A stretch of 64,000 nucleotides of DNA from Candidatus Magasanikbacteria bacterium RIFCSPHIGHO2_01_FULL_41_23. Its GTDB lineage: Bacteria > Patescibacteriota > Patescibacteriia > Magasanikbacterales > UBA922. The notes under the pieces are model-generated. The model made no database searches. It had not been told where the DNA came from and saw only the letters and a list, made by a program, of their open reading frames with translations. The position numbers were made by a program, and so were the translations under genes. The stretch is taken from the NCBI GenBank assembly GCA_001782805.1, contig MFPT01000008.1:13162-77161 (forward strand), written 5' to 3'. This document shows positions 1 to 64,000 of this stretch, one piece after another. Position 1 is the first letter of the stretch, and every line of letters starts with the position of its first letter.

Positions 1-2096
1 CTGCTGAAGTTCGTGACGTGGTTCACCGCGCGCGTAAATTATATTTACTGGCCGGTTTGGAATTGGAACAAGTTGATATCAAAAAAACAGCCGAAAGTCA
101 GATTGAAAAATTAACGGGTAAAAAAATCGGTTGGCGCAAATTTGTCTATGGAGCCGGTGGGGCAATTGGCGGTTTGCTTCTTGGTAAAGGAATTGAAGCG
201 TATAGAAATCTGATGGGTTTTGGGCAACCAACCGAGAGCTTTAAAACTACAGAGGATAATACTGCTGTGGCTAACCATGAAGCCGTCGCGCCAACAGTTG
301 TTGTGGCACCAGCTTTAGAAGCGCTTGAACCAGCATCACCAGAAGTTCCAGTTGAATCTGGTCCGGCACCAATCCAAAATATTTTTTCTGAAGCACTTAC
401 CGCTGGCAAAGGACATACCAGCACATTGGCTATGCTTGATGATGCCCGAGGAATGGAAACTCAGGGATTATCTGATGATTTGTCTGCAAAATGGGAAGCT
501 CTAACAAAATCTCCCGGCAAATTCCACACTTGGGAAATGCAACAGCTCAAAGATTTGGGCTATGTGTACAAAGATGGCCAATGGGGACATCCATTTACTG
601 TTCTTACTGGCGCCAAGCTAAATATATCTTGGGATGAAGCGGCCAATAATGGCCAAGGTGGTTTTAAAGCCGAATACGAAAAACATGATTTGGGTTTTAG
701 CGAGGCGCAAAAACGTGGGGGAGTACATTTCCGTGATTCTGGTGCTGGCAAAAATACTGCGTCACCCAATGTAGAAGCAAGTGCAAAAGCCGAACGAGTT
801 TTGCCAACAGGAACCAAAGAAATGTCTCCCGCAGATAAGTCAGCGTTCTTGACACAGTATAAATCTCAATTTCAAGGATTATCTACCACCGAACAGACTT
901 CAGGCAACACTTCACCAGACACTCAAAAAATCCAAATTGATCCTACAAAAAATCATTTTGAATTGTATCCAAATGATGTCGTGGGAGAACAAACGCCAAT
1001 AGTTCCCCGAGGAGTTCCCATTACCGGAGTGGAATTTTTTAATAACGGAACTTTGGCCATGAGTTTTGACGGATCAAATAAGTCTGTGCTTCTTGAACCA
1101 GTTTTGTCCGGATCAAACGAAGTTATTAAATTTATGCCTGTTAGTGCGGCTCGTGAGGCATTACCTTCTGTTACTAACACGGCTCCAAATAGTTCGGTAA
1201 ATCTTGGATATAGTGGAAGAGTGGCTAGTGCCGGAGGCGGTGGAGTTGCGCGCATGGCATTTTATGAATCCTACAAAAATTCCGCCAATGCTCCTGCGAC
1301 AAATGCGACAAGAGTCGAGTCAGGAGGAGGGAAAGCGGATACTGTTGAAGCGCCGAAAGCTGTTGAAAACAAGCCAGAAGTGCCTAAAGCTGGTGAAGTT
1401 AAATCAGGTGCAAGTGGTGCGGATAAAGCTGTTAAACCAGAAGTTGTTAGTGACAAAAAAATAGTTGGAGGGGCAAGCGCGGAAACAGAACCTGTTGATG
1501 ACCGATCTCGGGCTGAGGCATCATCAAAAACCGACAAAATTTTAACAAATGAACAAATTGGCAAAGCAATTGCAGGTTTTGAAAGGCAAATTAGGGTAAA
1601 TTTTATTGACGATATACAAGGATCAGGCACGAATATTCAGAGATTATGGAAAGACGTTCAAGATGGTTTAGTAACTTTGGCAGCAACCGACAACAATTTA
1701 AAAACTATTCTTTCTATCCCAGATGAAATTGATCGTGCTGCAGCAATCATGGGTTATATTGAGAATAGCCCCCGATTCACACCTGATCAAAAATTACTAC
1801 TGACACCGTTTGAGGGTAATGAAGAAACTACAAGAGAAATTCTCGTTGAAGCTAAAGGTAATACAGGATTGGAAAGAACATCTGCTTTAGTGGCACCAGA
1901 TGACACTGGTCGTGGAGTCAAGGTTTTTTATAAGGGGAACGAATATTTTTTTACCGTAGATACTGGAACTATAGGGTATAATAGACAAGGCTTGGTGGTT
2001 GTACATCAACCTGGTGCTGAGGATCTATTGTTGGGTTTACATATTGAGGAGAATACCAAGCCAACTTTAAAATTTTTACAAATCAAGAATACCTAA
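1..2096 (+). CDS. hypothetical protein, 5'-truncated at window edge; one predicted TM segment followed by an A/P/E/K-rich low-complexity region
   Basis: 692-codon ORF (track 18..2096, GTG at 18) whose frame stays open upstream to nt 1. Hydrophobic stretch FVYGAGGAIGGLLLG. No motif I recognise. Confidence 0.5.
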   Translation, partial: AEVRDVVHRARKLYLLAGLELEQVDIKKTAESQIEKLTGKKIGWRKFVYGAGGAIGGLLLGKGIEAYRNLMGFGQPTESFKTTEDNTAVANHEAVAPTVVVAPALEALEPASPEVPVESGPAPIQNIFSEALTAGKGHTSTLAMLDDARGMETQGLSDDLSAKWEALTKSPGKFHTWEMQQLKDLGYVYKDGQWGHPFTVLTGAKLNISWDEAANNGQGGFKAEYEKHDLGFSEAQKRGGVHFRDSGAGKNTASPNVEASAKAERVLPTGTKEMSPADKSAFLTQYKSQFQGLSTTEQTSGNTSPDTQKIQIDPTKNHFELYPNDVVGEQTPIVPRGVPITGVEFFNNGTLAMSFDGSNKSVLLEPVLSGSNEVIKFMPVSAAREALPSVTNTAPNSSVNLGYSGRVASAGGGGVARMAFYESYKNSANAPATNATRVESGGGKADTVEAPKAVENKPEVPKAGEVKSGASGADKAVKPEVVSDKKIVGGASAETEPVDDRSRAEASSKTDKILTNEQIGKAIAGFERQIRVNFIDDIQGSGTNIQRLWKDVQDGLVTLAATDNNLKTILSIPDEIDRAAAIMGYIENSPRFTPDQKLLLTPFEGNEETTREILVEAKGNTGLERTSALVAPDDTGRGVKVFYKGNEYFFTVDTGTIGYNRQGLVVVHQPGAEDLLLGLHIEENTKPTLKFLQIKNT

Positions 2097-2154
2097 TGTT
2101 TTTGCCTCATTTTAACTAAGATATAGTATACACAACTTATCCTCATTATAGGCC

Positions 2155-2190
2155 TTGACAAAAGTTCTATTTTTTGGTATTCTCACCAGT
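2155..2190 (+). promoter_or_regulatory. sigma70-like promoter: TTGACA, 17-nt spacer, TATTCT
   Basis: Read directly: ttgacaaaagttctattttttggtattct. It is followed by ~500 nt with no convincing ORF. Confidence 0.3.
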
Positions 2191-2321
2191 CAATTTAAAT
2201 GGTAAGTTGTGGGAAGAATCCTACCTTACCTATTGACGCCGCTCATTACAAATAATTTATCTGGAAAACAATCAGCAGAGCTTTCCTGGTGGCTAACAAG
2301 CAAAGAATTTTTTCTTTCTTT

Positions 2322-2415
2322 ATTACCCACCAGGAAAACCACCCCATCAGGGGGCTTTGCCTCGACTTGGTCGGGACGAAGTTTACTTCATCCCGAAGGT
2401 CGGGGTGAGCTTCCT
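2322..2415 (+). ncRNA. conserved ~95-nt structured element, copy A (second copy at 4990..5082); putative cis-regulatory leader or small RNA
   Basis: Shares an exact 14-mer ggggtgagcttcct with 4990..5082. The flanks are collinear at ~65-70% identity (cccaccaggaaaaccacccc / cctcacaggaatagcacccc; gaagtt...ggggtgagcttcct in both). Three hairpins are kept in both copies with different sequence: CCCC-ATCA-GGGG vs CCCC-GCTT-GGGG; CTCGAC-TTG-GTCGGG vs CCCCG-ACT-CGGGG; GAAG..CTTC in both. Confidence 0.4.
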
Positions 2416-2671
2416 ATGTGGATACGAGGGTTACCTAAACATACGATTCGTCGTACTGGGTTTTCCCCTCGGCTTGGACTAGATCTGAACTTTTCTCACG
2501 CCAATACTTGTGGAGTGACCGGCATCCAGACATGAAGTTTGGATTCGCTACCGCGATTAACTCCCCGTTCCCACCGTGGAACAAGGGAATCGTGCAAGCG
2601 TTAAAGCTGTGAACAACAACAAGGAGTGATGAGAGCTCATAGAAGGTTTGAGTGGTGTTTCATTCAACGAC

Positions 2672-2690
2672 GGGGCTTTCGAAAAGCCCC
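2672..2690 (+). promoter_or_regulatory. strong GC hairpin GGGGCTTT-CGA-AAAGCCCC immediately 5' of the RBS of the 2702 gene; no U-tract (attenuator or processing hairpin?)
   Basis: Perfect 8-bp stem with a 3-nt loop, seen in sequence. AGGAG at 2691-2695 and ATG at 2702 follow directly. Confidence 0.3.
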
Positions 2691-2701
2691 AGGAGTCACT
2701 C

Positions 2702-3442
2702 ATGAACTGCACCGCTGGACATCTCCTCCCGACCCCGACTCCCGCCTTCTGCCCGACCTGCGGGGTGGCCGTCGTCGCCCCCCCCCCGACCACCTTGACG
2801 GTGACCATCCCGGTCACTGTTCCCCCTGCCAACCTCACGTTCGGGGGGTTGACCCCCCCCCCGACCACCGGGACGACGGCGACCGCGGCGACCACGACCC
2901 CGACGGGCTTCTGCCCCGACTGGATCGTCCGCGGTCTGATCCTCCTGCTCCTTCTGGCCGTCGCCTATGGTCTGATCAAGACCGAGAACCACGCGACGAA
3001 GCAGGACGTGGCCGAGGTCGGGCTGACCACCAACGCCATCCTCGCGATCAGCGTGGAGGCGAGTGGAGCCAGCGTCGACGAGAACGGGACCTACATCGTC
3101 CCGCGTCTCGCGGGGAAGGCCGACCTCGCTGGTCTGGCGAAGAAGTCGGATCTCTCCGGTCTCGCGACCAGTTCGGCTCTGACGGCGCTCGGCAACGAGG
3201 TCGACGGCAACGAGGCGGCGCGAAAGGCCGACGCGAAGGCCTTCCGATCGGCGGTCTACCGCGCCTCGAAGCGGCACGCGACGGCTCTCGCCGCGCTTCC
3301 GCCGCCTGCCACGACCGACCTTTCCGGCCTCGCGACGAAGCAGGACGTGGCCGAGATTCGCGCGGCGATCGACGACGCCCGCGCCCAGGTCGTCGTGACG
3401 CCCGCCGCCCTCCCCCTGCCCGCCCTGCCCGAGGCGCCCTAA
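2702..3442 (+). CDS. hypothetical membrane protein (high-GC cassette): P/T-rich N-terminus, one TM helix, Ala-rich C-terminal region with repeated ATKQDVAE motif
   Basis: The frame of track ORF 2648..3442 gives a coherent protein (TM LILLLLLAVAYGLI; repeats LATKQDVAEV / LATKQDVAEI). The overlapping frames give Arg/Gly-rich nonsense. AGGAG lies 6 nt upstream of ATG 2702 (track start 2648 is TTG). Codon third positions are almost all G/C. Confidence 0.5.
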   Translation: MNCTAGHLLPTPTPAFCPTCGVAVVAPPPTTLTVTIPVTVPPANLTFGGLTPPPTTGTTATAATTTPTGFCPDWIVRGLILLLLLAVAYGLIKTENHATKQDVAEVGLTTNAILAISVEASGASVDENGTYIVPRLAGKADLAGLAKKSDLSGLATSSALTALGNEVDGNEAARKADAKAFRSAVYRASKRHATALAALPPPATTDLSGLATKQDVAEIRAAIDDARAQVVVTPAALPLPALPEAP

Positions 3443-3481
3443 AGCGCAGGGCAACAAACCCCTCCAGATAAACGCCCACCC

Positions 3482-3517
3482 GACGGTCGTGCAGCGCAAT
3501 AGCGTAGCACGACCGTC
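3482..3517 (+). terminator. putative intrinsic terminator: 11-bp perfect stem GACGGTCGTGC / GCACGACCGTC with a 14-nt loop, then a weak T-rich tract
   Basis: Begins 40 nt after the TAA at 3440-3442. Followed by cctcaacctttcttc. Confidence 0.4.
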
Positions 3518-3586
3518 CCTCAACCTTTCTTCATCAACCTAATTGGTGGAGAGCTATATGAGGCTACCAGTTCTTTAAAAAATTTT

Positions 3587-3653
3587 GCACACAGAAGAGT
3601 GATATTGACAGAACGCCATTTGGCGCAAGTTTAAATAGTAGTCTTCTGTGTGC
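3587..3653. repeat. 12-bp perfect inverted repeat GCACACAGAAGA ... TCTTCTGTGTGC enclosing a promoter-like TTGACA (3605-3610) and TTTAAAT
   Basis: Seen in sequence, ~65 nt upstream of the 3718 gene start. Could be an operator framing the promoter or an RNA hairpin. Confidence 0.4.
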
Positions 3654-3717
3654 GAATCAATCTACATTAACCGTAACCGCAACCGCCCCGTGGTCGGGGC
3701 AAGACTGGAGTTGAAGC

Positions 3718-4362
3718 GTGAAGGCGACTTTTTTTTCTTTGCTTTTTTTTCTTTTCCTCAACAACACCCTCAACCCCCGGCTCGCCGCCGGCCAGACGCC
3801 TCCGACCACGACCGTCAGCTGTCTCGGCTGCACGGTGCGGGTGCATCTGCCCCCTCCCGTCGCCCCCCTCCCGTCGCCGTTGCCTCGTGTCCACCTGTCG
3901 GTCGGCGCCAGTGGGGTTTACCTCACGGGCACCACGCTCGGGCAGTACGGATCCGGTTCCGGCGAAGCGAACGTTGAGTTCGTGTTCCCCCTCGGACGAG
4001 TGCGTTGGTTCGAGATTATCGGGCAAGCCTCGTTCGGCGGTGCCTCCGGTGTTCTCTCGGGCTCGGGATCGGTCGGTCTCGGATTCGTCCTCAACGGCGA
4101 CTCGGACATCCGACCGCTCGGCAGCACCCGCCTCTCGACCCTCTTCACCACCCGCGGCCGCGGAACCGGAGACTCCCAGGACTTGCTCACCCTCGGTGGC
4201 AAGCTCCAAATCAACGTCTCGCTCGGTACTACGGCAGGTGTCCAGTGGAATTACTTCCTCGCCTGCGAGGCAGGTAGTTCCATCTATAAGGACGCTGACG
4301 GTCGATCTCACAACGACGGCTGGTACGTCGCTCCCTCCACTGGCCTCCTCCTCCGCCTCTAG
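3718..4362 (+). CDS. secreted beta-rich protein, outer-membrane-beta-barrel-like (high-GC cassette)
   Basis: GTG start with GGAG 8 nt upstream. N-terminal signal-like MKATFFSLLFFLFLNNTLNPRLAAGQ. Gly/Ser/Thr-rich alternating pattern; C-terminus ...GWYVAPSTGLLLRL. A porin-like character is odd for a presumed monoderm CPR organism. Confidence 0.5.
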   Translation: MKATFFSLLFFLFLNNTLNPRLAAGQTPPTTTVSCLGCTVRVHLPPPVAPLPSPLPRVHLSVGASGVYLTGTTLGQYGSGSGEANVEFVFPLGRVRWFEIIGQASFGGASGVLSGSGSVGLGFVLNGDSDIRPLGSTRLSTLFTTRGRGTGDSQDLLTLGGKLQINVSLGTTAGVQWNYFLACEAGSSIYKDADGRSHNDGWYVAPSTGLLLRL

Positions 4363-4579
4363 CGCCCCCCCTACACCCCACCTTGTGCCCCCCCGCACCG
4401 TAAGAGATGGCATCGCAAGACGTCATCAATTCGGTCATCGGCACCCCCGCGCGTCGCAAGACCTCGGGATCCCTCTGGGTTAATGAGTTTGACTCGTTAA
4501 TCAAGAAGGATAATGTTCATTAAAACAAAATAAAAAAACAACCTTGTTATTTTCAAAGTTGTTTGATTTATTTATGTAG

Positions 4580-4652
4580 TGGACCGGACGGGAGTTGAAC
4601 CCGCGCCACTCCGTGTCAAGAGGAGCATGCTGACCGTTAACACTACCGACCC
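4580..4652 (-). tRNA. tRNA-like gene, 73 nt, atypical anticodon arm (isotype undetermined; possibly a degenerate tRNA or attachment-site remnant)
   Basis: Minus-strand sequence: GGGTCGG TA GTGT TAACGGTCA GCAT G CTCCT CTTGACA CGGAG TGGC GCGGG TTCAACT CCCGT CCGGTCC A. The acceptor stem has 7 bp (2 G-U pairs), the D stem 4 bp, the T stem 5 bp, and the T-loop is TTCAACT. The anticodon stem is only 4 bp plus a U-C mismatch with loop CUUGACA (anticodon UGA, C at position 37), or 5 bp with a 9-nt loop. There is no encoded CCA. It lies between the two high-GC islands. Confidence 0.5.
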
Positions 4653-4989
4653 ATAATCCACTACACAAATGAGATTATACTACAAAACTCTTCCGGATGG
4701 AAGAGTCGTAGTGACACGGAGTATGAACCGGCATTTGCCAGCTTGTCCTCTATGTAAGTTAGAATAACACGAGGGGAATTGATTGTCAAAATTGTCAATG
4801 TGTATAACTGTCGCCCGCGCTTTGTTTCTAACATTTAGAACCAGAGCACGCGTGATAACGCGATCGACTTGCTTTAAACTTGTTTATTCTGAGCATATCG
4901 AAGAGTCGAAGAGATCTTTACAACATAAGCAAATATTTTAATTAATACAATTCCTGTGAAGCAAAATGCTGACTACAATAGTCATCAGC

Positions 4990-5082
4990 TTGCCTCACAG
5001 GAATAGCACCCCGCTTGGGGAGCGAACCCCGACTCGGGGGTGAAGTTCTGCTTTACTCCGGCTAGTCTGGGGTGAGCTTCCT
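4990..5082 (+). ncRNA. conserved ~95-nt structured element, copy B, immediately 5' of the Cys-rich lipoprotein gene
   Basis: See copy A. Here the shared 3' block ggggtgagcttcct is followed by a GGAAG hairpin, then GGAGG (5114-5118) and ATG 5126. Confidence 0.4.
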
Positions 5083-5125
5083 GGCGGAAGGTATGTTCTG
5101 TTCTGTTTTTTTTCGGAGGTGTCTT

Positions 5126-6817
5126 ATGGCGAAGTTCGCCATCAACATCGTCGGCCTCTTGGCCGTTGCCCTCGTGGGGTGTATGCCTCACGTGGATTCC
5201 AACAACCCCAATCCCTCCTCGGTGGTGGTCAACACCGGGGACAACATCAGTCTGACCGTCGACCACGATGGCGACGGCTGGACCGACTTCAAGGACAAAG
5301 TGGAGGCCTGTCTGGCCACCACCTCGTCCAAGAAGGAGTACGACATGTGTCTCGACCAGTTCGAGGTCGCCCTCATGACGGGGGCGCTCAAGACCGGTGA
5401 CTGCGACGACGACAACGCGCTCGTTAAGCCGGGAGCGATCGAGGTGTGCGACGGCAAGGACAACAACTGTGTTGGCGGCGTAGACGAGGGATGCACGGAC
5501 GCATCCTGCGCCGACACCAACGCGTGTACCGACGACGACTTCGTCGTGGGCAAGGGGTGTGAAAACACCACCAAGTCCTGCGACGACGGCAACGTCTGCA
5601 CGACGGATTCGTGCAACCCCGCGACCGGCTGCACGACGACGCCGAACACGGTCATCTGCAACGACGGCGACGCGTGTACGGACGACAACGTCTGCTTTCA
5701 AGGCGCCTGCATCAGCGGCGCCGAGAAGGACTGCGACGACGGTAACGTCTGTACGACCGACGCGTGCAACCCCGCGACCGGCTGCACGACGACGCCGAAC
5801 ACGGCCACCTGCAACGACGGGAACGTCTGCACGACCGGCGACGTCTGCAAAGACAGCGCCTGTACGACAGGGCTGGTCGTCACGATCTGTGACGACAAGA
5901 ACCCGTGTACCACGGACTCGTGTGACCCGAAGATGGGTTGCAAAAACGTGGACACCGTCGACGGCTCGTGTTGCTTCGGCAACACAGGCAAGTACGGCGA
6001 TGCGTTCTGTGTCCCGTCCGAGCCGAAGCCTCCCTCCTCCCTCCCTCTTCCAACCGGTTACAAGTGGGGGTGCATGGGCGGCGCCACCGTGTCCTCTCCT
6101 GGCCACTGTACGAGTTGCAAGGAGGCGGACGACGACGGTGTCTGCGCGATCGGGGAGCTCTGCTCGAACGATCTCGACGACGACGGCGACGGACTCGTTG
6201 ATTGCGAGGACAGCGAGTGCGCGGCCAACACGGCGTGCAACCCGGTCTGTGCGACTAACGCCGACTGCGACGACGCCGATCCGACCACGGTTGACACCTG
6301 CACCCTCACCGGGTGCTGGCACGTCAAGCCGGTTCCTCCCGCCTGCACTCCGGCCTGCGCTGGCAAGACTTGCGGCGACGACGGCTGTGGCGGATTCTGC
6401 GGTGCATGTATCGGCGGGCAAATCTGCCAGCTCGGTGCGTGCGTCGCTCCACCCTCCACGTCTGAGTGCGTGGTCGACAACGACTGCGCGCCCGGCGGCC
6501 AGTACGCCAAGTGCTGGCAGGGGAAGTGTGTCCAGGTCTTGCCGGGTTCCTGCGGACCTTTCTCTATCTCGGTGATCGCACCGAGTGCAAAGAAAGTGGA
6601 TCTGGAATGGTACAAGCAGAGTGGTCCAGCCTCCACGACGGAGTCGGTGAGCACGGGTACCTTCAACAGCCACACCGGCGAGTGCTCGGTCGTGGCCTGG
6701 GGGTTCGTCGCCCCCAACGGGTGCACGTGCGAGTCCCTCTACGGGACGTCGCCCTGCGGTCAGCAACCTGCCTCTCCTGGGGTCTACGGATGCTGGCATA
6801 ACAAGCCGGCTCAGTAG
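5126..6817 (+). CDS. cysteine-rich tandem-repeat lipoprotein (high-GC cassette 1): lipobox signal, ~10 repeats of C-x-D-G-N-x-C-T-x-D-x-C-x4-G-C (~25-aa period), a DDDGDG acidic motif, CGDDGCGGFCGAC, C-terminal domain
   Basis: Signal MAKFAINIVGLLAVALVGC (lipobox LVGC). Repeats such as CDDGNVCTTDSCNPATGCTTTPNT are visible. GC3-rich codons (acg, gcg, gtg, ggc). I take the ATG at 5126 with GGAGG upstream rather than the track start 5072. The 636-aa antisense ORF is considered an artefact. Confidence 0.75.
   Translation: MAKFAINIVGLLAVALVGCMPHVDSNNPNPSSVVVNTGDNISLTVDHDGDGWTDFKDKVEACLATTSSKKEYDMCLDQFEVALMTGALKTGDCDDDNALVKPGAIEVCDGKDNNCVGGVDEGCTDASCADTNACTDDDFVVGKGCENTTKSCDDGNVCTTDSCNPATGCTTTPNTVICNDGDACTDDNVCFQGACISGAEKDCDDGNVCTTDACNPATGCTTTPNTATCNDGNVCTTGDVCKDSACTTGLVVTICDDKNPCTTDSCDPKMGCKNVDTVDGSCCFGNTGKYGDAFCVPSEPKPPSSLPLPTGYKWGCMGGATVSSPGHCTSCKEADDDGVCAIGELCSNDLDDDGDGLVDCEDSECAANTACNPVCATNADCDDADPTTVDTCTLTGCWHVKPVPPACTPACAGKTCGDDGCGGFCGACIGGQICQLGACVAPPSTSECVVDNDCAPGGQYAKCWQGKCVQVLPGSCGPFSISVIAPSAKKVDLEWYKQSGPASTTESVSTGTFNSHTGECSVVAWGFVAPNGCTCESLYGTSPCGQQPASPGVYGCWHNKPAQ
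5612..5651 (+). repeat. 40-nt exact intragenic direct repeat, copy 1 (tgcaaccccgcgaccggctgcacgacgacgccgaacacgg)
   Basis: Identical string at 5765..5804; one Cys-repeat unit duplicated at the DNA level. Confidence 0.6.
5765..5804 (+). repeat. 40-nt exact intragenic direct repeat, copy 2
   Basis: Identical to 5612..5651. Confidence 0.6.
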
Positions 6818-7109
6818 GTTCCCTCCCACCTCACGATCTCGTACGCAAGTACTTGAGATCACCACGCCACCTGTCGTGAAGAAAACAACAGGCAATCCAC
6901 ATTTTTTATTTTTCTATTAAGGAAAGTAGAAAGTGCAGATTCAAATAATCCTCTTTACAATTTAGGTTTTAACTAGGCCAGTGATTATAACAGTAATAAT
7001 TTAGTGTTTTAATCGCTGGCTTAGTTTTGTTTTACCGCATGAGGGATTTCGTAGCTGGCATTCCTTACACCAAAATGCGGTTCAACTGCAAACGAGCAAG
7101 GAGCTCCAA

Positions 7110-9149
7110 ATGCAGCGTTCTATGTTTCTTATCGTGACCCTCTGGGTCTTGGCCCTCGTTGGCTGTGCTGACGAGAACATCATCAACCTCGTGGCCCCGG
7201 ACAACGACCACGACAACTACACGAGCCTGACGGAGGAACAGGCTCACGAGATGGGTTACGCGTCAGTGGACGCTGCCCTCAAGTTCGGCGACTGTGCCGA
7301 TGCCAACCCGGCCATCAACCCGGGTGCGGCGGAGGTGTGCGACGGCAAGGACAACGACTGCGACGGCAAGACCGATGGGCAGGACGACAATCTCGTCGCC
7401 TGCAACGACGGTAGTGCCTGCACCACCGACGCCTGCACGAGCGGTCAGTGCGTGAGCACGGCCGTGACTTGCAACGACAACTCGGCCTGCACCACGGACT
7501 CTTGCGACCCGGCGACGGGCTGCACGAACACCGCGGTGAACTGCAACGACGGCAACGTGTGTACGACGGACGCGTGCGATCTCGTGCTGGGATGCACGCA
7601 TTCGAACAACACGGCGCAATGCGACGACAGCAACGTGTGCACGACTGAGGTGTGCAACTCGCTGACTGGCGGTTGCACCTACGCGGCCAACAACTGCAAC
7701 GACGGCAACGTGTGTACGACGGACGCGTGCGATCTCGTGCTGGGATGCACGACGACGCCGAACAACACGGCGCAGTGCGATGACGACGATGCGTGCACGA
7801 TAGAGGACGCCTGTTTTCAGGGGTTCTGCATCGGCGGCGCCCCGGCACAGTGCGACGACGGCAACGTCTGCTTCGACGATGCATGCAACGACGGAGCTTG
7901 TGTTCAGGGTTCGTCGATCGCGTGCGATGACGGCAACGCCTGTACGACGGACTCGTGCGATCCCGCGCTGGGATGCACGACCGCGGCAGTCAACTGCAAC
8001 GACAGCAACGTGTGCACGACCGACTCCTGCGACACGGACACGGGTTGTGTCAACACGAACAACGCGTTGACCTGTACCGATTCAAACGCCTGCACCACCG
8101 ACGACTTCTGTCTCGGCGGTGCTTGCGTGTCCGGCGCAACCACCAACTGCAACGACAGTTCGGCCTGCACCACGGATTCGTGCGATCCCGCGCTGGGATG
8201 CATGAACACCGCGGTGGACTGCAACGACGGCAACGTCTGCACGACCGACGCCTGTGACGCGGCGACCGGTTGCAAGCACACCGACAACACGGCGCAGTGC
8301 GACGATGGGAACATGTGCACCGTTGACACCTGCGACGGGGTGGACGGGTGCGAAAACGCACCAATGCCCGACTGCTGTGTCGGGGACGCCATGTGCGCCG
8401 GCTCTGAGCCGGCTGGGCTTACGGCTGACTTCCGGTGGGGATGTACGGTCAACTCCGGTCCCCCGACCGGAACCTGCGTGTCCTGCTTGGACTCGGACGG
8501 GGATGGCTGGTGCGACTCGCCTACGGAGTCGGACTGCGACAACACGTTCGACGAGGACGGCGACGGACTCGTGGACTGCGCTGACGCGGACTGCGACAAC
8601 GATGCGGCCTGTGTCGTCCCCTGTGTGCCCGATTGTACGGGCATGGAGTGCGGCGACGATGGTTGTGGCGGTTCGTGCGGATCGTGCGCGGACGGCGACA
8701 AGTGCAACGCAACTTTCCAGTGTGAGGAGGAGCCTCGGCTCTCGATCACCTGGACCGCTCCCATGAGCGGTGTGCCCCAGAACGCGGGCGGGCAGTTGGT
8801 CCTCCTGGCCAAGTGCTACGACGCGGTTGGGGGAACGGTTGTGTCGTGGGGCGTCAAGGCCTACGGCCCCACCGCCTCCACCTCTCTCTCATGGACGGCT
8901 GACACCTGGTTCGAGCCAGCCGACTGCATCGCCCAAGTCGTGGAAGTGGTCGGCGGCAAGACCGTCTGGTATGCGAACGGACTCTACGGAGTCCTGTCGT
9001 ACATCTGGGATGGTCTCGCCGTCACCACTGTCAAGGGCAACGGCACGTCGGGCTGGCCCTTCTTCCCAGACACGGACAGCGACGGTGACTGCACGCTCGA
9101 TGGCGCCGACGCGTGCCCGTTCGATGGCTACGACACCTGCGTCCCGTAG
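7110..9149 (+). CDS. cysteine-rich tandem-repeat lipoprotein (high-GC cassette 2), paralog of 5126..6817: lipobox, ~11 Cys repeats, DSDGDGWCD / DEDGDGLVDCADADCDND Ca-binding-like acidic motifs, CGDDGCGGSCGSC, C-terminal domain
   Basis: AAGGAG 7 nt upstream of ATG 7110. Signal MQRSMFLIVTLWVLALVGC. Same repeat consensus and domain order as cassette 1. High GC3. The antisense ORF 7904..8812 is considered an artefact. Confidence 0.75.
   Translation: MQRSMFLIVTLWVLALVGCADENIINLVAPDNDHDNYTSLTEEQAHEMGYASVDAALKFGDCADANPAINPGAAEVCDGKDNDCDGKTDGQDDNLVACNDGSACTTDACTSGQCVSTAVTCNDNSACTTDSCDPATGCTNTAVNCNDGNVCTTDACDLVLGCTHSNNTAQCDDSNVCTTEVCNSLTGGCTYAANNCNDGNVCTTDACDLVLGCTTTPNNTAQCDDDDACTIEDACFQGFCIGGAPAQCDDGNVCFDDACNDGACVQGSSIACDDGNACTTDSCDPALGCTTAAVNCNDSNVCTTDSCDTDTGCVNTNNALTCTDSNACTTDDFCLGGACVSGATTNCNDSSACTTDSCDPALGCMNTAVDCNDGNVCTTDACDAATGCKHTDNTAQCDDGNMCTVDTCDGVDGCENAPMPDCCVGDAMCAGSEPAGLTADFRWGCTVNSGPPTGTCVSCLDSDGDGWCDSPTESDCDNTFDEDGDGLVDCADADCDNDAACVVPCVPDCTGMECGDDGCGGSCGSCADGDKCNATFQCEEEPRLSITWTAPMSGVPQNAGGQLVLLAKCYDAVGGTVVSWGVKAYGPTASTSLSWTADTWFEPADCIAQVVEVVGGKTVWYANGLYGVLSYIWDGLAVTTVKGNGTSGWPFFPDTDSDGDCTLDGADACPFDGYDTCVP
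7538..7598 (+). repeat. 61-nt exact intragenic direct repeat, copy 1 (aactgcaacgacggcaacgtgtgtacgacggacgcgtgcgatctcgtgctgggatgcacg)
   Basis: Identical at 7691..7751 (153 nt apart, two repeat units). A shorter repeat tgcgatcccgcgctgggatgca also occurs at ~7955 and ~8185. Confidence 0.6.
7691..7751 (+). repeat. 61-nt exact intragenic direct repeat, copy 2
   Basis: Identical to 7538..7598. Confidence 0.6.
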
Positions 9150-9304
9150 ACGCGCCCTCCCACCCGCTCTTTCCTTCTCCACCGCCCTCCTGAGGCATGC
9201 GGTGGCACACGATAGTGTGAGCCTCTCCCTTTGCGCAAGCCAAGGGACTCTCATCATTTTCTTCATCTGGAATGGAGAAACGTGACTAGAGTCATGTTTG
9301 ACGT

Positions 9305-9351
9305 CACACCGAAATTATAACTTGACATATTATAATTTCGGTGTGTATACT
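9305..9351 (+). promoter_or_regulatory. perfect 16-bp palindrome CACACCGAAATTATAA-n9-TTATAATTTCGGTGTG overlapping a promoter (TTGACA 9322-9327, 18-nt spacer, TATACT 9346-9351) for the DUF4143 ATPase gene
   Basis: Seen in sequence. The -35 box sits inside the 9-nt spacer of the palindrome, the classic geometry of a repressor operator. The ATG at 9360 gives a very short leader. Confidence 0.4.
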
Positions 9352-9359
9352 TATCCTGT

Positions 9360-10595
9360 ATGGTTATAAAAATACGACAATTATCCCAAAAATTGGTACA
9401 GGCGGCACGATCCTTTCCGGCGGTTGTTATCACTGGTCCGCGCCAATCCGGCAAGACGACACTGGTGCGTAATTTGTTCAAAAAAACGCACAACTATGTT
9501 AACTTGGAAGATCCTGATACGCGCGCCCGTGCCCTCTCTGATCCACGGCTATTTTTTGCATCCTTCAATTCGCCGCGTCTTATCCTTGACGAGATACAGT
9601 ATGTACCGCAACTTTTATCGTATGTTAAATCTGCTATTGATGAACACCGTACTTCCGGGCGTTTCATCATAACTGGATCACAGCAATTTAGCCTGATGCA
9701 AGGAGTGAGTGAATCATTGGCCGGCAGAGCCGCTATCCTGACTTTATTGCCGTTTTCGTATGGTGAAAGGATTGGACAAGGAGAAAAATTATTACCTTTC
9801 ACTAATTGGACAAACCGTCTGGCTCAAAAAAAAATAAATACCAGTCCGCATCCCTCGATTGCTTCGCTGTTGGTGCGAGGATCATATCCAACACCAACTC
9901 GCTCTTCTGTGGATTATTCTTTATGGTACGGTTCGTATTTGGCTACGTACCTTGAACGGGACATTCGTAATCTGTCTCAGGTGGGTGATCTTCAGCAATT
10001 TGAACATTTTTTGCGCTTATTGGCGAGCCGTACCGGACAGATACTGGATTTGGCCGGCTTAGCACGTGATTTAGGAATTTCTCAGCCAACTGCGAAACGC
10101 TGGTTGTCTATTCTTGAAACTGGCTACCAAGTTTTACTCCTCTATCCTTATTTCAAAAATATAGGTAAGCAGGTAGTAAAGCGCCCTAAAGTTTTTATCA
10201 CTGACACTGGTCTCGCTTGTTACTTACTAGGGATAAATGATCCTAAAACTTTAACGAACCATCCACAATTTGGCTCGCTGTTTGAAACCTTTGTAGTGAC
10301 CGACATCTGGAAGAGATCTTTGCACAGCGGTATCAAGCCGCGTTTATATTATTTTAGAAGTCACGATGATTTGGAAGTTGATCTGGTGATTGAAGACGGT
10401 AAGGGGCTGCACTGTGTTGAAATTAAAAGTTCTATGACTGTAAAACCCCAACACGCCTCGAGTTTGGTTCGTTTTATCCGTACGCCAACAATTGCTCGAT
10501 ATATTCAATCGTCATCCTTAATATCTTTATCTACTACCGGCCCGATTTCTGCCGGAATTGTGAATTATCATTGGTCAGATTTCTTCTCTATCTAA
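9360..10595 (+). CDS. AAA+ ATPase, DUF4143 family (COG1373-like)
   Basis: Walker A VITGPRQSGKTT. The domain order and C-terminal DUF4143-like region are typical of this family, which is common in CPR and archaeal genomes. Confidence 0.8.
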   Translation: MVIKIRQLSQKLVQAARSFPAVVITGPRQSGKTTLVRNLFKKTHNYVNLEDPDTRARALSDPRLFFASFNSPRLILDEIQYVPQLLSYVKSAIDEHRTSGRFIITGSQQFSLMQGVSESLAGRAAILTLLPFSYGERIGQGEKLLPFTNWTNRLAQKKINTSPHPSIASLLVRGSYPTPTRSSVDYSLWYGSYLATYLERDIRNLSQVGDLQQFEHFLRLLASRTGQILDLAGLARDLGISQPTAKRWLSILETGYQVLLLYPYFKNIGKQVVKRPKVFITDTGLACYLLGINDPKTLTNHPQFGSLFETFVVTDIWKRSLHSGIKPRLYYFRSHDDLEVDLVIEDGKGLHCVEIKSSMTVKPQHASSLVRFIRTPTIARYIQSSSLISLSTTGPISAGIVNYHWSDFFSI

Positions 10596-10603
10596 AAGAA
10601 GCT

Positions 10604-12124
10604 ATGTTAAATTTTATTTCTTCAACTATTCCTGATTTTTTACTGCCGGGATTTTTTTTATTTTTTATTTTTGCCTTACTGATTTTTTTCTTAATCAGAG
10701 AACGCAAAACCGAATATGTTTTGTACGCGTTAATGATTTGGTTCCCACTGGAAAATTTCGCGCTTAATTTTGTGAGTCCGTATTGGTACGATGTTTTCAA
10801 ATATGTACCGGAAGTAATTTTATATTCTATTTTAATCGGTCTTTTTTTTAAACATTGGTCTCGTAATCGGACTGTTATATTACCACAATCACTCCGTCGT
10901 CCTTTTTTATTTTTTATTATTGTGGCAATTTTGTCATTACTATTTAATTGGTATGATCCGACAATTTGGCTTTTGGGTGTACGACAATTGATTCGTTTTG
11001 TGGCGGTTTTTTTGATTGTGTTATTGGCGTCATATTCTGAATCAGTCCGACGCACATTGTTAAAGTTGATGATTGGGATGGTTATGTTTCAGGCCTTGTT
11101 TGGTTTAGTGCAATTTGCGTTTGGTGGTCGACTAGATGTTTATTTATTTCCCGTTCGGGTAGTAAGTATCGGAAATTTGGCAACGGTTGGTGGTAATGAA
11201 TTATTTTGGACACCGGGCACACGAGTGTTTGCCACTATGGGGCGGTATGATCAGTTGGGAAGTTTTTTAATGCTTGGATTAATTGTGGTTGTTTCTTGGC
11301 TTGTGGTATATAAAAAAATAATCACGACAAATCTGGAAAAAAAAGTATTTCCTCCGCTCGCAATAACCGTGTTAGGATTATTAGTGAGTGTTTTAATTTT
11401 AACAAAATCTCGCGCCAGTTGGACTGCTGTGCTTGTTTCAATCGTATTGACTAGTTATTATTTATTTAAAAACAAAAAAATTATTTATTTAATTTCCACC
11501 GGTGTCGTTGTACTTACTTTATATGTGTTTGGTTTTATTTTAACGCATGATAATATAATGGCTTTAACCGAAAAAGATAATCAAACTGTGGCCGAACGAA
11601 TTATTGAAGCGGGAAGTTGGCGCGCGTGGCAAGAAAGTTATGAAGGCTATGGCCGAATTTTTTTTATGGTGAATACGCCGCGCGTGGTGGTGGCTGATTC
11701 GCCGGTTTTTGGGGTTGGTCCGGGAAATTATGGTGGGGGAGTTGCCGCGGCACTGGGGAATACTAAAGTTTATGATCGGTTACATTTGCCGTTTGGCGTG
11801 CAAAATACCTATGGACAAATTGATAACAGTTGGTTTAGTGTTTGGGGGGAATTTGGTACAATGGGATTGGGAGTGATAATTTGGATTTTTATTATTATGG
11901 GTAGAGATGCCAAAAAAATATATGGCGAAACGTCTCATGCGGACACAAAATTTTTGTCCGCCACGTTGTTTGGCTTGATTATTGCGATTGTGGTGATTGG
12001 TTTTTTTGGGCCTTATTTTGAATTCCGAACACTGATGTTTAATTTTTGGTTGATTGTGGGATTATTTTATACTACTGGCCAGCATGAAACTAGATCGGCT
12101 AATTTTCTTTTTAGAAAAGTTTAA
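10604..12124 (+). CDS. polytopic membrane protein, O-antigen ligase / Wzy_C-like
   Basis: About 12 predicted TM helices. The periplasmic-loop motif LTKSRASWTAVLV resembles the Wzy_C signature. ATG 10604 is taken as the start (track 10571 is TTG and overlaps the upstream gene). Confidence 0.6.
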   Translation: MLNFISSTIPDFLLPGFFLFFIFALLIFFLIRERKTEYVLYALMIWFPLENFALNFVSPYWYDVFKYVPEVILYSILIGLFFKHWSRNRTVILPQSLRRPFLFFIIVAILSLLFNWYDPTIWLLGVRQLIRFVAVFLIVLLASYSESVRRTLLKLMIGMVMFQALFGLVQFAFGGRLDVYLFPVRVVSIGNLATVGGNELFWTPGTRVFATMGRYDQLGSFLMLGLIVVVSWLVVYKKIITTNLEKKVFPPLAITVLGLLVSVLILTKSRASWTAVLVSIVLTSYYLFKNKKIIYLISTGVVVLTLYVFGFILTHDNIMALTEKDNQTVAERIIEAGSWRAWQESYEGYGRIFFMVNTPRVVVADSPVFGVGPGNYGGGVAAALGNTKVYDRLHLPFGVQNTYGQIDNSWFSVWGEFGTMGLGVIIWIFIIMGRDAKKIYGETSHADTKFLSATLFGLIIAIVVIGFFGPYFEFRTLMFNFWLIVGLFYTTGQHETRSANFLFRKV

Positions 12125-12131
12125 TTTTTTT

Positions 12132-13130
12132 ATGTCTTCAATTCCGCTTCCAATTGACTGTGTGATTGGCATCAATTATATTTGTAATTCGCGTTGTGTT
12201 ATGTGCGATATTTGGAAAATAAAATCATTTCCGGAATTGTTGCCCGAAGAATATCTTAAATTACCGGCCAGTTTGTTGGATGTGAATATTTCCGGAGGCG
12301 AAACATTTTTGCGCAAAGATATTCCGGAAGTGATTAGAGCAGTACGAACGGCTTGTCCCCAAGCGCGGGTGGTTATTTCCACCAATGGTTTTATGCCCGC
12401 GTTCATTGAACAACAAATGAAAAAAATTTTGGAAATTGATCCGACCATTGGCGTGGCCATATCGATTGACGGGGTTGGTGCAATGCATGAAACCGTTCGC
12501 CGAATTCCTGATGCGTATAAAAAATCAACGGAAACTCTGGAACGTTTGCAATCGTTGGGCATGAAAAATTTACGATTTGCGTTTACGATTATTCCGGAAA
12601 ACGTAACGCATTTCAGTAAAGTGTATGATGATGCCTGTGAGCGGCGGATTCAATTTACACATTCGTATGCCCAGAGTTCGGATAATTATTTTGGCGGTAT
12701 CCATATTATGAATGATCCGGATTTGCGGGTGTTGCGCCAACAATACGAACATATTATCGGGCGTGAATTGCAATCGTGGAATCTAAAGCGCTGGGCGCGG
12801 GCTTTTTATGCGTATAGTTTGTATCGGTTTATCAATGAAAAAAAACAAGTTTTAAATAATGATCCGGGGACACGGTTTTTCTTTATGGCGTCTGACGGAG
12901 TGGTATATCCATCGGTTGTTCACAATTACGCAATGGGGAATTTGAAAAATTTTAATTCGTGGGGAGAATTGTGGAATAGTGAGGAAGCTGAAACCGCGCG
13001 CGCAAAAGTACGAACTGAAGGCAAACCAGCCTGGATGATTTGTACAGCGCGGACGGCGATTAAAAAACATCCGTGGCAGGTAGCGAGCTGGGTGGTTAAA
13101 AATAAATTTTTTGGTTTGGAATTGGTTTGA
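12132..13130 (+). CDS. radical SAM protein
   Basis: CNSRCVMC = CxxxCxxC cluster near the N-terminus. The internal ATG 12132 is chosen because track start 12054 overlaps the previous gene by 70 nt. Confidence 0.7.
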   Translation: MSSIPLPIDCVIGINYICNSRCVMCDIWKIKSFPELLPEEYLKLPASLLDVNISGGETFLRKDIPEVIRAVRTACPQARVVISTNGFMPAFIEQQMKKILEIDPTIGVAISIDGVGAMHETVRRIPDAYKKSTETLERLQSLGMKNLRFAFTIIPENVTHFSKVYDDACERRIQFTHSYAQSSDNYFGGIHIMNDPDLRVLRQQYEHIIGRELQSWNLKRWARAFYAYSLYRFINEKKQVLNNDPGTRFFFMASDGVVYPSVVHNYAMGNLKNFNSWGELWNSEEAETARAKVRTEGKPAWMICTARTAIKKHPWQVASWVVKNKFFGLELV

Positions 13131-13135
13131 TTTTT

Positions 13136-14341
13136 ATGCGAGTTTTGCTCGTCAACAAATTTTGGTATCATCGGGGTGGAGCCGAGCAAGTGGTTTTTGT
13201 GACCAAGCAATTGTTGGAAGGAGCTGGGCATACGGTGGCGATTTTTGGAATGCATGATAGTCGCAATGAAATTACTGAACCGTATTTAGCTGATTTTGTT
13301 GATACGGCCAAACCGAGTTGGCGTGATGTTTGGCGAATTTTGTATAATCGCGAAGCCAAGAATAAATTTAGTGAACTTATAAAAAAATTTAAACCTGATA
13401 TTATTCATTTTCATAATATTTATCATCAATTATCTTTTTCCTTGATTGATGCGGGGCGAGAACTGGGGATCCCGATGGTGATGACACTGCATGATTATCA
13501 TTGGTTGTCGCCAAATTATAAATTGTTTCATCATGGACAGATTGATCAAAAATTAATCGGGAAAAAGTTTTTTCGGCCATTATTTACTAATTGTTTGGAG
13601 GATTGGCAAAAAACAGTGGTTGGGATGATTGATTTTATATTTCGTTCGCAAAAAAAATATAGAAATGCGATTGATCAATTTATTTGTCCCAGTGAATTTA
13701 TTAAACAGCTTCATGTGCGCGCCGGATGGAATGAAAGTCAACTGGCAGTGGTTGGTAATCCGATTAATCAATTTAATCAATTGCCTGATACGGATAATTT
13801 TGTGGATGGTTTATATGTGGCCTATGTTGGGCGTCTGGCCAAAGAAAAGGGGATTGAAACATTTATTTTTGCGGCAAAAATCACACCGGAGATTCCGTAT
13901 AAGATTTTTGGGACTGGTCCGGATGAAAGTAGATTGCGCGCGTTGGTAGAAAATAACGGAGTAGCTAATGTTTCGTTTGCCGGTTTTAAAATCGGTGTGG
14001 AATTAAAACAGGCGATTAACAACGCTCGCATAGTGGTTGTGCCGTCGGTGTGGTATGAAAATGCGCCGTACAGTATTTTGGAACCAATGGCATTGGGTAA
14101 AATTGTTATTGGTTCTAATATTGGCGGTATTCCGGAATTGTTACCAAAAGAATTTTTGGTGGAGCCGGGCAATCCCGAAGCTTTGGCAATCGTAATAAAA
14201 ATGTGGTTTAACAAATCTCTTGAAGAGCGAAATAGGTGGGGGAATGTTTTGCGCACAGAGGCGTTGGCGCGTCACGATTCTCATCTGTATCTTAAAAAAA
14301 TTGAAGATTTATATGAAAAATTGTTAATAAATGCCGGTTGA
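13136..14341 (+). CDS. glycosyltransferase family 4 (GT1 fold)
   Basis: C-terminal motif VVPSVWYENAPYSILEPMALGKIVIGSNIGGIPELL (E-x7-E). ATG 13136 is used; track start 13127 is TTG. Confidence 0.8.
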   Translation: MRVLLVNKFWYHRGGAEQVVFVTKQLLEGAGHTVAIFGMHDSRNEITEPYLADFVDTAKPSWRDVWRILYNREAKNKFSELIKKFKPDIIHFHNIYHQLSFSLIDAGRELGIPMVMTLHDYHWLSPNYKLFHHGQIDQKLIGKKFFRPLFTNCLEDWQKTVVGMIDFIFRSQKKYRNAIDQFICPSEFIKQLHVRAGWNESQLAVVGNPINQFNQLPDTDNFVDGLYVAYVGRLAKEKGIETFIFAAKITPEIPYKIFGTGPDESRLRALVENNGVANVSFAGFKIGVELKQAINNARIVVVPSVWYENAPYSILEPMALGKIVIGSNIGGIPELLPKEFLVEPGNPEALAIVIKMWFNKSLEERNRWGNVLRTEALARHDSHLYLKKIEDLYEKLLINAG

Positions 14342-14370
14342 CAATGGATTATTTTTTAGTATACTAGGTG
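14338..14370 (+). promoter_or_regulatory. promoter plus SD for the toxin-antitoxin operon: TTGACA-16-TATACT, then AGGTG
   Basis: ttgacaatggattattttttagtatactaggtg, then tat, then ATG 14374. Seen in sequence. Confidence 0.45.
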
Positions 14371-14373
14371 TAT

Positions 14374-14631
14374 ATGATGATGAAAATTGAGAGAAATAAC
14401 AATAGGTTTGATCAGATAAAATCTTGGATTCATTCTTTATTTTGCAATGAATCAGATAAATCGGTTAATTTTCAAACCAAACAATTACTCAATCAAAAAT
14501 TTAGTGATAGTTGTGACATCGTTTCATTTTCTGACTCGGCATCAGCTATAAATCATCTTGATGCTATTATTAAAAAACAACAAGGAGGGTATGGAGATAC
14601 ATTACAGGAGGAGTTTTATCAAAGAATTTGA
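14374..14631 (+). CDS. putative antitoxin (small protein upstream of and overlapping the RelE/YafQ-like toxin)
   Basis: 85-aa ORF with its own promoter and SD, overlapping the toxin by ~40 nt. No family motif recognised, so the call rests on context. Confidence 0.35.
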   Translation: MMMKIERNNNRFDQIKSWIHSLFCNESDKSVNFQTKQLLNQKFSDSCDIVSFSDSASAINHLDAIIKKQQGGYGDTLQEEFYQRI

Positions 14632-14848
14632 AAAAGTACCACTAAAAATTCAAATAGCTTGTCGAGATCGGATTAAACTTTTTTCTTCAGATCAATTTCA
14701 TCCGCAACTTCATAATCATGCCTTATTGGGGAATTTTTTAGGATATCGTAGTATAAATGTTATGGCTGACTGGCGAGCAATCTTTGTCAAAGAAGGCGAA
14801 GACTGTACATTTTTTTATGTTAGGACACATAGTCAGTTGTACCACTGA
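14591..14848 (+). CDS. type II toxin, RelE/YafQ family (mRNA interferase)
   Basis: The C-terminus HALLGNFLGYRSINVMADWRAIFVKEGEDCTFFYVRTHSQLY parallels the YafQ/RelE pattern (H-x-L-x-G-x-x-x-G-Y-R ... I-Y ... R-x-G-x-H-x-x-L-Y). AAGGAGG precedes the ATG. Confidence 0.6.
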   Translation: MEIHYRRSFIKEFEKVPLKIQIACRDRIKLFSSDQFHPQLHNHALLGNFLGYRSINVMADWRAIFVKEGEDCTFFYVRTHSQLYH

Positions 14849-16847
14849 AAATAAAAAAAACGCGCGCTTTTTGGGTTTATTTTTGCTAATTTTTTTGGGT
14901 ATTTGTGCTCCTATTTTTGTATATCAAACAAAAGCTCAAAGCGGGGGAGCGAAATTGGTGAACTATCATTTAGGTCAGCTATATTCTGGAATGACCAATG
15001 ATTTATCTAAGTATGACATATTGGTGCTGTCTCCGGCACAGATTGCGACTCATCAAGGAATAATGGGCGATATAAAAAAGTTGAATCCACAGATAATTAT
15101 TTTAGCATACGTCCCAAGTCAAAGTTATAACACTAATTATTGGCCAAGAGATGTGGTTTTTAGTGCTCTTAACGTGTCTGATGCTTGGTGGTTGCGCGAT
15201 AGTCGTGGCAAAATTATATCAGCGTGGCCCGGTATAAAAAATATAAATTTGGATCAAACATGGAGTGAATATTTTCTTCCATTTGTGCGGGATCATATTA
15301 GCGTCCTCTCCGGAGTGGATGGGATTTTTTTTGATATGGTTTCGCCTAATATTTCGTGGTTGAATAATGGTGACATTGATTTGAATGGCGATGGTGTGCG
15401 TGATATTTCCAGTCAAGCCGATGCACTGTGGCTTAATCGCACTGAATATTTTTTTAAGCGAGCCAAAGAAATAATGCCTACGATGTATATTGTTGATAAT
15501 GGAACTTCCGCTGCTGTGGTTCAGCCTTATGTTCATGGTCGGATGTATGAAAATTTTCCTACGCCTTGGGAAGGCGATGGTTCGTGGGGTACGGTAATGA
15601 ATCGAGTGCATGAAACACAAAAAAATAATCGTGTTCCTCATATTTCAATTATAAATTCCAATACTGCTAATACTGGCGTACAAAATTACCGTGATGTTCG
15701 GTTCGGTTTGGGGAGTGCGCTATTGGAGAACGGTTATTTTTCCTATGATTATGGTGACCAAAATCATGGTCAAACATGGTGGTATGATGAATATAATGTT
15801 CGACTTGGCCAGCCAATTGGTGGTTCAGTATCGCGGGCGAATTATGCAACGTATCAACCGGATCTGTGGCATCGGGATTTTGATCATGGTTTGGTGTTGG
15901 TAAACAGTACGCCGCAATTGGTGGCTGTGGATTTGGGCGGGGATTATGAAAAAATTAATGGCAGACAAGATCCGACGGTTAATGATGGCTCAATTGTGTC
16001 TGAAGTTGAGATTGCTCCCAACGATGGATTGGTTTTGTTGAAAACCACTTCGCGGCTTGATGATGTGATTTTTTCCAACGGTTCTTTTGCGCGGTTTTAC
16101 AAGCCTGATGGCATCCGTGTGCGGAATGGTTTTTTTGTTTTCGATGAGGAATATAAAGGTGGCGCGCAGATTTTATATTTTGATTTTGATGGCAATGCAA
16201 AACATGATACTTTGGTTGCGAGCGGGAATAAAATTACGGCCACGCGCGACGATGGTCAGCCGTTTTTCAAAATTTATCCGTACACGGCGAATTATTCCGG
16301 CAATTTAGTCTTGGCGGTTGGTGATCTTGATAACGATGGTTTTGATGAACTGTATGTTGCGCCGGATAAAGGGTCGTATCCGATTAAAATTTACAATTTG
16401 TTTGGCGAAGAAATTTTGCCTGAAGGCTGGTATCCGTTTGGTAAAAAATATCAGGATGGTTATTCTTTGGCAATTGCGGGCAAAGGATATGATGGTCGGT
16501 TAGTGATTGGAGCGAATCATGCTACGGGTCAGAATGATCATGATTCAACCGTCGGACTATATGATGCCGGATTAAAAAAAACCGCGGAATGGTCGATTTT
16601 TAAACAATCAAATCATGAACTAATGGTTGGAGCAGGGGATTTGGATGGTGATGGTATGCCGGAGATTGTCGCCGGATTTGGTAGTGGACGAAAGCCGACT
16701 CTTAAATTATATACACTTGAAGGAAAAGAATTTGGTCAGCCGATTATTTTTGCCGGTGAAATTTTTCGGAACGCGCAGATTCAAATTACTGATGTTAATT
16801 TTGATGGCGCGGCCGATATTGTGCTTCTGACAAGTGGGGCTTTATAA
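14812..16847 (+). CDS. secreted FG-GAP/VCBS-repeat (beta-propeller-like) protein with an N-terminal ~400-aa domain of unknown function
   Basis: Signal/TM FLGLFLLIFLGICAPIFVYQTKAQS. Repeats GDLDNDGFDELYVAPD, GDLDGDGMPEIVAGF and VNFDGAADIVLL. Start is uncertain (ATG 14812, or TTG ~14871). Confidence 0.6.
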
Positions 16848-16858
16848 ATTATAAAAAT

Positions 16859-17989
16859 TTATGCTTTGTACATTTCAATAATCCGCGGCATAATTGCGTC
16901 CCACCGATACTGTTTTTCAATAATCAATACATTTTCTTCGCCAAGTTTTTTTTGTTCATCAGATGATAATGATAAAAATGTGTTTAATTTGGTTTTAAGA
17001 TCAGACGAATCATTTTGATTAAAAATAATTTTTGGATTATTGATTAATTCCAAATGTTCCGGAATGTTTGACAGCAATACCGGTTTAGCCCAGTTCATGG
17101 CTTCAAGCACTGTAATGGGCAGGCCTTCATTGAGTGAAGGATGCACCAAGACTTTGGCATGGGCAAACAATGTTTCCAATGCTTGGCCACTTTGAAAATC
17201 AGTAAACACAATGTCATTGCATAAATTGGCCTTCTGATGAAGATTTTTTATATACTCATTGGTATACGCCGATCCGCCGACAATTACCAATTTTAAGTTG
17301 GTGATTGCCGGATTATTTATGTTTTGTTTGAGAGCGCTAAACGCATCAATTAAAATATGCGCTCCTTTGTGCGGTACGAGACGCGCGACCATAAGGATAT
17401 ATTGACTACTGACTAATCCAAATTTTTTCAATAATTCTTCCGAATTAATTGTTTCAACTTGGTTTACTGCATTCGGAATGTACGTTGTTTCTCGATCAAA
17501 TTCATTCAGGCAATATAATTGTAAACTGCGCGACACCGTGATTGTTTTGTGCGCAAATAAAACCGTTGCCTTTTCACCGATCCGTAAAAATAATTTTGCG
17601 ATCAGCCCCCATTTTTGGTGATAGCGGTCAATGGAGTGAAATGTTGTTATCACTTTTGTTCGTGGCGAAAAAAGACGAGGGATCCAAGACACAAGTGCCG
17701 GACCAACTCCATGATAATGGATTACGTCATATTTTTGACTCAGGGCATGTAGTGAAGACAAGAGGGTGTGCGTAAACGTATCAAGATGTTTTGTTTTAAT
17801 TGATGCGAGATGTTTGATTATTACGCCGTCAATATTTATTGTTCCTTGGTTTTTGGTGTACCAAGATCGGCCATAGACAGTTACGTCATGGTTCAATTTT
17901 GCCAAATGCACTGCCAGGTCGTGGACATGGCGTTCCACTCCACCAAAGCTGGCCGGCATTCCTTTTTGTCCGATCATGGCGATACGCAT
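16859..17989 (-). CDS. glycosyltransferase family 4
   Basis: MRIAMIGQKGMPASFGGVERHV at the N-terminus and LVHPSLNEGLPITVLEAMNWAKPVLLSNIPE at the C-terminus, typical of GT4. Confidence 0.8.
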   Translation of the reverse strand: MRIAMIGQKGMPASFGGVERHVHDLAVHLAKLNHDVTVYGRSWYTKNQGTINIDGVIIKHLASIKTKHLDTFTHTLLSSLHALSQKYDVIHYHGVGPALVSWIPRLFSPRTKVITTFHSIDRYHQKWGLIAKLFLRIGEKATVLFAHKTITVSRSLQLYCLNEFDRETTYIPNAVNQVETINSEELLKKFGLVSSQYILMVARLVPHKGAHILIDAFSALKQNINNPAITNLKLVIVGGSAYTNEYIKNLHQKANLCNDIVFTDFQSGQALETLFAHAKVLVHPSLNEGLPITVLEAMNWAKPVLLSNIPEHLELINNPKIIFNQNDSSDLKTKLNTFLSLSSDEQKKLGEENVLIIEKQYRWDAIMPRIIEMYKA

Positions 17990-18142
17990 ATTGTTTAACT
18001 AACAAATAACAGAGTATGATAGCCCAGTTTTGGTTTTTTGTCAATGGAACGGAGGCTAAAAAATCCTAACCAATAGCCCGGCCTCGCCCTCCCGTATAGG
18101 TATGTTGCGTACCTTTCGAGACGAGCCATTGGTTAGGGTCTT

Positions 18143-19204
18143 TTAGACCCCGGAATATTCTTGAACCAAGCCAACAAATTGGTGAAACAGACGCCGGTTT
18201 TGTTTTGAGATTGGCAGGTCATGAACCAAGTCATGACAGAGACCGGTATGATCCTGAACCATATCAAGAATTTTTTCGCGAATTTTATATTTCCCGCATA
18301 GTTCACGAACATAATTGGCCTGTGACAAAGGAATTTGATCCAACCAAAATGTATAGTTGAATTTTTCTTTTTCTGAGCGATTTAACTCAGGCAAAAGCAG
18401 TGCGCACCACAGCGTTGGTTGTTTATTGTTAAGATCCTCAATGAGGTTTTTACTGTTACCATTTTCATTGAAGCCGGCCAGATCATCAAGCGCTTGGAAA
18501 GCAATACCAAGAGATTCACCTATGGCTTTCAGAAATAAGCGGGTGGTTTCATCTGGCGTATGACTTAGTATAAATCCGGATACCAGCGGTAAGACAAAAC
18601 TATATGCTCCGGTTTTACTTTCGTATAAATGCAAGACGTCGTCTATGTTATGTGTTGGTTCATGAGCCACGGCATCATATACTTGCGCGCGTGTAGTACG
18701 AGTGAGTATGTTCAGAAAAAGAGTTAGTAATTCCACTTTGGTTTCATTGGCGCATTCCAAACTAATCAGTTGATTCAGTACAAATTGGATTAAATAATCT
18801 CCGACCGCGATAGCAGTGCCAACCCCATGTCGTTCATATGCCAACACGCCTCGTCCTTCAAAAATTGCTTTTAGACGAGCGGGAAAACTTAAGGTATCGC
18901 GTCTGATGGGGCTTTCATCAATAATGTCATCATGAATTAAGAGCGCATAATGCAAGACCTCGATTAATCCGGCGACTTGTTCTACGATTTTTGTTTCTTT
19001 TGCGCCAAAACTCTCTGCTGACAACAGACAAAGACCGCCTCTCCAGGCTTTGCCGATTTGTGAGGCGAGCTGTAATTCTTTAAAAATATAATGGTCGTTC
19101 GAAAAATCTTCGCGTGCTTGATTTTCTACATCATCAATAACAGTTCTTACTTGTGCGGCAATATTTTGTCGCCATGTTGCCAGATTGCGCTCTATGTCTT
19201 TCAT
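18143..19204 (-). CDS. trans-polyprenyl diphosphate synthase (trans-IPPS_HH; GGPPS/IspA/ComQ-like)
   Basis: GKAWRGG substrate motif, FARM LIHDDIIDESPIRRD, SARM GIAFQALDDLAGF. Last gene of the peptide-kinase-cyclase operon, 3 nt from the upstream gene. Confidence 0.85.
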   Translation of the reverse strand: MKDIERNLATWRQNIAAQVRTVIDDVENQAREDFSNDHYIFKELQLASQIGKAWRGGLCLLSAESFGAKETKIVEQVAGLIEVLHYALLIHDDIIDESPIRRDTLSFPARLKAIFEGRGVLAYERHGVGTAIAVGDYLIQFVLNQLISLECANETKVELLTLFLNILTRTTRAQVYDAVAHEPTHNIDDVLHLYESKTGAYSFVLPLVSGFILSHTPDETTRLFLKAIGESLGIAFQALDDLAGFNENGNSKNLIEDLNNKQPTLWCALLLPELNRSEKEKFNYTFWLDQIPLSQANYVRELCGKYKIREKILDMVQDHTGLCHDLVHDLPISKQNRRLFHQFVGLVQEYSGV

Positions 19205-19206
19205 AA

Positions 19207-21099
19207 CTAATTATAATGTTTGATTAAAGCTTGCATGGTTTGATGTTCGCGCATTACTGTGTGCAGAGCATCTCCCAATCGGTTAATGGTTTTAGAAAGC
19301 ATAATTGGTGCGGAAGCACGCCATGATATTTTTTTCATTATGTATAGCGCTTGTTCGATTTCTTGTTGTGCCTGACGAATGGCAATTACAATCCCTTCTT
19401 CCCAAAATATTTCTTTTGCCGCTCCACTATTATTGAGCGCGGGGAAAGCATAACATGACAGAAATAATGGCTTGGTCACGCCGGTCAGACGATTGGCCGC
19501 ATAATCTTCATTCCAATCATGTAAATCATCGCACATCTGGCGCGCGTTCAGATAATGGGTAAATAGTTTTTTTAACTGCTGTTGCGTTTCTTTTGTTTGG
19601 CGAGAAATAATTGAAATTAATTGTGGTCCCAGAGTGTGACCAAACGAGCGTTCGCATAAATTAAGAGTCGTGGATCCGAGCAATTCTTTGGCATACGCAG
19701 AATCCGCAAAAAAATGAGTTCGTTCTTTCAATTCATGGGCATGAGCCAAATCAATATGATCAAGAGTGTCAGTTACCAATTCGGTTGGTATGCGATATTC
19801 GGTTGCGACTGCATGGTATCCCAGTGTTGCTTCGCGCAAACAAATATTGGCCAATGATAAATTTTGGGAAATAGTTCCCTCGTCATAGCATCCATCGTAC
19901 AATTGATATGAGAGCCAGCCCCACAAATTGGCTGTTCCCAGTTCGATGTATAATTGCAAAGGGAGTTCAGCTTCAAACGCGCGAGCAATATCAAAACTGA
20001 TTAGGGTAATTTCGCGTGCCAGTGGTGTACCGACTAATGTACTGAATTCTTGCAGGCCTACGGTGAATAAATTATGATCAAGCTTGTTTAATTTTCCGGC
20101 CACTGTGGTAATTATTACATCATGGAGCTGATTTTCCACTGATGAAATGATTGGTGATTTACTGCATCTTCCTACTTCATAATCATCATAATAGTTTATC
20201 GCGAGCGCGCAAACCGTGGCTGTTAATGCTACGCATCCGGATATTTCCGTGGTTGCATTCTCTTGTTTTTCCAGAATGCACGGATCAGCGGCATATGCTT
20301 GTCCGGCTCCAATTATTTTTTTAGCGTATTCAGTAATTATTATGGAGTCACTGCCGATTTTTATCATGAGTATTAATGTTAATCCCAATTCCAGAAGTGA
20401 TAATCCATCAATTTTTTGTGAATAACCATTTACTATTTTTTTAATCTCCGTGTCACACTGGCCATTTAATCCTCGATCCAATAAAAATAACATTAGTGGT
20501 TCAGAGACATAATATGGTGATCGCCAATTATTAGTGGCTATTCTATCAATAATATAATTATTCAAATTGTTTAAAACAACGTCTTGTTGTTTTAACGCGT
20601 AAGCAATTCCGGCATTAACCACCGGATCAATGTCAGACCATTTTTCCTCGTTTTTAGTCATTATCCATGTTTTGTATGGTCCGCCCGGTTTTTCTTCGTT
20701 ATTTGTGAGAGATTGGATGTACTGTATTAATGTTTGTATTTCCAGATTTTTGGTTACTGATTGAACCACAATCGCCAGACTGCTGTCATCAAGATCAGCC
20801 GGATACGGAAATTGCGTATTGTGCGTATCTGTTTGTGCCCAATATGACCATAGTTCGTTGTCAGATTTTTCTGATTGCAAAAAATAATTTATTTTTTTTA
20901 TTATATCGTGCGTTTCTTTTCTTTTGAGCATAGCCAGTATGCTGCCAATTAAGGCGGGATAGAAAATAGTACTATGGTTCACCGGAGATTTGTCCAATGA
21001 ATTACGCGTTATACTGGTAAAACCGCCATCATTGTTTTGATTGTGGGTAACAAAAATAATTGCGGAGCGCACATACTCGGCGCTATCAAAAATAGGCAT
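19207..21099 (-). CDS. terpene-cyclase-like protein: class-II motifs (QW-like QNNDGGF; DxDD as FPYPADLDDSSLAIV) plus a C-terminal DDxxD (MCDDLHDWNEDY)
   Basis: Motifs read directly from the translation. Sits between the HK and the polyprenyl synthase with 7-nt and 3-nt gaps (operon). Function inferred from motifs only. Confidence 0.5.
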   Translation of the reverse strand: MPIFDSAEYVRSAIIFVTHNQNNDGGFTSITRNSLDKSPVNHSTIFYPALIGSILAMLKRKETHDIIKKINYFLQSEKSDNELWSYWAQTDTHNTQFPYPADLDDSSLAIVVQSVTKNLEIQTLIQYIQSLTNNEEKPGGPYKTWIMTKNEEKWSDIDPVVNAGIAYALKQQDVVLNNLNNYIIDRIATNNWRSPYYVSEPLMLFLLDRGLNGQCDTEIKKIVNGYSQKIDGLSLLELGLTLILMIKIGSDSIIITEYAKKIIGAGQAYAADPCILEKQENATTEISGCVALTATVCALAINYYDDYEVGRCSKSPIISSVENQLHDVIITTVAGKLNKLDHNLFTVGLQEFSTLVGTPLAREITLISFDIARAFEAELPLQLYIELGTANLWGWLSYQLYDGCYDEGTISQNLSLANICLREATLGYHAVATEYRIPTELVTDTLDHIDLAHAHELKERTHFFADSAYAKELLGSTTLNLCERSFGHTLGPQLISIISRQTKETQQQLKKLFTHYLNARQMCDDLHDWNEDYAANRLTGVTKPLFLSCYAFPALNNSGAAKEIFWEEGIVIAIRQAQQEIEQALYIMKKISWRASAPIMLSKTINRLGDALHTVMREHQTMQALIKHYN

Positions 21100-21105
21100 A
21101 GAAAT

Positions 21106-22608
21106 TTAATTTTTTGACCACGAGATGATAAAAGAAGTACCTTTCGTCGGTTCGCTCTCGACTGAAATATCCGCACTTAATTCCTGACGCAATAATTCTT
21201 GAGCGATATTTAAACCAAGTCCTATCCCTCGTTCAGATTTGGTGCTAAAAAACGGATCAAAAATAAATGGTAAAAGTTTTGAATCAATTCCGCATCCCGT
21301 ATCCTTAATAATCAATTGACATTTTTGTTTATCTCGAGCGATTTGTCCTGAGTGGCTTGTGGTGAGCGACTTGTGGTGAGCACAGTCGAACCAAGTCGAA
21401 CCGAGTCGAGGGAAATCGATGGATTCAATCGTGAATGAAATAAATACGGTTCGTTCGCGATCGATTGGATTTTCCGCACAGGATTCAATGGCATTGGTTA
21501 AGATATTCACCCAAGCTCGGTACAGACGCAGTGGATTGGCAGTTACTTTACACGATGCGAAATCAGGGCACTCAATTTTTGTACTGACCTGATTTGCATT
21601 ATATTGTACTGCGTGAATGGCTTGTTTGACTGTTTCTCCAATTTCAATTACCCGTGATTCATTTCTATTTGATAATTCGCGTCTTATTCTATCAATCAGT
21701 TCTGACAACTGATTGGTCGCCGATAAAGCGACATTAATTTGTTCGCGTATTTCTCCTGCGTTAATGGAATTATTTTTACTTAATTGATCAATATGCATGG
21801 TTACGGCCGTGAGCGGATTAATTAAATCATGCATCAGTCCGGCTGATAATTTGCCGATTTCAGTTAGTCGCGATGTTTCTTTTAATCGCTCCAGCTGTGT
21901 ATGCTCCAATTCTTTGGTACGGGCAAGAACGCGCTCTTCCAGTGTGTCTCTTTCTTTTTTAACCAATACTTCGGAACGTCGCGCGCGACGAAGACTATTT
22001 TCAATCTCTTGATACGCGAGCCAAGTAATTCCGGAAATTACCAATAATATAATCGTAATTTCCATACTGTAATTGGCATACAATGTATTGTGCATCCAGC
22101 TTTCATCCACCGATATAAGGTTGTGCTGGTGTGCATAATCAAGGAGGCCAAGATAACTACCCAATGCAATCGCCATTATAATCGCTGATCGCGTATTTAA
22201 TAGAATACCAATCAAAACAATAATCAGACTAAGAGTCAAAAGCGGTATTGGTAATAGCGTACCCCAGCGGGTGAGTGAATATAGGGTTGGTATAATCAAC
22301 AGACCCAAAAATGCGTATGAGGAAAATTTCCACCAGCCTTTTCTGGCTAGGTATAACAGACCAAGAAAAAGGCCGGAAATTATGACTGATATCCAAATAG
22401 GAATTCCTCGCGGCGACGTTCCCGGTATGGTTGCTAAAGAAGCCACTGAAACAGTGAACAAAATTGAAAGAGCTGACAAAAAGATGAGCAAGACGCATAA
22501 AATATATTCGCGCCGCGCATCATCCTCTCGTCGTGAGGTTGGCTGAGTTATTTTTTGCCAAAATGTCCTCAGCCGGAAAAGAATGGAAAAGAAAAAATCT
22601 TTTGACAC
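21106..22608 (-). CDS. sensor histidine kinase (HisKA + HATPase_c), N-terminal polytopic membrane domain
   Basis: H-box LSAGLMHDLINPLTAV, N-box NILTNAIESC, G-boxes IIKDTGCGID and GIGLGLNIAQELL. About 6 TM helices over the first 200 aa. GTG start 2 nt after the stop of the small peptide ORF. Confidence 0.85.
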   Translation of the reverse strand: MSKDFFFSILFRLRTFWQKITQPTSRREDDARREYILCVLLIFLSALSILFTVSVASLATIPGTSPRGIPIWISVIISGLFLGLLYLARKGWWKFSSYAFLGLLIIPTLYSLTRWGTLLPIPLLTLSLIIVLIGILLNTRSAIIMAIALGSYLGLLDYAHQHNLISVDESWMHNTLYANYSMEITIILLVISGITWLAYQEIENSLRRARRSEVLVKKERDTLEERVLARTKELEHTQLERLKETSRLTEIGKLSAGLMHDLINPLTAVTMHIDQLSKNNSINAGEIREQINVALSATNQLSELIDRIRRELSNRNESRVIEIGETVKQAIHAVQYNANQVSTKIECPDFASCKVTANPLRLYRAWVNILTNAIESCAENPIDRERTVFISFTIESIDFPRLGSTWFDCAHHKSLTTSHSGQIARDKQKCQLIIKDTGCGIDSKLLPFIFDPFFSTKSERGIGLGLNIAQELLRQELSADISVESEPTKGTSFIISWSKN

Positions 22609-22610
22609 AT

Positions 22611-22721
22611 CTAGCCTGACCAGGGGGGTGTATTAACCGCTGTCTTTTGGGCAAGACTGGCTAACATTTTCTTTTGACGACCTTCGGTGCTTTCAAGAAT
22701 TGCGCTAATGAGGTTTGACAT
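22611..22721 (-). CDS. small peptide, 36 aa, MSNLISAILESTEGRQKKMLASLAQKTAVNTPPWSG; candidate precursor/signal peptide with Trp at position -3
   Basis: Canonical SD AAGGAGA 3-4 nt before the ATG (SD is rare elsewhere in this window). Its stop lies 2 nt before the HK start codon. C-terminal ...PPWSG resembles ComX pheromone tails (...QWGD). Confidence 0.4.
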   Translation of the reverse strand: MSNLISAILESTEGRQKKMLASLAQKTAVNTPPWSG

Positions 22722-22750
22722 ATGTCTCCTTATATTAGTAAATAAATAGG

Positions 22751-22781
22751 GTGCAAGCGATGTCGACCTAGTGCAATCGCT
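22751..22781 (-). promoter_or_regulatory. direct repeat GTGCAAGCGAT / GTGCAATCGCT (20-nt phasing) upstream of the peptide-HK operon; candidate OmpR-type regulator binding site, with TTGCAC / TATAAG promoter-like hexamers
   Basis: Seen in sequence in the 310-nt gap between the RR and the operon. OmpR-family regulators bind tandem direct repeats. Confidence 0.25.
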
Positions 22782-22917
22782 GTGATTTTCCCTATAGAAC
22801 ATTAATTGTTTGTTCCTATATATATCATAGCGGTTTTGAGCTTAAATTTTCTTCAATTATTTCTTAAATTCTTTTTTCATAAAAAAGTTACAACACAGCC
22901 TAGTTTTTACCATAGTC

Positions 22918-23592
22918 TTAAATTTTTACGCTCAAACGATAACCGCGACCTTGAACCGTGTGGATAAGTTTGTGCCGATTGCCAATGTCCAATTGTTTAC
23001 GCAACTCGCAAATATGCGCTTCAAGCGTGTTTGACCACACATCAGCATTCATATCCCACACATGCTCCATAATTTGCGCGCGGGTTATTATTTCATCGGG
23101 TCGACGGATGAGATATTCCAAAAGCATATATTGTTTGCGTGACAAATCAACAAAATATTTTCCGCGATGAACAACTTGCTTGGCTGTATCCAATACCACA
23201 TCATCGATTTTGTAAATGGTGTTATTCGGTAGGCTTGGTCGACGAGTCAAGGCTCTTAAGCGCGCCAGTAATTCTGCGGTGGAAAATGGTTTGGTCAAAT
23301 AATCATCAGCGCCAAGATTCAAGAGACTGACTTTTTTGTCCACTTCATGATTAATTGATAAAACCAAAATGGGAACATACTTGCCTCGGCCGCGAATATG
23401 AGAGCAGACTTGTTCGCCATTTTTCTTGGGCAAATTATAATCCAGAATGATAAGATCATAATCATTCACACAGGCTAATGACGTCGCGGTTTCACCGTCA
23501 CCGGCGGTATCAACAGCGTATGATTCATACTTTAACGCTGTTTTAAGACTGCTGAGGAGAATGGGATCATCATCAACAATAAGAATTCGCAT
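22918..23592 (-). CDS. response regulator, OmpR/PhoB family (REC + winged-helix)
   Basis: MRILIVDDDPILL...DLIILDYNLP receiver domain, C-terminal trans_reg_C-like region (...HTVQGRGYRLSV). The internal ATG at 23592 is taken as the start; the track extends to 23628. Confidence 0.85.
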   Translation of the reverse strand: MRILIVDDDPILLSSLKTALKYESYAVDTAGDGETATSLACVNDYDLIILDYNLPKKNGEQVCSHIRGRGKYVPILVLSINHEVDKKVSLLNLGADDYLTKPFSTAELLARLRALTRRPSLPNNTIYKIDDVVLDTAKQVVHRGKYFVDLSRKQYMLLEYLIRRPDEIITRAQIMEHVWDMNADVWSNTLEAHICELRKQLDIGNRHKLIHTVQGRGYRLSVKI

Positions 23593-23696
23593 AGATTGTA
23601 ATTGTACCGCACTTATGGCACTGGGCACAAAAATTTTATGCGCAATGGGGAAGACGGACGATTCGGAAAAAATCGTCCGTGCCGATTGAGGTGGGT

Positions 23697-24680
23697 TTAG
23701 CCGTTGTTTCCATCCGGGTCGCAGGTGTCCCCGAAACCCAAACCATCAGCGTCGTTATCAATTTGCGTCGGATTGAATTTCCAGGCGCAATTGTCAACAG
23801 CGTCAGGAATGCCGTCGTTGTCGTCGTCTATGTCGATATTGTTTGGAACTCCGTCGTTGTCCAAATCCGTGTCACATCCGCCGAAGATTCCATCTTGGTC
23901 ATTGTCTCCCTTATTGTACACACATTCGGATTTCGAGGGATTGCACACTCCTATGTAACAGGGGATCGACTCAGGAATGACGCAAACGTACGGACTTCCG
24001 GCGCATTTACCAGACGTACAGACATCGTTTTCTGTACACCAATTACCATCGTCACATAAAGCGACGTTGGCCACAAACGAGCAACCAATCTTTGGATCAC
24101 AGGCATCGTTAGTGCAGGAGTTTTTGTCATCGCAGTCAAGATCCACACACTTGGGAAGTTCTATTACTTCAGGTGCACTAATCGAACCATGGTCTGATAT
24201 TTGATTAGTGTCATCTGAAATATCGTTTGACCACGTTTTAATGTCATTGTCGTAGGTATCCACAATTTCATTTTCAGACGTGGTCGTGGTATCAACATTA
24301 AGGACATCATTAATCACATCGCTCGTGTCCGAGACATTAATGTCCATCGACGTTTCAAAATTTTCCGAAACATCGGCATCGTTGTAGGATCCATCTGCAG
24401 TATCATTCGGCCTGAACACTTCGTCCGTCATCGTAACGATGTCTTTCTGATCCGTATCCTGCTGCGTCACGTCTTGATACGTCGTCTCGGTTTGAGACAT
24501 CACGTCGGGCAACACGCTGGACACATCGTCCGTAACATCGCTCTGGAACACGAAAGTCGCCTGCGCTTCTTTGCCTACATCAGCAGACATTTTTCGTTGG
24601 AAAGAGATTTCATCGATATTTCTGTCAAACACGCATCCGGCTAGAAAAAAAATAACGAACAAGACAATAAAACTTCTCAT
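23697..24680 (-). CDS. cysteine-rich repeat lipoprotein with thrombospondin-type-3-like Ca-binding repeats (native low-GC paralog of the high-GC cassettes)
   Basis: Lipobox MRSFIVLFVIFFLAGC. Repeat units CDDKNSCTNDACDPKIGCSFVANVALCDDGNWCTENDVCTSGKC. TSP3-like DTDLDNDGVPNNIDIDDDNDGIPDAVDNC and DNDADGLGFGDTCDPD. Ordinary AT-rich codons. Confidence 0.7.
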   Translation of the reverse strand: MRSFIVLFVIFFLAGCVFDRNIDEISFQRKMSADVGKEAQATFVFQSDVTDDVSSVLPDVMSQTETTYQDVTQQDTDQKDIVTMTDEVFRPNDTADGSYNDADVSENFETSMDINVSDTSDVINDVLNVDTTTTSENEIVDTYDNDIKTWSNDISDDTNQISDHGSISAPEVIELPKCVDLDCDDKNSCTNDACDPKIGCSFVANVALCDDGNWCTENDVCTSGKCAGSPYVCVIPESIPCYIGVCNPSKSECVYNKGDNDQDGIFGGCDTDLDNDGVPNNIDIDDDNDGIPDAVDNCAWKFNPTQIDNDADGLGFGDTCDPDGNNG

Positions 24681-24785
24681 TGGATTTTTTCCACCTATTC
24701 AAAAGGCTATGGTCTAAAGAACAATATTTTAACCATAACACAAACAACCTTAAGGAAGTCTTAAATTTTCAAAGTTATCAACAGG

Positions 24786-26639
24786 TTATTGTACAAGCAC
24801 ACCTTTTTTTCGGGCGATTGCATCATCGGGTAAACTAGTATCAATATTAGAACCAAAACCAATAACTGTTTTATTAATAAATGTATCCCATCCTGAAATA
24901 TGTACATTAGCAAGAAGAGGTAAAATTGTACCGCGTTCGCTTGGTGTTGGCATAATTGCCAATTCAAAATTTACTTGCGCACTTTCGTGCGCCGAAAGAT
25001 GGGAAATTTCCCAGGAAACAGTGCGATTTTCCGGAGAATAGATTGGTTCTCGTCCTTGATTCACGCTTGTTTTTCCTGTCCAATTAACTCCTGACGGCAA
25101 AGTCGCTGTTAGTTTGAGTCCGGAAACAGCACTCGTTCCATTTTGGATTTCCAAAAGTGCCCAATATTTTGTTTCTTTTCCAACCACTGGAGGCAAATGT
25201 CCGCGGCCAATTTGATCACCTTCCGCAGAATAATAATGCGCGCTCGCATTGATGTTTAGACTTGTACCAATTGCCAAAGGATTTAATTGTGCGTTTGTTT
25301 CAAACAATTGAGTAATTCCAACTACTTCAGCAGTAATTTTTGGATTAAGGACAAGATTAAGATTCGTCGCTCCACTTGGATGTAAGGAAATGGGAATTAT
25401 TATGGGGATTTGTATTGCTGTGCCGCGAGCGAGAAAATTAAGTTCGGGGAATTTTTTTTGCGATATGATTAAATTTGATCCTTGGCTGGAAAAATTGTTT
25501 TTTTGTCGAGCCGCAGCTATTGATACGAGAGCTGAAGGCAGAGGAATACTCAAATTAAGATTTTTTAAATCAACGCTCCCAGTATTTTTTAGCCGGATTA
25601 TTATTTGGGCTATGTCTCCGGGACTGGCTGTATTGACTGACCATTGGCCGGAGATTTCAATATTCGGATGGGCCACTGCACTTTTGGCCGCAATTTTATT
25701 TTGATTGAATATAGTACCGTTAATTATAATTGATGGCGTCAACTCAAGAGAAATCGTGTCAATATTTTTTGGTACGGAAGCCGTAATCGTCAGAGTAGTA
25801 GTCGCACTTTCATTGGCATTCAGATGGGGAATATACCATTTTTCTCGATCGATTTTCCCCGCTGTAGTTGAGTCTATTTTGTAACTCGTATATTTATTGG
25901 ATTCGACGGGAATAACAATATTTTCCAAATCATGATGATTGTTATTTTTTATTACCAGTTCACTTTTCCAACTACTGTTTTCAAAAATAGTCGCGGGTGC
26001 GGATAATGATCCAATCAAAGTGGAATCTCGAAGTGTGGCGATTACTCCTGTAGTCACAACTTCAAAAATGTTACGATTTTTTTGCCGGTAGACCAATTCA
26101 ATTCCCGTAGGATAATTATGATTTGGTTCACCGAAAAATTGACCGGCAAATATAATTTCACCTTCAGTTTTTGGCTCAATGTTTGGCACGCTAATTGAGT
26201 GAGTGTTGGTAACAAAATTTTTGCCGTTTACATTAAATAGAATAAAACCAACAGGGAAATTAATGTGCATTATTGGGTCAACCAATACTACCTCGCTATT
26301 ATTTTTATAGGTGACGGAAAAAAATAAATGCTCGCCACTCTGGACTCGATTTAATTCACTTTGCTCATGTCCATTGATTTTTATTGAAATTGCGACATTT
26401 TTTTGAACAGTTGGATCATACCAGTGCCAAAAGAGGCCGATACCACCAATAATAAAAATACTGGCCAAAAGTAGCATGTCAAACAAAAAAAGTTTGCGAG
26501 CATGGGCAAACCGCAGATGATATTTTTTTTGATAATGAACTTCCAGCGCATGAATCGGGGAAATCAAGAAAGCCAGAAACCATTTGTGCGGAGCATGAAG
26601 AAGGTGATGTTTGGTAAGATGATTGGAGACATACCTCAT
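24786..26639 (-). CDS. hypothetical membrane-anchored extracellular protein (N-terminal TM, large beta-rich ectodomain)
   Basis: TM LLLASIFIIGGIGLFWHWY, then ~540 aa with many N-x-S/T sites and no recognised catalytic motif. Confidence 0.55.
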   Translation of the reverse strand: MRYVSNHLTKHHLLHAPHKWFLAFLISPIHALEVHYQKKYHLRFAHARKLFLFDMLLLASIFIIGGIGLFWHWYDPTVQKNVAISIKINGHEQSELNRVQSGEHLFFSVTYKNNSEVVLVDPIMHINFPVGFILFNVNGKNFVTNTHSISVPNIEPKTEGEIIFAGQFFGEPNHNYPTGIELVYRQKNRNIFEVVTTGVIATLRDSTLIGSLSAPATIFENSSWKSELVIKNNNHHDLENIVIPVESNKYTSYKIDSTTAGKIDREKWYIPHLNANESATTTLTITASVPKNIDTISLELTPSIIINGTIFNQNKIAAKSAVAHPNIEISGQWSVNTASPGDIAQIIIRLKNTGSVDLKNLNLSIPLPSALVSIAAARQKNNFSSQGSNLIISQKKFPELNFLARGTAIQIPIIIPISLHPSGATNLNLVLNPKITAEVVGITQLFETNAQLNPLAIGTSLNINASAHYYSAEGDQIGRGHLPPVVGKETKYWALLEIQNGTSAVSGLKLTATLPSGVNWTGKTSVNQGREPIYSPENRTVSWEISHLSAHESAQVNFELAIMPTPSERGTILPLLANVHISGWDTFINKTVIGFGSNIDTSLPDDAIARKKGVLVQ

Positions 26640-26699
26640 ATATTAGAAGTATAACAATAAAAAAATCCTTCGCCTATCTCTAGGTCTAAAGGATTTTTT

Positions 26700-26990
26700 T
26701 TATTCCGGTTTAATTGACTTGTTGCTGGGAGAATAGAGTGTATTACTGATTTTCCATTGATCCACGAATTGTCCTATTCCCTTTTGATTTGTTTTATTTT
26801 TAACCGTTGTTTTGCGTTGCGACCATTTGATGAGACTTTCAAAATTTATTTTGTAGCGTCCGGCCACTACCACATAGGTAATTTCTTGATCTCTGATAGC
26901 GCGCCGAACAGTTTGGGGATTAACACCAAACAAACGAGCTGCTTCTGAGATGGAAACGCGGATTAATTCTTTCTGTTTATTTGGCTCCAT
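26700..26990 (-). CDS. excisionase/MerR-family helix-turn-helix DNA-binding protein
   Basis: IRVSISEAARLFGVNPQTVRRAIRDQEI is a classic HTH_17 pattern. ATG 26990 is used because track start 27032 is a TTG lying inside the promoter. Confidence 0.65.
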   Translation of the reverse strand: MEPNKQKELIRVSISEAARLFGVNPQTVRRAIRDQEITYVVVAGRYKINFESLIKWSQRKTTVKNKTNQKGIGQFVDQWKISNTLYSPSNKSIKPE

Positions 26991-27022
26991 AAAGCATTGT
27001 TTGGATACATTTGTATACACAG

Positions 27023-27052
27023 ATATTAACAAAAAACAGTACTTTTGTCAAG
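27023..27052 (-). promoter_or_regulatory. sigma70-like promoter TTGACA-17-TAATAT for the HTH gene
   Basis: Minus-strand read: TTGACAaaagtactgttttttgtTAATAT, ~30 nt upstream of ATG 26990. Confidence 0.45.
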
Positions 27053-27105
27053 TATATTTTATAGTTTGCTTACTTGTAAAAAACAAGTATTCTTGATCGG
27101 TAAAA

Positions 27106-27155
27106 GTATACACTAGTCTATACTTTTAATAATATTTGTATACACTAGTGTACTC
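27106..27155. repeat. two copies of the near-palindromic operator-like motif GTATACACTAGT(C/G)TA(T)AC (27106..27123 and 27138..27155), plus a half-site GTATACAC at 27013..27020
   Basis: Seen in sequence, in the divergent intergenic region between the HTH gene and the ECF sigma gene. Copy 1 is 16/18 self-complementary around ACTAGT. Confidence 0.4.
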
Positions 27156-27307
27156 TTTTAAAAATATCTAAAAAATTTTTGTTATTTAGATTTTTCCCTA
27201 TTTTTCATGTTGCCATATTTACTTATACTGGTTTTTATTATACTATATATAGAAGTGTGCAAGTGTTCCTTAGGTGTAACACTTTTTTATTCTCCACGTC
27301 TTCTATT

Positions 27308-27856
27308 ATGCCAGCAGAGATTAATCAGAAAAAACTGGTTTACCGAATTATCAAGAATCATGATCCTGAGGCATACGGACAATTATACGATTTGTTTGTT
27401 GCTCGTATTTATCGTTTCATCTTTTTCAAAGTCGGAAGTAAAGAAGAAGCTGAGGATTTGACCAGTGATGTTTTTTTGAAAACGTGGCAGTATTTAACCA
27501 AAAATAAAAGTTTAGAAATTAAAAGTTTTAGCGGTTTGATTTATCAGATCGCGCGCAATGCTTTGGTTGATTTGTATCGAGCAAAAGCAAATCGCCAAGA
27601 ATTTTCGTTGGATCTGGCAAATGAATTTATTATTGATGAGGAAAAATTTGGGGCCATTGACGCGAGCCACGATGTAGCTAGAATTTTACAGGCTTTGAAA
27701 AAAATTAAACAAGAGTATCAAGAAGTGTTGGTATTCAAATATATTGAAGAGTTATCAATCAAGGAGATCGCGGAAATCTTAAAAAAGACACCGATTAATG
27801 TACGCGTCACATTGCATCGGGCAATGATTGTTTTAAAAAAGTCGCTCAAAGTATGA
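27308..27856 (+). CDS. RNA polymerase sigma factor, sigma-70 ECF-like
   Basis: Region 2 LFVARIYRFIFFKVGSKEEAEDLTSDVFLKTW. Region 4 HTH LSIKEIAEILKKTPINVRVTLHRAMIVLKK. Internal ATG 27308 is used as the start. Confidence 0.8.
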   Translation: MPAEINQKKLVYRIIKNHDPEAYGQLYDLFVARIYRFIFFKVGSKEEAEDLTSDVFLKTWQYLTKNKSLEIKSFSGLIYQIARNALVDLYRAKANRQEFSLDLANEFIIDEEKFGAIDASHDVARILQALKKIKQEYQEVLVFKYIEELSIKEIAEILKKTPINVRVTLHRAMIVLKKSLKV

Positions 27857-29019
27857 ATCATGTTAAGCGACAATTAAGGCAGATAAAAGAAATAAAAGGT
27901 TTGGTTAATCCCGATCTTTTTTGGGTTACAAACAATCGCGCGCGACTGTTACAACAAATTAATAATACCGTAGTGCCGATTGAAAAACCGATAATTGGAG
28001 AAACAGCTCGTGTTTTCTGGTTTCAATTTCGTTCCAGCACTGCCTTCCGTGTTATGCGTCCGGTTTTGACCGCGCTGACTGTGGCTGCGCTCGCAACCAG
28101 TGGCTGGATTGCCAGTGTCAGTGCTTCGTTCAATAGTTTGCCCGGAGATCGTTTGTGGGCAGTCAAACGCGCGGCTCAGAATACTGAAGTGGCAGTTAAA
28201 AGTTTTGGTGCTTCAAACGATAGAAAAGTGCAGTTGCAACTTAATCTGGCAAAAAATCGAGTTGATGATATTAAAAAGGCAGTGGCGCAAAAATTAATTA
28301 ATACTTCGCCCAGTGATTTGAAAAAGGCAGTTAAGGATTTAAGTGTCGCGACACAAGATGTCCAGACCGCGGTCAAACAAGTATCGTCCAACATTGTTGA
28401 TCAGGAAAAAGTAGCCACTACCAAAAATAATCAATTGCAAGTTGTAGAAACAGTAAAAGACGTAGCCAAAGATACGAATAATTTAACCAAAGAATTAACA
28501 TCAACCATTGTATCATCCACAGCCGCTGGAGCGGAGGTGACAAAACAAGTTTTGGAAACGGTTAGAGTGGTAAACCAAACAAGCATTAATGCCATTGAAG
28601 TGGCAGTCAGAAATCAGGATGAGCTCAGTAAGAGCGGAGGAGAAACCGGATCGGCCAGAAATATTGTTTCGGAAAAAGTAGCTGATTTGGTACGATCAAA
28701 CGAAGCTTTGACACAAGAAGTTAAAAATACAAATGATGATTTGAAAATTATCGTTGCTGCACCAACAGGAACAGCCGCAATAATTGTACCGAATGTCAGC
28801 TCAACTCTTCCCGCTACTTTAACAACAAAGGAAATTAGTAGGGAAGCTGAAGAAAAAATAACAGCGACGCGCGAATCAGTCGCCGATATTAGAAAAAATA
28901 TTGACAGTGGAAATTTGCAGGAAGCAGTAAATGGTTTGCGCGCGCTGAACGAAAGCGCGGTCACAGCCCAACAACTTTTGGTAAAAATCAAAACCAAAGT
29001 TGAAATCGATAAACGATAA
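27853..29019 (+). CDS. putative anti-sigma factor: membrane-anchored DUF5667-like coiled-coil protein
   Basis: ATGA overlap with the sigma gene. Single TM VLTALTVAALATSGWIASVSA. Long K/Q/E-rich helical ectodomain. DUF5667 proteins typically follow ECF sigma factors in CPR genomes (assignment from context). Confidence 0.5.
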   Translation: MNHVKRQLRQIKEIKGLVNPDLFWVTNNRARLLQQINNTVVPIEKPIIGETARVFWFQFRSSTAFRVMRPVLTALTVAALATSGWIASVSASFNSLPGDRLWAVKRAAQNTEVAVKSFGASNDRKVQLQLNLAKNRVDDIKKAVAQKLINTSPSDLKKAVKDLSVATQDVQTAVKQVSSNIVDQEKVATTKNNQLQVVETVKDVAKDTNNLTKELTSTIVSSTAAGAEVTKQVLETVRVVNQTSINAIEVAVRNQDELSKSGGETGSARNIVSEKVADLVRSNEALTQEVKNTNDDLKIIVAAPTGTAAIIVPNVSSTLPATLTTKEISREAEEKITATRESVADIRKNIDSGNLQEAVNGLRALNESAVTAQQLLVKIKTKVEIDKR

Positions 29020-29021
29020 TG

Positions 29022-29086
29022 GCCGTTATACTGTATAGCTCTCAGTTTATTAGATTAACAAATTGTGAGCCATACAGTAACGGCTC
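29022..29086 (+). terminator. imperfect ~18-bp inverted repeat (GCCGTTATACTGTATAGCTC ... GAGCCATACAGTAACGGC) after the anti-sigma gene; no clear U-tract
   Basis: Seen in sequence 3 nt after the stop at 29019. Confidence 0.3.
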
Positions 29087-29187
29087 CCACGACATAAAGT
29101 CGGCGGGCTACTATCACTAAAAGGTCGAATCCCGATTAAGTCGGGAAAGTGTATAGTTTTATTTAAAGATACATTAGTATATTTATT

Positions 29188-32100
29188 ATGAATGATTTGA
29201 AGAAATTCGGTAAGAAGCTCTTCACTATGTCAGTGGTTAGTATGACCATTGCTTGGAGCGTTGGCTTGTCAGCCCTCGTCCCAGCCGGTGTTGTCGCCGC
29301 TACTTGTCCAGAGCTTGAAGCCGGAGACTTGTTCAAAGTTAAAGGGAACGCAGCAGTATATCTGTTGAATTCCAACATGGAACGTATGTACTTCCCCAAT
29401 TCGGAAGTTTATAACACATGGTACAAGGATTTTAGTGGTATCACTACCATTGAACCGGCCTGTGTTGACGCGTATCCATCCGGTGGTGGTGTTAACTTCC
29501 GCCCCGGTGCCCGTTTGGTAAAGAGCGCGGTTTCTCCGTCTGTCTTTGCCGTCGGTCCAGACAACATGAAACATAAAATCGCTGATGAGAAAGTTGCCGC
29601 TGCCCTTTATGGCAGTGCTTGGAGCAAACTTGTCCGCGTAATTCCTGATGTTTTTGACTCCAACTACAAAGTTGGCGCAGAACTTAAGGAAGCCAAACTT
29701 CATGATGGTCAATTGGTTATGAAGTCAGGTGATACGACTGTCTACTATGTTTGGATGGGAATGTTGAAGAAAGTAGATGGAACATTGCCTTCTCAGACAA
29801 GTGGTGATGTACGAACGGTTTCCGTTGAAACTTTAGCTTCAGTGTCAATGGACACAGCTACTGTTACCGGCGCAACCGTGACCACAAACCCAGCTCAGAA
29901 AGGTACTGCTACGAGTCCGACTACTCCGACAAGTGCGGGTAAGTTGAAGGTTAGTATTGCCGCCAATACCCCAAGTGGTACTTACGCAGTTAAGAGTGCG
30001 GCTCGCGTTCCATTTACTAACGTAGTATTTGAAAATACGAGTGGCGACACAGTTACCATTGATTCATTTAAAGTTGTTCGCGGTGGAGCTCCAGCAGTAA
30101 ATGCTGACTTTACCACTGTCAACGTAGTTGATGAAATGGGTAATCTTTTGAATGATGCTGGCAAATCACTCAACTCCGAGAATATGGTTACTTTCACCGA
30201 GGACATTGTCCTTACAGCTGGTGCAAAGAAAACCTATACTTTGGTTGGTGATATGGCTGGATCAGGTTTGACCGGTGGCAATGTTCCTACATTGGGTTTG
30301 TATTCGGTAGATACTAAGGCCACTGTTGAAGGTGTTTTACCAATGTATGGTAACGCGGTAGTGACCAATGCTAACGTTACGCTGGGTACTGTTACTTTGG
30401 CCGAAGGTTCAACTATCGGTACGGTAACCAAACAGGTCGGCACTAAGGATGTTAACTTAGCCAGTTTGAAAATTACCGTTGCTACGGAAGATTTTCAAAT
30501 CGGACGGGTTGTATTCTACAACTCCGGTACTGCGGCTGATGGTGACATTGAAAAATTCGTTTTGAAATACAATGGTAACATTGTTGCTCAAGGCGCAATG
30601 AAAAATAAGTATTTGACCTTTGATTTATCCGCTTGTACGGCTGATTGTAAGTTGGAAAAAGGCAATGACAAGACCTTTAATGTCTATGCCGATTTGATCG
30701 CCGGTTCAGCTCGTACCTCAAATCTTGATATCCAGCGGACAGTTCATGTCTTAGCCAAGGATCTTAAGAACAATTACTATGTAACTCCAACCAACAATGC
30801 CTCGGCCATGACCAATACGGTCACCGTGTCACAAGGTAAGTTGGATGTTTCTAAGACTAACAATGTTCCGACAGGCAATGTTCCTCGGAACGCAACCAAT
30901 CAATCACTTGGTACTTGGAATTTCAAGGTTACAGGTGAACCGGTTGATGTTCGTACCATTGTTTTCCGCCTCACGACCACTGGTACCATCGTACCAACCG
31001 GTCTTGACAGCATTACTTTGTACAACGCAGCTGGTAAAGCTTTGATCGGCGGTGTTGATGGTGCTGGATCAGCCAGCCCAGGATACGCCACTAGTACTGA
31101 TTCCTTTACTCTCCCAGTCGGTGATAATATCCTGACTTTGAAAGCAAAAGTTGACAGTACAGCTGTGGCCAATGACACAATTGCTGTGGCCATTGACTTG
31201 ACTAACACCAGCAACTTTGATGCTCGTGGGGTAAACAGTGGTGAAACTATCACTCTGGGAACCTATGCCACACCACAATCAGCAGTGTCGGCTAACACCA
31301 TGACAGTCAAAGGTTCAGCTTTGCGCGTGACCACATTGTCAACTCCTCCCGCCACAACCTATGCGGCTGGTACGAATGACGTGGTCTTTGCCAAAGTTCT
31401 CTTCGATACTTCTGATTCTTCAGAAGATGCCAAAGTAACTCAATTCATCATTACCAATACTACTGCAGGCGGTGCGAAGGGTATAAATATCCAAAGCGTT
31501 CGTTTGTTCGTGGATCTTGACGGAGATAGTTATGATGGAAAAGGCTCAGCAGTGGCATTGACTGAAACCCAAAGTGGAGCACAGTCAACCGCTAACACGG
31601 CCGAAGACCTAACCTTTAATCTTAGTGGCACTGATCAATTCTTGGTCAAAGCCGGTAAGAAAGTAGAAGTATGGGTCAAAGGTAATATTGCTGGTGGCGC
31701 GGCCGCTGGTACTCATACCTTCTCGGTTGATACAGCCAATGATATTGCTGCGACCGGTGCAACTACTGGCGGAACAATTACTGAAGTAATTGATTCAGCT
31801 GCCGGTCAGGCTATGACGGTTGGTGCGGCTGGTGGTACAGTTGAAGTATCGCTTGATCCTTCCAACCAAACTGCCAAGCAGTACGCCGCTGGTACTAAGG
31901 GTGTAACCCTAGCCACTTTCCGTTTCTATGCCACTTCCAGTGAAGACGTAGAATTGGACAAGATTAACTTGACCCAGTTAGTAACCGCCACTGCCAGCTC
32001 ATCGTTCAAAGACTATGATATGGTCTACTTGTACAATGCGGCCGGAGATATGGTTGGTTCAGCCAGTCCAACAAGTACATCGGTCTTCATTGATTTGGCA

Positions 32101-32946
32101 GACAAAGCATTTGTGGCGAAATCAAGTGATACGAGTGGTACATTGTTGGTAATTAAAGCTGATCTTTCCAGTATTGGTCCAAGCCAGAATGTAACTACTG
32201 GTGGACACAGTCTTGGTTATAAGATATTGGCGGCCAGTGCAGTAGGAGCTAAGGGTTCATTGACTGGTTCTACTTCCGTTGTGTATCTTGGTTCCAGTGT
32301 TCCGACTGGTCAAACTCATGTGATGTTTAAGGCTATCCCTACTGTCCAAGTATGTACTGGTACAGTTGATGATGCCTCTAACTGTAAACAAGTTAATGGT
32401 GTCTTGGCTAATGGTTCAAATGACTTGATTCGTTTCCGTGTCAAAGCTAATACCTCTGATGTCGGTCTCTACAAGTTTACCTTTGACATTACCACGACTA
32501 CTGCTAGTGTTACTTCAGTTGAATTGTTCGATACCACTGAATCCAATGAAATATCATTGTATTCTAATACCGCTCTTGCTAGTACTCCTTATGTCGAAGC
32601 TCTATTCGATACGGATAGTAGCGGTGTTACTTCCGGTGGAGAAGAACGAACTGTTTCGGCCGGCACATCTCGTTACTTCGCTTTGCGTGGTACCCTAACT
32701 GCTGTTGCTACAGGAGCCTCAGTTTCTACCCGCTTAGGTGGTGATGCTGCTTCCTCTGCTGGTACAGTAAGTGCTACTCTTATGGATAGTGCTGTTACAG
32801 CTGATTCAACCGCTTTGCACGATGACTTTATCTGGTCAGATCGCAGTGCTGGCGCTCATGCCACCACAACCCTTGACTGGACTAACGGTTATTTGGTTAA
32901 TGGTTTGAACTCAGCTTCATCCACTCCGATTGTTGTCGCGAAATAA
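29188..32946 (+). CDS. large secreted cell-surface protein (1252 aa), T/V/A/G/S-rich beta-repeat architecture; S-layer or adhesin candidate
   Basis: N-terminal signal MNDLKKFGKKLFTMSVVSMTIAWSVGLSALVPAGVVAA. Composition dominated by T, V, A, G and S with many N-x-T/S sites and no Cys beyond the N-terminal domain. Immediately upstream of the glycosylation cluster. Confidence 0.7.
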   Translation: MNDLKKFGKKLFTMSVVSMTIAWSVGLSALVPAGVVAATCPELEAGDLFKVKGNAAVYLLNSNMERMYFPNSEVYNTWYKDFSGITTIEPACVDAYPSGGGVNFRPGARLVKSAVSPSVFAVGPDNMKHKIADEKVAAALYGSAWSKLVRVIPDVFDSNYKVGAELKEAKLHDGQLVMKSGDTTVYYVWMGMLKKVDGTLPSQTSGDVRTVSVETLASVSMDTATVTGATVTTNPAQKGTATSPTTPTSAGKLKVSIAANTPSGTYAVKSAARVPFTNVVFENTSGDTVTIDSFKVVRGGAPAVNADFTTVNVVDEMGNLLNDAGKSLNSENMVTFTEDIVLTAGAKKTYTLVGDMAGSGLTGGNVPTLGLYSVDTKATVEGVLPMYGNAVVTNANVTLGTVTLAEGSTIGTVTKQVGTKDVNLASLKITVATEDFQIGRVVFYNSGTAADGDIEKFVLKYNGNIVAQGAMKNKYLTFDLSACTADCKLEKGNDKTFNVYADLIAGSARTSNLDIQRTVHVLAKDLKNNYYVTPTNNASAMTNTVTVSQGKLDVSKTNNVPTGNVPRNATNQSLGTWNFKVTGEPVDVRTIVFRLTTTGTIVPTGLDSITLYNAAGKALIGGVDGAGSASPGYATSTDSFTLPVGDNILTLKAKVDSTAVANDTIAVAIDLTNTSNFDARGVNSGETITLGTYATPQSAVSANTMTVKGSALRVTTLSTPPATTYAAGTNDVVFAKVLFDTSDSSEDAKVTQFIITNTTAGGAKGINIQSVRLFVDLDGDSYDGKGSAVALTETQSGAQSTANTAEDLTFNLSGTDQFLVKAGKKVEVWVKGNIAGGAAAGTHTFSVDTANDIAATGATTGGTITEVIDSAAGQAMTVGAAGGTVEVSLDPSNQTAKQYAAGTKGVTLATFRFYATSSEDVELDKINLTQLVTATASSSFKDYDMVYLYNAAGDMVGSASPTSTSVFIDLADKAFVAKSSDTSGTLLVIKADLSSIGPSQNVTTGGHSLGYKILAASAVGAKGSLTGSTSVVYLGSSVPTGQTHVMFKAIPTVQVCTGTVDDASNCKQVNGVLANGSNDLIRFRVKANTSDVGLYKFTFDITTTTASVTSVELFDTTESNEISLYSNTALASTPYVEALFDTDSSGVTSGGEERTVSAGTSRYFALRGTLTAVATGASVSTRLGGDAASSAGTVSATLMDSAVTADSTALHDDFIWSDRSAGAHATTTLDWTNGYLVNGLNSASSTPIVVAK

Positions 32947-33079
32947 TTTTGCCTCAACTCGTTCGGAATACAAGACTCCTCCTTTTGGGGGAGTTTTGTA
33001 TATCCCGAGTTTAGTCGCAGGGGTTATCCCTTGATAATTTATGTGTCCTCTGTTATTATATGGAGGTATAACTTTTTAA

Positions 33080-33766
33080 TTGATAGTTATGGAGAAAAAA
33101 TGGGTTGTTATTTTGCTAGGCATTGCTTTTTTATTGTTTGGTTTGGGAAGTTGGTATTTTTTGTATATACAAAAAAGTGATGATATCTCTGTTAATGAAG
33201 ATCCGTTGGCTGATATTAAAATACCAAATGCAGATGCCACTACAAAAAAAATATACGAAGAAAAAATTAGCGCGACCAAAGAAATGTACCTAAAAATGCC
33301 TGATATTTGGGAAACATGGGTGGCAATTGGTAATTTGAAAAGCCTGTTTGGTGATTATGTTGGTGCATTGGCAGCTTATGAACAATCAGTGGCAATACAG
33401 CCAAATAATATTGTGGCTCAACGTAATATTGCAGTATTGTACGCCGAAAATTTACAGGATTATAAACAAGCAGAAGCGCATTATCGTCTGGCCATCAGGA
33501 ATGAATTAAATAGAGCGGAGTTATACATGGATTTAATTAAAATCCAATGGAAAAAATTAAATAATGAAAACGCGGCCAAAATTACGTTGGAGGAAGGCTT
33601 AAAACGAACAAAGAATGATTATGATTTGGTATATTTTGCCATAGCATTTTATACTGAAATTGGCGATAAAGAAACTGCGGACAGTTATCAAAAAAAACTG
33701 GAAACAATTAGTCGACCGACTACACCACAACCAAGCTTATTGGTTGTGCCAAACCAGAAACAATAA
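33080..33766 (+). CDS. TPR-repeat protein with N-terminal TM anchor
   Basis: TM VVILLGIAFLLFGLGSWYFLYI. TPR-like WVAIGNLKSLFGDYVGALAAYEQSVAIQPNN / AQRNIAVLYAENLQDYKQAEAHYRLAI. Confidence 0.7.
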   Translation: MIVMEKKWVVILLGIAFLLFGLGSWYFLYIQKSDDISVNEDPLADIKIPNADATTKKIYEEKISATKEMYLKMPDIWETWVAIGNLKSLFGDYVGALAAYEQSVAIQPNNIVAQRNIAVLYAENLQDYKQAEAHYRLAIRNELNRAELYMDLIKIQWKKLNNENAAKITLEEGLKRTKNDYDLVYFAIAFYTEIGDKETADSYQKKLETISRPTTPQPSLLVVPNQKQ

Positions 33767-33771
33767 TTATT

Positions 33772-35826
33772 ATGAAAAAAAATTATCCGCGCGCGTTGTG
33801 GTGGTTGACAGTGGCAACATTTTTAGTACCACTCATTGTATTGCCGTCATACTTTATTTTTCCGTTTATAGTTCCAAAGGTGTTGGTGTTTAGAACATTG
33901 GTTTTGTGTCAATTGGGAGTATTTTTGCTATGGTATTTTTCTAAACAGACAACGGTTCGGATAAGTCGAACACCGATTTCAATAGCGGTTTTATTTTTTT
34001 TCGCCAGTTTTACCTTATCCACTTTTTTTGGGACAGATTGGTATCATAGTTTTTGGGATAATCACGAACGCATGTTAGGTTTGTTTACGATTGCGCACTA
34101 TGTACTGTATTACTTTATAATTACCACGACTTTCAAAGAAATGGATACGTGGCGTCGGTTATTATTATATTTTGTCATGGCAGCCAGTGTTGTGTTGGCA
34201 ATAGCGTTATGGCAAAAAATTCAACCAAACTTTTTATTGAATAATAATAATGGTCGTACTTCGGCTACGTTGGGTAATGCCATCTATTTGGGAGGATATT
34301 GTGTTTGGCTTTTTTTTGTCAGTTGTTATCTGGCAGTTACGGATACATTGGTGTGGCGACGTTGGTTACTGGGTTGTCTCGCTGTTTTGGCGATTTTGGG
34401 AATTATTGCGAGCGGAACACGCGGTTCAGTCCTTGGATTGGTAGTAGGTTTGGTCATCTTGTTTATCGTCTATTTTTGTATTCTCCCAAAAGAAAAACAG
34501 CGCGAGCGACGTATTATTGGGGTTGGGGGAGCTGTGGCAGTGCTTGGTTTTTTGGTTTTGTTTGCTTTTAGAACCACGTCTCTCGTCGCTCATATTCCGG
34601 CAGTGGGAAGTTTGTTAAATACTAATTTTATCGCCGGCACAGCCAGTACTCGTATCATGGCTTGGAAAATCGCTTGGCAAGCGACGGAAGATCACCCATT
34701 GTTTGGTTGGGGACCAAACAATTTTGTCTATGCTTTTAATAAATATTATAATCCTAGATTTTTGGAACATGGATGGGGAGAAACGTGGTTTGATAACGCG
34801 CATAATATTATTATGAACACTCTGACCACTCAGGGATTTGTGGGACTCTTGGCGTATCTATCATTGTTTGGTGCTACATTTTGGCAATTATTTCGGGCGT
34901 TTAAAAAAAATCATTTGTCAGTTCATTTGGTGGCGCTCAGCTCGGGTTTTTTAGTGGCGCATCTGGTACAAAATATATTTGTCTTTGAAAATATTACGTC
35001 GTATTTGTTTTTCTTTTTTTATCTGGCTTTTATTAATAGTATAACGCATTCGACTGATAAATTAGCCACCAACGAGACAATGTTTCGGTCAGTGTTTGGT
35101 GGTGTGACGAGGGTAGCAATTTGGGTGATGGTGATATTATCAATTTGGGTGACTAATATTAGTCCGGCTCGAGCCAATATGGCCATGATTGATGTTTTTC
35201 GTACGATATATACGCAAGGCGATGTGGTAGCTGCTTATAATGGCGTATTGGCGATTAGTTCGCCTCATCACGATGATAATCGCATGGATATGGCTCGTTT
35301 GATAACTCAATCTGCGTCCGAGTATTTACGGATCGGCAAAAAAGTCGAAGCTCAGCGTTTATTGAATTTGGCAATTTCAGAGTTGGATAAAAATCGGCTT
35401 TTGCATCCCAATGATATTCGCAATCATATTCAAGAAGCGCAATTATTACAAATCACTTTTGATGTGTCTAAAAATCCCGATTATTTGTTTAAAGCGGAAA
35501 GACTTTTGGAAGAAGCGCAGGTTTTTTCTCCGGCACGGCAACAAATTCAGTATGTGTTATCGATTTTGAAGAGTATGCTGGGTAAGCATAATGAAGCGAT
35601 TGCTATTTTACGTAAAAGTGTGGCCGACAGTCCTACAATCCCCGAAGGATGGTGGCGATTAGCATATATTCTGCAAAATGCCAAAAAAATTGAAGAGGCA
35701 CAAAATGTAGTTCGTGAGGCACGAGCTCAAGGAATATTATTTATCGGAGTGGGTGAAAACGTTGTTAACGAGATTTTGCCATTACCGGTTTCACCGACCA
35801 GTACGACCGGAACTAAAACTAAATAG
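33772..35826 (+). CDS. O-antigen ligase / Wzy_C-like polytopic membrane protein with C-terminal TPR domain
   Basis: About 12 TM helices. Loop motif IASGTRGSVLGLVVGLV is Wzy_C-like. C-terminal ~230 aa has TPR-like helices. Confidence 0.6.
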   Translation: MKKNYPRALWWLTVATFLVPLIVLPSYFIFPFIVPKVLVFRTLVLCQLGVFLLWYFSKQTTVRISRTPISIAVLFFFASFTLSTFFGTDWYHSFWDNHERMLGLFTIAHYVLYYFIITTTFKEMDTWRRLLLYFVMAASVVLAIALWQKIQPNFLLNNNNGRTSATLGNAIYLGGYCVWLFFVSCYLAVTDTLVWRRWLLGCLAVLAILGIIASGTRGSVLGLVVGLVILFIVYFCILPKEKQRERRIIGVGGAVAVLGFLVLFAFRTTSLVAHIPAVGSLLNTNFIAGTASTRIMAWKIAWQATEDHPLFGWGPNNFVYAFNKYYNPRFLEHGWGETWFDNAHNIIMNTLTTQGFVGLLAYLSLFGATFWQLFRAFKKNHLSVHLVALSSGFLVAHLVQNIFVFENITSYLFFFFYLAFINSITHSTDKLATNETMFRSVFGGVTRVAIWVMVILSIWVTNISPARANMAMIDVFRTIYTQGDVVAAYNGVLAISSPHHDDNRMDMARLITQSASEYLRIGKKVEAQRLLNLAISELDKNRLLHPNDIRNHIQEAQLLQITFDVSKNPDYLFKAERLLEEAQVFSPARQQIQYVLSILKSMLGKHNEAIAILRKSVADSPTIPEGWWRLAYILQNAKKIEEAQNVVREARAQGILFIGVGENVVNEILPLPVSPTSTTGTKTK

Positions 35827-37017
35827 TTTGTTGTATAAAACAGTAGTTTTCGAAATCATTGGCAATAGTGAGTTTGAAAAAGAATTAATCAATATGATTG
35901 ATTTTTTGTCCGAGAGGATGCGGTTAATATTGTCGGTAATAACATTGGCGAGTGTTGTGGCATTATTAGGTTCTGTTAGCTCAAGTTGTGTATAGTGGTT
36001 AGTTAGGCTTGGTAAACCGCCAACTCTGGTCGCGACTATAGGGAGATCCGCGGCCATTGCTTCCAGAATAGTGTATGGCAGGCCTTCTTTGCGCGAAGGC
36101 AAAACAAACAAATCAAATGCCGGCAAGAGTTCGGCTGCGTTGTCGTAATTGCCGAGTAAGTGTACATTGTTACTTTTTTGGGCAGTGATTAAATTTCGCA
36201 AATTGGTTTCTTCATGCCCGGAACCAATAATAAAAAAATGCACGGTTGGCTTGTCCCGAGCAGCTTGTTCCGAGCGGAGTCGAGAGAATTCGAGAGAATT
36301 TTTTTCCATCATTATTTTCGCCGCGGCAATTAAAATATCCAGGCCTTTATTTTTATACAAATTCGCAATCGTGCCAATTAAAAAATCATCATTATTTTTT
36401 AAACCGGCCAACGTTAAAATTTTTTCTCGTGCTTCTTTTTTTGGCAAAAACTGTGGCGGAGCAATCCCAATGGGAATAACAGTTAATTTTTCCGTAGGGA
36501 TATGCAGAATTTTTTCCGCGTCATTTTTTTCTTGGGGCGATAAAACAATGATCGCGTCTTTTAAAAGCGCTGTCCATTTTTCCAAATAAAGATACAGTTT
36601 TTTTATAAACCAACTTCGTGATTCGTGAAATACCCAGCCATGGACTGTATAAATAATTTTCGGTTTATTTTTAAGACCAATTCCTGCGAGGGATCCGAAA
36701 ATTCCCGCTTTTGAGCTATTCAGATGAACAATTGACGGCTGTTGTTTTTTATACAGTAGTCGCAGTTCAAAAATTGCCAAAATATCATGATAGGGATTAA
36801 TAGCTCTGCGCAAATGCTGTAACTGGAAAATTTTGGAGGGATTATTTTTTAGTTTATTTTGCAAATCTTGTGCAGTATTTGGCTCGCCAACAGCCACTGA
36901 AACAGAAAAGTCTTGATTTATTTTGGACGATAAATCAAAAACATAGCGCTGCGCTCCCCCCCAAGTCCCTTGGGTAATTACATAAAGAATCTTTTGTTTT
37001 TCTGATTGACTTTTCAT
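35791..37017 (-). CDS. glycosyltransferase family 4
   Basis: N-terminal ILYVITQGTWGGAQRYVFDL and C-terminal FVLPSRKEGLPYTILEAMAADLPIVATRVGGLP. Convergent with the preceding gene. Confidence 0.8.
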   Translation of the reverse strand: MKSQSEKQKILYVITQGTWGGAQRYVFDLSSKINQDFSVSVAVGEPNTAQDLQNKLKNNPSKIFQLQHLRRAINPYHDILAIFELRLLYKKQQPSIVHLNSSKAGIFGSLAGIGLKNKPKIIYTVHGWVFHESRSWFIKKLYLYLEKWTALLKDAIIVLSPQEKNDAEKILHIPTEKLTVIPIGIAPPQFLPKKEAREKILTLAGLKNNDDFLIGTIANLYKNKGLDILIAAAKIMMEKNSLEFSRLRSEQAARDKPTVHFFIIGSGHEETNLRNLITAQKSNNVHLLGNYDNAAELLPAFDLFVLPSRKEGLPYTILEAMAADLPIVATRVGGLPSLTNHYTQLELTEPNNATTLANVITDNINRILSDKKSIILINSFSNSLLPMISKTTVLYNKLFSFSSGRTGR

Positions 37018-37070
37018 AGAGCCTATAGCATACTATATTCTGTAATAATTTTCAATATTTTGGCTAGAAT

Positions 37071-38603
37071 ATGAGGATATTAGTAACGGGTGGCGCTGGT
37101 TTTATCGGATCGCACTTGTGTGGTCGTCTTCTTCGTGAAGGCCATAATGTTATTTGTATTGATAGTTTTTATAGTGGTAAAAAAGAAAACGTTGCTGAAT
37201 ATTTAGCCAATCCAAAATTTACATTAATTAAACATGATATCCGCCAACCGTTAAATGAAATCAAAAAATTGGATAGAATTTATAATTTGGCGTGCCCCGC
37301 TTCACCGACGCAATATCAATTTGATCCGATTTTAACGATTGAAACAGCGATTATCGGTACGCAAAATATGTTGAAACTGGCTCGTAAAACCGGTGCCAGA
37401 ATGTTACAAGCCTCAACATCTGAAGTGTATGGCGACCCGTTGGAACATCCGCAAAAAGAATCATATTGGGGAAATGTTGATCCGCTTGGTAAGCGTTCCT
37501 GTTATGATGAAGGCAAACGAGCCGGGGAAACACTATGCAAAGATTACGCGATTGAATATGGTGTGGATGTCCGTTTAATCCGGATTTTTAATACGTATGG
37601 TCCGCGCATGATGTTCAATGATGGCCGAGTATTATCAAATTTTATTGTGCAAGCATTGCTTGGCGAAGATATTACCGTGCATGGTGATGGAACGCAAACT
37701 AGAAGTTTCTGTTTTGTAGAAGATTTAATGGAAGGTATGATTCGTCGGTTAGAACACTCGGCTGTTGATTGGTCGCCGATTAATCTGGGAAATCCTGATG
37801 AACGAAGTATTGGAGATTTGGCGCGTTTGGTCAAAGAAACTACGGGATCAAACAGTGAAATTGTTTTTCAATCTTTTTCGCAGATTCCCAATCGTGAAGG
37901 TGATCCTAAACAACGCTGTCCCGATATTACTCGGGCGAAAACAGTATTAATTTGGGAACCAAAAGTTGGTTTTGCACAAGGGTTGGCCACAACGATCGCG
38001 GATTTTAAAAAACGATTGGAGAACAAACCACGTCTATTAATTTTTCTTGGCGTTGACAAAAATCGTTCAGAGATAGCCAGAGAAATTTTGACAAGCGTAG
38101 TTACGACTTCTCCTGGTTGGGAATTTGATGTAGTGACCAATGATAGTTCGCTTAAAGAAATGCTTGGGTTGACTGTTCATCAGGTTTTTAGCACACAGAA
38201 TCCAATTTTGTTCGCGTTTTCATCAGCAAGATTGGCCAAACAATTGCAAAAAAAAAATAATTATCAAGTTGGTTGGGCGATTGCAGTGGGCAAAGCGCAG
38301 ATTGGCGCAGCACTTTTTTCGTGGCGCATGCGTGGTCGCGTCCCTTTACTTTTGACTGTTTTGGAAAGTGAAGTTAGTGAAACAATGCTTAATCGCGGAA
38401 AATCATTATCTCATTGGTATAATATTTTGATGCGATATGTATATCGTTGGCAAGTCGTTGCGCCATTAACTACTGAACAGCAACGTTGGCTGGAAGATGA
38501 ACGACATGTCTCGGCAATCAATTACACAGGCGACACTGATGCTGTGGCGCAAAATGTAAAACAACTTTTTCAAGAATTAGAAATTTTAGCGACGCGTTTA
38601 TAA
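37071..38603 (+). CDS. UDP-glucuronate decarboxylase (UDP-xylose synthase)-like SDR, fused to a ~195-aa C-terminal domain of unknown function
   Basis: [20 protein letters not shown] Rossmann motif. [37 protein letters not shown] is characteristic of UXS/ArnA-decarboxylase SDRs (catalytic YxxxK in YDEGKR). The extension beyond ~315 aa is unassigned. Confidence 0.75.
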
Positions 38604-38605
38604 GT

Positions 38606-39754
38606 ATGTCCAAACGCCGAATTCTTATTTTTTCCACGGCGTACGCGCCTTTCGTGGGAGGCGCGGAAATTGCGGTCAGAGAAATTACTGACCGGTTGTC
38701 TAACGAGTTTGACTTTGTTTTAGTTACCGCGCGGATTAATCAGGCATTGTCCGCAAGAGAAAAAATTGGAGTGGTTGAAGTGATTCGTGTGGGCAATGGC
38801 ACTTGGTTTGATAAAATTAATTTGTGGTGGAATGGTTGGAAAGTCGCAGAAGAGAATGGCCAGTTTGATGTCGTGTGGGGAATCATGGCCAGTTACGGTG
38901 GACTGGCCGCGCTTCGATATAAAACCCTTCGACTTCGCTCACTTCGTGGTGACTCGGTGGATCCAGTACAAGAAAAAATTCCCTTTTTATTGACTTTGCA
39001 AGAAGGGGATAGCTTGTCGCGTATTTATTCTCGCGCATTTTTTATTTGGCCGTGGTTTAAACAAATTTTTAGGAAAGCGGATAGAATCCAAGCAATTAGT
39101 AATTATTTGGCAGTTTGGGCCAAAAAAATGGGAGCGACATGTTTGGTTGATGTAGTGCCAAACGGCGTTGCTTTAGCGGATGAGAAAATTTTTTTGCCAG
39201 TGAAAAAATTTAATTCCGGTAAAAAATTAATTTTGTCAGTGTCTCGATTGGTTGAAAAAAATGGTTTGGAATATTTGATTCGTGCTATGATTGATTTGCC
39301 AGAGAGTTATATTTTGGAAATTGTCGGTGAAGGAAAATTGCGGCCTAGATTAGAAAAAATGATTAAGGATTTAGAATTGTCAGAGCGAGTAATTTTAAGA
39401 GGGGAAGTTCCCTATCAAGAAGTCGGTGATTATTATGCGCGTGCTGATGTATTTGTTCGGCCATCGCTATCCGAAGGACTGGGAAATGTTTTTTTGGAAG
39501 CCATGCAAAAAAATGTTCCGGTGATTGCGACACCAGTTGGCGGAATTGTGGATTTTTTGGAAGAAGGCAAAACCGGTTGGTTTTGTCAGGCTCGAGATTC
39601 CCGTGACATTGCGAAGAAAATTGAGTATGTGTTGGCTGAAAAAAATGCGGAAGAAGTGGAACAAGTTAAAGCGCGGGCGAAACAAATGATCAGCGAGAAA
39701 TTTACATGGGAAATAGTCGCCAAACAAATGAAACATATTTTTGATAATATATGA
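38606..39754 (+). CDS. glycosyltransferase family 4
   Basis: FSTAYAPFVGGAEIAV N-domain. FVRPSLSEGLGNVFLEAMQKNVPVIATPVGG. Confidence 0.8.
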   Translation: MSKRRILIFSTAYAPFVGGAEIAVREITDRLSNEFDFVLVTARINQALSAREKIGVVEVIRVGNGTWFDKINLWWNGWKVAEENGQFDVVWGIMASYGGLAALRYKTLRLRSLRGDSVDPVQEKIPFLLTLQEGDSLSRIYSRAFFIWPWFKQIFRKADRIQAISNYLAVWAKKMGATCLVDVVPNGVALADEKIFLPVKKFNSGKKLILSVSRLVEKNGLEYLIRAMIDLPESYILEIVGEGKLRPRLEKMIKDLELSERVILRGEVPYQEVGDYYARADVFVRPSLSEGLGNVFLEAMQKNVPVIATPVGGIVDFLEEGKTGWFCQARDSRDIAKKIEYVLAEKNAEEVEQVKARAKQMISEKFTWEIVAKQMKHIFDNI

Positions 39755-40902
39755 ATATTTTAATCGCGGCAGATATTTTTCCGCCTTTATCTGGTGGTCC
39801 GGCTACTTACGTGGTGGGTCTGGCAAACGCGTTAACTGCAAAAAATGTTGATGTAAAAATCATATCTCTCACACCGCAATCCGACATTACCAAAGTACAT
39901 TGTCCGATTTTTGTGGTCAGACAAAAAAATAAAATTCTGCGGTATTTGGAATATATTGGTTTACTGTTAAAGCATAGTCGTGAAGCTGATTGTATCTATG
40001 CCATGGGGCCGGTGAACGCCGGTTTGCCCGCTCTCGTTGTCTCAATATTGTTACGCAAAAAATTAATTGTTAAAGTTGTTGGAGATTATGCGTGGGAACA
40101 GGGAACGCAACGTTTTGGCGTTACTGATTTGATGGATGATTTCCAAACTAAAAAATATACTGGCGCAGTTGGTTGGTTGCAACGATTGGAACGTTTGGTT
40201 GTTCGACAGGCCGATCAGGTAATTGTTCCCAGCAATTATTTGCGGAAAATTGTTTTAGGTTGGGGCGCGCACGAGGAAAAAATATCGGTAATTTATAACG
40301 CGATTTCTTTATCAGCGTCTAATAATGGGGAGAATGTTTTGGTTAAACCAAATATTGAACAATGGATTGTGACTGTCGCGCGATTAACGCCGTGGAAAGG
40401 CATAAAAGAAATTATTGAAGTCTTGGTTGAATTAAAATCCCAATTTCCGAATGCGCGCTATAAAGTTGTGGGCGATGGGCCGGATTTGGATCGATTAAAA
40501 AAAACAATTCAAGATTGTCGGGCGGAAAATTATGTGGAATTATTGGGAAATCTCTCACATAAATTGGCTTTGGACTACATGAAATTATCTGACCTGGTAA
40601 TTTTAAATAGCGGCTATGAAGGCCTATCTCATGTTTTGGTCGAAGCTCTTAGTTTGGATTGTCGTGTTCTTGTCAGTGATATTGGTGGTAATCCGGAAGT
40701 GGTTATTCCTGGTGAGACAGGTGATGTGTTTCCGTATAATAATAAAGAAATTATTAAAGAAAAAATTGTTTTGGCATTAAACGGGAGTATGCCTAAACCA
40801 TTTAGTGCAAAAATTTCTCGCGCGGATTGGTTTAAAAAATTTACATTTGAGACAATGGTCAGTGAAACTAGAACTTTGTTGGAAAAAATATGCGCACATT
40901 AA
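39751..40902 (+). CDS. glycosyltransferase family 4
   Basis: ADIFPPLSGGPATYV. ILNSGYEGLSHVLVEALSLDCRVLVSDIGGNPE. 4-nt overlap with the upstream gene. Confidence 0.8.
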   Translation: MNILIAADIFPPLSGGPATYVVGLANALTAKNVDVKIISLTPQSDITKVHCPIFVVRQKNKILRYLEYIGLLLKHSREADCIYAMGPVNAGLPALVVSILLRKKLIVKVVGDYAWEQGTQRFGVTDLMDDFQTKKYTGAVGWLQRLERLVVRQADQVIVPSNYLRKIVLGWGAHEEKISVIYNAISLSASNNGENVLVKPNIEQWIVTVARLTPWKGIKEIIEVLVELKSQFPNARYKVVGDGPDLDRLKKTIQDCRAENYVELLGNLSHKLALDYMKLSDLVILNSGYEGLSHVLVEALSLDCRVLVSDIGGNPEVVIPGETGDVFPYNNKEIIKEKIVLALNGSMPKPFSAKISRADWFKKFTFETMVSETRTLLEKICAH

Positions 40903-41885
40903 TGCTTAGCCTTGACCAAGAAATTTTGAATCCCGATTCGCGCGTTGCCGCGCGGATGCGTTCGTATGGACAAAATAAAACCATTGATATTATTATTCCA
41001 TCGGTCAAAAATAATACCGTAAATTTGTCTCCAACGGTGACTGCGTATGGTAGTGGAGGAACGAAATGGCAACAATTTTTTTATCTTTTGAAGCGTGGTA
41101 GTGGATTATTACAATTAAATAATTATGAAATAATTACTGCCCAAGATCCTTTTTTGGTTGGTTTTGCGGGTATGCTGTTGAAGCAAAAAAAACAAATTTT
41201 TGAAATTCAAATTCACGGTGATTTTTTTGGCGGATCATATTATCGTAACAGTGGCTTGAAAAATTGGCTTTATTATTATCTGGCGCGATGGCTGGTGATT
41301 CCTTATGCCGATCAAATTCGAGTGGTGGGAGAACGAGTTAAACAGAGTATAATAAAATTAGGAATTCGAGAAGAAAAAATCAGTGTTCAGCCAATCGTCG
41401 TGCCGGTTAAAGAAATTCAAGAGTACATTCCCAAACAAAATGCGCATGATTTGTTTCCCGAATTTAATAAAATTTTTCTATGCCTTGGGCGACTGGATAC
41501 CGTAAAAAATGTAGGGTGGTTGATTGCTGTTTTTAATGATTATGTGCATAATAATCATGTTCCGGTTTTACTCCTCATTGCCGGCGATGGATCAGAGCGA
41601 AATCAGTTGGAAATACAGGTTAAAAATTTGGACGCAAAAAATTACATTCGTTTTTTGGGCGCGCTGAAAAATCCTTTGGATTATTTAAAAACAGTTGATT
41701 GTTTGTTGTTTCCCAGTTTGTCCGAAGGTTATGGATTAGTAGCTATGGAAGCGGCCGCGGCCGGAACCAAAATTATAATGAATGACGTAGGTGTGGCGAA
41801 TTATGAATTAAAAGCCAGTGAACGAGTAACAATTGTGGCGGTGAATGATTGGGTAGAATTTATGACTGCCTTAAAAAACATCTAG
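40890..41885 (+). CDS. glycosyltransferase family 4
   Basis: LFPSLSEGYGLVAMEAAAAGTKIIMNDVG. Confidence 0.75.
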   Translation: MRTLMLSLDQEILNPDSRVAARMRSYGQNKTIDIIIPSVKNNTVNLSPTVTAYGSGGTKWQQFFYLLKRGSGLLQLNNYEIITAQDPFLVGFAGMLLKQKKQIFEIQIHGDFFGGSYYRNSGLKNWLYYYLARWLVIPYADQIRVVGERVKQSIIKLGIREEKISVQPIVVPVKEIQEYIPKQNAHDLFPEFNKIFLCLGRLDTVKNVGWLIAVFNDYVHNNHVPVLLLIAGDGSERNQLEIQVKNLDAKNYIRFLGALKNPLDYLKTVDCLLFPSLSEGYGLVAMEAAAAGTKIIMNDVGVANYELKASERVTIVAVNDWVEFMTALKNI

Positions 41886-41906
41886 GTATTATGAAAAACA
41901 TTTAAT

Positions 41907-42770
41907 ATGCCGCATTTTTCTGCCGTCATCGTATCACTTCGACCAAAACAGTGGCTCAAAAACAGCTTTGTTTTGGCCGCGGTAATTTTTGTTGGGGCGT
42001 TTAATGATCCAGCAGTAGTGGGAAAAGCGTTAATCGCGGCCGCTATTTTTTGTTTGGCCTCGAGCGCTGTGTATATCGTGAATGATATTCGCGATGCTCC
42101 GGCCGATCGTCTGCATCCGACTAAAAAAAATCGGCCAATTGCGGCTGGCCAAATTTCAATATCTCACGCTTTTTTATTGGCCAGTGTTTTGGGAATCAGT
42201 GCCTTAATATTCGGGTGGTGGTTGCGACCGCAATTTGGCTTGGTTGTTGCTGCCTATATTATTGTGCAGATTTTTTATTCATTGTGGTTAAAGAAAATTG
42301 TCATTATTGATGTGATAACGATCGCTCTTGGTTTTGTAGCGCGCGTCGTGGCCGGTGCCGTGGCAATCAGTGTTTCATTTTCACCGTGGATTATTTTTTG
42401 TACATTTTTCTTGACATTATATTTGGCGATAACTAAACGACGGGAAGAATTGATTGTGGTAAATGGAACAGAGACGCGGACAGTTTTAGCTGATTATACG
42501 TCCGCGTTTTTGGATCAGATGAATGCGATTATTTTGCCTTTGACATTGGTGACGTATACTTTTTATACATTTGGTTCTCAGCATAGCCAGTGGCTCATGG
42601 TAACAGTGCCCGTGGTACTGTATGGATTGTTTCGGTATCAATATGTGAGCAATCGCACTATTGGTAATCACGATGGTCCGACTGATATTGTCTGGCAGGA
42701 TCGGCCGCTCCAGATAACACTTATTTTGTGGATCATGATCGCGGCTATGATTATTTGGTTTTTTGATTAA
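41907..42770 (+). CDS. UbiA-family prenyltransferase, decaprenyl-phosphate phosphoribosyltransferase (DPPR synthase)-like
   Basis: NDIRDAPADRLHPTKKNRPIAAGQIS (Asp-rich UbiA motif 1). 8-9 TM helices. This family is frequent in CPR glycan loci. Confidence 0.7.
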   Translation: MPHFSAVIVSLRPKQWLKNSFVLAAVIFVGAFNDPAVVGKALIAAAIFCLASSAVYIVNDIRDAPADRLHPTKKNRPIAAGQISISHAFLLASVLGISALIFGWWLRPQFGLVVAAYIIVQIFYSLWLKKIVIIDVITIALGFVARVVAGAVAISVSFSPWIIFCTFFLTLYLAITKRREELIVVNGTETRTVLADYTSAFLDQMNAIILPLTLVTYTFYTFGSQHSQWLMVTVPVVLYGLFRYQYVSNRTIGNHDGPTDIVWQDRPLQITLILWIMIAAMIIWFFD

Positions 42771-43242
42771 TATGTCATTTGCCACTGCGCCAATTTTTGA
42801 TCAATTAGAATTGTCCGAAATTAATCGAACAATTATTTTGGATATTGATGGAACATTGGTGCCGGATGGTGAAGAAGATTGTTCGGAAAAGACACGGGCA
42901 AAAGTAATGAACTTAATGAAAAATAATAACGTGGTCTTGTTTTCCAATTCTAAAAATACTGAACGTGGTAAAAAAATGGCCAATGCTTTGGGAATTTCAT
43001 TTTTGTCCGCGGATAAAAATAAGCCAAATCCGGCGGTAATTATGGCCACTGGTCGACGGGTCGGGGATTGTACTGTGATTGGTGATAAATTTTTGACTGA
43101 TTATTTGTTGGCAGTATTCAGTGGCGCGCGCTTTGTGCCAGTACGAAGAATATATTCGGGACGAGAATCGTTTAAAATAAAAATAATTTATTTGGTTGAT
43201 GATTTTTTTAATTTTTTATCCCGACTGGTCGGAATTGGTTAG
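42763..43242 (+). CDS. HAD-superfamily phosphatase
   Basis: Motif I ILDIDGTLVPDG. Small 159-aa HAD fold, overlapping the UbiA gene by 8 nt. Confidence 0.6.
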   Translation: MINMSFATAPIFDQLELSEINRTIILDIDGTLVPDGEEDCSEKTRAKVMNLMKNNNVVLFSNSKNTERGKKMANALGISFLSADKNKPNPAVIMATGRRVGDCTVIGDKFLTDYLLAVFSGARFVPVRRIYSGRESFKIKIIYLVDDFFNFLSRLVGIG

Positions 43243-43251
43243 TCAAAAAAT

Positions 43252-44307
43252 ATGTTGGAAAATAATTCTGTCCAATTCTATTTAATTACCGGCGGATCTG
43301 GTTTTTTGGGTATTAATTTGACGCGGTATTTGTTGGTGCAAGGACATCGCGTTCGTACCTTGGATTTGTTGCCTTTTGATTATCCTGAATCCGATCGAGT
43401 GGAGGCGATTATCGGTGATATTCGGGATAAAGAATGTGTTGATACGGCGATGAAAAATATTGACATTGTCGTGCATGCGGCCGCGGCTTTGCCGCTGTAT
43501 TCTGAGGAAGATATTATGACGACTGATGTGAATGGAACCGGAAATATTTTGACCAGCGCATTCACGCACAATGTGCAACGCGTTATTCATATTTCTTCTA
43601 CGGCAGTATATGGAATTCCGGATCATCATCCATTGCTGGAAACCGATAAGCTCGACGGTGTCGGCTCGTACGGCCAAGCCAAAATTTTGGCCGAAGAAGA
43701 ATGTTTGAAATTTCGCGCTAATGGCCAATGCGTTCCGATTATTCGTCCTAAATCTTTTGTGGGGCCTGAGCGTTTGGGAGTATTTGCTTTGTTTTATGAT
43801 TGGGCCAAAGACGGACATAATTTTCCCATGATTGGTAATGGTAAAAATCAATATCAATTGCTGGATGTGGAAGATTTGTGTGTGGCGATTTATTTGTGCG
43901 CGATCAAAGATCGCATCGTAGTGAATGATACTTTTAACATTGGTGCCAAAGAATTTACGACTATGGGAGAGGATTATCAGGCAGTTTTGGATCGCGCGGG
44001 TTTTGGTAAAAAAATTATTGGTTTGCCAGCCGTGCCAGTTATTTTGACTTTGCGTTTGTTGGAAGCTTTGAGATTATCGCCACTATACAAATGGGTATAT
44101 GAAACCGCGCATAAAGATTCCTTTGTTTCTATAGAAAAGGCTGAACAAAAATTGGATTGGCATCCCAGATTTTCCAATAAGCAGGCATTAGTCAAAAATT
44201 ACGAATGGTATTTGGCTAACTTGAAAAGTTTTGCCGGAAAATCCGGTGTTTCGCACCGTGTGCCGTGGAAACAGGGGATACTGGGATTGGTAAAATTATT
44301 CTTTTGA
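43252..44307 (+). CDS. NAD-dependent epimerase/dehydratase family SDR
   Basis: ITGGSGFLGINLTRYLLVQGHRV Rossmann motif. YGQAKILAEEE contains YxxxK. Confidence 0.7.
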   Translation: MLENNSVQFYLITGGSGFLGINLTRYLLVQGHRVRTLDLLPFDYPESDRVEAIIGDIRDKECVDTAMKNIDIVVHAAAALPLYSEEDIMTTDVNGTGNILTSAFTHNVQRVIHISSTAVYGIPDHHPLLETDKLDGVGSYGQAKILAEEECLKFRANGQCVPIIRPKSFVGPERLGVFALFYDWAKDGHNFPMIGNGKNQYQLLDVEDLCVAIYLCAIKDRIVVNDTFNIGAKEFTTMGEDYQAVLDRAGFGKKIIGLPAVPVILTLRLLEALRLSPLYKWVYETAHKDSFVSIEKAEQKLDWHPRFSNKQALVKNYEWYLANLKSFAGKSGVSHRVPWKQGILGLVKLFF

Positions 44308-44325
44308 AGACATCAAGAAATAAAT

Positions 44326-45396
44326 ATGAAATTGTTGGTAATTACTCAAAAAGTTGACAAAAATGATTCTAATTTGGGATTTTTTCACGCTTGGCTGGAA
44401 AAAATCGCTCAGCGCGTGGATTATTTGTATGTCATCTGTTTAGAAAAAGGAGAGTATTCTTTGCCTGAAAATGTTACGGTCTTGTCGCTTGGTAAAGAAG
44501 AAAATCGATCGCGGCTAAAATATCTTTGGCGTTTTTATTTTTATATTTTTAAATATGAGAAAGAATACGATGGAGTTTTGGTACACATGAATCCGGAATA
44601 TATTGTTTTGGGAGGATGGTTGTGGCGGCTTTGGCAGAAGAAAGTTTTATTATGGTACACGCATAAATCAGTGGATTTGAAATTAAAAATTGCGGAAAAA
44701 TTGGTCACAAAAATTTTTACCGCATCAAAAGAAAGTTTTCGTTTAAAGAGCAATAAAGTTGAAATTGTTGGGCATGGGATTAATGTCGCAGAATTTTGGT
44801 CATCAACAAGCTCAGGACGAGCATATTATGACCAGAACTTGGTACTGAAATTAATTACCGTGGGCAGAATCGCTCCAGCAAAGGATTTGGAAACTATTAT
44901 TAAAGCCGTTGTTTATTTAATTGAAAAAAAATCAGGATTGTCTGTTTCGCTCGATATTATTGGCGAAGCGATTTTGCCGCAGGATATTGTGTATCAAGAA
45001 AATTTAAAAAATAAATACGCGCAATTTTCCCAGACGATTAAATTTTTAGGCAAAAGAAATCATCAAGAGATGCCAAAGGAATATCAAAGTCATCAACTTT
45101 TCGTACATTCAAGCAAAACGGGGAGTGTTGATAAAGTTGTGCTGGAAGCTTTGGCCTCAGGCTGCCCAGTGGTGACATCAGGTGAAGCTTATGCCGACGC
45201 TGTGCAACAAGGAGTCGTCTTTGTTTTTCCTATTGGAGATTATAAAAAATTAGCTGAAGCTATTGAAAAAACCCAGAGTTCTGGCATACTTAACTCGGAT
45301 AAATTGCCAAATGTGTCTGCGATTGAATATGTGCGGAAAAATCATAATCTGGATTTATTAATAAATAGAATTCAAGGTTATTTTAGCCAAAAATAA
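44326..45396 (+). CDS. glycosyltransferase family 4
   Basis: [35 protein letters not shown]. Confidence 0.7.
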
Positions 45397-45397
45397 T

Positions 45398-46093
45398 ATG
45401 AAATTGTCGATTGTGGTGCCAGTGTATAATGAAGCCAAGACAATTATTTCACTTTTGGCCGCGGTTGAGGCGGTGGCTTTGCCTAACCTAGAGAAAGAAA
45501 TAATTATTGTCGATGATGGTTCAACTGACGGCACGTGTGATATTTTAAAAGGATTGTCCGGATCATTATATACAATTCATTTTCAGGGAAAAAATCAAGG
45601 TAAGGGAGCGGCGCTGCGTCAGGGTTTTTCTTTGGCTACTGGCGATTTTATTATTATTCAAGACGCGGATTTGGAATATGATCCAGAAGAGTATCCGTTG
45701 TTATTGGGGCCTCTCCAAAGTGGAAAAGCCGATGTAGTATTTGGTTCTCGTTTTATCGGGGATCGGCCGCATCGAGTTTTATTTTTTTGGCATTCAGTGG
45801 GAAATAAATTGTTGACAATTTTTTCTAATATGCTGACTGACTTGAATTTGACTGATATGGAAACGTGTTACAAAGCGTTTACGCGTGAAGCTTTGCAGAA
45901 AATTTTGCCACAATTAACCGCCAATCGATTTAATATTGAACCGGAAATTACCGCGCGCGTGGCTAAAGCCAACTTAAGGATTTATGAAGTTGGAGTTTCA
46001 TATTATGGTCGTACTTATGAAGAGGGTAAAAAAATTGGCATAAAAGATGGTTTTTGTGCGCTTTGGGCGATTATCAAATTTAACCTCCTTTAG
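45398..46093 (+). CDS. glycosyltransferase family 2 (polyprenol-phosphate sugar synthase, DPM1-like)
   Basis: [14 protein letters not shown] ... [11 protein letters not shown] ... [14 protein letters not shown]. Soluble, 231 aa. Confidence 0.8.
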
Positions 46094-46095
46094 TT

Positions 46096-47328
46096 ATGGA
46101 AAATAAAGGCAAAATTTTAATTGTTACGCCACGTTTCCCCATACCGACCGCCGGTGCTTGTGAGCAAGACCGGTTGGAAGGGATCAAACAGCTTAAGCGT
46201 CTCGGATATGATATCAGAGTGATAGGAAAAATTTTTGATTTCCAAGACAAAAGTAAAATTGAATCTTTTTCAAAAGAGTTTGGTATCCACGTGGAAACGG
46301 TGCCATATATCTATACAAGGAAAAGAGATCATTTGGAAAAAATACGTTATTATATAAAACGATTTTTGTGGCCACCGTATTGGGACGGCGCGGCCGCTGA
46401 GTTTACTGAGCCGAACATCCGGCGCGTTGTTAGGGAATCTCTGCAAACATTTAAGCCCGATGTTGTTTGGTTTGACTATACCTATCTGTGGCCTTTGTAT
46501 AAGGAAATTAAACAGAAAAATATTCCTATTATTACTCGTTCAATTAATTTTGAACCTCGACATTTTCTTGAAGAAGATGGCCTATCGTTGATCAATCTTA
46601 TTCGTTGCCTCCCCAAGTTTATAAGTGAAATATTGGTAGCCAGGAGGAGTGACTGCATAGTTGCTCTTAATCCCAATGAAGCGAAAATATATGCAGCACT
46701 TGGTGCGAAACAAGTTTTTGTCCTTCCTTTACGAAAATTACCAGCTCTCATCGGAAAAAATACTGATATAAAAGACAATCACCCGTTACATGTTTTATAT
46801 ATGAGTTCTTCTTATACGGTTGCTCATAATCAGAGAGCGCTTCGCCTTCTCTTGAATAAAATAATTCCAATAATTCATCAAAAATATCCTAATCAATTCG
46901 TATTTCATTTTTCTGGATCAAAACTCCCGCCCAGCTTGTTTACTTTTATTGATGGCAAGACAGTAAAATATGAAGGTTATATTCCCATTGACCAGATGGA
47001 GTCTTTTTTGGCGAGGATTGATATTGTGGTAAGCCCATCTTCAAAAAAAGTAGGAATGCAACAGAAAGTCTTTGAGCCTCTAGTGCGGGGAATACCTCTT
47101 GTTACCTCTCCTTGCAATATTGTCGGTTATCCTTTTTATCACGAAGAGTCTGTCCTACTCGCTGTCACTCCGGATCAGTATGTGGATGCTTTACAAAAAC
47201 TTCGAGATTATGATCTTCGTAAAAAATTATCAAAAAATGCGGTGGATATAGCCACTACTTTATTTTCCAGGGAAATAGTAGATTCAACCGGTCAGTCAAT
47301 TATTGACAGTACTAAGAAATTAGACTAA
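46096..47328 (+). CDS. glycosyltransferase, GT4-like (divergent)
   Basis: C-terminal VVSPSSKKVGMQQKVFEPLVRGIPLVTS resembles the GT1-fold E-x7-E region. Weaker match than the other GT4 genes here. Confidence 0.5.
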   Translation: MENKGKILIVTPRFPIPTAGACEQDRLEGIKQLKRLGYDIRVIGKIFDFQDKSKIESFSKEFGIHVETVPYIYTRKRDHLEKIRYYIKRFLWPPYWDGAAAEFTEPNIRRVVRESLQTFKPDVVWFDYTYLWPLYKEIKQKNIPIITRSINFEPRHFLEEDGLSLINLIRCLPKFISEILVARRSDCIVALNPNEAKIYAALGAKQVFVLPLRKLPALIGKNTDIKDNHPLHVLYMSSSYTVAHNQRALRLLLNKIIPIIHQKYPNQFVFHFSGSKLPPSLFTFIDGKTVKYEGYIPIDQMESFLARIDIVVSPSSKKVGMQQKVFEPLVRGIPLVTSPCNIVGYPFYHEESVLLAVTPDQYVDALQKLRDYDLRKKLSKNAVDIATTLFSREIVDSTGQSIIDSTKKLD

Positions 47329-47369
47329 GATAATCTTTATTAAGTAGTAAATAGAATGATAAAATAAGT

Positions 47370-48653
47370 ATGAAAAAAATACAGGCTAGCACAAAAGAAA
47401 GAAAAACGTGTAGAATCTCAGGAGAAAAATTGATTCCACTTTTCTCTTTGGGTGAATTATTTGTTTCTGATTTTATTGCAGATGGTGTCTCGCCTCAACA
47501 AAAAAAAGTAGAATTACAATTTTGTCTTGCACCAAAATCAGGATTAGTTCAACTCGCACACTCAGCACCCGTTGATGATATGTATAGAAATTATTGGTAC
47601 CGATCAGGGACTAATACTGCCATGAAGGGTGAATTACGACAAATTGCTGAATCAGCACAGGCACTTGTCCGACATGAGAGAGGTGATTTGTTTGTTGATA
47701 TTGGGTGTAATGACGGCACCCTTTTAAGTTTTGTAGACACGACCATGGTTCGAGTGGGGTTTGATCCAGCAAAAAATAACTTTAAAGAGGCATCTAAAAA
47801 ATATGCAAATTTAATTATCAATGATTATTTTACGGCAGCATCTTTTTTAAAATCACGTTTCAAGAATAAAAAGGCAAAAATCATTACATCAATTGCCATG
47901 TTCTATGACTTGGAAGATCCGCACGCCTTTGTAGAAGATGTAAAATCTATCCTTGATACAGAAGGGTTATGGGTCATTCAGATGAGCTATCTTCCTCTCA
48001 TGTTACAGCAGTTAGCTTTTGATAATATTTGCCATGAACATTTAGAATATTATAGTCTTTCTTCATTGAAATTTTTGTTAGACAAACACGGTTTGGTGAT
48101 AGTAGATTGTCAATTAAATGATATAAACGGAGGGAGCTTTCGAATCTATATTAGAAAACAGGAGGCGAACCCGATCACTTTCGCAAATGCTCCGTGGAGA
48201 GATGTGGCTCGGTATCGAGTAGCCAGCATCCTTTCTCACGAAGAAAAATTAAAGCTAAAAGATGTCCAGACTTATAAAGAGTTCTATTTTCAAATAGAAC
48301 TTTTAAAGAAAAAGACTGTTTCCTTCATTAAGAAAGAAAAAGCCAAGGGGAAGAAAATCTGGGCATACGGAGCCTCTACAAAAGGTAATACTTTGCTGCA
48401 ATGGTTTGGACTTGATCATACTCTGATAGATGGTGTGGCCGAAAGACAGTCTACGAAATATGGGCTAAAGACTATTGGTACAAATATTCCCATTTATTCT
48501 GAATCAGTCATGCGCGACGCCAAGCCTGATTATGCTCTGGTCTTGCCATGGCACTTTATAGAAGAATTTCAAAGACGAGAACAGGATTTTTTAAAAAGCG
48601 GAGGAAAATTCATCGTGCCATGTCCTCAATTTGAGATTTTATCCTACTCATAA
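47370..48653 (+). CDS. SAM-dependent sugar C-methyltransferase (TylCIII/NDP-hexose C-methyltransferase-like)
   Basis: Class I MTase core [16 protein letters not shown]-terminal domain [21 protein letters not shown]...[15 protein letters not shown] matches the C-methyltransferase C-terminal domain pattern. Confidence 0.65.
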
Positions 48654-48666
48654 TGAAGCTGTTCGT

Positions 48667-49656
48667 ATGAATAATAGTAAGAAAGCTTTAATTACTGGTA
48701 TTTCTGGACAAGACGGTAGCTATCTTGCTGAATTATTATTGTCCAAAGGATATGAGGTGCATGGTATTGTCCGTCGATCAAGTAGCGTGGTCAGGGAACG
48801 GCTGGAACATTTGTATCCACAATATCAAAATAAACTTTTATTCCTCCATTATGGCGATATGATGGATGGTAGTAGTCTTGCTCGTTTGCTTTACACTATT
48901 CAGCCGGATGAAATTTATAATCTAGCTGCCCAAAGCCACGTTAAAATTAGTTTTGATATTCCCGAGTATACTGCCGATGTTGGTGCTATCGGAGTTGTTC
49001 GTCTGTTGGAGTCAATACGTGATACCGGTATTAAGACTAAATTCTATCAAGCCTCTAGTAGTGAAATGTTTGGAAAAATTTTAGAAACACCACAAAAAGA
49101 AACCACACCATTTTATCCGCGCAGTCCCTATGCTTGCGCCAAAGCTTTTGCACATTACATTGCGGTTAATTACCGCGAGAGCTATGGTTTATTCACTTGT
49201 GGTGGCATTTTGTTTAATCATGAATCGCCACGCCGCGGAGAGAATTTTGTTACTCGTAAAATTACTCTTGGCGTAGCGAGTATATTGGCCGGTAAAGAGA
49301 AGAATATACACCTAGGCAATTTAGATGCCAAGCGTGATTGGGGGTATGCGCCTGATTATGTAGAGGCAATGTGGCGGATGTTGCAGTACCCTGAACCAGA
49401 TGATTATGTAATCGCGACCGAGGAAACACACTCAGTAAGAGAATTTGCTGAAGAAGCTTTCAAATTGGTAAATCTCGATTGGGAAAAGTATGTAATTGCA
49501 GACGAAAAATATTTTCGTCCTGCGGAAGTCGATTTATTGGTTGGTGATGCTACAAAAGCTCGCGAAAAATTGGGTTGGCGGCCGACTATCAAGTTTAAAC
49601 AACTCGTAAAAATAATGGTAGAGGCGGACTGCGAGACGCTTGGTATTAGTATTTAA
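48667..49656 (+). CDS. gmd: GDP-mannose 4,6-dehydratase
   Basis: [56 protein letters not shown] (YxxxK). The whole length resembles Gmd. ATG 48667 is used as the start. Confidence 0.85.
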
Positions 49657-49674
49657 GAGTTAGCGCAAAATTAA

Positions 49675-50658
49675 ATGTCAAAAAAGACGGCTTTTATAAC
49701 TGGAATTACCGGTCAAGACGGCGCGTATCTGGCGCAGTTTTTGTTAGAAAAAAAATATCAGGTAATCGGCTTAACTCATTCCTCGGAACGTCAAAGAATG
49801 TGGCGCTTGGATTATCTGGGTATACACGATCGAATAAAAATAATTTCAGGAAGTCTTCTTAATAACAAGTTCATAAAAAAAATACTGAGCGAGTACCAAC
49901 CACGGGAAATATACAATTTGGCGGGCGAATCAAATGTCGCAAAGTCTTGGGAACATCCGCAGGATACCTTCTTAATTAATAGTTTTGTCGTGGCTCAGTT
50001 GTTGGAGAATATTCGAGTGTACGCCCCTACCACCCGACTATTTCAAGCTTCCAGTGCCGAAATTTATGGCAACTCGTTACAACCAGCTACTGAAGAAATC
50101 AATTCTTTTTCGCCTTTGAATCCCTATGCTACTTCAAAATTGGCGGCACATTTTTTGATAAGAAATTACCGCGAACAATATAATTTATTTTTAAGCAACG
50201 GGGTGTTATTTACACATACTTCGCCGCTGCAAATAGATTCCGCCTTCGTTAAAAATATCGTCCGCGGTGTAGCTAAAATTTTTTTGGGTCAGACGGATTG
50301 TATTATTATTGGAGATATTCGTATGCAAAGAGATTTTTCTTTTGCCGGCGATGTAGTTGGTGCGATGTGGCTGATACTGCAACAAAAACAGCCACGAGAT
50401 TTTATTATTTCTTCCGGCATTACTCGAACTGTAGAAGAGTTTGTTGAATTAGCTTTTGAGTGTGTTGGTATTAAAAAATGGCGTCGGTATATTAGAAAAA
50501 ATCCGGAGTTAATTGGAAAACGAAGTTTACGAAAAATGTCAGGCTCTAACGAGGCTTTAAAAAAAATTGGCTGGAAGCCAAAGGTCAGCCTAGACCAGTT
50601 AGTAAACATGATGATGGATTTTGAGTTAAAAAATACCAAAAAAGATTTTATTTTATGA
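49675..50658 (+). CDS. Gmd-paralog SDR, probable GDP-4-keto-6-deoxy-D-mannose reductase (Rmd-like)
   Basis: AFITGITGQDGAYLAQFLLEKKYQVIGL. YATSKLAAHFLIRNYREQYNLF. Immediately follows gmd, the usual gmd-rmd arrangement for GDP-D-rhamnose. Confidence 0.55.
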   Translation: MSKKTAFITGITGQDGAYLAQFLLEKKYQVIGLTHSSERQRMWRLDYLGIHDRIKIISGSLLNNKFIKKILSEYQPREIYNLAGESNVAKSWEHPQDTFLINSFVVAQLLENIRVYAPTTRLFQASSAEIYGNSLQPATEEINSFSPLNPYATSKLAAHFLIRNYREQYNLFLSNGVLFTHTSPLQIDSAFVKNIVRGVAKIFLGQTDCIIIGDIRMQRDFSFAGDVVGAMWLILQQKQPRDFIISSGITRTVEEFVELAFECVGIKKWRRYIRKNPELIGKRSLRKMSGSNEALKKIGWKPKVSLDQLVNMMMDFELKNTKKDFIL

Positions 50659-52949
50659 ATGAAAAAATATTTATTTCCATTGCCACTTATAATGAAAAGG
50701 AAAATATAGAAAAACTAATTCGAAGAATTTTTGATCTAAAGATTAATAATTTGTCAGTGATAGTAGTGGACGACAATTCACCTGATGGCACTAGTGCAGT
50801 GGTGAAAAAAATGCAAAATCAATTTCCTTCTATTTTTTTGATTGAACGTTCAGACAAGTTGGGTTACGGAGCTGCTCACAAGGTCGCTTTTGTTAAGGCT
50901 CTAGAAAGTGGGGCAGAAATAATTATTTCAATGGATGCGGATTTCTCTCATGATCCAAATGAAATACCGAATTTAATTACTCAAATTGAAAAAGGCTATG
51001 ATGTTGTTGTAGGTTCACGTAAAGTAAATGGTGGAAAAATTGTCGGCTGGGGTTTATGGAGAAAATTTTGTAGCATCGGAGCTACTGTGGTTGCCAGATT
51101 GGTACTGGGTATTAGGACTCGTGATTTGACAACCGGCTTTAGAGCGTACAAAAGAAAGGTATTTGAAATTATCAGTATCGATGAAATCACGAGCACAGGG
51201 TATTCTTTTTTGGAAGAATCCATTTACCTGATAGAAAAATACGATTTTAATGTCAAAGAAATTCCCGTAGTGTTTTTAAACAGGGAGTACGGAAAATCCA
51301 AATTAACGTGGCAGGAAATCATTTATTTTTTTAAAACCATTTTTGAATTAAGAATTAATTCATGGAATAAATTTTTTTTGAATAAACAAAATATTCCTTT
51401 AATTTTATTGAGCGTTTCTTTTTTTATTGGTATATGGCATGCTCTGCCGATGTTAGATGTCGTAGGAGACGAAATGTATTATGTCGGGGGTGTTTTAAGA
51501 GCGATGGAAAACTTTACTTTGATACCCGCGTTCGGAGAAGTGCCCTATGGCACTATAACTTATTTACTGAATTATGTTTTAATTGGCGGATTTGTCTTGA
51601 TACTTTTTTTCTTTTTCGAATTTAATATATACAATTTAAAACTTTTTTTAATACAATCGCCTGGGATAATGTATTTGATACCAAGACTGTTAAGCGCATT
51701 TTTAGCAATGGTTTATTTGGGTTTATTCAACAAAGTCTTAAAAAGAGAAATAAAGGATTATAAAAGTCGGATGTTTATTCTAGTTTTAACATTTACTAAC
51801 ATGCTGATTGTTTCCGTACTTCATACGGGAAAAATGTGGATTTTGAGCACACTCTTAGTTTTGATTTCTTTTTATTACCTTTTTCAAACTTTAGATAGCG
51901 AAATAAATTTGGATAAGAGTAAAAAAAATGGGTACATTTTTTTGAGCATTTTATTTGGTTTTTTGGCTACTGCAAACTTTATTTTTTTTGGTTTTGCCCT
52001 TATAAATATTCCATTACTTTTGATATTTTTTAGACGTGATAAAGAAAAACAAATAAAGATATTGAAATACACGTTTATTTCTTTGTTAGTTTTTGCAGTC
52101 ATTCTTTGTCTGAATTTTGCCAACACCAAGGAATTGATTATGGGGCTGTGGATTGAACGTAATCAGACAGCAGTAGGGCAGAATTTGACTATTATGAGTT
52201 CTTTTTGGCTTTATTTTAAGAAAATTTTAGTTTTTTTCCCATTGCATATTTTGGCTATTGCTTTGACCTTGAAAGAAAATATTAAAAATAAAAAACTCTT
52301 TGTAATCTCAGTTATTTATTTTTTTACTTATTTTATTTTAGTTTCCGTAATTGGTACACGGTCATTCACCGTTTACGCCTATTATCGCTATGTGTTTCCA
52401 CTCGGATTTTTTTTATCCCTGATTTTAATCAGTTTAAATTTTAAATTTAGAAAATATTTTTATATAATCAGTGCGATTTCCATATTTTATTTTATTTTTA
52501 TTCTTTATTTTATTTCCGTTCCTACTACCTATAACAAAGCTCATAATTGGGTTATAAATAATTTGAATCAGGGAAATGTGGTAGTATTAAATGGAATTCG
52601 TCTTTTGGAATTGCCTAAAAATAAGGAATCTTATATGTCGTACCAGAAAGAAGCGTGTGCCACTAAGTGTCGTAATACCATAGATAATAATCTGAATGCA
52701 AGTATAAAATTTTTTACCAAAGATTGGCATAGTGAACCTAGTACGGTACCCGTGGCTGGTAGCGAGGTATATTATATTGAATACGACCAAAATCCGAAAG
52801 TCGGACAGGAACAAGTGGCTGAATTTTCAAACAAGGCGAATAACGCATTTGACCTTGAGACACATGTGGCAAATTATTTTGATCTTGATTTTTTTCATAT
52901 CAAAAATTTTGGATCAGATATTTTTATTTACAAAGATAAAATTAAATGA
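50655..52949 (+). CDS. fusion protein: N-terminal GT2 polyprenol-phosphate glycosyltransferase plus C-terminal polytopic GT-C-like membrane domain
   Basis: IFISIATYNEKENI ... VIVVDDNSPDGT ... MDADFSHDPNEIP (GT2). It is followed by more than 12 TM helices over ~500 aa. Confidence 0.7.
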   Translation: MNEKIFISIATYNEKENIEKLIRRIFDLKINNLSVIVVDDNSPDGTSAVVKKMQNQFPSIFLIERSDKLGYGAAHKVAFVKALESGAEIIISMDADFSHDPNEIPNLITQIEKGYDVVVGSRKVNGGKIVGWGLWRKFCSIGATVVARLVLGIRTRDLTTGFRAYKRKVFEIISIDEITSTGYSFLEESIYLIEKYDFNVKEIPVVFLNREYGKSKLTWQEIIYFFKTIFELRINSWNKFFLNKQNIPLILLSVSFFIGIWHALPMLDVVGDEMYYVGGVLRAMENFTLIPAFGEVPYGTITYLLNYVLIGGFVLILFFFFEFNIYNLKLFLIQSPGIMYLIPRLLSAFLAMVYLGLFNKVLKREIKDYKSRMFILVLTFTNMLIVSVLHTGKMWILSTLLVLISFYYLFQTLDSEINLDKSKKNGYIFLSILFGFLATANFIFFGFALINIPLLLIFFRRDKEKQIKILKYTFISLLVFAVILCLNFANTKELIMGLWIERNQTAVGQNLTIMSSFWLYFKKILVFFPLHILAIALTLKENIKNKKLFVISVIYFFTYFILVSVIGTRSFTVYAYYRYVFPLGFFLSLILISLNFKFRKYFYIISAISIFYFIFILYFISVPTTYNKAHNWVINNLNQGNVVVLNGIRLLELPKNKESYMSYQKEACATKCRNTIDNNLNASIKFFTKDWHSEPSTVPVAGSEVYYIEYDQNPKVGQEQVAEFSNKANNAFDLETHVANYFDLDFFHIKNFGSDIFIYKDKIK

Positions 52950-52983
52950 ATTTGAACCCAAGCGGTCAGAAAGATGATTAAGT

Positions 52984-54333
52984 ATGAACTGGAGTATTTT
53001 GAAAAAAATTAAAGATAAAAAATCATATTCAATTATTATTTTCTTGGTAATTTTTTGTGTTACGTTGGGTTACTCGTTCTATCACAGAATCGAGCCTGTA
53101 GTAGACGCCAAAGCGTACGATAAAATAGCAGTCAATCTGGTCAATGGGTTTGGTTTTAGGGAAGATCGTACACAGAACTATCAGTTTGATACGGCAATTA
53201 TTAGGGCTGGTCCGGGCTATGAATTTTTTTTGGCGACTATTTACAACGTGTTTGGCTATCATTATGAAGCAGTCTGGATTATTCAGGCTATTCTTCATGT
53301 ACTTTCCGCTCTTTTGTTATTTTTTATCAGTCGTAAATTATTTGTGGAAAAAGGTGAGCAGATTGGTTTAATTGCCGCCGGTCTCTTTGGCTTTCATCCT
53401 GATCTGATTGAGATTTCTGCCATGCTTATGACAGAGACGCTCTATCTGTTTTTTATTATTCTCGTGGCATGGTTTTTGGTAGATAGCTACCAAGCTTTGC
53501 GACGAACGTTTTGGCACAGCATAGTATTTGGTTTGGTGACCGGCTTTGCCATCCTCACTCGTCCGACCGTTATCTTGTTTATTGTAGTCATTGGAGCTTT
53601 CTGTCTGTATCAAAAAAAATACCGTATTTTATTTTTATTTGGTCTGGGATTGGTGGCAACGCTCACGCCCTGGGTTATACACAATTATCTTATTTTTCAT
53701 CAATTTATCTTGACCACCCTTATTGGGAGCTATAATCTGTGGGTAGGGAATACGCTTTTGGCGAATGGTGGACAAATTGCCGGCGGTTTTAACCCTCTCA
53801 CTACCTATACTGCCGTGCACGGATTTTTTAATTTAAAAGAGCAGGCGAATCAGGAGTTTCTGACCTTTGTTTTTACCTATCCGTTCGTTTTTTTGAAACT
53901 GGTCGCGCTTCGTTTTATCCGCTACTTTAGTCTAATCCGTCCGATGGGTTTTTGGTTTTACCAAACTGGTTTTAGCCAAGCTCTTTTTGTGGCATCTTCG
54001 GCTTTTGCTCAAGCACTACTTTTCGTCTGTGGTTTTTCTGGTATGCTGGTGGCATGGCGAACCAGGCAACTACTATGGCGGTATCTTGTTATTCTGGCTT
54101 TAATGGCACCCATCCCACTTATCGCCACAGTTGTCGAATCACGTTATCGTTTTCAAATTTATCCTTTTTTAGCTTTGTTCGGTGGCTATGCAATAGTGCA
54201 GTGGGAACAAAAACTAAGCTGGTTTAAACAGAGGTATTTTATGATCCCATTTTTGTTTTTTGTAATAGTGAGTATTATCGATTTATTTTTGTTTAGCGAT
54301 GTGGTATTAGAACACTTAAATCGCCTATTTTAA
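52984..54333 (+). CDS. GT-C family membrane glycosyltransferase (ArnT/PMT-like, GT39/GT83)
   Basis: Polytopic protein. First periplasmic loop carries the acidic motif IEPVVDAKAYDKIAV (DxD/AKxYD-like). Architecture typical of polyprenyl-phosphate-sugar-dependent transferases. Confidence 0.65.
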   Translation: MNWSILKKIKDKKSYSIIIFLVIFCVTLGYSFYHRIEPVVDAKAYDKIAVNLVNGFGFREDRTQNYQFDTAIIRAGPGYEFFLATIYNVFGYHYEAVWIIQAILHVLSALLLFFISRKLFVEKGEQIGLIAAGLFGFHPDLIEISAMLMTETLYLFFIILVAWFLVDSYQALRRTFWHSIVFGLVTGFAILTRPTVILFIVVIGAFCLYQKKYRILFLFGLGLVATLTPWVIHNYLIFHQFILTTLIGSYNLWVGNTLLANGGQIAGGFNPLTTYTAVHGFFNLKEQANQEFLTFVFTYPFVFLKLVALRFIRYFSLIRPMGFWFYQTGFSQALFVASSAFAQALLFVCGFSGMLVAWRTRQLLWRYLVILALMAPIPLIATVVESRYRFQIYPFLALFGGYAIVQWEQKLSWFKQRYFMIPFLFFVIVSIIDLFLFSDVVLEHLNRLF

Positions 54334-54336
54334 AGT

Positions 54337-55773
54337 ATGTTTTTTGTTTGGTTGGAACAATTTGTCGAAACACACTACAAAAAAATTTTATTATTTTTAG
54401 TGATACTATTTTTGGGCGTGGCCACTTGGCATGTGTCTGCGAGTCCGGCTACTTGGTTTGACGAGGGAATTAATTTGGGGATTGCCAAAAGTTGGTTGGT
54501 TAATGGTGTTTATAGTTTGCCTTTGGCGCCATATACTTTTGTGACTGATCGCGCTTTTTTGATTACGACTAATTATCCCGTATTGTTGCCCGTGGCTCTC
54601 TCCCTAAAATTATTTGGTTTTTCATTATTCAGCGCGCGTCTGCCAATGATTTTATTTTTATTTCTTTTTGTGTGCGCCATGTATGTATTGGCGCGTCGCC
54701 TGTATGGAAAAAATGCGGCTTTGGTGACCATGGCTTTGGTGATCTCTTTCGCGCCTTTTTATGGAGATGGTAAAGCTGTCTTGGGCGAAGTGCCCGGACT
54801 GGTTTATTTTTTGTTTGGGTTATTTTTGCTGCCAAAAGAATTGGATTCGCGACGTTTATTTTTATCTGGTTTGTTGTTGGGATTAAGCGCTGCTACTAAA
54901 CCATTTTTTTTGATTCTGGCTCCGGCCATTTTTGTGGGTGAGTGGTTTGCGTATTCAATTAAAACAAAAATGTTTTGGCAGAGGATCGGTAGTTTATCCC
55001 TGGGTGCAATTTTGCCTGTATTGATTTGGCTTAAGACAATTTTACCCAGTTTTTCTTGGAACGGAATTTTGACGGCCACGAAGTATTATTCCAATTCGTA
55101 TGCCGGTACTGATTTTTTTGTTTTAATGGCACATAACGTATGGCGTTTTTTTTCTGAAAGTACGCCGTTACATTTTTTGTTTTTACTAATTATCTTTTTA
55201 GGTGGTTTGTGGCAGGCCAAGAAACAGGGAAAAAAAATACATAAAATAGAAATTATAATTCTAACTTTTTGTTTGATTAATTTGGCTTGGTATTTGAAAA
55301 CTCCGGGTTGGTATCGATATTTTTTTACCGCGCACATTTTATTATTTTTATTTACGCCCGCTTTTTTGATCCGACTGATTCCACGCCGCGTGGCGATTGC
55401 GCTATTAGTCGGGTTGTTTATTTTTCAATCCATTCATTTGTTCACACGACGGAATGATTCGCTGTATAATGACGATACTGCCACTGTCTTTAGTCGGCAA
55501 GTTATGACCTTTACCAAGCCGAGCGATAAAATTTTAATTATCAACAGCCCGAGCGCGGCTTTTTTATTGAATGATCGTGAGATATATCAATATTTGCAAA
55601 TCAATCCCAAGCTTCATTTTGGTGACGCGGATTTTTTCAATCAGTATCAGTATATTATTTTGAGCGGGAGTACAGCGGATTTGGATATTCCGGATGTGGA
55701 TACTGATATTTTCAGTCGGTATACTCCTTTGTATGGATCGGGTCATTATATGTTGTACAAAAGACGTCTATGA
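54337..55773 (+). CDS. GT-C family membrane glycosyltransferase (ArnT-like)
   Basis: Polytopic protein. Early loop ATWFDEGINLGIAKSW. 478 aa, with the same topology class as the preceding gene. Confidence 0.65.
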   Translation: MFFVWLEQFVETHYKKILLFLVILFLGVATWHVSASPATWFDEGINLGIAKSWLVNGVYSLPLAPYTFVTDRAFLITTNYPVLLPVALSLKLFGFSLFSARLPMILFLFLFVCAMYVLARRLYGKNAALVTMALVISFAPFYGDGKAVLGEVPGLVYFLFGLFLLPKELDSRRLFLSGLLLGLSAATKPFFLILAPAIFVGEWFAYSIKTKMFWQRIGSLSLGAILPVLIWLKTILPSFSWNGILTATKYYSNSYAGTDFFVLMAHNVWRFFSESTPLHFLFLLIIFLGGLWQAKKQGKKIHKIEIIILTFCLINLAWYLKTPGWYRYFFTAHILLFLFTPAFLIRLIPRRVAIALLVGLFIFQSIHLFTRRNDSLYNDDTATVFSRQVMTFTKPSDKILIINSPSAAFLLNDREIYQYLQINPKLHFGDADFFNQYQYIILSGSTADLDIPDVDTDIFSRYTPLYGSGHYMLYKRRL

Positions 55774-56507
55774 ATATTTTTGAACTCTCGGTTGTGATTC
55801 CGGTTTTTAATGGCGCTGATTTTATTGGACAGTCGCTATCCGCATTGCGCGAGTGGCGTGATTCTCAAGCATCCAAAAGCGTTGAAATTATTATCGTGAA
55901 TGACGGCAGTACTGATGGCACGGCTAAAATTTTATCTTCTCAAATTCAAAATTTTGTTGGCTTGAAAATTATCAATCTGGATTCGAATGAAGGAAAGGGC
56001 GTGGCAATTCGAGCGGGGTTGCAAATGGCGACCGGTGAATATAGTGTGTATACTGACGCTGACTTGCCCTACGGAGTAAAAGTGCTGGGAAATATGTTGG
56101 AAGAAATGAAAAAATATCCGACATTGGATTTCCTGTATGGCTCGCGGACTCATTTTGAGTCAGGCGTGGAAAAGGAATATGGGCTCGTGCGAAAACTGGG
56201 ACGATTATTTTTTTCTGGCGTGGTGCGCGGCTTGGTTTTGTCTGATATCCCTGACACGCAATGCGGCATAAAAATGATGCGCCAGTCATTGGTGAAATTG
56301 GTTGTGGCAAGATCAGTAATCTCGCGTTTTGCTTTTGACATTGAAGTATTTGTTTTGGTCAAAGCGAGAAAATTGCCGATGAAAGATTTTCCCGTACTGC
56401 TCAATCATCGCAAAGAAAGTAGTGTGCGCATTATCAAGGATACGGCAGTGATGTTGATGGATATTTTTTTAATTAAAAAAAATCAGCGAAAAGGTGTATA
56501 TAATTAG
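55770..56507 (+). CDS. glycosyltransferase family 2 (DPM1/GtrB-like polyprenol-phosphate sugar synthase)
   Basis: LSVVIPVFNGADFI ... IIVNDGSTDGT ... YTDADLPYG. Confidence 0.8.
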   Translation: MNIFELSVVIPVFNGADFIGQSLSALREWRDSQASKSVEIIIVNDGSTDGTAKILSSQIQNFVGLKIINLDSNEGKGVAIRAGLQMATGEYSVYTDADLPYGVKVLGNMLEEMKKYPTLDFLYGSRTHFESGVEKEYGLVRKLGRLFFSGVVRGLVLSDIPDTQCGIKMMRQSLVKLVVARSVISRFAFDIEVFVLVKARKLPMKDFPVLLNHRKESSVRIIKDTAVMLMDIFLIKKNQRKGVYN

Positions 56508-56508
56508 T

Positions 56509-58293
56509 ATGTGTGGAGTAAATGGTTTTAATTTCAGAGATGAAAATTTGGTTCAGAAAATGGACCAGGTTACGGCACATCGCGGTCCAGATCAAAGTGC
56601 TTTTTGGTGTGATGAAAAAATTTCCTTGGGTCATAATCGTTTGGCAATTATTGATTTGTCCCCGCGTGGTGTTCAGCCCATGTGGGATGCGGCGCATGAA
56701 GTCGTGATTGTCTTTAACGGTGAAATTTATAATTATCAAGAATTGCGTAGTGAATTGGAAGTTGAATACCAGTTTAATTCCCAGAGCGACACGGAAGTTA
56801 TTTTGAATGCCTATAAAAAATATGGCGCCGAATGCCTGAATAAATTCAATGGCATTTTTGCATTTGCGATTTGGGATACGCGCACCGAGGAATTATTTTT
56901 GACGCGCGACAGAATGGGCGTGAAGCCGTTATATTATTTTTTTGATGGTGCACGCTTTATTTTTTCTTCAGAAATTAAAGGGATTTTGGAGCATGTTGTG
57001 TCGCGCGAAGTTGATCGGCAAGCGTTTAATCTTTTTTTTCAATTGCTGTATGTGCCAGAGCCATTGACGATGTTCAAAAATATTTTGAAATTGCCGGCCG
57101 CGCATTACGCGATTTTAAAAGAAAATAAATTGGAAATAAAAAAATATTGGGACAGCGCACCCGATTTTTTACCCTGCCCTAAAAAATCATATCAACAAAC
57201 AGTGGCTGAAATTCGGGAAACTTTTCGCGATAGCGTGAAACATCAGCTGATTTCTGATCGGCCAGTGGGAATTTTTTTGAGCGGGGGATTGGATTCGACT
57301 GCTGTGCTGGGCGCGGCTGTGGAATTCCATTCCGGACCGATTAAAACTTTTTCTGTTGGGTTCAAAGATAGTATTGATCCAAAAAAATTTAATGCTGATT
57401 TTGATTTGGCGCGACAAACTGCGGCGTATTATAAAACCGATCATCATGAATTACTCGTTGGGCCAAATGATATTTGGAATGAGATTGAACAGATTGTTTG
57501 GCATTTGGACGAACCGAATTTCAATCCTACGGCTGGAGCCATTTATTTATTATCAAAATATGCGAAGCAGTCAGTGGCTGTCGTTCTTGGCGGTGATGGA
57601 GCTGATGAATTGTTTGGTGGTTATCCGCGCTATTATTATAGCCGCTTGATGGGTTTATTTTTATTTGATGAAAAGCGCGTGTTGCGTTTTTTGGCGCAGA
57701 AATCCGATCACTTAGAAAAAATTATTTCAGCAAATATCTATCATCCTACGCAAGCCGCGGAGAATTTGCAACAGCGTTATTTTATTAATGCCAAAAATCG
57801 TCCTTGTGATTTTGAAAATTATTTTATGCGTATTGACCGCGAAGGCTGGCTGGCAGATGAGTCGCTTTTGCGCAGTGATAAAATGACCATGGCCAATGGT
57901 GTGGAAGCCCGCGTGCCGATTTTGGATTATCGACTGGTAAAATTAAGTGAAACAATTCCCGTGAAGTGGAAATTTAATTTGTGGCAGAATCCGAAAAATT
58001 TTCAAGGCAAGAAAATTTGGAAAGAGGCGATAAAGTCATATTTGCCTGAGCATGTCTTGAATCAACAAAAACGTGGTTGGTTTACGCCCATGGCCAAATG
58101 GCTACGTGGTGAATTGCGCGCGCCGGTGTATGAAATTTTACAACAAGCCAAACAAAATATCACGCACTTTAATCCGGAAGGAATTGAGGAAATGTGGCAA
58201 AAACATTTGACCGGCCAAGTCTATAATCTGAACAGTATATGGGCAATCGTGATGTGGCAGCTGTGGTATAATAAATTTTTTAAAAAAATGTAA
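56509..58293 (+). CDS. asnB: asparagine synthetase B-type glutamine amidotransferase (probable sugar amidotransferase)
   Basis: N-terminal nucleophile MCG. HRGPDQSAFW. PP-loop GIFLSGGLDST. Confidence 0.85.
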   Translation: MCGVNGFNFRDENLVQKMDQVTAHRGPDQSAFWCDEKISLGHNRLAIIDLSPRGVQPMWDAAHEVVIVFNGEIYNYQELRSELEVEYQFNSQSDTEVILNAYKKYGAECLNKFNGIFAFAIWDTRTEELFLTRDRMGVKPLYYFFDGARFIFSSEIKGILEHVVSREVDRQAFNLFFQLLYVPEPLTMFKNILKLPAAHYAILKENKLEIKKYWDSAPDFLPCPKKSYQQTVAEIRETFRDSVKHQLISDRPVGIFLSGGLDSTAVLGAAVEFHSGPIKTFSVGFKDSIDPKKFNADFDLARQTAAYYKTDHHELLVGPNDIWNEIEQIVWHLDEPNFNPTAGAIYLLSKYAKQSVAVVLGGDGADELFGGYPRYYYSRLMGLFLFDEKRVLRFLAQKSDHLEKIISANIYHPTQAAENLQQRYFINAKNRPCDFENYFMRIDREGWLADESLLRSDKMTMANGVEARVPILDYRLVKLSETIPVKWKFNLWQNPKNFQGKKIWKEAIKSYLPEHVLNQQKRGWFTPMAKWLRGELRAPVYEILQQAKQNITHFNPEGIEEMWQKHLTGQVYNLNSIWAIVMWQLWYNKFFKKM

Positions 58294-58294
58294 T

Positions 58295-58930
58295 ATGCGA
58301 GAATTATTTACTGAATTGTGGCGGGGGAAAGATGTCTACCGAATCTTGATGAATACTGAATGTCGTCGATTTTTTTTGCGCGGTTTGACGGTGGATGTGG
58401 GGAGTGGAAAAAATTTGGCCAGCTATCATCGGTTTTTTCAGTGTACGTCTGAAACAGAAATAAAATGTTTGGATTTGGCACTGGGAAATATTGATTTGGA
58501 GACTGACGCCCTGCCGTACACGGACAATTCCATTGATACGATTTTGGTAATGAATTTATTGGAGCATATTTATAATTTTAAACAGGTGATTTCTGAATCG
58601 CACCGCACTATAAAATCCGACGGACAGGTTATTGGCGTGGTGCCATTTCTGGTAGCCTATCATCCTGATCCACATGATTATTGGCGCTACAGCGAAGAGA
58701 CTTTGAAAAATATTTTTACTGCGGCTGGATTTTCTTCAATTGAAATCAAACCGTTTGGCCGTGGAGTGGGAATCGCCGCTTATTCTCAAATTGAAATTAT
58801 TTTGCCGAAAATTATTAAGATGATACTCCTGCCATTAGTTTTTGGTTTTGACGCTGGGGTTGGTCGGCTCTGTAAGCGATCGAGCGTGCGTCATTATCCA
58901 TTGGGATATTTTTTTGTCGCGAAAAAATAA
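58295..58930 (+). CDS. class I SAM-dependent methyltransferase
   Basis: LTVDVGSGKN... and LPYTDNSIDTILVMNLLEHI (Methyltransf_11-like). Confidence 0.7.
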   Translation: MRELFTELWRGKDVYRILMNTECRRFFLRGLTVDVGSGKNLASYHRFFQCTSETEIKCLDLALGNIDLETDALPYTDNSIDTILVMNLLEHIYNFKQVISESHRTIKSDGQVIGVVPFLVAYHPDPHDYWRYSEETLKNIFTAAGFSSIEIKPFGRGVGIAAYSQIEIILPKIIKMILLPLVFGFDAGVGRLCKRSSVRHYPLGYFFVAKK

Positions 58931-58938
58931 AAGAAAAT

Positions 58939-60069
58939 ATGAAAATTATTTATTGTGTCACGGTTCGTCTGCCCACGGAAAAAGCGCATGGTTTGCAAAT
59001 CATGAAAACTAACGCGGCTTTGGTTCAATCTGGGGCAAAAGTCGAGCTGGTGATTCCTGATCGGACTAATCCGATTACGGTTGATCCGTTTGTGTTTTAT
59101 GGTGTGGAAAAAACTTTTTCAATCACGAAACTAAAGTGTCCTGATTTGATTACGAATAATCGTCTGGGTTTGGTTGGGTATTGGTTGCAAAGTTATTTAT
59201 TTGTCCGAGCTATTCGTCGGCACTGCGATTTTAAAAATATTATTTTGTATACTCGTGATTTGCCTTTGGCATTTTGGTTTACCAAGATTAACGCGCCGTT
59301 GTTTTATGAGATTCATAGTTTGCCGAAAAATATAACATTCGTGCATCGGCGCGCATGGAGGAAGGCACGGGGGATTATTGTGATTAGTGATGGGCTACGC
59401 GCTGAATTAATCGCGGCTGGCATGGCATCGGAAAAAATTATTGTAGTGCGCGATAGCGTAGATGTGGCGCAATTTCAAAATGTCCCGAGCAAAAATGACT
59501 GTCGTGATCAATTGGGAATTCCGCTTGATCAAAAAGTCGCCGTCTATACCGGGCATTTGTATGGTTGGAAAGGTGCGGATACTTTGGCACGCGCGGGAAA
59601 ACTGTTGGCGGGGGAAAATATCCACACCTATGTGGTCGGCGGAACTGACGCGGAAATTGTTACATTTCGCGCCGAATTTTCTTCACGATTTGTGCATGTG
59701 ATTGGTCGGCGTGATCATAACGAGATGCCGCGCTGGCTGGCGGCCGCGGATGTGCTGGTTATTCCGAACAGCGCGAAATATAAAATCGGCGCGGTGTACA
59801 CTTCACCCCTGAAATTATTTGAATACATGGCAGCCGGCCGGCCAATTGTGGCCACTGCAGTGCCGGCCTTGCGCGAAGTGTTGGGAGAGAACGCGATTTT
59901 TGCTGAGGCTGATAATCCTGATTCAATCGCTGCTGCCATACAAAAAACTTTTGACAATTATTCGGTTTTGGAAAATCAAGCAAAAAAAATAGCCGAAACC
60001 GTGGCCACAAAATATAGCTGGGAACGGCGCGGAGAATTGATTATTAATTTTATGAAACAACATGTTTAA
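58939..60069 (+). CDS. glycosyltransferase family 4
   Basis: ADVLVIPNSAKYKIGAVYTSPLKLFEYMAAGRPIVATAVPALREV. Confidence 0.8.
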   Translation: MKIIYCVTVRLPTEKAHGLQIMKTNAALVQSGAKVELVIPDRTNPITVDPFVFYGVEKTFSITKLKCPDLITNNRLGLVGYWLQSYLFVRAIRRHCDFKNIILYTRDLPLAFWFTKINAPLFYEIHSLPKNITFVHRRAWRKARGIIVISDGLRAELIAAGMASEKIIVVRDSVDVAQFQNVPSKNDCRDQLGIPLDQKVAVYTGHLYGWKGADTLARAGKLLAGENIHTYVVGGTDAEIVTFRAEFSSRFVHVIGRRDHNEMPRWLAAADVLVIPNSAKYKIGAVYTSPLKLFEYMAAGRPIVATAVPALREVLGENAIFAEADNPDSIAAAIQKTFDNYSVLENQAKKIAETVATKYSWERRGELIINFMKQHV

Positions 60070-61555
60070 TTCTATTTGGCTAATGACACTTATCGCTAGG
60101 GTGACTGGACAAGCGTATACCCCGTTGTGGGGGGAAAAAATACCGTTTATACTTTTGGGTTTAGGGTGTTTCAGTTTTTTTATTGTTGCGTTTACTTTGG
60201 CGTACCTGCGATATTTTCGTGAAGATAAATCATGGCGAAAGTTATTTTTTATCACGTCCAGCTTTACTATGGCTGTAGTCGTGGCTAAATATACTGTCTA
60301 TCATTTTGTGAAGGGGTATATACCCGATCGGCTATTACTGTATGCCTTACCATCGCCTCGGGTTGAAAATTTTTTCTGGTTTTTATTACCAATAATTGTT
60401 TTTGGTATTTTTCTGTATTATCGTGAACGTATTGAAAAATTGCCAATTAATAAATTTTTAATAACACTTTGGTTTACCCTAGTGTTATTTTCTTTAAGTG
60501 TGGCTGCAATTCGGAATGGAATTTTTAGTATTTACGAACCGTTCACGCGTACTTACTGGGAGTATACGGGGAATCTGCCGTTCGTTAAGAGTGTTCCTGA
60601 TTTTTTACATAATTACATTATATTACAACCAAAACTTGCACAACACAGTATCACCCATCCTCCTGGTTATACGATTACCCTGTATCTTTTTCAAAAATAT
60701 TTTCACGCTAATCTTTTTGGACTATCGGTTCTGGTGGTGATATTGGGTACATCCGTAATTTTTCCTTTATATTTTTTTCTGAAAAATTTTTTATCCGAAA
60801 AAGATCTTCGACGCGGCTTACAACTTTTTATATTTCTACCAAGTGTAGTTTTGCTCGGAGCAACTTCAATGGAGTTTACGCTACTATTTTTTACGTGGCT
60901 TACCATATATGTCTTATATGCAGGTTGGCAACGCAGTAATTTGATTTCGTTCGTCGGTGGTTTATTAGTAGGGCTCACGTTATTCCAAAATTTTTTGGTC
61001 TTGCTTCTTACCCCGTTATTTTTGGCCTTGCTTCTCCATGTTTATGGTAAAATACAACCAAAGGATCGAAAGTATTTTTGGCTACGTTTAGGATACTCAA
61101 TTATAGGTTTTTTAATATTTTTTAGTGTTCTGCAAATGGAATTTGGTTATTCGATTATCACCAATTTTCTAATTGGTCGACAAGCTAATGCTGAAGTAGT
61201 GGAAAGTAATTGGCGATCAGTTGGCACCTACGGGACATATTTGATCATGAACATTCTAGCTTTTTTTATCTATCTGGGTGTGATTCATATTCCATGGATA
61301 ATTCGTTATTTTAAATCATTTTTTAATCGGCATAATATTTGGCTTAGTTTGGGCTTTTTAATCGTTTTATTTTTTTTACTTATTGGTGTTTTTCAGGGAG
61401 AAATCGAACGACTCTGGCTTTTTATCACACCTTTGTTTATTATACCACTAAGTTCACTGTATCGTGATGTTGAAGGACGCCAGTTTTCAGGGATTTTAGC
61501 TTTACTTTTTTTTCAAATTTTTATAACCCAAATTCTTTTTTATACCTATTGGTAA
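60062..61555 (+). CDS. polytopic membrane protein of unknown function (glycan-cluster associated)
   Basis: More than 12 predicted TM helices; no catalytic motif recognised. Confidence 0.55.
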   Translation: MFNSIWLMTLIARVTGQAYTPLWGEKIPFILLGLGCFSFFIVAFTLAYLRYFREDKSWRKLFFITSSFTMAVVVAKYTVYHFVKGYIPDRLLLYALPSPRVENFFWFLLPIIVFGIFLYYRERIEKLPINKFLITLWFTLVLFSLSVAAIRNGIFSIYEPFTRTYWEYTGNLPFVKSVPDFLHNYIILQPKLAQHSITHPPGYTITLYLFQKYFHANLFGLSVLVVILGTSVIFPLYFFLKNFLSEKDLRRGLQLFIFLPSVVLLGATSMEFTLLFFTWLTIYVLYAGWQRSNLISFVGGLLVGLTLFQNFLVLLLTPLFLALLLHVYGKIQPKDRKYFWLRLGYSIIGFLIFFSVLQMEFGYSIITNFLIGRQANAEVVESNWRSVGTYGTYLIMNILAFFIYLGVIHIPWIIRYFKSFFNRHNIWLSLGFLIVLFFLLIGVFQGEIERLWLFITPLFIIPLSSLYRDVEGRQFSGILALLFFQIFITQILFYTYW

Positions 61556-62295
61556 TTAGTATGGCCTCATTCAATCAATATCAATTCGATGATTTATTAG
61601 TCCGAGATGAAGATGTGTATGCTCAAACCAAGTATGAAATGATTCTGGCAGTGCTCAAAGATAGTGGAATATTGACTATCCTGAATGCTGGTTGCGGTTC
61701 GGGAGAATTATCTTTTCTCTTGGCCGCGGCCGGGCATAAGGTCGTTGGGATTGACCCCTCTTTCGAATATATTGCTTTGGCTGAAAAACGTTGTCCGAAT
61801 CAGCTGTCGGCTCAGTGCAATTTTTTAGTTAGTTCAATTGAAACATTACCAATCACTGAACAGTACGATTGTATTATTGCCACCGATGTCCTAGAGCATA
61901 TTGAAGATCATGTAACGGCTATCCAAAAGCTTGTCCGTCTCATCAAACCGGGTGGAACATTAATTATTACCGTACCGGCTCTCGCGTTTTTGTTCGGGTA
62001 CCATGATGAATTATTGGGTCATTATCGTCGGTATAATCGGGCAAACTTGAATTTTTTAATCAAAAAAAATAATGATATAACCGTTTCTTCTATTCGTTAT
62101 TTTGGTTTCACATTAATTCCAATTTGTTATTTATATAGCAAAATACTTCGTCGGCCATATCCGGTTGCCCCAAAAAATTTAGGAATTATGGCTACTATCC
62201 GCCAACGTATCATCATGTTTATTTTGAGGCTCGATCGCCATCTCCCTATCCCGCTGGGGATCAGTTTATTGGCTATTGGCCGCAAAAATTTTTAA
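61549..62295 (+). CDS. class I SAM-dependent methyltransferase
   Basis: ILNAGCGSGELSFLLAAAGHKVVGIDPS. ATDVLEHIEDH. Confidence 0.75.
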   Translation: MVISMASFNQYQFDDLLVRDEDVYAQTKYEMILAVLKDSGILTILNAGCGSGELSFLLAAAGHKVVGIDPSFEYIALAEKRCPNQLSAQCNFLVSSIETLPITEQYDCIIATDVLEHIEDHVTAIQKLVRLIKPGGTLIITVPALAFLFGYHDELLGHYRRYNRANLNFLIKKNNDITVSSIRYFGFTLIPICYLYSKILRRPYPVAPKNLGIMATIRQRIIMFILRLDRHLPIPLGISLLAIGRKNF

Positions 62296-62360
62296 ACAAT
62301 ATTTGGGTTGACAATTAAGCCTTTCTTGCTATAATTCTAGCAATCAATCTTCAAGTTTCT

Positions 62361-63287
62361 ATGATTTCAATAGTCATTCCCGTCTACAATGAAGAGGATA
62401 ATGTCGCTCTTCTCCATAATAAAATTGTCGCTGTGTGCACTAATTTATCCGAAGAATACGAGATAATTTTTGTCGATGACGGTTCTACTGATCAAACAAT
62501 TAAAAAACTTAAAGAATTGCCCAAAGTTAAAATTGTGGTCTTGGCCATGGACTTTGGTCAGACATCGGCGCTTGACGCGGGGATTCATGATGCCAAAGGA
62601 GACATAATTATTACCATGGATGGTGATTTGCAGAATGATCCCGCTGACATTCCCAATTTGATTGCCAAAATTAACGAAGGCTACGATGTTGTCTCTGGCT
62701 GGCGACAGATGCGAGATGATTCATTTGGACGACGGGTTCTTTCACGATTGGCCAATTGGCTCACCGCACGAATGACCGGTCTATATTTGCATGATTCTGC
62801 CTGTGCACTCAAAGCCTATCGTCGTGAAGTAATTACACAAGTTCATTTATACGGTGAAATGCATGTTTTTCTGCCAGCGTATTTATACGGTCGCGGAGCA
62901 AAAGTTGCAGAAATTCCCGTTCGACATTACGCGCGACAATTTGGTCTTTCCAAACATTATTTTATGAAGGCGGTCAAAGATATTTTTGATCTCCTGACCA
63001 TTAAATTTTTGGCGACCATGACTGGTCGCCCGCTTTTATTTTTTGGTGGTACTGGTTTAGTAGCTTTTTTGATTGGTATTCTGATTAGCGCAGTGGCGGT
63101 GTATCTGAAAATAATAGGTTTAAGAAATTTCGGACAGACACCCCTGCCAATTTTGTCAGTATTTTTTATTTTGTCGGGCATACTGTTTTTTATGTTAGGA
63201 TTTTTGGCTGAGTTGATTCTAAGAGTTTATTTCGAAACCAGTAAACGAACTCCGTATATTATTCGTGAACGGATTGAAAATAAATAA
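62361..63287 (+). CDS. glycosyltransferase family 2 with C-terminal TM helices (GtrB/bactoprenol glycosyltransferase-like)
   Basis: ISIVIPVYNEEDNV ... IIFVDDGSTDQT ... TMDGDLQNDPADIP. Two C-terminal TM segments. Confidence 0.8.
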   Translation: MISIVIPVYNEEDNVALLHNKIVAVCTNLSEEYEIIFVDDGSTDQTIKKLKELPKVKIVVLAMDFGQTSALDAGIHDAKGDIIITMDGDLQNDPADIPNLIAKINEGYDVVSGWRQMRDDSFGRRVLSRLANWLTARMTGLYLHDSACALKAYRREVITQVHLYGEMHVFLPAYLYGRGAKVAEIPVRHYARQFGLSKHYFMKAVKDIFDLLTIKFLATMTGRPLLFFGGTGLVAFLIGILISAVAVYLKIIGLRNFGQTPLPILSVFFILSGILFFMLGFLAELILRVYFETSKRTPYIIRERIENK

Positions 63288-63293
63288 TTGTAT

Positions 63294-63968
63294 ATGCAGG
63301 TTATTATTATTGCTGCGGGTGAAGGAATTCGGATGCGTCCTCTAACACTTACTCTTCCTAAACCATTAGTTAGTGTTGGTAATAAGACTTTACTCGATCA
63401 TATTTTTTTAGCATTACCTGACGAAGTTACTGAAGCGGTAATTGTGGTTCGTTATTTGGCAAACAAAATTAAAAATTATTGTGGTGTTACATTTCATGGT
63501 CGTTCGATTATCTATGCCGAAGGCTCATCGCTCGGTAGTGCCTATAGTTTCTTAGCGGCTCAGCCGTTTATAATCGAGGATCGTTTTCTTTTTATTAATG
63601 GCGATGAATTTCCTGATCCGGAAGATATTAAAAATTGTTTATCTTACCCGGTTAGTATTTTATGTTTTAGACCTAATGATCCTTGGAACCATGGTGTTGT
63701 CACGCTTCGGCCTGATGGAACCGTTGAACAAATTACAGAAAAACCTGTTCAGCCCAAAAGTAACCTAGCTTCATTGGGTGTGCTTGTACTTTCCAAAAAA
63801 ATTTTTTCCTATGTCCCTGAAAAAAATGACACAACTGAATTTTTTTTTACTAGTCTTGTTAATCAGTTTCTTCGTGATGAAGACGTTGTGGCCGTAGAAT
63901 CAAAACGTGGTATTGGAGGAATTTCTACAGTGGCTGATGTGGAAAAACTTAATAATTTACTTTTATGA
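63294..63968 (+). CDS. sugar-1-phosphate nucleotidyltransferase (NTP_transferase family)
   Basis: MQVIIIAAGEGIRMRPLTLTLPKPLV is the G-x-G-x-R-x-x-P-x-T-x-x-x-P-K signature of nucleotidyl-sugar pyrophosphorylases. The stop is inside the window. Confidence 0.75.
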   Translation: MQVIIIAAGEGIRMRPLTLTLPKPLVSVGNKTLLDHIFLALPDEVTEAVIVVRYLANKIKNYCGVTFHGRSIIYAEGSSLGSAYSFLAAQPFIIEDRFLFINGDEFPDPEDIKNCLSYPVSILCFRPNDPWNHGVVTLRPDGTVEQITEKPVQPKSNLASLGVLVLSKKIFSYVPEKNDTTEFFFTSLVNQFLRDEDVVAVESKRGIGGISTVADVEKLNNLLL

Positions 63969-64000
63969 TCTTTACTCGTACACCGTTTAGATTGCCGTTG

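Follow-up and report, generated by a model that had tools for sequence, protein, structure and literature searches.

Organization of the locus

The window analysed here is a 64,000-nt stretch of DNA from a Candidatus Magasanikbacteria (CPR) bacterium. Two paralogous genes in this window, p1 and p2, encode membrane-anchored lipoproteins and close a four-gene cassette, which is composed of gA, gB and one or two Cys-repeat lipoprotein genes. The cassette occupies a slot with a giant surface-protein gene on one side and a Wzy/radical-SAM/glycosyltransferase envelope locus on the other. The following features were identified:

18..2096, plus strand: C-terminal part of a giant surface-type protein (2831 aa in whole), the conserved left flank
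2155..2183, plus strand: predicted sigma-70-like promoter (TTGACA-17-TATTCT with TG), a consensus match before the gA leader
2282..2423, plus strand: leader element (copy 1) with two hairpins, AT-rich then GC-rich
2702..3442, plus strand: gA, which opens the cassette, GC3 0.89, reading frame assigned from GC3 periodicity
3718..4362, plus strand: gB, next in the cassette, GC3 0.76, Gly-rich all-beta protein with a signal peptide
4579..4652, minus strand: tRNA-Ser(TGA), 74 nt, in the AT-normal mid-island spacer
4950..5090, plus strand: leader element copy 2, AT-rich hairpin 4950-5004 and GC-rich hairpin 5000-5090
5126-6817, plus strand: p1, 563-aa lipoprotein ORF
5610-5651 and 5763-5804, plus strand: exact 42-nt direct repeat in p1, with a two-unit period of 153 nt
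7110-9149, plus strand: p2, 679-aa lipoprotein ORF
7539-7598 and 7692-7751, plus strand: exact 60-nt direct repeat in p2, flanking sequence diverged
9360..10595, plus strand: AAA_14/DUF4143 ATPase gene of native GC, between p2 and Wzy
10571..13130, plus strand: Wzy_C O-antigen-ligase-like and radical-SAM/SPASM genes, the conserved right flank
23697..24680, minus strand: p3, lipoprotein of 327 aa that contains a single CTDC unit as well as TSP3-like motifs

The giant-protein gene has a native GC3 of 0.29, and giant genes also lie beside the slot in lineages L087, L123 and L004. In leader copy 1 (stability z -6.95), the AT-rich hairpin (2282-2337) has arms of 26 nt, and the GC-rich hairpin of ~90 nt (2333-2423) ends in GGGGTGAGCTTCCT. 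Copy 2 has a stability z of -8.06, and its 3' end (5077-5090 and a T-run) is terminator-like and directly precedes the RBS and ATG of p1. The tRNA-Ser(TGA) gene was not found in the islands of relatives. The AAA_14/DUF4143 gene separates p2 from Wzy in this lineage only and is therefore an insertion into the slot.

The product of gA, predicted to be a single-pass membrane protein, has a CxxC-type N-terminus, a Pro/Thr-rich stretch, one TM helix and an Ala-rich repeat region, an architecture similar to that of L114:114-1043, L087:1870-3360 and L123:3834-4760. The gB product is predicted to be a secreted beta-rich protein, and its low-confidence structural model shows a signal helix followed by strands. 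Public annotation differs for all four genes: gA is called in a different frame (2626-3471), gB on the minus strand (3667-4413) and p1 on the wrong strand, and p2 is truncated.

Architecture of the lipoproteins

p1 and p2 share one layout. The lipidated cysteine carries a flexible acidic linker, and a MopE-like metal-binding motif leads into an elongated rod built from Dicty_CTDC units (7 in p1 and 13 in p2). Ca-binding-like DGDG motifs come after the rod, and a variable head forms the C-terminus. The signal peptides (MAKFAINIVGLLAVALVGC in p1 and MQRSMFLIVTLWVLALVGC in p2) close with the lipobox L-V-G-C, which places the lipidated residue at Cys19 in each protein, and cysteine content is 11-12% in both. 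The PF11617 MopE-like motif lies upstream of the array at aa 92-121 in p1 and aa 61-89 in p2. The repeat belongs to the Pfam family PF00526 (Dicty_CTDC), with 148.6 bits (E 3.6e-44, 9 stretches) for p2 and 55.5 bits (E 4.8e-15) for p1. Each unit has 23-26 aa and four Cys, and forms a beta-hairpin pair, presumably held by two disulfides. The p2 array, which spans aa ~98-420, is predicted by AF2 as paired strands with pLDDT 81-96. The arrays are followed by a DGDG/CGDDGCGGFCGAC module in p1 and a DGDG/CGDDGCGGSCGSC module in p2. The C-terminal domain of p1 (aa ~470-560, ...CTC...SPGVYGCWHN) is clade-specific, and p2 ends in an orphan C-terminal region.

These results agree with the preliminary description, made from the sequence alone, in the lipobox, the four-Cys repeat and the acidic DGDG segment followed by CGDDGCGG(F/S)CG(A/S)C and a C-terminal domain; the suggested Pfam search supplied the name of the repeat family. 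The roughly ten repeat copies given for each protein are real repeats but only an average figure, as a regular expression finds ~13 units in p2 and ~6-7 in p1. The reported exact repeats are present as well, not as 40 nt (5612/5765) and 61 nt (7538/7691) but with the lengths and positions listed above. The copies of both are spaced by 153 nt, the length of two CTDC units. Because the 60-nt identity patch in p2 is embedded in otherwise diverged blocks (only ~38% identical), it fits the pattern of a short conversion tract, and of the proposed recent duplication or conversion it is recent conversion that the exact repeats resemble. Variation in repeat number had also been expected, but no heterogeneity was seen in p1 or p2 among the available assemblies; one assembly carries a 38-nt deletion allele. 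The idea of a variable surface locus holds at another level, since differences lie between lineages, with cassette switching and fast divergence.

The third paralog, p3, has a lipobox, a weak match to TSP_3 and a CTDC match that, at 26.0 bits, falls slightly short of the 27-bit cut-off. It had been described as a native-GC paralog with thrombospondin type 3 repeats; paralogy and a weak TSP_3 signal are borne out, but its GC3 of 0.51 is intermediate, not native. By position, p3 corresponds to GC-rich CTDC lipoproteins of 881-1032 aa beside a DUF11/CLIPPER gene in L089 and L084.

Base composition of the cassette

GC3 is 0.83 in p1 and 0.82 in p2, compared with 0.29-0.40 (about 0.35) in 22 other genes of the window, and the spacers between cassette genes have only 0.34-0.45 GC, confirming the strong GC3 bias and AT-rich flanks noted at the outset. 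The enrichment reaches ~100 nt beyond start and stop codons and thus also affects non-coding sequence, with ~0.60 GC in the UTR flanks vs 0.8-0.98 at third positions. Codon usage of p1 and p2 anticorrelates with that of the host (r -0.36 to -0.59) and resembles that of GC-rich bacteria (r 0.64-0.91).

Such a sharp compositional contrast, in a region where many contigs break (at least 11 terminate inside the island), could be produced by a chimeric assembly or a binning error joining a GC-rich contaminant to a CPR contig. The probability of such an artefact is negligible, as separate assemblies yielded 13 contigs with identical junctions, which 4 NCBI MAGs also contain, unrelated sampling sites show this pattern at the same slot, and AT-rich spacers alternate with GC-rich genes within single contigs.

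Conservation in related lineages and origin

The Wzy_C/radical-SAM right flank served as an anchor for syntenic loci. The same cassette is present at the same slot in ~17 related Magasanikbacteria/CPR lineages; loci with it include L084, L087, L088 and L089, L122 and L123, and those of at least 12 further lineages from a metagenome scan. An Azambacteria locus has a layout similar to that of the cassette. GC3 of the cassette lipoproteins vs the flanking radical-SAM gene is 0.82 v 0.40, 0.94 v 0.21, 0.98 v 0.40 and 0.94 v 0.25, falls to 0.57 v 0.26 in L106 and is 0.33 v 0.32 in L114, whose cassette (0.33-0.42) is fully native. Across lineages the lipoproteins have GC3 values of 0.33 (native), 0.57 or 0.72-0.98. 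The gA-like and gB-like genes show no significant sequence similarity across lineages; their common architecture and position suggest that they may be homologous.

The C-terminal domain of p1 has 16 matches among 1.84 billion representative proteins, and all those checked lie in this cassette. Searches with tblastn detected it in CPR loci (E 3e-21 to 2e-7), and 8 proteins could be aligned, but it has no match in 80 loci from GC-rich phyla. No donor ortholog of the p2 C-terminus was found among 5.8 billion proteins. With its orphan C-terminal region, p2 has a less firmly anchored history than p1.

The preliminary description suggested that the high-GC copies may be xenologs, with a GC-rich donor that could be a host bacterium. 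In this reading p1 and p2 would have come recently from such a bacterium or from Myxococcota and would not yet have ameliorated. Besides codon usage, this is favored by the repeat regions, whose top matches come from Myxococcota, Planctomycetota and Binatia, where such genes have native GC, and by the gB-like proteins, which often end in an aromatic residue like diderm outer-membrane proteins. However, the best outside identity is at most 50% and limited to the repeats; the non-repeat domains have no outside homolog; synteny extends over the ~17 CPR lineages, the native-GC version included; the spacers (34-45% GC) are unlike those of GC-rich genomes; neither mobility genes (integrases included) nor viral relatives were found; and relatives lack a conserved tRNA-Ser. 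For p1, the clade-restricted C-terminal domain already contradicts this origin and places the gene within a CPR clade, the result that the preliminary description had named as speaking against transfer. Horizontal transfer is therefore not supported: p1 and p2 are not recent imports from a GC-rich bacterium, an origin that we judge very improbable.

Maintenance of high GC

Orthologs in L104 and L106 share 54% amino acid identity. At conserved 4-fold codons their third-position identity is 0.38 vs 0.28 expected by chance, so synonymous sites are nearly saturated, and their GC3 is nevertheless 0.80 and 0.58 vs 0.26 in the flank. Because GC3 stays high at near-saturated sites, high GC must be maintained locally or continually renewed. 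In the close pair L103/L099, dS of an island gene is 4-fold and dN ~33-fold above that of a flanking gene, while GC3 is equal (0.74 and 0.76). Island content is out of line with flank similarity when L104 is compared with L102, L108 and L106, and L102 lacks the cassette.

Continual renewal would imply a switching locus whose alleles are re-imported, before amelioration, from an unsampled natively GC-rich reservoir, e.g., GC-rich CPR. The incongruent island content, the absence from L102 and the excess of island over flank divergence are in line with this, the GC3 range of 0.33-0.98 could be an age series, and clade backgrounds reach GC3 0.6-0.69. On the other hand, island GC3 exceeds its own background in all 17 lineages (equal in L114), no sampled lineage has a background GC3 of at least 0.8, AT-rich spacers occur in every version, and all checked matches among the 16 to the p1 domain stand in discordant context. 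We consider re-import unlikely.

Selection on the transcript, with GC at synonymous sites and UTRs stabilising abundant surface-protein mRNAs or tuning translation, would explain why the GC-rich blocks have transcription-unit-like limits, why promoter spacers are AT-rich and why the 5' leader hairpins are very stable and conserved. The amino acid composition of the lipoproteins, which is constant while GC3 spans 0.33-0.98, also fits selection on synonymous sites or mRNA better. One lineage, however, fares well with native GC. The population-scaled bias needed, taken as ln(odds ratio of GC3) by applying Li-Bulmer reasoning to the GC3 values, is ~2 here and ~4 in L084, L087 and L118. A scaled coefficient of ~2-4 is more than synonymous selection could plausibly reach in slow-growing bacteria with small genomes. 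This explanation is also unlikely.

Our best explanation of the whole, held with moderate confidence, is a conserved cassette for a fast-evolving surface apparatus in which high GC is kept by a recombination-linked bias. The data partly establish that the clade has long carried the cassette at a fixed slot, with alleles sometimes swapped between related lineages, and, again in part, that its high GC is a locus-specific state outlasting synonymous turnover instead of a leftover of recent transfer. The recombination-linked cause is our leading guess. Signs of recombination at the locus are the exact conversion patches, the incongruent island content, the raised island divergence in L103/L099, the contigs that terminate inside the island and the 38-nt deletion allele; the GC enrichment of non-coding sequence is also in favor. 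In the weakest step of the proposal, a GC-favoring bias (GC-biased conversion), tied to unusually high recombination and allelic exchange, would keep transcribed blocks GC-rich, and function and turnover would hold the promoter and leader spacers AT-rich. Against this stand the AT-rich spacers inside the island, which uniform GC-biased conversion does not predict, and UTR flanks lower in GC than third positions. To our knowledge, B of ~2-4 is far above any documented bacterial GC-biased conversion.

Putative function and comparison with known systems

The cassette probably encodes a rapidly evolving cell-surface attachment apparatus, in which the CTDC rod would serve as a rigid stalk presenting a variable head. 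Architecture and genomic context point to this adhesin role for p1 and p2; no functional test of the bacterial CTDC family was found in the literature. Structurally, the p2 model has only one significant match, to the Cys-rich stalk in the heavy chain of the Entamoeba histolytica Gal/GalNAc lectin (PDB 9gjf, 9gjg and 9gjb; Foldseek E 7.5e-7 to 7e-6, probability 0.99-1.0). Both proteins are extended and disulfide-rich, and the lectin is a surface adhesin. However, identity is 15-16%, the long flexible rod shape of both keeps TM-scores low, and the lectin comes from a eukaryote and is a type I membrane protein; the likeness is one of local fold.

The closest bacterial counterparts are PF00526 proteins, especially large lipoproteins of Myxococcota, Planctomycetota and Binatia MAGs (e.g., P0010 and P0110), bearing out the predicted likeness to lipoproteins abundant in myxobacteria. 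They have the same unit of ~24 aa (C-x-D-x-N-x-C-T-x-D-x-C-x4-5-G-C) and the same lipobox, acidic linker, MopE-like motif, long CTDC array and variable C-terminal domain. Unlike p1 and p2, they have native GC, are mostly 1000-1190 aa long and lack the p1-type C-terminal domain.

O-antigen and capsule switching loci are hypervariable between conserved flanks, with recombined alleles and persistently atypical GC. The cassette also adjoins a Wzy/glycosyltransferase locus. Those clusters encode enzymes and have below-genome GC, whereas the cassette encodes surface proteins and shows an upward shift to GC3 0.98 in blocks separated by AT-rich spacers.

Peribacteria, CPR bacteria of the same aquifer, encode large Cys-rich extracellular proteins with signal peptides and weak similarity to Myxococcus Cys-rich repeats; an attachment role was proposed for these proteins, which are also the focus of strain variation (PMC4736985). 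They differ from p1 and p2 in their size (~1655 aa) and in their 58.5% GC genomes, for which no compositional contrast was reported (PMC4736985). In the AT-rich genomes of the parasites Cryptosporidium canis and C. felis, lineage-specific secreted host-interaction genes are strongly GC-elevated, to a degree that varies between related species; the cause is unsettled, with selection favored by the authors, and these genes, unlike the cassette, are subtelomeric and eukaryotic (PMC10438818).

Lipobox, Repeats and Motifs of the Lipoproteins

The two cysteine-rich lipoprotein genes, p1 and p2, close a row of four adjacent plus-strand GC-rich genes, here called the cassette. The frames of the first two, gA and gB, were picked by codon-position GC periodicity. 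These genes, the third paralog p3 and a tRNA gene in the middle of the island are listed below (GC3, G+C at third codon positions).

2702-3442, + strand, gA; GC3 0.89; CxxC-type N-terminus, Pro/Thr-rich stretch, one TM helix and Ala-rich repeat region
3718-4362, + strand, gB; GC3 0.76; signal peptide and Gly-rich beta-type sequence
4579-4652, - strand, tRNA-Ser(TGA); 74 nt, mid-island; Rfam 45.6 bits
5126-6817, + strand, p1; ORF of 563 aa
7110-9149, + strand, p2; ORF of 679 aa
23697-24680, - strand, p3; lipobox, one CTDC unit and a weak TSP_3 match

A signal peptide ending in [LVI][ASTVI][GAS]C was taken as the bacterial lipoprotein signal. It is present in all three paralogs (LVGC at Cys19 in p1 and p2, LAGC at Cys16 in p3), and most cassette counterparts in relatives likewise have a lipobox. 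Neither an Lgt nor an LspA gene was found within the 64-kb window. Cysteine accounts for 11-12% of residues in p1 and in p2. Against the Pfam family Dicty_CTDC (PF00526; gathering cut-off 27 bits), p2 scores 148.6 bits (E 3.6e-44, nine stretches) and p1 55.5 bits (E 4.8e-15, three stretches), while p3 reaches 26.0 bits in one stretch, marginally under the cut-off. The CTDC units, with four Cys each, are spaced 23-26 aa apart and follow the pattern C.[DN]..xC[TF].[DE].C...GC. The preliminary description put them at about ten copies per gene; the units are there, but we count ~13 in p2 and ~6-7 in p1. Ahead of the repeats, both proteins carry what the PF11617 profile (cut-off 27 bits) scores as a MopE-type putative metal-binding motif (p1 aa 92-121, 45.4 bits; p2 aa 61-89, 48.2 bits). 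An acidic DGDG segment and the motif CGDDGCGG(F/S)CG(A/S)C are also found in both, which are 36-41% identical when aligned with each other. NCBIfam and PHROGs contain nothing for p1, p2, gA or gB except one weak PHROG match. A PDB sequence search gave no match for p2 and a marginal Teneurin-4 fragment for p1 (E 0.0064). The literature searched on the CTDC repeat is almost entirely on Dictyostelium, and p1 and p2 are new members of a poorly studied bacterial Dicty_CTDC lipoprotein family.

Recent conversion within the repeats had been proposed, and this agrees with exact direct repeats of 42 nt (5610/5763) and 60 nt (7539/7692), each at a spacing of 153 nt, or two units. The blocks flanking the perfect 60-nt patch of p2 are only ~38% identical, so this repeat looks like a short conversion tract rather than a fresh duplication. 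All long direct repeats in the window are intragenic CTDC units.

The paralog p3 had been read as a gene of native GC with thrombospondin type 3 repeats. A lipobox paralog it is, but its GC3 of 0.51 is intermediate, and its match to TSP_3 (PF02412; 20.4 bits, E 4.2e-4) falls below the 25-bit cut-off, so the thrombospondin assignment is not supported. TSP_3 matches are on record for related cassette proteins. The match of p3 to NCBIfam MtsC is weak (25 bits vs a cut-off of 350). A second conserved slot adjoins the DUF11/CLIPPER gene (window 23697-24680, -; retrieved loci L089 10190-12835, -, and L084 13440-16538, -). In this slot the CTDC lipoproteins of relatives have 881-1032 aa and GC3 0.84-0.89, and the short p3 may be a decayed copy.

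Composition of the Island

The strong GC3 bias and AT-rich flanks noted previously were confirmed. GC3 is 0.83 in p1 and 0.82 in p2 vs 0.29-0.40 (~0.35) in 22 other window genes, and AT-rich spacers, in which GC falls to 0.34-0.45, bound every cassette gene. The enrichment spans from ~100 nt before start codons to ~100 nt after stops, beyond which GC is ~0.40; a codon effect alone would thus not account for it, and the GC-rich blocks look transcription-unit sized. GC in the non-coding flanks is ~0.60, below that of third positions. The amino-acid composition of the lipoproteins does not follow GC3, and gA-like genes alone show a weak, non-significant trend (n=6). Directly 3' of both stop codons lies a C-rich stretch (6818-6835 and 9150-9170) sharing CCCTCCCACC, and the GC-rich tract runs on ~70-100 nt into the 3' flanks of p1 and p2.

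A two-hairpin leader was identified upstream of cassette genes at three places:

2282-2423, window
4950-5090, window, upstream of p1
630-790, locus L089

Each leader consists of an AT-rich hairpin with 26-nt arms followed by a GC-rich hairpin of ~90 nt that has GGGGTGAGCTTCCT at its end. The folds have z-scores of -7 and -8, and compensatory changes occur at five pairs across the three copies. Rfam has no family for these hairpins, the tRNA being its sole match, and a leader covariance model run over 0.5 Mb recovered its three training copies alone. The 3' end of the p1 copy is terminator-like and lies just upstream of the RBS. The leader could act as an mRNA stabiliser or attenuator.

The Cassette in Related Genomes

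The organism, judged from the source names of flanking proteins, belongs to Candidatus Magasanikbacteria and comes from an aquifer. Relatives were retrieved via the flanking radical-SAM gene plus a metagenome scan. The slot has the order giant gene, GC-rich block, then Wzy, radical SAM, GT4 and GHL15. A cassette occupies it in ~17 Magasanikbacteria lineages and is missing in one (L102); an Azambacteria MAG has a similar layout. Where the whole block lies on the contig (L087, L114, L123), the gene order equals that of the window, with a TM/coiled-coil protein, a signal-peptide beta-rich protein and one or two Cys-rich lipoproteins. In L102 (1-5200), the slot lacks the cassette and contains a helicase/primase-like ORF of 719 aa along with small genes of native GC, which seem to be another inserted element, and the radical-SAM gene is 90% identical in nucleotides to that of L104.

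GC3 of the cassette lipoproteins and of the adjoining radical-SAM gene
Locus, lipoprotein GC3, radical-SAM GC3
Window, 0.82, 0.40
L084, 0.94, 0.21
L087, 0.97-0.98, 0.40
L098, 0.96, 0.39
L118, 0.94, 0.25
L104, 0.80, 0.26
L106, 0.57, 0.26
L114, 0.33-0.42, 0.32

The cassettes thus exist in native, intermediate and extreme GC3 states. The C-terminal domain of p1 (…CTC…SPGVYGCWHN) has homologs in the cassettes of L106 (3e-21), L094 (4e-20) and L118 (2e-7), and in L114 by BLASTP (2e-5). A HMMER scan of 1.84 billion representatives returned 16 hits only. In 13 of them the p1-type domain sits at the extreme C-terminus of proteins of 495-692 aa. The one named hit is from Patescibacteria, and both contexts fetched (2/2) show the same cassette.

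Second cassette genes resembling gB were found in six loci (window 3718-4362; L084 1555-2310; L087 3725-4336; L114 1229-2446; L122 3-683; L123 5186-5905), all encoding a signal peptide and Gly/aromatic-rich beta-type sequence. Pfam contains nothing for the gA-like or gB-like proteins of four lineages, and the single-sequence AF2 model of gB (pLDDT 44) is too poor to judge the beta-barrel idea. In several lineages the last residue of the gB-like protein is W, Y or F, as it is in the outer-membrane beta-barrels of diderm bacteria; CPR bacteria are thought to lack an outer membrane, so this ending is odd.

Some features of the surroundings are particular to this lineage. The mid-island tRNA-Ser is absent from relatives' islands, and the called 74-nt gene has no space for the long variable arm that is usual for bacterial tRNA-Ser. 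Only this lineage has an AAA_14/DUF4143 ATPase gene (9360-10595) as an insertion between p2 and Wzy; a perfect 16-nt inverted repeat (9305-9345) overlaps the strong promoter-like site of the ATPase gene, TTGACA-18-TATACT. The remaining window is a cell-envelope locus with Wzy-like ligases, radical SAM, many glycosyltransferases, sugar-nucleotide enzymes and a DUF11 protein. Between glycosyltransferase genes, at 14374-14848, two overlapping 85-aa ORFs, one with a weak YafQ-toxin match on record, may be a toxin-antitoxin pair.

Evidence Bearing on Horizontal Acquisition

The preliminary description proposed that p1 and p2 may be xenologs, horizontally acquired from a GC-rich donor. Composition and codon usage of the island are unlike those of the host, with RSCU anticorrelated (r -0.36 to -0.59, or -0.44 to -0.59 in the test for acquired genes) and resembling that of GC-rich bacteria instead. 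Over 4000 proteins in the database contain this repeat and most come from Myxococcota-type MAGs, in line with the myxobacterial type first assigned to these Cys-repeat lipoproteins; at 79 loci of GC-rich phyla, homologs and flanks have matching GC. However, these matches end at the repeats, do not exceed 50% identity and leave the non-repeat parts unmatched. As tblastn queries against 80 loci of GC-rich phyla, gA, gB and both terminal portions (N and C) of p1 and p2 hit nothing but short Cys motifs, and the last 265 aa of p2 matched, among 5.8 billion proteins, only itself and a short Cys motif. Repeat-region identity is 45-50% to GC-rich phyla and 40-42% to CPR, both low and uninformative; with unit shuffling and ~40-50% identity to every group, a phylogeny of the repeat region would be uninformative too.

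The site is not empty in relatives, since ~17 lineages carry the cassette at the same slot, and the closest homologs are not in a donor clade, the p1 C-terminal domain being confined to CPR cassettes. Mobility signatures are also missing: searches of the window found no integrase or phage families, viral contig scans with p2 and gA yielded no relatives, and there is no conserved tRNA target. Integration at the tRNA was ruled out by its absence from relatives' islands, and a diversity-generating retroelement by the lack of an RT family in any ORF of the window. The locus is not chimeric, as four MAGs and 13 contigs carry it identically. Xenology from a GC-rich donor is thus not supported: the relatives of the p1 domain lie inside the same CPR clade, the outcome named beforehand as pointing to a compositional rather than a horizontal signal. 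Atypical composition is routinely taken as recent horizontal transfer, and this extreme case shows that composition alone misleads.

Persistence of High GC and Signs of Recombination

The island genes of L104 and L106 are colinear orthologs, and their lipoproteins share 54% amino acid identity. At conserved four-fold codons, third positions are 38% identical vs a chance expectation of 28%, which is near saturation. Despite this, lipoprotein GC3 is 0.80 and 0.58 vs 0.26 in the flanking gene. An unameliorated leftover would not survive such synonymous turnover; either a local force upholds GC, or renewal from a GC-rich pool outpaces decay.

Several observations point to renewal or recombination. 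What the island contains is incongruent with flank similarity: the island genes of L104 have orthologs in L106, a more distant relative, and none in L108 or L102, which are closer. In the close pair L103/L099, an island gene shows dS 0.73 and dN 0.20, compared with 0.17 and 0.006 in the flank, so that island dN is ~33-fold higher; GC3 is equal, and the pairwise substitution spectrum is symmetric (unpolarised, no outgroup). Many long contigs break off at the cassette locus, which matters for assembly. At least 11 (some of 82, 145, 210 and ~475 kb) end inside the GC-rich cassette, at their upstream ends (L096, L097, L098, L104, L105, L107, L108, L088, L089, L122, L002); strain heterogeneity, repeats or GC-dependent coverage loss are possible causes. 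One same-population assembly has a 38-nt deletion at the 3' end of p1 (window 6767-6804; L002 3549-3551), which shifts the frame and eliminates the conserved SPGVYGCWHN motif. In the same assembly, unrelated GC-rich sequence (L002 1-192) is joined inside gA; the deletion and the joined end represent either structural variation or a fault of the assembly. Every assembly retrieved has the same CTDC arrays, with no variation in repeat number seen among them; they differ only by the 38-nt deletion, one SNP and the unrelated scaffold end.

With host GC3 treated as the mutational equilibrium in a Li-Bulmer model, in which scaled bias is ln(odds ratio), the GC bias needed would be ~2 here and ~4 in L084, L087 and L118. 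Values of ~2-4 are large for bacterial GC-biased conversion or for synonymous selection. We rank three explanations, none of them demonstrated. GC bias linked to recombination, which would hold cassette GC high, is placed first on account of the abundant recombination-type signal at the locus. Import, in which alleles are renewed from a GC-rich reservoir faster than they decay, comes second; the incongruent island content and the raised island dS and dN of L103/L099 favor it, but in none of the lineages sampled does background GC3 reach that of the lineage's own cassette. Transcript-level selection upholding GC is ranked third.

A cassette with GC3 of 0.8-0.98 in genomes of 25-40% GC3, syntenic clade-wide, means that some local composition force needs explaining. 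One rather doubtful proposal is that CPR bacteria have a locus-restricted GC-driving process that rewrites whole surface-cassette transcription units to 80-98% G+C at third positions and leaves promoter spacers untouched. It would produce isochore-like blocks that are long inherited, vary in strength from one sister lineage to another and conceal their genes from standard gene callers. Recombination-coupled biased repair or transcript-templated conversion would be candidates for such a process.

Predicted Structure and Function

In the AF2 model of p2, for which 40 homologs were used, the CTDC array (residues ~100-420) is predicted with pLDDT 81-96 as successive pairs of short (6-residue) strands, one pair per unit, in keeping with the ~24-aa four-Cys unit with beta-hairpins of the CTDC family. 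The linker and C-terminal region are of low confidence. Significant structural matches in the PDB (E 7.5e-7 to 7e-6) came solely from one part of the Entamoeba histolytica Gal/GalNAc adhesin, its Cys-rich region; the TM-scores are low, as is to be expected of rods. The Wzy-adjacent cassette protein is ~32% identical where radical SAM is 83% identical. From the model, the lipobox, the Ca-binding-like motifs, the variable head domain, the neighboring giant protein and glycan genes and the fast divergence, we infer that p1 and p2 are membrane-anchored stalk-and-head surface proteins for attachment or recognition, with putative lipidation, disulfides and binding. Adjoining envelope glycan genes, they are good candidates for attachment molecules of episymbiotic CPR bacteria. 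In Peribacteria from the same aquifer, an attachment-type role has been proposed for Cys-rich extracellular proteins, where strain variation concentrates (PMC4736985), in agreement with this reading.

Gene Calling and Comparison With Known Systems

Public gene calls place p1 on the minus strand (4985-6799, -), gB also on the minus strand (3667-4413, -) and gA in another frame (2626-3471), and the NCBI record truncates p2 (7110-9149) to 315 aa. Such miscalls recur in relatives; in L087, the 663-aa lipoprotein is displaced by a 714-aa minus-strand ORF (5886-8030, -). The wrong strands and frames are picked because gene callers are trained on the AT-rich genome, and with calls so systematically wrong this surface-protein family is largely invisible or under-represented in protein databases. 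What makes the cassette interesting is that GC is raised clade-wide at this one locus and that annotation is blind to its genes as a result.

The literature searched describes no conserved hyper-GC3 protein cassette for CPR bacteria, an absence that is not proof. We file the cassette as a hypervariable surface locus with persistent atypical composition, unusual in direction, magnitude and block structure. O-antigen and capsule switching loci have persistently atypical, low GC; the cassette is alike in its persistence, but its GC is high. In Cryptosporidium canis and C. felis, subtelomeric host-interaction genes are GC-elevated and form a compositional analogue of the cassette (PMC10438818).

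Follow-up and report, generated by a model that had tools for sequence, protein, structure and literature searches.

The window, as we call the whole 64-kb stretch of DNA analyzed here, derives from a candidate-phyla-radiation bacterium and carries on its minus strand a compact cassette that encodes a response regulator, a small peptide, a membrane histidine kinase and two enzymes of isoprenoid-synthase type. All of the genes described in an earlier note on this DNA were found where it had placed them; the gaps between the peptide, kinase, 630-amino-acid (aa) protein and synthase genes are 2, 6 and 2 nt, correcting the 2, 7 and 3 nt given previously. In the direction of transcription, the features are as follows.

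22918..23592, minus strand: OmpR/PhoB-type response regulator gene (receiver and winged-helix domains)
22841..22870, minus strand: three direct repeats, AATTTAAG / AATTGAAG / AATTTAAG, with 12- and 10-nt spacing
22824..22829, minus strand: candidate -10 hexamer TATGAT, 11 nt downstream of the third repeat
22756..22781, minus strand: 5' leader hairpin AGCGAT-loop-ATCGCT, with GGTCGA in the loop (22763..22768)
22611..22721, minus strand: predicted precursor peptide gene, 36 aa; AAGGAG Shine-Dalgarno sequence at 22726..22731
21106..22608, minus strand: histidine kinase gene with a GTG start (Pfam HisKA and HATPase_c)
19207..21099, minus strand: 630-aa fusion gene, class II terpene cyclase plus trans-isoprenyl-diphosphate-synthase (trans-IDS)-like domain
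20164..21099, minus strand: N-terminal class II terpene cyclase domain of the fusion, single-domain, alpha/alpha barrel
20785..20796, minus strand: DxDD motif of the cyclase domain, D102-L-D104-D105
19210..20154, minus strand: C-terminal trans-IDS-like domain of the fusion
19504..19539, minus strand: second motif of the C-terminal domain, RQ521xCD524D525LHD528WNED532
18143..19204, minus strand: 353-aa polyprenyl synthase gene (PF00348, 9.8e-36), an accessory gene of the cassette
18920..18934, minus strand: FARM of the synthase, DDIID, complete
18473..18487, minus strand: SARM of the synthase, DDLAG, incomplete, without the third Asp
18060..18140, minus strand: probable operon end, inverted repeat CTAACCAAT...ATTGGTTAG followed by TTTTTT (found by eye; the scan made no call there)
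18016..18044, minus strand: own promoter of the next gene (GT4), TTGACA-17-TATCAT, 11/12 in a consensus scan

The smallest gene encodes the peptide MSNLISAILESTEGRQKKMLASLAQKTAVNTPPWSG. The strong Shine-Dalgarno sequence claimed for it is present, as AAGGAG four bases ahead of the ATG. Residues 1–16 form a leader, and the core ends ...NTPPW34SG, with the Trp34 codon at 22620..22622 (minus strand). Among the 71 related loci whose upstream DNA is long enough, 70 retain the small ORF. Using a leader-only model blind to the C-terminal Trp, we picked 51 distinct family peptides, every one of which has a Trp within its last nine residues, as against 14.8% of background small ORFs. Conservation of the ORF and its Trp, both of which the earlier note had proposed checking in orthologous loci, is thus far above chance; it refutes the alternative that the ORF is incidental and, at the level of sequence comparison, marks it as a genuine conserved gene. 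Pro-Trp occurs in 42 of the 51 peptides, 48 contain exactly one Trp (the other three contain two), and L9 and R15 of the leader never vary. Family precursors are 34–41 aa long. Their N-terminal 16 residues are the best-conserved part (leader consensus M-K-x-L-I-K-K-I-L-T-D-K-x-x-R), and their cores carry Pro-Trp followed by 1–7 residues to the stop. Many have a Lys-rich N terminus and a hydrophobic center with the Trp at its end; peptides of the window's clade and of loci L012 and L013 have hydrophilic centers, and the hydrophobic center is thus variable within the family.

The 630-aa protein has no match in Pfam or NCBIfam. Profile and fold comparisons confirm the class II cyclase motifs noted earlier, and the protein is an MstE/drimenol-synthase-like class II cyclase fused to a trans-IDS-like domain. 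The substrates of MstE and of the cyclase domains of drimenol and drimenyl diphosphate synthases (AsDMS, PDB 9mhs, 9m7d) are small molecules, namely prenylated benzoate and FPP, and these cyclases stand alone or are joined to a HAD phosphatase rather than, as here, to a trans-IDS-like domain. The first acidic motif of the C-terminal domain, YD402GCYD406E, is weakened in this genome (DGCYDE versus DDFxDxE in the family). Across 43 sequences, down to 22% identity, D102 and D104 of the cyclase domain and D406, Q521, D524, D528 and D532 of the C-terminal domain are invariant; the family comprises 1,715 cluster representatives. No sequence-level match was found between the C-terminal domain and ComQ, Ord1, StheQ or any solved synthase. 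Its fold, motifs and genomic context nevertheless suggest a putative peptide prenyltransferase.

The closest known enzymes, likened here by description, appear to be fused prenyltransferase-cyclase (PC) RiPP maturases such as ChrPC. Characterized trans-IDS-like peptide prenyltransferases all target Trp and rely on a Gln that shortly precedes the SARM (PMC13290415). The same review describes their possible fusion to an MstE-like cyclase, with ChrPC as the case, and Trp prenylation with C10–C20 donors followed by cyclization of the prenyl group. Our fusion resembles ChrPC, as described there, in joining a trans-IDS-like prenyltransferase and an MstE-like single-domain class II cyclase in one polypeptide, in being encoded alongside a Trp-bearing ribosomal peptide and in placing a conserved Gln right before the second Asp-rich motif (PMC13290415). 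The Gln does not discriminate peptide prenyltransferases, since it occurs in ordinary chain-elongating synthases too. In the window's fusion the cyclase domain is N-terminal and, unlike ChrPC systems, the cassette has a 34–41-aa precursor with its own leader, is wired to a two-component system and resides in a candidate-phyla-radiation bacterium. Precursors of PC enzymes are reportedly of proteusin, Nif11 or lasso types in the primary work on ChrPC by Hubrich et al. (Chem, 2024).

Both folds of the fusion also serve ordinary terpenoid synthesis, and the locus might instead be a kinase-regulated terpenoid lipid operon. The fusion would then be a bifunctional class II/class I-type terpene synthase making a free cyclic terpenoid, such as a membrane-ordering lipid, from a prenyl diphosphate supplied by the 353-aa synthase or a housekeeping synthase, and the small protein would be no substrate but a membrane or accessory partner of the kinase, as MgrB is for PhoQ. 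In keeping with this, Pfam Terpene_syn_C_2 is matched by 3 of the 43 fusion family members, and D524, D528 and D532 follow an i, i+4, i+8 pattern resembling the NSE/DTE metal triad found in class I terpene synthases. The fold matches include fungal prenyltransferase-cyclase fusions, PvCPS for one, the Lys-rich, hydrophobic make-up of many family peptides recalls small membrane proteins, and no exporter or protease conserved in the related loci was found. However, Trp, L9 and R15 are invariant despite the variable hydrophobic center, a pattern more in keeping with recognition by an enzyme than with an anchor in the membrane; the near-constant presence of the peptide gene would go unexplained if the pathway made a free terpenoid; and the nearest characterized fused architecture works on Trp peptides (PMC13290415). 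We consider the terpenoid operon unlikely.

The stand-alone 353-aa synthase has octaprenyl diphosphate synthase as its best solved relative (6e-15), and all its NCBIfam matches fall below their cut-offs. Both FARM and SARM had been ascribed to it; the FARM is full, but the SARM lacks its third Asp. It retains both leading SARM aspartates, the KT and RR motifs and the region VII Lys, and its sequence therefore resembles that of a working chain-elongating synthase. The earlier note had cast this protein as the equivalent of ComQ, prenylating the Trp, with the 630-aa protein an extra that only cyclizes the product. Its orthologues do evolve fast (19–34% identity where the fusion keeps 36–40%), their SARMs lose canonical residues (DDLAG, KDISG, QDCLG) while retaining the upstream Gln and second Asp, recalling the "NDXXX" pseudo-SARM of ComQ and StheQ, and, across the 2-nt gap, translation of the synthase gene is coupled to that of the fusion gene. 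Yet the synthase lies downstream in just 23 of 72 loci, and the roughly two thirds without it keep the peptide, kinase and fusion; the L011 copy is degenerate, its FARM deleted; the window's copy looks like a chain-elongating enzyme; and the fusion already contains a trans-IDS-like domain, whose acidic motifs are invariant. Prenylation by the synthase is thus very unlikely. Set against the 70 of 71 loci with the peptide, its distribution identifies the fusion enzyme, not the synthase, as the peptide's constant partner, which reverses the roles first assigned, and the stand-alone synthase is, on this distribution, a dispensable accessory gene of the cassette. No IPP/DMAPP source is visible within the 64-kb window.

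The kinase has been borne out as a membrane histidine kinase, with HisKA and HATPase_c domains, a His box at H260 and about six membrane helices (from a hydropathy scan and inspection of residues 92–117) joined by loops of at most 16 residues, without a periplasmic domain. A kinase gene immediately precedes the fusion gene in 68 of 71 related loci, and the membrane region of the window's kinase, used alone as a query, retrieved homologues in 78. Pfam (Response_reg, 1.6e-28; Trans_reg_C, 1.3e-22) and NCBIfam, whose matches are to OmpR-family regulators only, agree on the regulator type reported earlier, and of the 58 related loci in which the sequence reaches far enough, 52 have a homologous regulator upstream. 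The four-gene core of regulator, peptide, kinase and fusion is kept amid wholly different flanking genes (for example in L012, L013, L015 and L016); the small ORF is firmly tied to a polytopic kinase, a regulator of OmpR type and enzymes with isoprenoid folds.

The direct repeats of the promoter region are real, with a periodic-repeat score of 8 versus 0.7 in shuffles, reached by none of 100 shuffles. A triple repeat (A)A(C/T)TTAAG with 11-nt spacing also occurs in the orthologous loci L004, L006, L007 and L010, which have different flanks. We infer that the repeats are a putative regulator-binding site standing in for a -35 box. No complete sigma-70 promoter turned up in the consensus scan upstream of the peptide gene, as expected if TATGAT belongs to an activator-dependent promoter, which we suspect it does. 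Within the 5' leader, 23 of 66 distinct loci have GGTCGA 34–54 nt ahead of the start codon (in shuffles the mean is 1.5 and the maximum 6), inside stems that vary in sequence from locus to locus; the hairpin has no match in Rfam. This conserved structured leader, together with a PPW two residues from the stop and a kinase start codon 2 nt further on, could suit a regulatory leader or ribosome-arrest peptide of TnaC or SecM type (Pro and Trp are typical key residues in arrest peptides), in which Pro-Pro-Trp stalls ribosomes to tune kinase translation, but this is highly implausible: the Trp-to-stop distance ranges from 1 to 7 residues and the stop-to-kinase-start distance from -76 to +343 nt, so that neither tunnel geometry nor coupling is conserved, and the best-conserved N-terminal 16 residues would already be out of the ribosome.

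The proposal of the earlier note, a ComQXPA-like scheme that combines a peptide, prenyl chemistry and two-component sensing, remains the best reading, although nearer precedents, ChrPC and PalQ/PalX/PalP, went unnamed there. With Bacillus ComQXPA the cassette shares a small precursor with Trp near its C terminus, an isoprenoid-synthase-fold enzyme, a polytopic membrane histidine kinase and response regulator in the same locus, and a likely autoinduction loop. The regulator, however, is OmpR-type rather than NarL-type, the kinase, with its HisKA dimerization domain and roughly six helices, differs from the ComP type, and the gene order is regulator-peptide-kinase-enzyme. The fusion adds a class II cyclase domain absent from ComQ, has a full DDxxD second motif where ComQ has an ND pseudo-SARM and shows no detectable sequence-level similarity to it. 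By these features the cassette appears to work like ComQXPA, yet it is no member of that system. PalQ of Paenibacillus alvei and StheQ of Sphaerobacter thermophilus are likewise trans-IDS-superfamily enzymes with an adjacent Trp peptide gene (PalX, StheX), and they prenylate Trp at or beside the C terminus of that small product (PMC10853753; bioRxiv 10.64898/2026.08.29.745113). PalQ/PalX, like our peptide and enzyme, adjoin a histidine kinase (PMC10853753). PalX ends in Trp and requires it there, whereas 1–7 residues follow the Trp here, and its leader is of nitrile-hydratase type, unlike that of our precursor (PMC10853753). The PalQ and StheQ systems have no cyclase domain, and an OmpR-type regulator, present in our cassette, is undescribed for them.

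The analysis shows how the genes are laid out, which folds they encode, how well motifs and repeats are conserved and how often the genes occur together; each chemical step, the sensing step and the regulator-binding site of the proposed self-inducing peptide-signal system are inferred. The reading we favor, with moderate confidence, is that the Trp is prenylated, the prenyl group cyclized and the product sensed by the kinase, with feedback through the regulator. Counting against it are the missing sequence-level match of the C-terminal domain, the Gln that fails to discriminate, the weakened first acidic motif in this genome, the lack of a conserved exporter or protease in the related loci and of a visible IPP/DMAPP source in the 64-kb window, and the hydrophobic middle of many family peptides, which might make these small membrane proteins and not substrates. 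The OmpR-type regulator would bind the three helically spaced repeats at the -35 position and drive a single transcript for precursor, kinase and fusion enzyme, plus the polyprenyl synthase in this genome. In the precursor, the conserved leader of 16 residues is followed by a core that closes with Pro-Trp and one to seven further residues. Holding a prenyl diphosphate through its acidic motifs, the trans-IDS-like C-terminal domain would alkylate the Trp34 indole, as ComQ, PalQ and the ChrPC P domain do, and the MstE-like domain would cyclize the isoprenoid chain with its DxDD acid, either after attachment or earlier, while the chain still bears its diphosphate. The 353-aa synthase would most likely provide a prenyl diphosphate donor of greater length in hosts that require one. 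Once released, the lipidated peptide would be detected inside the membrane by the six-helix kinase, which would phosphorylate the regulator and close a positive loop. The cassette, of which several hundred related, uncharacterized copies were seen in metagenomes, probably serves to produce and detect a peptide signal decorated with a terpenoid.

The five genes described in the earlier note, with its small ORF, were confirmed after minor corrections; all are minus-strand genes, and coordinates were read from the window.

22918..23592, minus strand: OmpR-type regulator with a Trans_reg_C output domain
22756..22781, minus strand: leader stem-loop of the peptide mRNA, with a GGUCGA loop
22611..22721, minus strand: 36-aa ORF (the precursor peptide), with AAGGAG 4 bases 5' of its ATG
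21106..22608, minus strand: histidine kinase with a GTG start, ~6 membrane helices, loops of at most 16 residues and a His box at H260
19207..21099, minus strand: 630-aa protein, a cyclase/trans-isoprenyl diphosphate synthase (trans-IDS)-like fusion
18143..19204, minus strand: 353-aa polyprenyl_synt protein (PF00348)

In the window, the peptide, kinase, fusion and synthase genes are separated by gaps of 2, 6 and 2 nt, an inverted repeat and then a T-run lie 3' of the synthase gene, and the gene that follows is preceded by a near-consensus promoter of its own. These four genes therefore constitute an operon unit, with the regulator gene just upstream, 196 nt from the small ORF. Residues 24-36 of the kinase, on the cytoplasmic side just ahead of the first membrane helix, form a conserved motif (S-R-R-E-D-x-A-R-(R/K)-E-Y-I-L) that recurs in the related loci L007 and L012 and, in a weaker form, in L014.

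An incidental small ORF, the alternative raised in the earlier note, is ruled out by conservation. In orthologous loci whose enzymes are 36-40% identical, gene callers already annotate a 36-aa gene in the same place, and its product keeps the length, an M-S-x-L-I N-terminus and a terminal ...NTP(P/A)W(S/L/F)G. The peptide is also found in more distant loci (24-33% enzyme identity), some with entirely different flanking genes. Co-occurrence was counted over 97 loci, with peptide and kinase scored in the 71 that have at least 1.7 kb of upstream DNA: a peptide gene is present in 70 of these and a kinase lies directly 5' of the enzyme gene in 68, while the regulator is present in 52/58 loci. To avoid circularity in counting Trp residues, we trained a model on residues 1-16 of the peptide alone. 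This leader-only model detected 51 distinct peptides of 34-41 aa, and every one carries a Trp within its last nine residues (14.8% of background small ORFs do so). There is exactly one Trp in 48 of the 51, Pro immediately precedes it (Pro-Trp) in 42, and one to seven residues follow it (Trp34 of 36 in the window peptide); leader positions L9 and R15 are invariant. A longer 63-aa ORF from the ATG at 22802 was also considered and rejected, as its extra stretch overlaps the hairpin conserved in the leader, and it is the 36-aa form that has the conserved N-terminus and is preceded by the Shine-Dalgarno sequence.

Many precursors, among them those of L030, L036, L040, L053, L066 and other loci, resemble Sec signal peptides, with a Lys-rich N-terminus, a hydrophobic center and small residues at -3/-1 immediately ahead of x-Pro-Trp, as in ...MASVA|QPWSDKM. 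A cut at this site would give a mature peptide of 4-9 residues. The precursors of the window clade have no hydrophobic center. Downstream neighbors in the loci are heterogeneous, and we found no conserved exporter or protease among them.

The 630-aa protein on its own has no sequence match in Pfam, NCBIfam or the PDB. It falls within the 90%-identity cluster of A2821_02845, the neighbor of A2821_02840 (see below), whose only names are 'hypothetical protein' and 'Uncharacterized protein'. A word-indexed protein search, with either the single sequence or a 43-sequence profile, returned only 7-8 close relatives and gave a false impression of rarity; an exhaustive profile search recovered 1,715 cluster representatives, 830 of them at E <= 1e-30, and the best 150 of the 1,715 are almost all ~640 aa and aligned over their full length. 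In the AlphaFold model (pLDDT 81.5), the protein has two domains, both entirely helical. For the N-terminal domain, the 43-sequence family profile matches the cyclase domain of drimenol synthase (E 5e-15), and the catalytic acid of class II cyclases (DxDD-type Asp) is retained, with D102 and D104 invariant in the 43 sequences; D104, within Y-P-x-D-L-D-D, corresponds in the alignment to the position substituted in the D333N structure of the drimenol synthase AsDMS. The C-terminal domain has its own invariant residues in these sequences (D406, Q521, D524, D528 and D532) and the family consensus YDDFxDxEG ... RQLNDDAHDW, which appears in the window protein as DGCYDE and QxCDDLHD. It has the fold alone in common with solved synthases, matching none of them in sequence. 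No family member among the 43 matches the polyprenyl_synt profile PF00348 at E up to 0.1 and three match Terpene_syn_C_2 (Pfam). The domain thus has an isoprenoid-synthase fold that has diverged, and it is no ordinary chain-elongating synthase.

Some downstream neighbors of fusion genes are stand-alone receiver domains, and small proteins of this kind lie downstream in L016, L020, L056 and L061, recognized by eye from sequence in the last three. L016 also encodes a 770-aa family member (2565..4877, protein P0047) with an additional Response_reg match beyond its ~647 profile-matched residues, which suggests that this particular enzyme may be controlled directly by phosphorylation.

The 353-aa protein matches A2821_02840, a 'hypothetical protein' of Candidatus Magasanikbacteria, at 100% identity, which places the window in a genome of the candidate phyla radiation (Patescibacteria). 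The protein scores 123.7 bits against PF00348 (cut-off 27), its nearest relatives are octaprenyl diphosphate synthases, and its NCBIfam equivalog matches all fall far below their cut-offs. The first Asp-rich motif (FARM, DDIID) and the RR and KT motifs are present, and the second (SARM, DDLAG) is without its third Asp. Divergence among its orthologues is faster than for the fusion enzyme, with further loss of SARM and region VII residues; among those examined, the FARM is missing from the L011 protein, and a canonical DDLLD is retained in L014 alone. Because its orthologues diverge quickly and shed motifs, and because it is absent from two thirds of the loci, we consider the synthase an accessory gene of the cassette. 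The earlier note had cast it as the ComQ-like, peptide-modifying enzyme, but it is present downstream in only 23 of 72 loci; the enzyme that constantly accompanies the peptide is instead the cyclase/trans-IDS-like fusion. The synthase most likely supplies the prenyl donor, or it may act as a second prenyltransferase. No isoprenoid precursor genes were found across the whole 64-kb window.

Trp is the target of all the trans-IDS-like peptide prenyltransferases (ComQ, PalQ and the ChrPC P domain), which share a Gln just ahead of the SARM, and in ChrPC the prenyltransferase is fused to a cyclase like the single-domain class II enzyme MstE, which cyclizes the attached prenyl group (PMC13290415). 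The three-gene cluster of PalQ also encodes a histidine kinase and a precursor ending in Trp (PMC10853753). Measured against ChrPC, a fused prenyltransferase-cyclase ('PC') RiPP maturase as described in PMC13290415, the 630-aa protein is likewise a single fusion of a putative prenyltransferase domain and an MstE-like class II cyclase domain; it keeps the cyclase Asp (D102, D104), its trans-IDS-like domain has Asp-rich motifs (D406; D524, D528, D532) and a Gln just ahead of the second (Q521), and a Trp-containing precursor is encoded in the cluster (70/71 loci; Trp in 51/51 peptides). The Gln is weak evidence because ordinary synthases carry it too.

Set against ComQXPA, both the C-terminal domain of the fusion and the 353-aa synthase have the trans-IDS fold of ComQ-family enzymes (IPR033965), and a small peptide with a near-C-terminal Trp (Trp34 of 36; 51/51 family peptides) would be a ComX-like feature if that Trp is prenylated, as it is in ComX. 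The FARM of ComQ is DDxxD, compared with DDIID in the synthase and DGCYDE in the fusion, and the pseudo-SARM ND (NDxxx) of ComQ and StheQ is in neither candidate (DDLAG and QxCDDLHD, respectively). The ComA regulator has a NarL/FixJ helix-turn-helix output, whereas the cassette regulator is of the OmpR type (Trans_reg_C); the ComP kinase belongs to the HisKA_3 class, whereas the cassette kinase is HisKA (PF00512); and the order comQ-comX-comP-comA differs from regulator, peptide, kinase, fusion enzyme, synthase. The cassette is thus not a ComQXPA system by the classes of its regulator and kinase or by the order of its genes. It has a ChrPC-like enzyme architecture joined to ComQXPA/PalQXP-type wiring. 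The signaling or RiPP reading put forward in the earlier note stands as the best one, with a chemistry that we infer throughout.

Two kinds of candidate regulatory element precede the peptide gene. In the window, direct repeats (AATTTAAG / AATTGAAG / AATTTAAG) are spaced by 12 and 10 nt, with TATGAT 11 nt downstream of the third. The same (A)A(C/T)TTAAG triple repeat, with 11-nt spacing, recurs in orthologues with different flanks, and is significant against shuffles in the window locus and in L004, L006, L007 and L010. This layout is what an OmpR/PhoB-type activator replacing the -35 box would be predicted to need. The arrangement differs in 24/54 loci, where the peptide gene begins within 60 nt after the regulator gene and has a strong GGAGG, so that the whole cassette is a single operon there. 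In loci of the other type, GGTCGA is found 34-54 nt 5' of the start codon (23/66 loci; 1.5 expected), usually in the loop of a hairpin with a locus-specific stem. The position of the window's stem-loop recurs in L001, L004-L007, L030, L036, L040, L042, L053, L064, L066, L067, L074 and L094. Its loop is an invariant GGUCGA, sometimes AGUCGA, and the stems vary among loci, being unequal in length in the window clade; in one subgroup, four of eight stem pairs show compensatory changes. The peptide leader region has no match in Rfam, and a covariance model of the AT-rich hairpin subgroup recovered solely its own training sequences. The GGUCGA stem-loop could represent a novel cis-regulatory RNA motif.

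The cassette is embedded in a very large surface-glycan region (10571..17989 and 27179..63968) that encodes many GT4 and GT2 glycosyltransferases, Wzy_C ligases, PMT_2, sugar epimerases/dehydratases, asparagine synthase, methyltransferases and a UbiA-family prenyltransferase (41907..42770). A sigma-70-family factor and a DUF5667 protein lie at 27179..29019. SPASM enzymes often modify peptides, and a radical SAM/SPASM protein is encoded at 12054..13130, between a Wzy_C ligase and a GT4 gene and ~9 kb from the peptide gene; none of the orthologous loci examined showed this gene. Farther away, positions 2000..10000 form a block of 57-60% G+C in a ~39% G+C genome, in which the recognizable genes encode Cys-rich Dicty_CTDC-repeat proteins.

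7110..9149, plus strand: lipoprotein-like Dicty_CTDC-repeat protein, with third-position G+C of 0.83 (~0.35 in the operon genes)
5072..6817, plus strand: Dicty_CTDC-repeat protein that also has a MopE-like metal-binding motif
4579..4652, minus strand: tRNA-Ser(TGA), in the area of the block

Possible explanations for this block are a foreign island, a chimeric assembly or the odd codon usage of repeat proteins. Taxon labels of loci with the same cassette also vary. L011 is labeled Magasanikbacteria, L014 and L015 Saccharibacteria, and the two NCBI-named members Magasanikbacteria and 'Patescibacteria group'. L010, L012 and L013 are labeled 'uncultured Gammaproteobacteria bacterium', probably through binning or labeling errors; L010 keeps Magasanikbacteria-like downstream neighbors.

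Bacteria of the candidate phyla radiation have very small genomes and a presumed dependence on hosts; we know of no account of how they communicate, and specialized chemistry is considered sparse in them. The compact four-gene cassette is widespread in spite of being labeled only 'hypothetical protein', with its 1,715 cluster representatives and with 455 of the first 600 metagenome pattern matches listed. It would join three features known separately, namely Trp prenylation of a ribosomal peptide, cyclization of the attached chain and two-component sensing. If the chemistry is confirmed, the cassette would provide a signaling system open to testing in uncultured bacteria, a short substrate, guided by its leader, with which biocatalysis could lipidate and cyclize peptides enzymatically, and a kinase family that may recognize a lipidated peptide within the membrane. 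We regard it as quite possible, just short of probable, that this large cassette family, so far encountered only in Patescibacteria records and metagenome contigs, makes and senses short peptides bearing a cyclized terpenoid on their C-terminal Trp. If so, its precursors would make up a new RiPP class that has a leader of its own, and the system would naturally merge ComX-type pheromone logic with terpene-cyclase chemistry; in many loci the precursor mRNA would also carry a stem-loop not described before, in which the GGUCGA of the loop is invariant. It would also be the first peptide cell-cell signaling system known to us in these ultra-small, mostly episymbiotic bacteria.

Follow-up and report, generated by a model that had tools for sequence, protein, structure and literature searches.

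A candidate ComX-like autoinduction module in Candidatus Magasanikbacteria, with a peptide signal predicted to carry a cyclised prenyl group

A 36-codon gene in Candidatus Magasanikbacteria, set between the genes for a response regulator and a sensor histidine kinase, probably (we would put it at about 0.6) encodes the precursor of a signal peptide that is lipid-modified on tryptophan by a neighbouring fused enzyme and sensed by the neighbouring kinase. Going by the genes and motifs of the locus, the best reading is a ComX-like autoinduction module whose signal would carry a cyclised prenyl group. Comparative evidence supports the core idea strongly: the peptide always travels with the regulator-kinase pair -- two eroded loci, discussed below, aside -- and with an enzyme of a kind known to prenylate the Trp of ribosomal peptides. 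All positions refer to the window, that is, the whole stretch of 64,000 nucleotides that was analysed. The minus-strand gene order there is response regulator, peptide, kinase, 630-aa enzyme, polyprenyl-synthase-family protein and GT4 glycosyltransferase, with the following coding features:

22918..23628, minus strand: OmpR/PhoB-type response regulator, with a receiver domain and a winged-helix Trans_reg_C domain
22725-22731, minus strand: Shine-Dalgarno sequence AAGGAGA, 3 nt upstream of the peptide ATG
22611..22721, minus strand: precursor peptide gene, 36 aa and a stop, running from ATG to TAG; product MSNLISAILESTEGRQKKMLASLAQKTAVNTPPWSG
22677-22721, minus strand: peptide leader, approximately residues 1-15, amphipathic, with L4, I5, I8 and L9
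21106..22608, minus strand: sensor histidine kinase of 500 aa, with N-terminal membrane helices followed by HisKA and HATPase_c
19207-21099, minus strand: gene for the 630-aa enzyme, with no Pfam/NCBIfam match
20161..21099, minus strand: N-terminal domain of the enzyme, aa 1-313, class II terpene cyclase, alpha/alpha barrel
20785-20796, minus strand: DxDD motif of that domain, D102-L-D-D105
19210..20154, minus strand: C-terminal domain of the enzyme, aa 316-630, with a trans-isoprenyl-diphosphate-synthase-like alpha fold
19882-19899, minus strand: first Asp-rich motif of the C-terminal domain, Y401-D-G-C-Y-D406
19504-19539, minus strand: second Asp-rich motif of the C-terminal domain, Q521-x-x-D-D-L-H-D-x-x-x-D532
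18143..19204, minus strand: polyprenyl diphosphate synthase-like protein of 353 aa, with the first Asp-rich motif (FARM) HDDIIDE, an RR pair, GKxxR and KT

The peptide gene and its conservation

The initial annotation had placed a short coding sequence at 22611-22721, and its translation is matched exactly on the minus strand, where the gene is present in a single copy in the window. The AAGGAGA Shine-Dalgarno sequence it named is indeed found, and homologous loci have purine-rich sequences of the same kind at the equivalent place before the peptide ATG. The close junction with the kinase, read there as translational coupling, is also as described: the kinase GTG at 22608, the first start codon of its frame, follows the peptide TAG after 2 nt (AT), and the corresponding distance is 1-20 nt in eight of the nine junctions examined among homologous loci, with 57 nt in the remaining one (L058). 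The peptide frame is open upstream as far as an ATG at 22802, but the 63-aa form that would begin there is unlikely because the homologues all begin at the equivalent of 22721, behind the Shine-Dalgarno sequence. The peptide ends in NTPPWSG, so that Trp34 of 36 (codon at 22620-22622, minus strand), preceded by Pro, is the third residue from the C-terminus.

Loci with relatives of the 630-aa protein were gathered from identical-protein assemblies, GTDB genomes and JGI metagenomes, and the homologous peptides were located by scanning those loci with a small HMM. An ORF of 34-42 aa, in the same orientation, lies between response regulator and kinase in all 35 distinct loci that include the region; a check of conservation had been proposed for the short ORF, and every one of these keeps the frame, with neither frameshift nor loss. 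Met1, Leu9 and Arg15 are invariant and in fixed register throughout; aliphatic residues occupy positions 4, 5 and 8 in 32 to 35 of the peptides, Thr is found at position 10 in 27, and 31 have Asp or Asn at position 11. A precursor with a target Trp is thus found in the same cluster in 35/35 loci; 32 of the peptides have exactly one Trp, and the distance from the last Trp to the C-terminus is 1-8 residues, most commonly 2, with Pro before that Trp in 29. Taken together, the conserved leader and the variable middle and tail are as expected of a precursor made up of leader and core.

Within the window's own subfamily, the peptide gene shows pN of 0.07-0.41 against pS of 0.19-0.98. The lowest values belong to the closest pair, L002/L003 (pS 0.19, pN 0.07); for all other pairs pN is 0.16-0.41 and pS 0.56-0.98, the synonymous sites being saturated. 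Seven codon columns -- L9, R15, L23, A24, N30, T31 and P32 -- have undergone synonymous change only. Judged by its sequence, then, the 36-codon ORF is a real conserved gene under purifying selection, since all 35 loci keep it and its replacements are restrained while the synonymous sites are saturated. Neither the peptide nor the 630-aa protein finds any match in Pfam/NCBIfam, even at E = 10; the peptides are present in public gene calls, unnamed or as 'hypothetical protein'.

The enzymes and the layout of the module

The AlphaFold model of the 630-aa enzyme, built on eight homologues, has a pLDDT of 81.5 and consists of two all-helical domains. Among the structures closest to it are those of MstE and a prenylcyclase, enzymes that act on prenyl groups already joined to an aromatic ring and cyclise them. 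The initial annotation had spoken of a kinase-cyclase-synthase operon; the cyclase and a prenyltransferase-like domain form one fused protein, and the predicted product is therefore probably cyclised rather than a plain prenyl-Trp. The C-terminal domain is proposed as the Trp prenyltransferase. Its second motif reads DDLHDWNED (DDxxDxxxD), in which DDxxD is complete and which is only NSE/DTE-like.

The adjacent 353-aa protein resembles a genuine synthase in its other motifs, but its second motif is DDLAG, and DDxxG stands in place of DDxxD in 11 of its 15 aligned homologues; in L007 and L011 this partner is degenerate. Because DDxxG resembles the pseudo-SARM, or degenerate second Asp-rich motif, of the indole prenyltransferase Ord1 (DDxxA), the partner may be something other than a plain synthase that supplies the donor. 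It is proposed to supply the prenyl donor; the possibility that it is itself the Trp prenyltransferase, as the likeness to Ord1 might suggest, is judged less likely because about half of the loci lack it and its IPP-binding motifs are retained. With the pseudo-SARM-like motif in the 353-aa protein and not in the C-terminal domain of the enzyme, the division of labour could nevertheless be reversed.

An exhaustive profile search with the 630-aa protein gave 1715 cluster representatives at E <= 1e-3 and 830 at <= 1e-30. The rarity implied by a word-index search (8 relatives) and a profile variant (7) was an artefact. Each of the best 150 relatives is a full-length protein with both domains, about 560-770 aa long and in most cases 620-670, and the enzymes at the peptide-bearing loci are 23-69% identical to that of the window. 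The 90% cluster of the 630-aa protein includes GenBank OGH64432.1, annotated 'hypothetical protein [Candidatus Magasanikbacteria bacterium]'. The titles of the other genome records with the module name Magasanikbacteria, Saccharibacteria and, doubtfully, 'uncultured Gammaproteobacteria'; the last label is carried by the MAGs of L010, L012 and L013, and looks unreliable because L010 shares with the window both the gene order and 36-44% identity in response regulator, histidine kinase, enzyme and synthase.

Among the homologous loci the order regulator-peptide-kinase-enzyme is kept almost everywhere, with the synthase-like gene next in about half and the Trp peptide never missing. Three loci from distant branches have unrelated flanking genes, so the four genes behave as a unit. 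The regulator (receiver and winged helix) and the kinase (HisKA, PF00512, and HATPase_c) have all the domains of an OmpR/PhoB-type two-component pair, and the membrane part of the kinase, aa 35-200 (22009-22506), contains four clear and two weaker helices joined by short loops. No protease or exporter was found in the module, and no signal sequence on the peptide.

Two loci are naturally eroded. In L006 the peptide and the enzyme are retained, the kinase is cut to 237 aa without its catalytic half, and the synthase is gone; L011 (Candidatus Magasanikbacteria MAG DALYDF01) is without a kinase, has QLNN in place of DLDD in the cyclase, and encodes a synthase-like protein without the first Asp-rich motif. 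The peptide gene is intact in both, so its association is not with the kinase alone. A different variant is seen in L060, where the homologue of the cyclase/prenyltransferase (2565-4877; P0047, 770 aa) has a C-terminal response-regulator receiver domain, which suggests that there the kinase controls the enzyme directly by phosphorylation.

In a Magasanikbacteria-like subfamily (window 14757-26639, L002, L003, L006 and L007) the module sits in a conserved neighbourhood, with sigma-70/HTH_17, DUF11 (CLIPPER) and Dicty_CTDC surface proteins upstream and GT4 glycosyltransferases, a GHL15/FG-GAP protein and Wzy_C downstream; these are cell-envelope genes, which the regulator might control. About 5 kb past the end of the module, beyond the genes for the polyprenyl-synthase-like protein, a GT4 glycosyltransferase and a GHL15 protein, the window encodes a radical SAM protein (12054-13130, plus strand) with a weak SPASM match (E 9e-4, below the Pfam cut-off), adjoining a Wzy_C O-antigen-ligase-like gene. 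SPASM enzymes often mature peptides; no link between this gene and the peptide studied here was seen. Farther along, positions 2001-10000 have 56-60% G+C, against about 40% elsewhere in the window, and encode Cys-rich Dicty_CTDC-repeat proteins (5072-6817 and 7110-9149) as well as, on the minus strand, a tRNA-Ser(TGA) at 4579-4652. The high G+C of this block may be due to the repeat proteins, the alternatives being foreign origin or an assembly join.

Regulatory DNA upstream of the peptide gene

The space between the regulator stop (22918) and the peptide ATG measures 196 nt, and not the 310 nt that had been given for it. Its main elements are:

22824..22870, minus strand: candidate promoter, consisting of three boxes phased at about 11 bp and then a -10-like TATGAT (22824-22829)
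22863-22870, 22851-22858 and 22841-22848, minus strand: the phased boxes, AATTTAAG, AATTGAAG and AATTTAAG, respectively
22756..22781, minus strand: leader hairpin, with arms AGCGAT (22776-22781) and ATCGCT (22756-22761) and a 14-nt loop

Of the boxes in the window, the first and third pass the motif test and the middle one is weaker and does not; a phased CTTAA/TTTAAG triple stands at the same position before TATnAT in L002, L003, L004, L006, L007, L011, L019 and L035 (shuffle p <= 0.017 each). Since phased direct repeats of this kind, with a spacing of about 11 bp, are what OmpR/PhoB-type regulators bind, the TTTAAG boxes at 22841-22870 appear to be a better candidate site for the OmpR-type regulator than the GTGCAA direct repeat to which an autoregulatory role had been tentatively assigned. 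That repeat exists, as GTGCAAGCGATGT at 22751-22763 and GTGCAATCGCTGT at 22771-22783, 20 nt apart, but it is a repeat in the window only, and the other loci have a hairpin in its place. A consensus sigma-70 and terminator scan of 22550-23000 gave nothing useful, and a reading of GGTCGA and TTTATT as -35 and -10 elements was rejected because their spacing ranges from 9 to 23 nt.

The hairpin of the window overlaps the GTGCAA repeat (22751-22783). Its loop ends in GGTCGA (22763-22768), and the U-rich TATTTATTTA (22739-22748) comes after it. The same combination recurs in 13 long-leader loci (L002-L007, L012, L013, L015, L026, L035, L039 and L047, with L010 left out as a duplicate of L003): a GTCGA, mostly as GGTCGA and in L047 as GTCGG, lies beside a helix whose stem sequence differs from locus to locus, and a U-rich or UUUAUU tract follows. 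The GTCGA is found at the 3' end of a loop or bulge, the loop being mostly 13-17 nt, and 10 to 46 nt in L026, L015 and L013. Summed over the loci, the length of stem beside GTCGA is 85, against 63.5 +/- 5.1 in shuffled sequences, none of 2000 of which reached that value, and RNAalifold finds 7 pairs with compensatory changes among four close but distinct relatives. Rfam has no match to the hairpin; an attenuator or a protein-binding element is possible. Many of the distant loci have 20-40 nt from the end of the regulator gene to the peptide ATG, and a separate leader is absent from them.

Proposed mechanism, alternatives and known systems

The pathway that we propose begins with leader residues 1-15 -- the amphipathic helix with Leu9 and Arg15 -- which would act as the recognition element that docks the peptide, as substrate, on the enzyme, with Trp34 behind its Pro as the site to be modified. 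The trans-IDS-like C-terminal domain would ionise a prenyl diphosphate and alkylate Trp34, using a donor that is probably C15-C20 and that would come, where it is present, from the adjacent polyprenyl synthase-like protein; the N-terminal class II cyclase, through its DxDD acid, would then protonate and cyclise the attached chain. The lipophilic product, its leader removed or not, would leave the cell as a signal and be sensed in the membrane, as the ligand of the polytopic kinase. Phosphorylation of the OmpR-type regulator by the kinase, and binding of the regulator to the phased TTTAAG boxes, would close a positive feedback on the peptide gene or operon.

Several observations sit less easily with this pathway. 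Co-occurrence of the peptide is nearly as strict with the kinase as it is with the enzyme, only L006 and L011 separating the two associations, and L011 looks decayed; the module has neither protease nor exporter. One could accordingly picture the peptide as a partner of the kinase that stays inside the cell or in the membrane, modified or not, and reports, for example, on prenyl-diphosphate supply or the state of the envelope. Its want of a signal sequence would agree with this, as would the short distance from peptide stop to kinase start in eight of nine junctions, which fixes the stoichiometry of the two products, and small proteins that modulate sensor kinases are well known. We consider such a role unlikely, though it stands up best among the alternatives: the peptide persists in the kinase-less L011 and in L006, where the kinase lacks its catalytic half, and a conserved leader followed by a variable middle and tail is what a leader-plus-core precursor would show. 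ComQXPA, too, is without a dedicated exporter or protease, and yet ComX is secreted (PMC5331326).

A second alternative concerns the chemistry. An enzyme with DxDD in a class II domain and DDxxD in an alpha domain on one chain, encoded beside a prenyl diphosphate synthase, has the standard layout of a bifunctional diterpene synthase cluster, and DDxxDxxxD resembles the metal-binding motif of class I enzymes; the second Asp-rich motif of the C-terminal domain is complete, against the pseudo-SARM of ComQ, Ord1 and PalQ. The layout and the complete motif both tell against the proposed pathway. The alternative is an ordinary terpenoid route in which the class II domain cyclises a prenyl diphosphate and the class I-like domain finishes a free polycyclic terpenoid, such as a membrane lipid, with the trio of peptide, kinase and regulator merely regulating the route and the peptide being no substrate. 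This, too, is improbable, and we rank it just behind the resident partner, for it is the synthase that is absent from about half of the loci and the Trp peptide that never is, no reason is left for a 36-aa peptide to have a single, Pro-preceded Trp close to its C-terminus, and the module encodes no other peptide-modifying enzyme. The structural relatives MstE and the prenylcyclase, moreover, act on prenyl groups attached to aromatics, and the logic of the fusion is documented for peptide Trp. That the ORF has no functional product, being a chance frame or an upstream leader ORF that sets kinase translation, might be supposed from its shortness, its lack of a Pfam/NCBIfam match and its place directly before the kinase start, but is very improbable given 35/35 loci, invariant residues in register across 23-69% enzyme identity and restrained replacements, and a pure coupling ORF needs no conserved amino-acid sequence.

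If the precursor reading is accepted, a wider claim can be entertained, to which we would give tentative and distinctly smaller weight: that the module is a self-contained peptide-pheromone (quorum-sensing-like) circuit native to CPR/Patescibacteria, whose signal, a short peptide with a polycyclic terpenoid on Trp, represents a chemistry not so far known in cell-cell communication. CPR bacteria are tiny, uncultured and thought to be host-dependent, and to our knowledge almost nothing is known of their means of sensing one another or their partners; a search of a limited literature collection found no account of this module in them. Were the claim true, a compact and widely distributed module -- its enzyme family comprises more than 800 clusters at 50% identity -- would give these bacteria ComX-like signalling, the pheromone might serve between episymbionts or towards hosts, and the terpene-cyclised ribosomal peptides of 2024 would be extended from antibiotics-style natural products to signalling. 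The system is small, with four or five genes and a 36-aa substrate, and the enzyme family is a source of catalysts for late-stage peptide lipidation and cyclisation at tryptophan.

The closest known enzymes are the fused prenyltransferase-cyclase maturases NctPC and ChrPC (Hubrich et al. 2024, as described in the review PMC13290415). In ChrPC, according to that review, a trans-IDS-like domain attaches prenyl groups from C10-C20 donors to an internal Trp, and an MstE-like domain then cyclises the chain (PMC13290415). Compared by description only, the present enzyme is like ChrPC in having an MstE-like class II cyclase, complete with DxDD, and a trans-IDS-like domain, here the candidate prenyltransferase, on one polypeptide, and the locus is like those of both maturases in encoding a ribosomal peptide with a target Trp in the same cluster. 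On the same footing it may differ from them in domain order, its cyclase being N-terminal and followed by a C-terminal trans-IDS-like domain where the 'PC' of their names suggests the opposite, and it is unlike them in its precursor of 34-42 aa with a short leader of its own, its attached kinase-regulator pair and its CPR host. The precursors in the 2024 paper are reportedly of the proteusin, Nif11 and lasso types. MstE and related monodomain class II cyclases, unlike the enzyme here, have small-molecule substrates and no fused IDS-like domain; drimenol synthase also acts on a small molecule, and is fused to a HAD phosphatase rather than to an IDS-like domain.

The pair found here is of the HisKA/OmpR type, unlike ComP/ComA, which belong to the HisKA_3/NarL class. 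In other respects ComQXPA of Bacillus, the classical Trp-prenyl pheromone module, in which the modified Trp is the third or fourth residue from the C-terminus (PMC5331326), offers a functional parallel: both combine an isoprenoid-fold enzyme, a short precursor, a polytopic histidine kinase and a response regulator, without a dedicated exporter or protease, and Trp34 of 36 falls within the second-to-fourth positions from the C-terminus that mark ComX-type peptides encoded beside enzyme, kinase and regulator. ComQ is a one-domain protein that combines a FARM with a pseudo-SARM (NDxxx) (preprint 10.64898/2026.08.29.745113) and has no cyclase, whereas the enzyme here is a two-domain fusion with a complete DDxxD; the gene order is Q-X-P-A there and regulator-X-kinase-enzyme here, and ComX precursors have 53-58 aa as against 34-42. 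The ComX-type precursor of the initial annotation thus survives as a C-terminal modified-Trp peptide, with frame, length, leader and Trp all conserved, but not as a member of the ComX family: by analogy the system works like ComQXPA without belonging to that family, since the enzyme architecture and the classes of kinase and regulator differ.

A third parallel is PalPXQ of Paenibacillus alvei, in which a kinase, a precursor and a Trp prenyltransferase are encoded in one cluster and the enzyme had earlier carried a terpene synthase annotation (PMC10853753). Here, too, the gene for a kinase is clustered with those for a precursor whose C-terminal end has a conserved Trp and for an enzyme of isoprenoid-synthase fold, though PalX carries a large NHLP leader and requires its Trp in the final position, and the three-gene cluster as described has no cyclase domain and no regulator. 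To judge from these likenesses, the present system works like a hybrid of NctPC/ChrPC, ComQXPA and PalPXQ.
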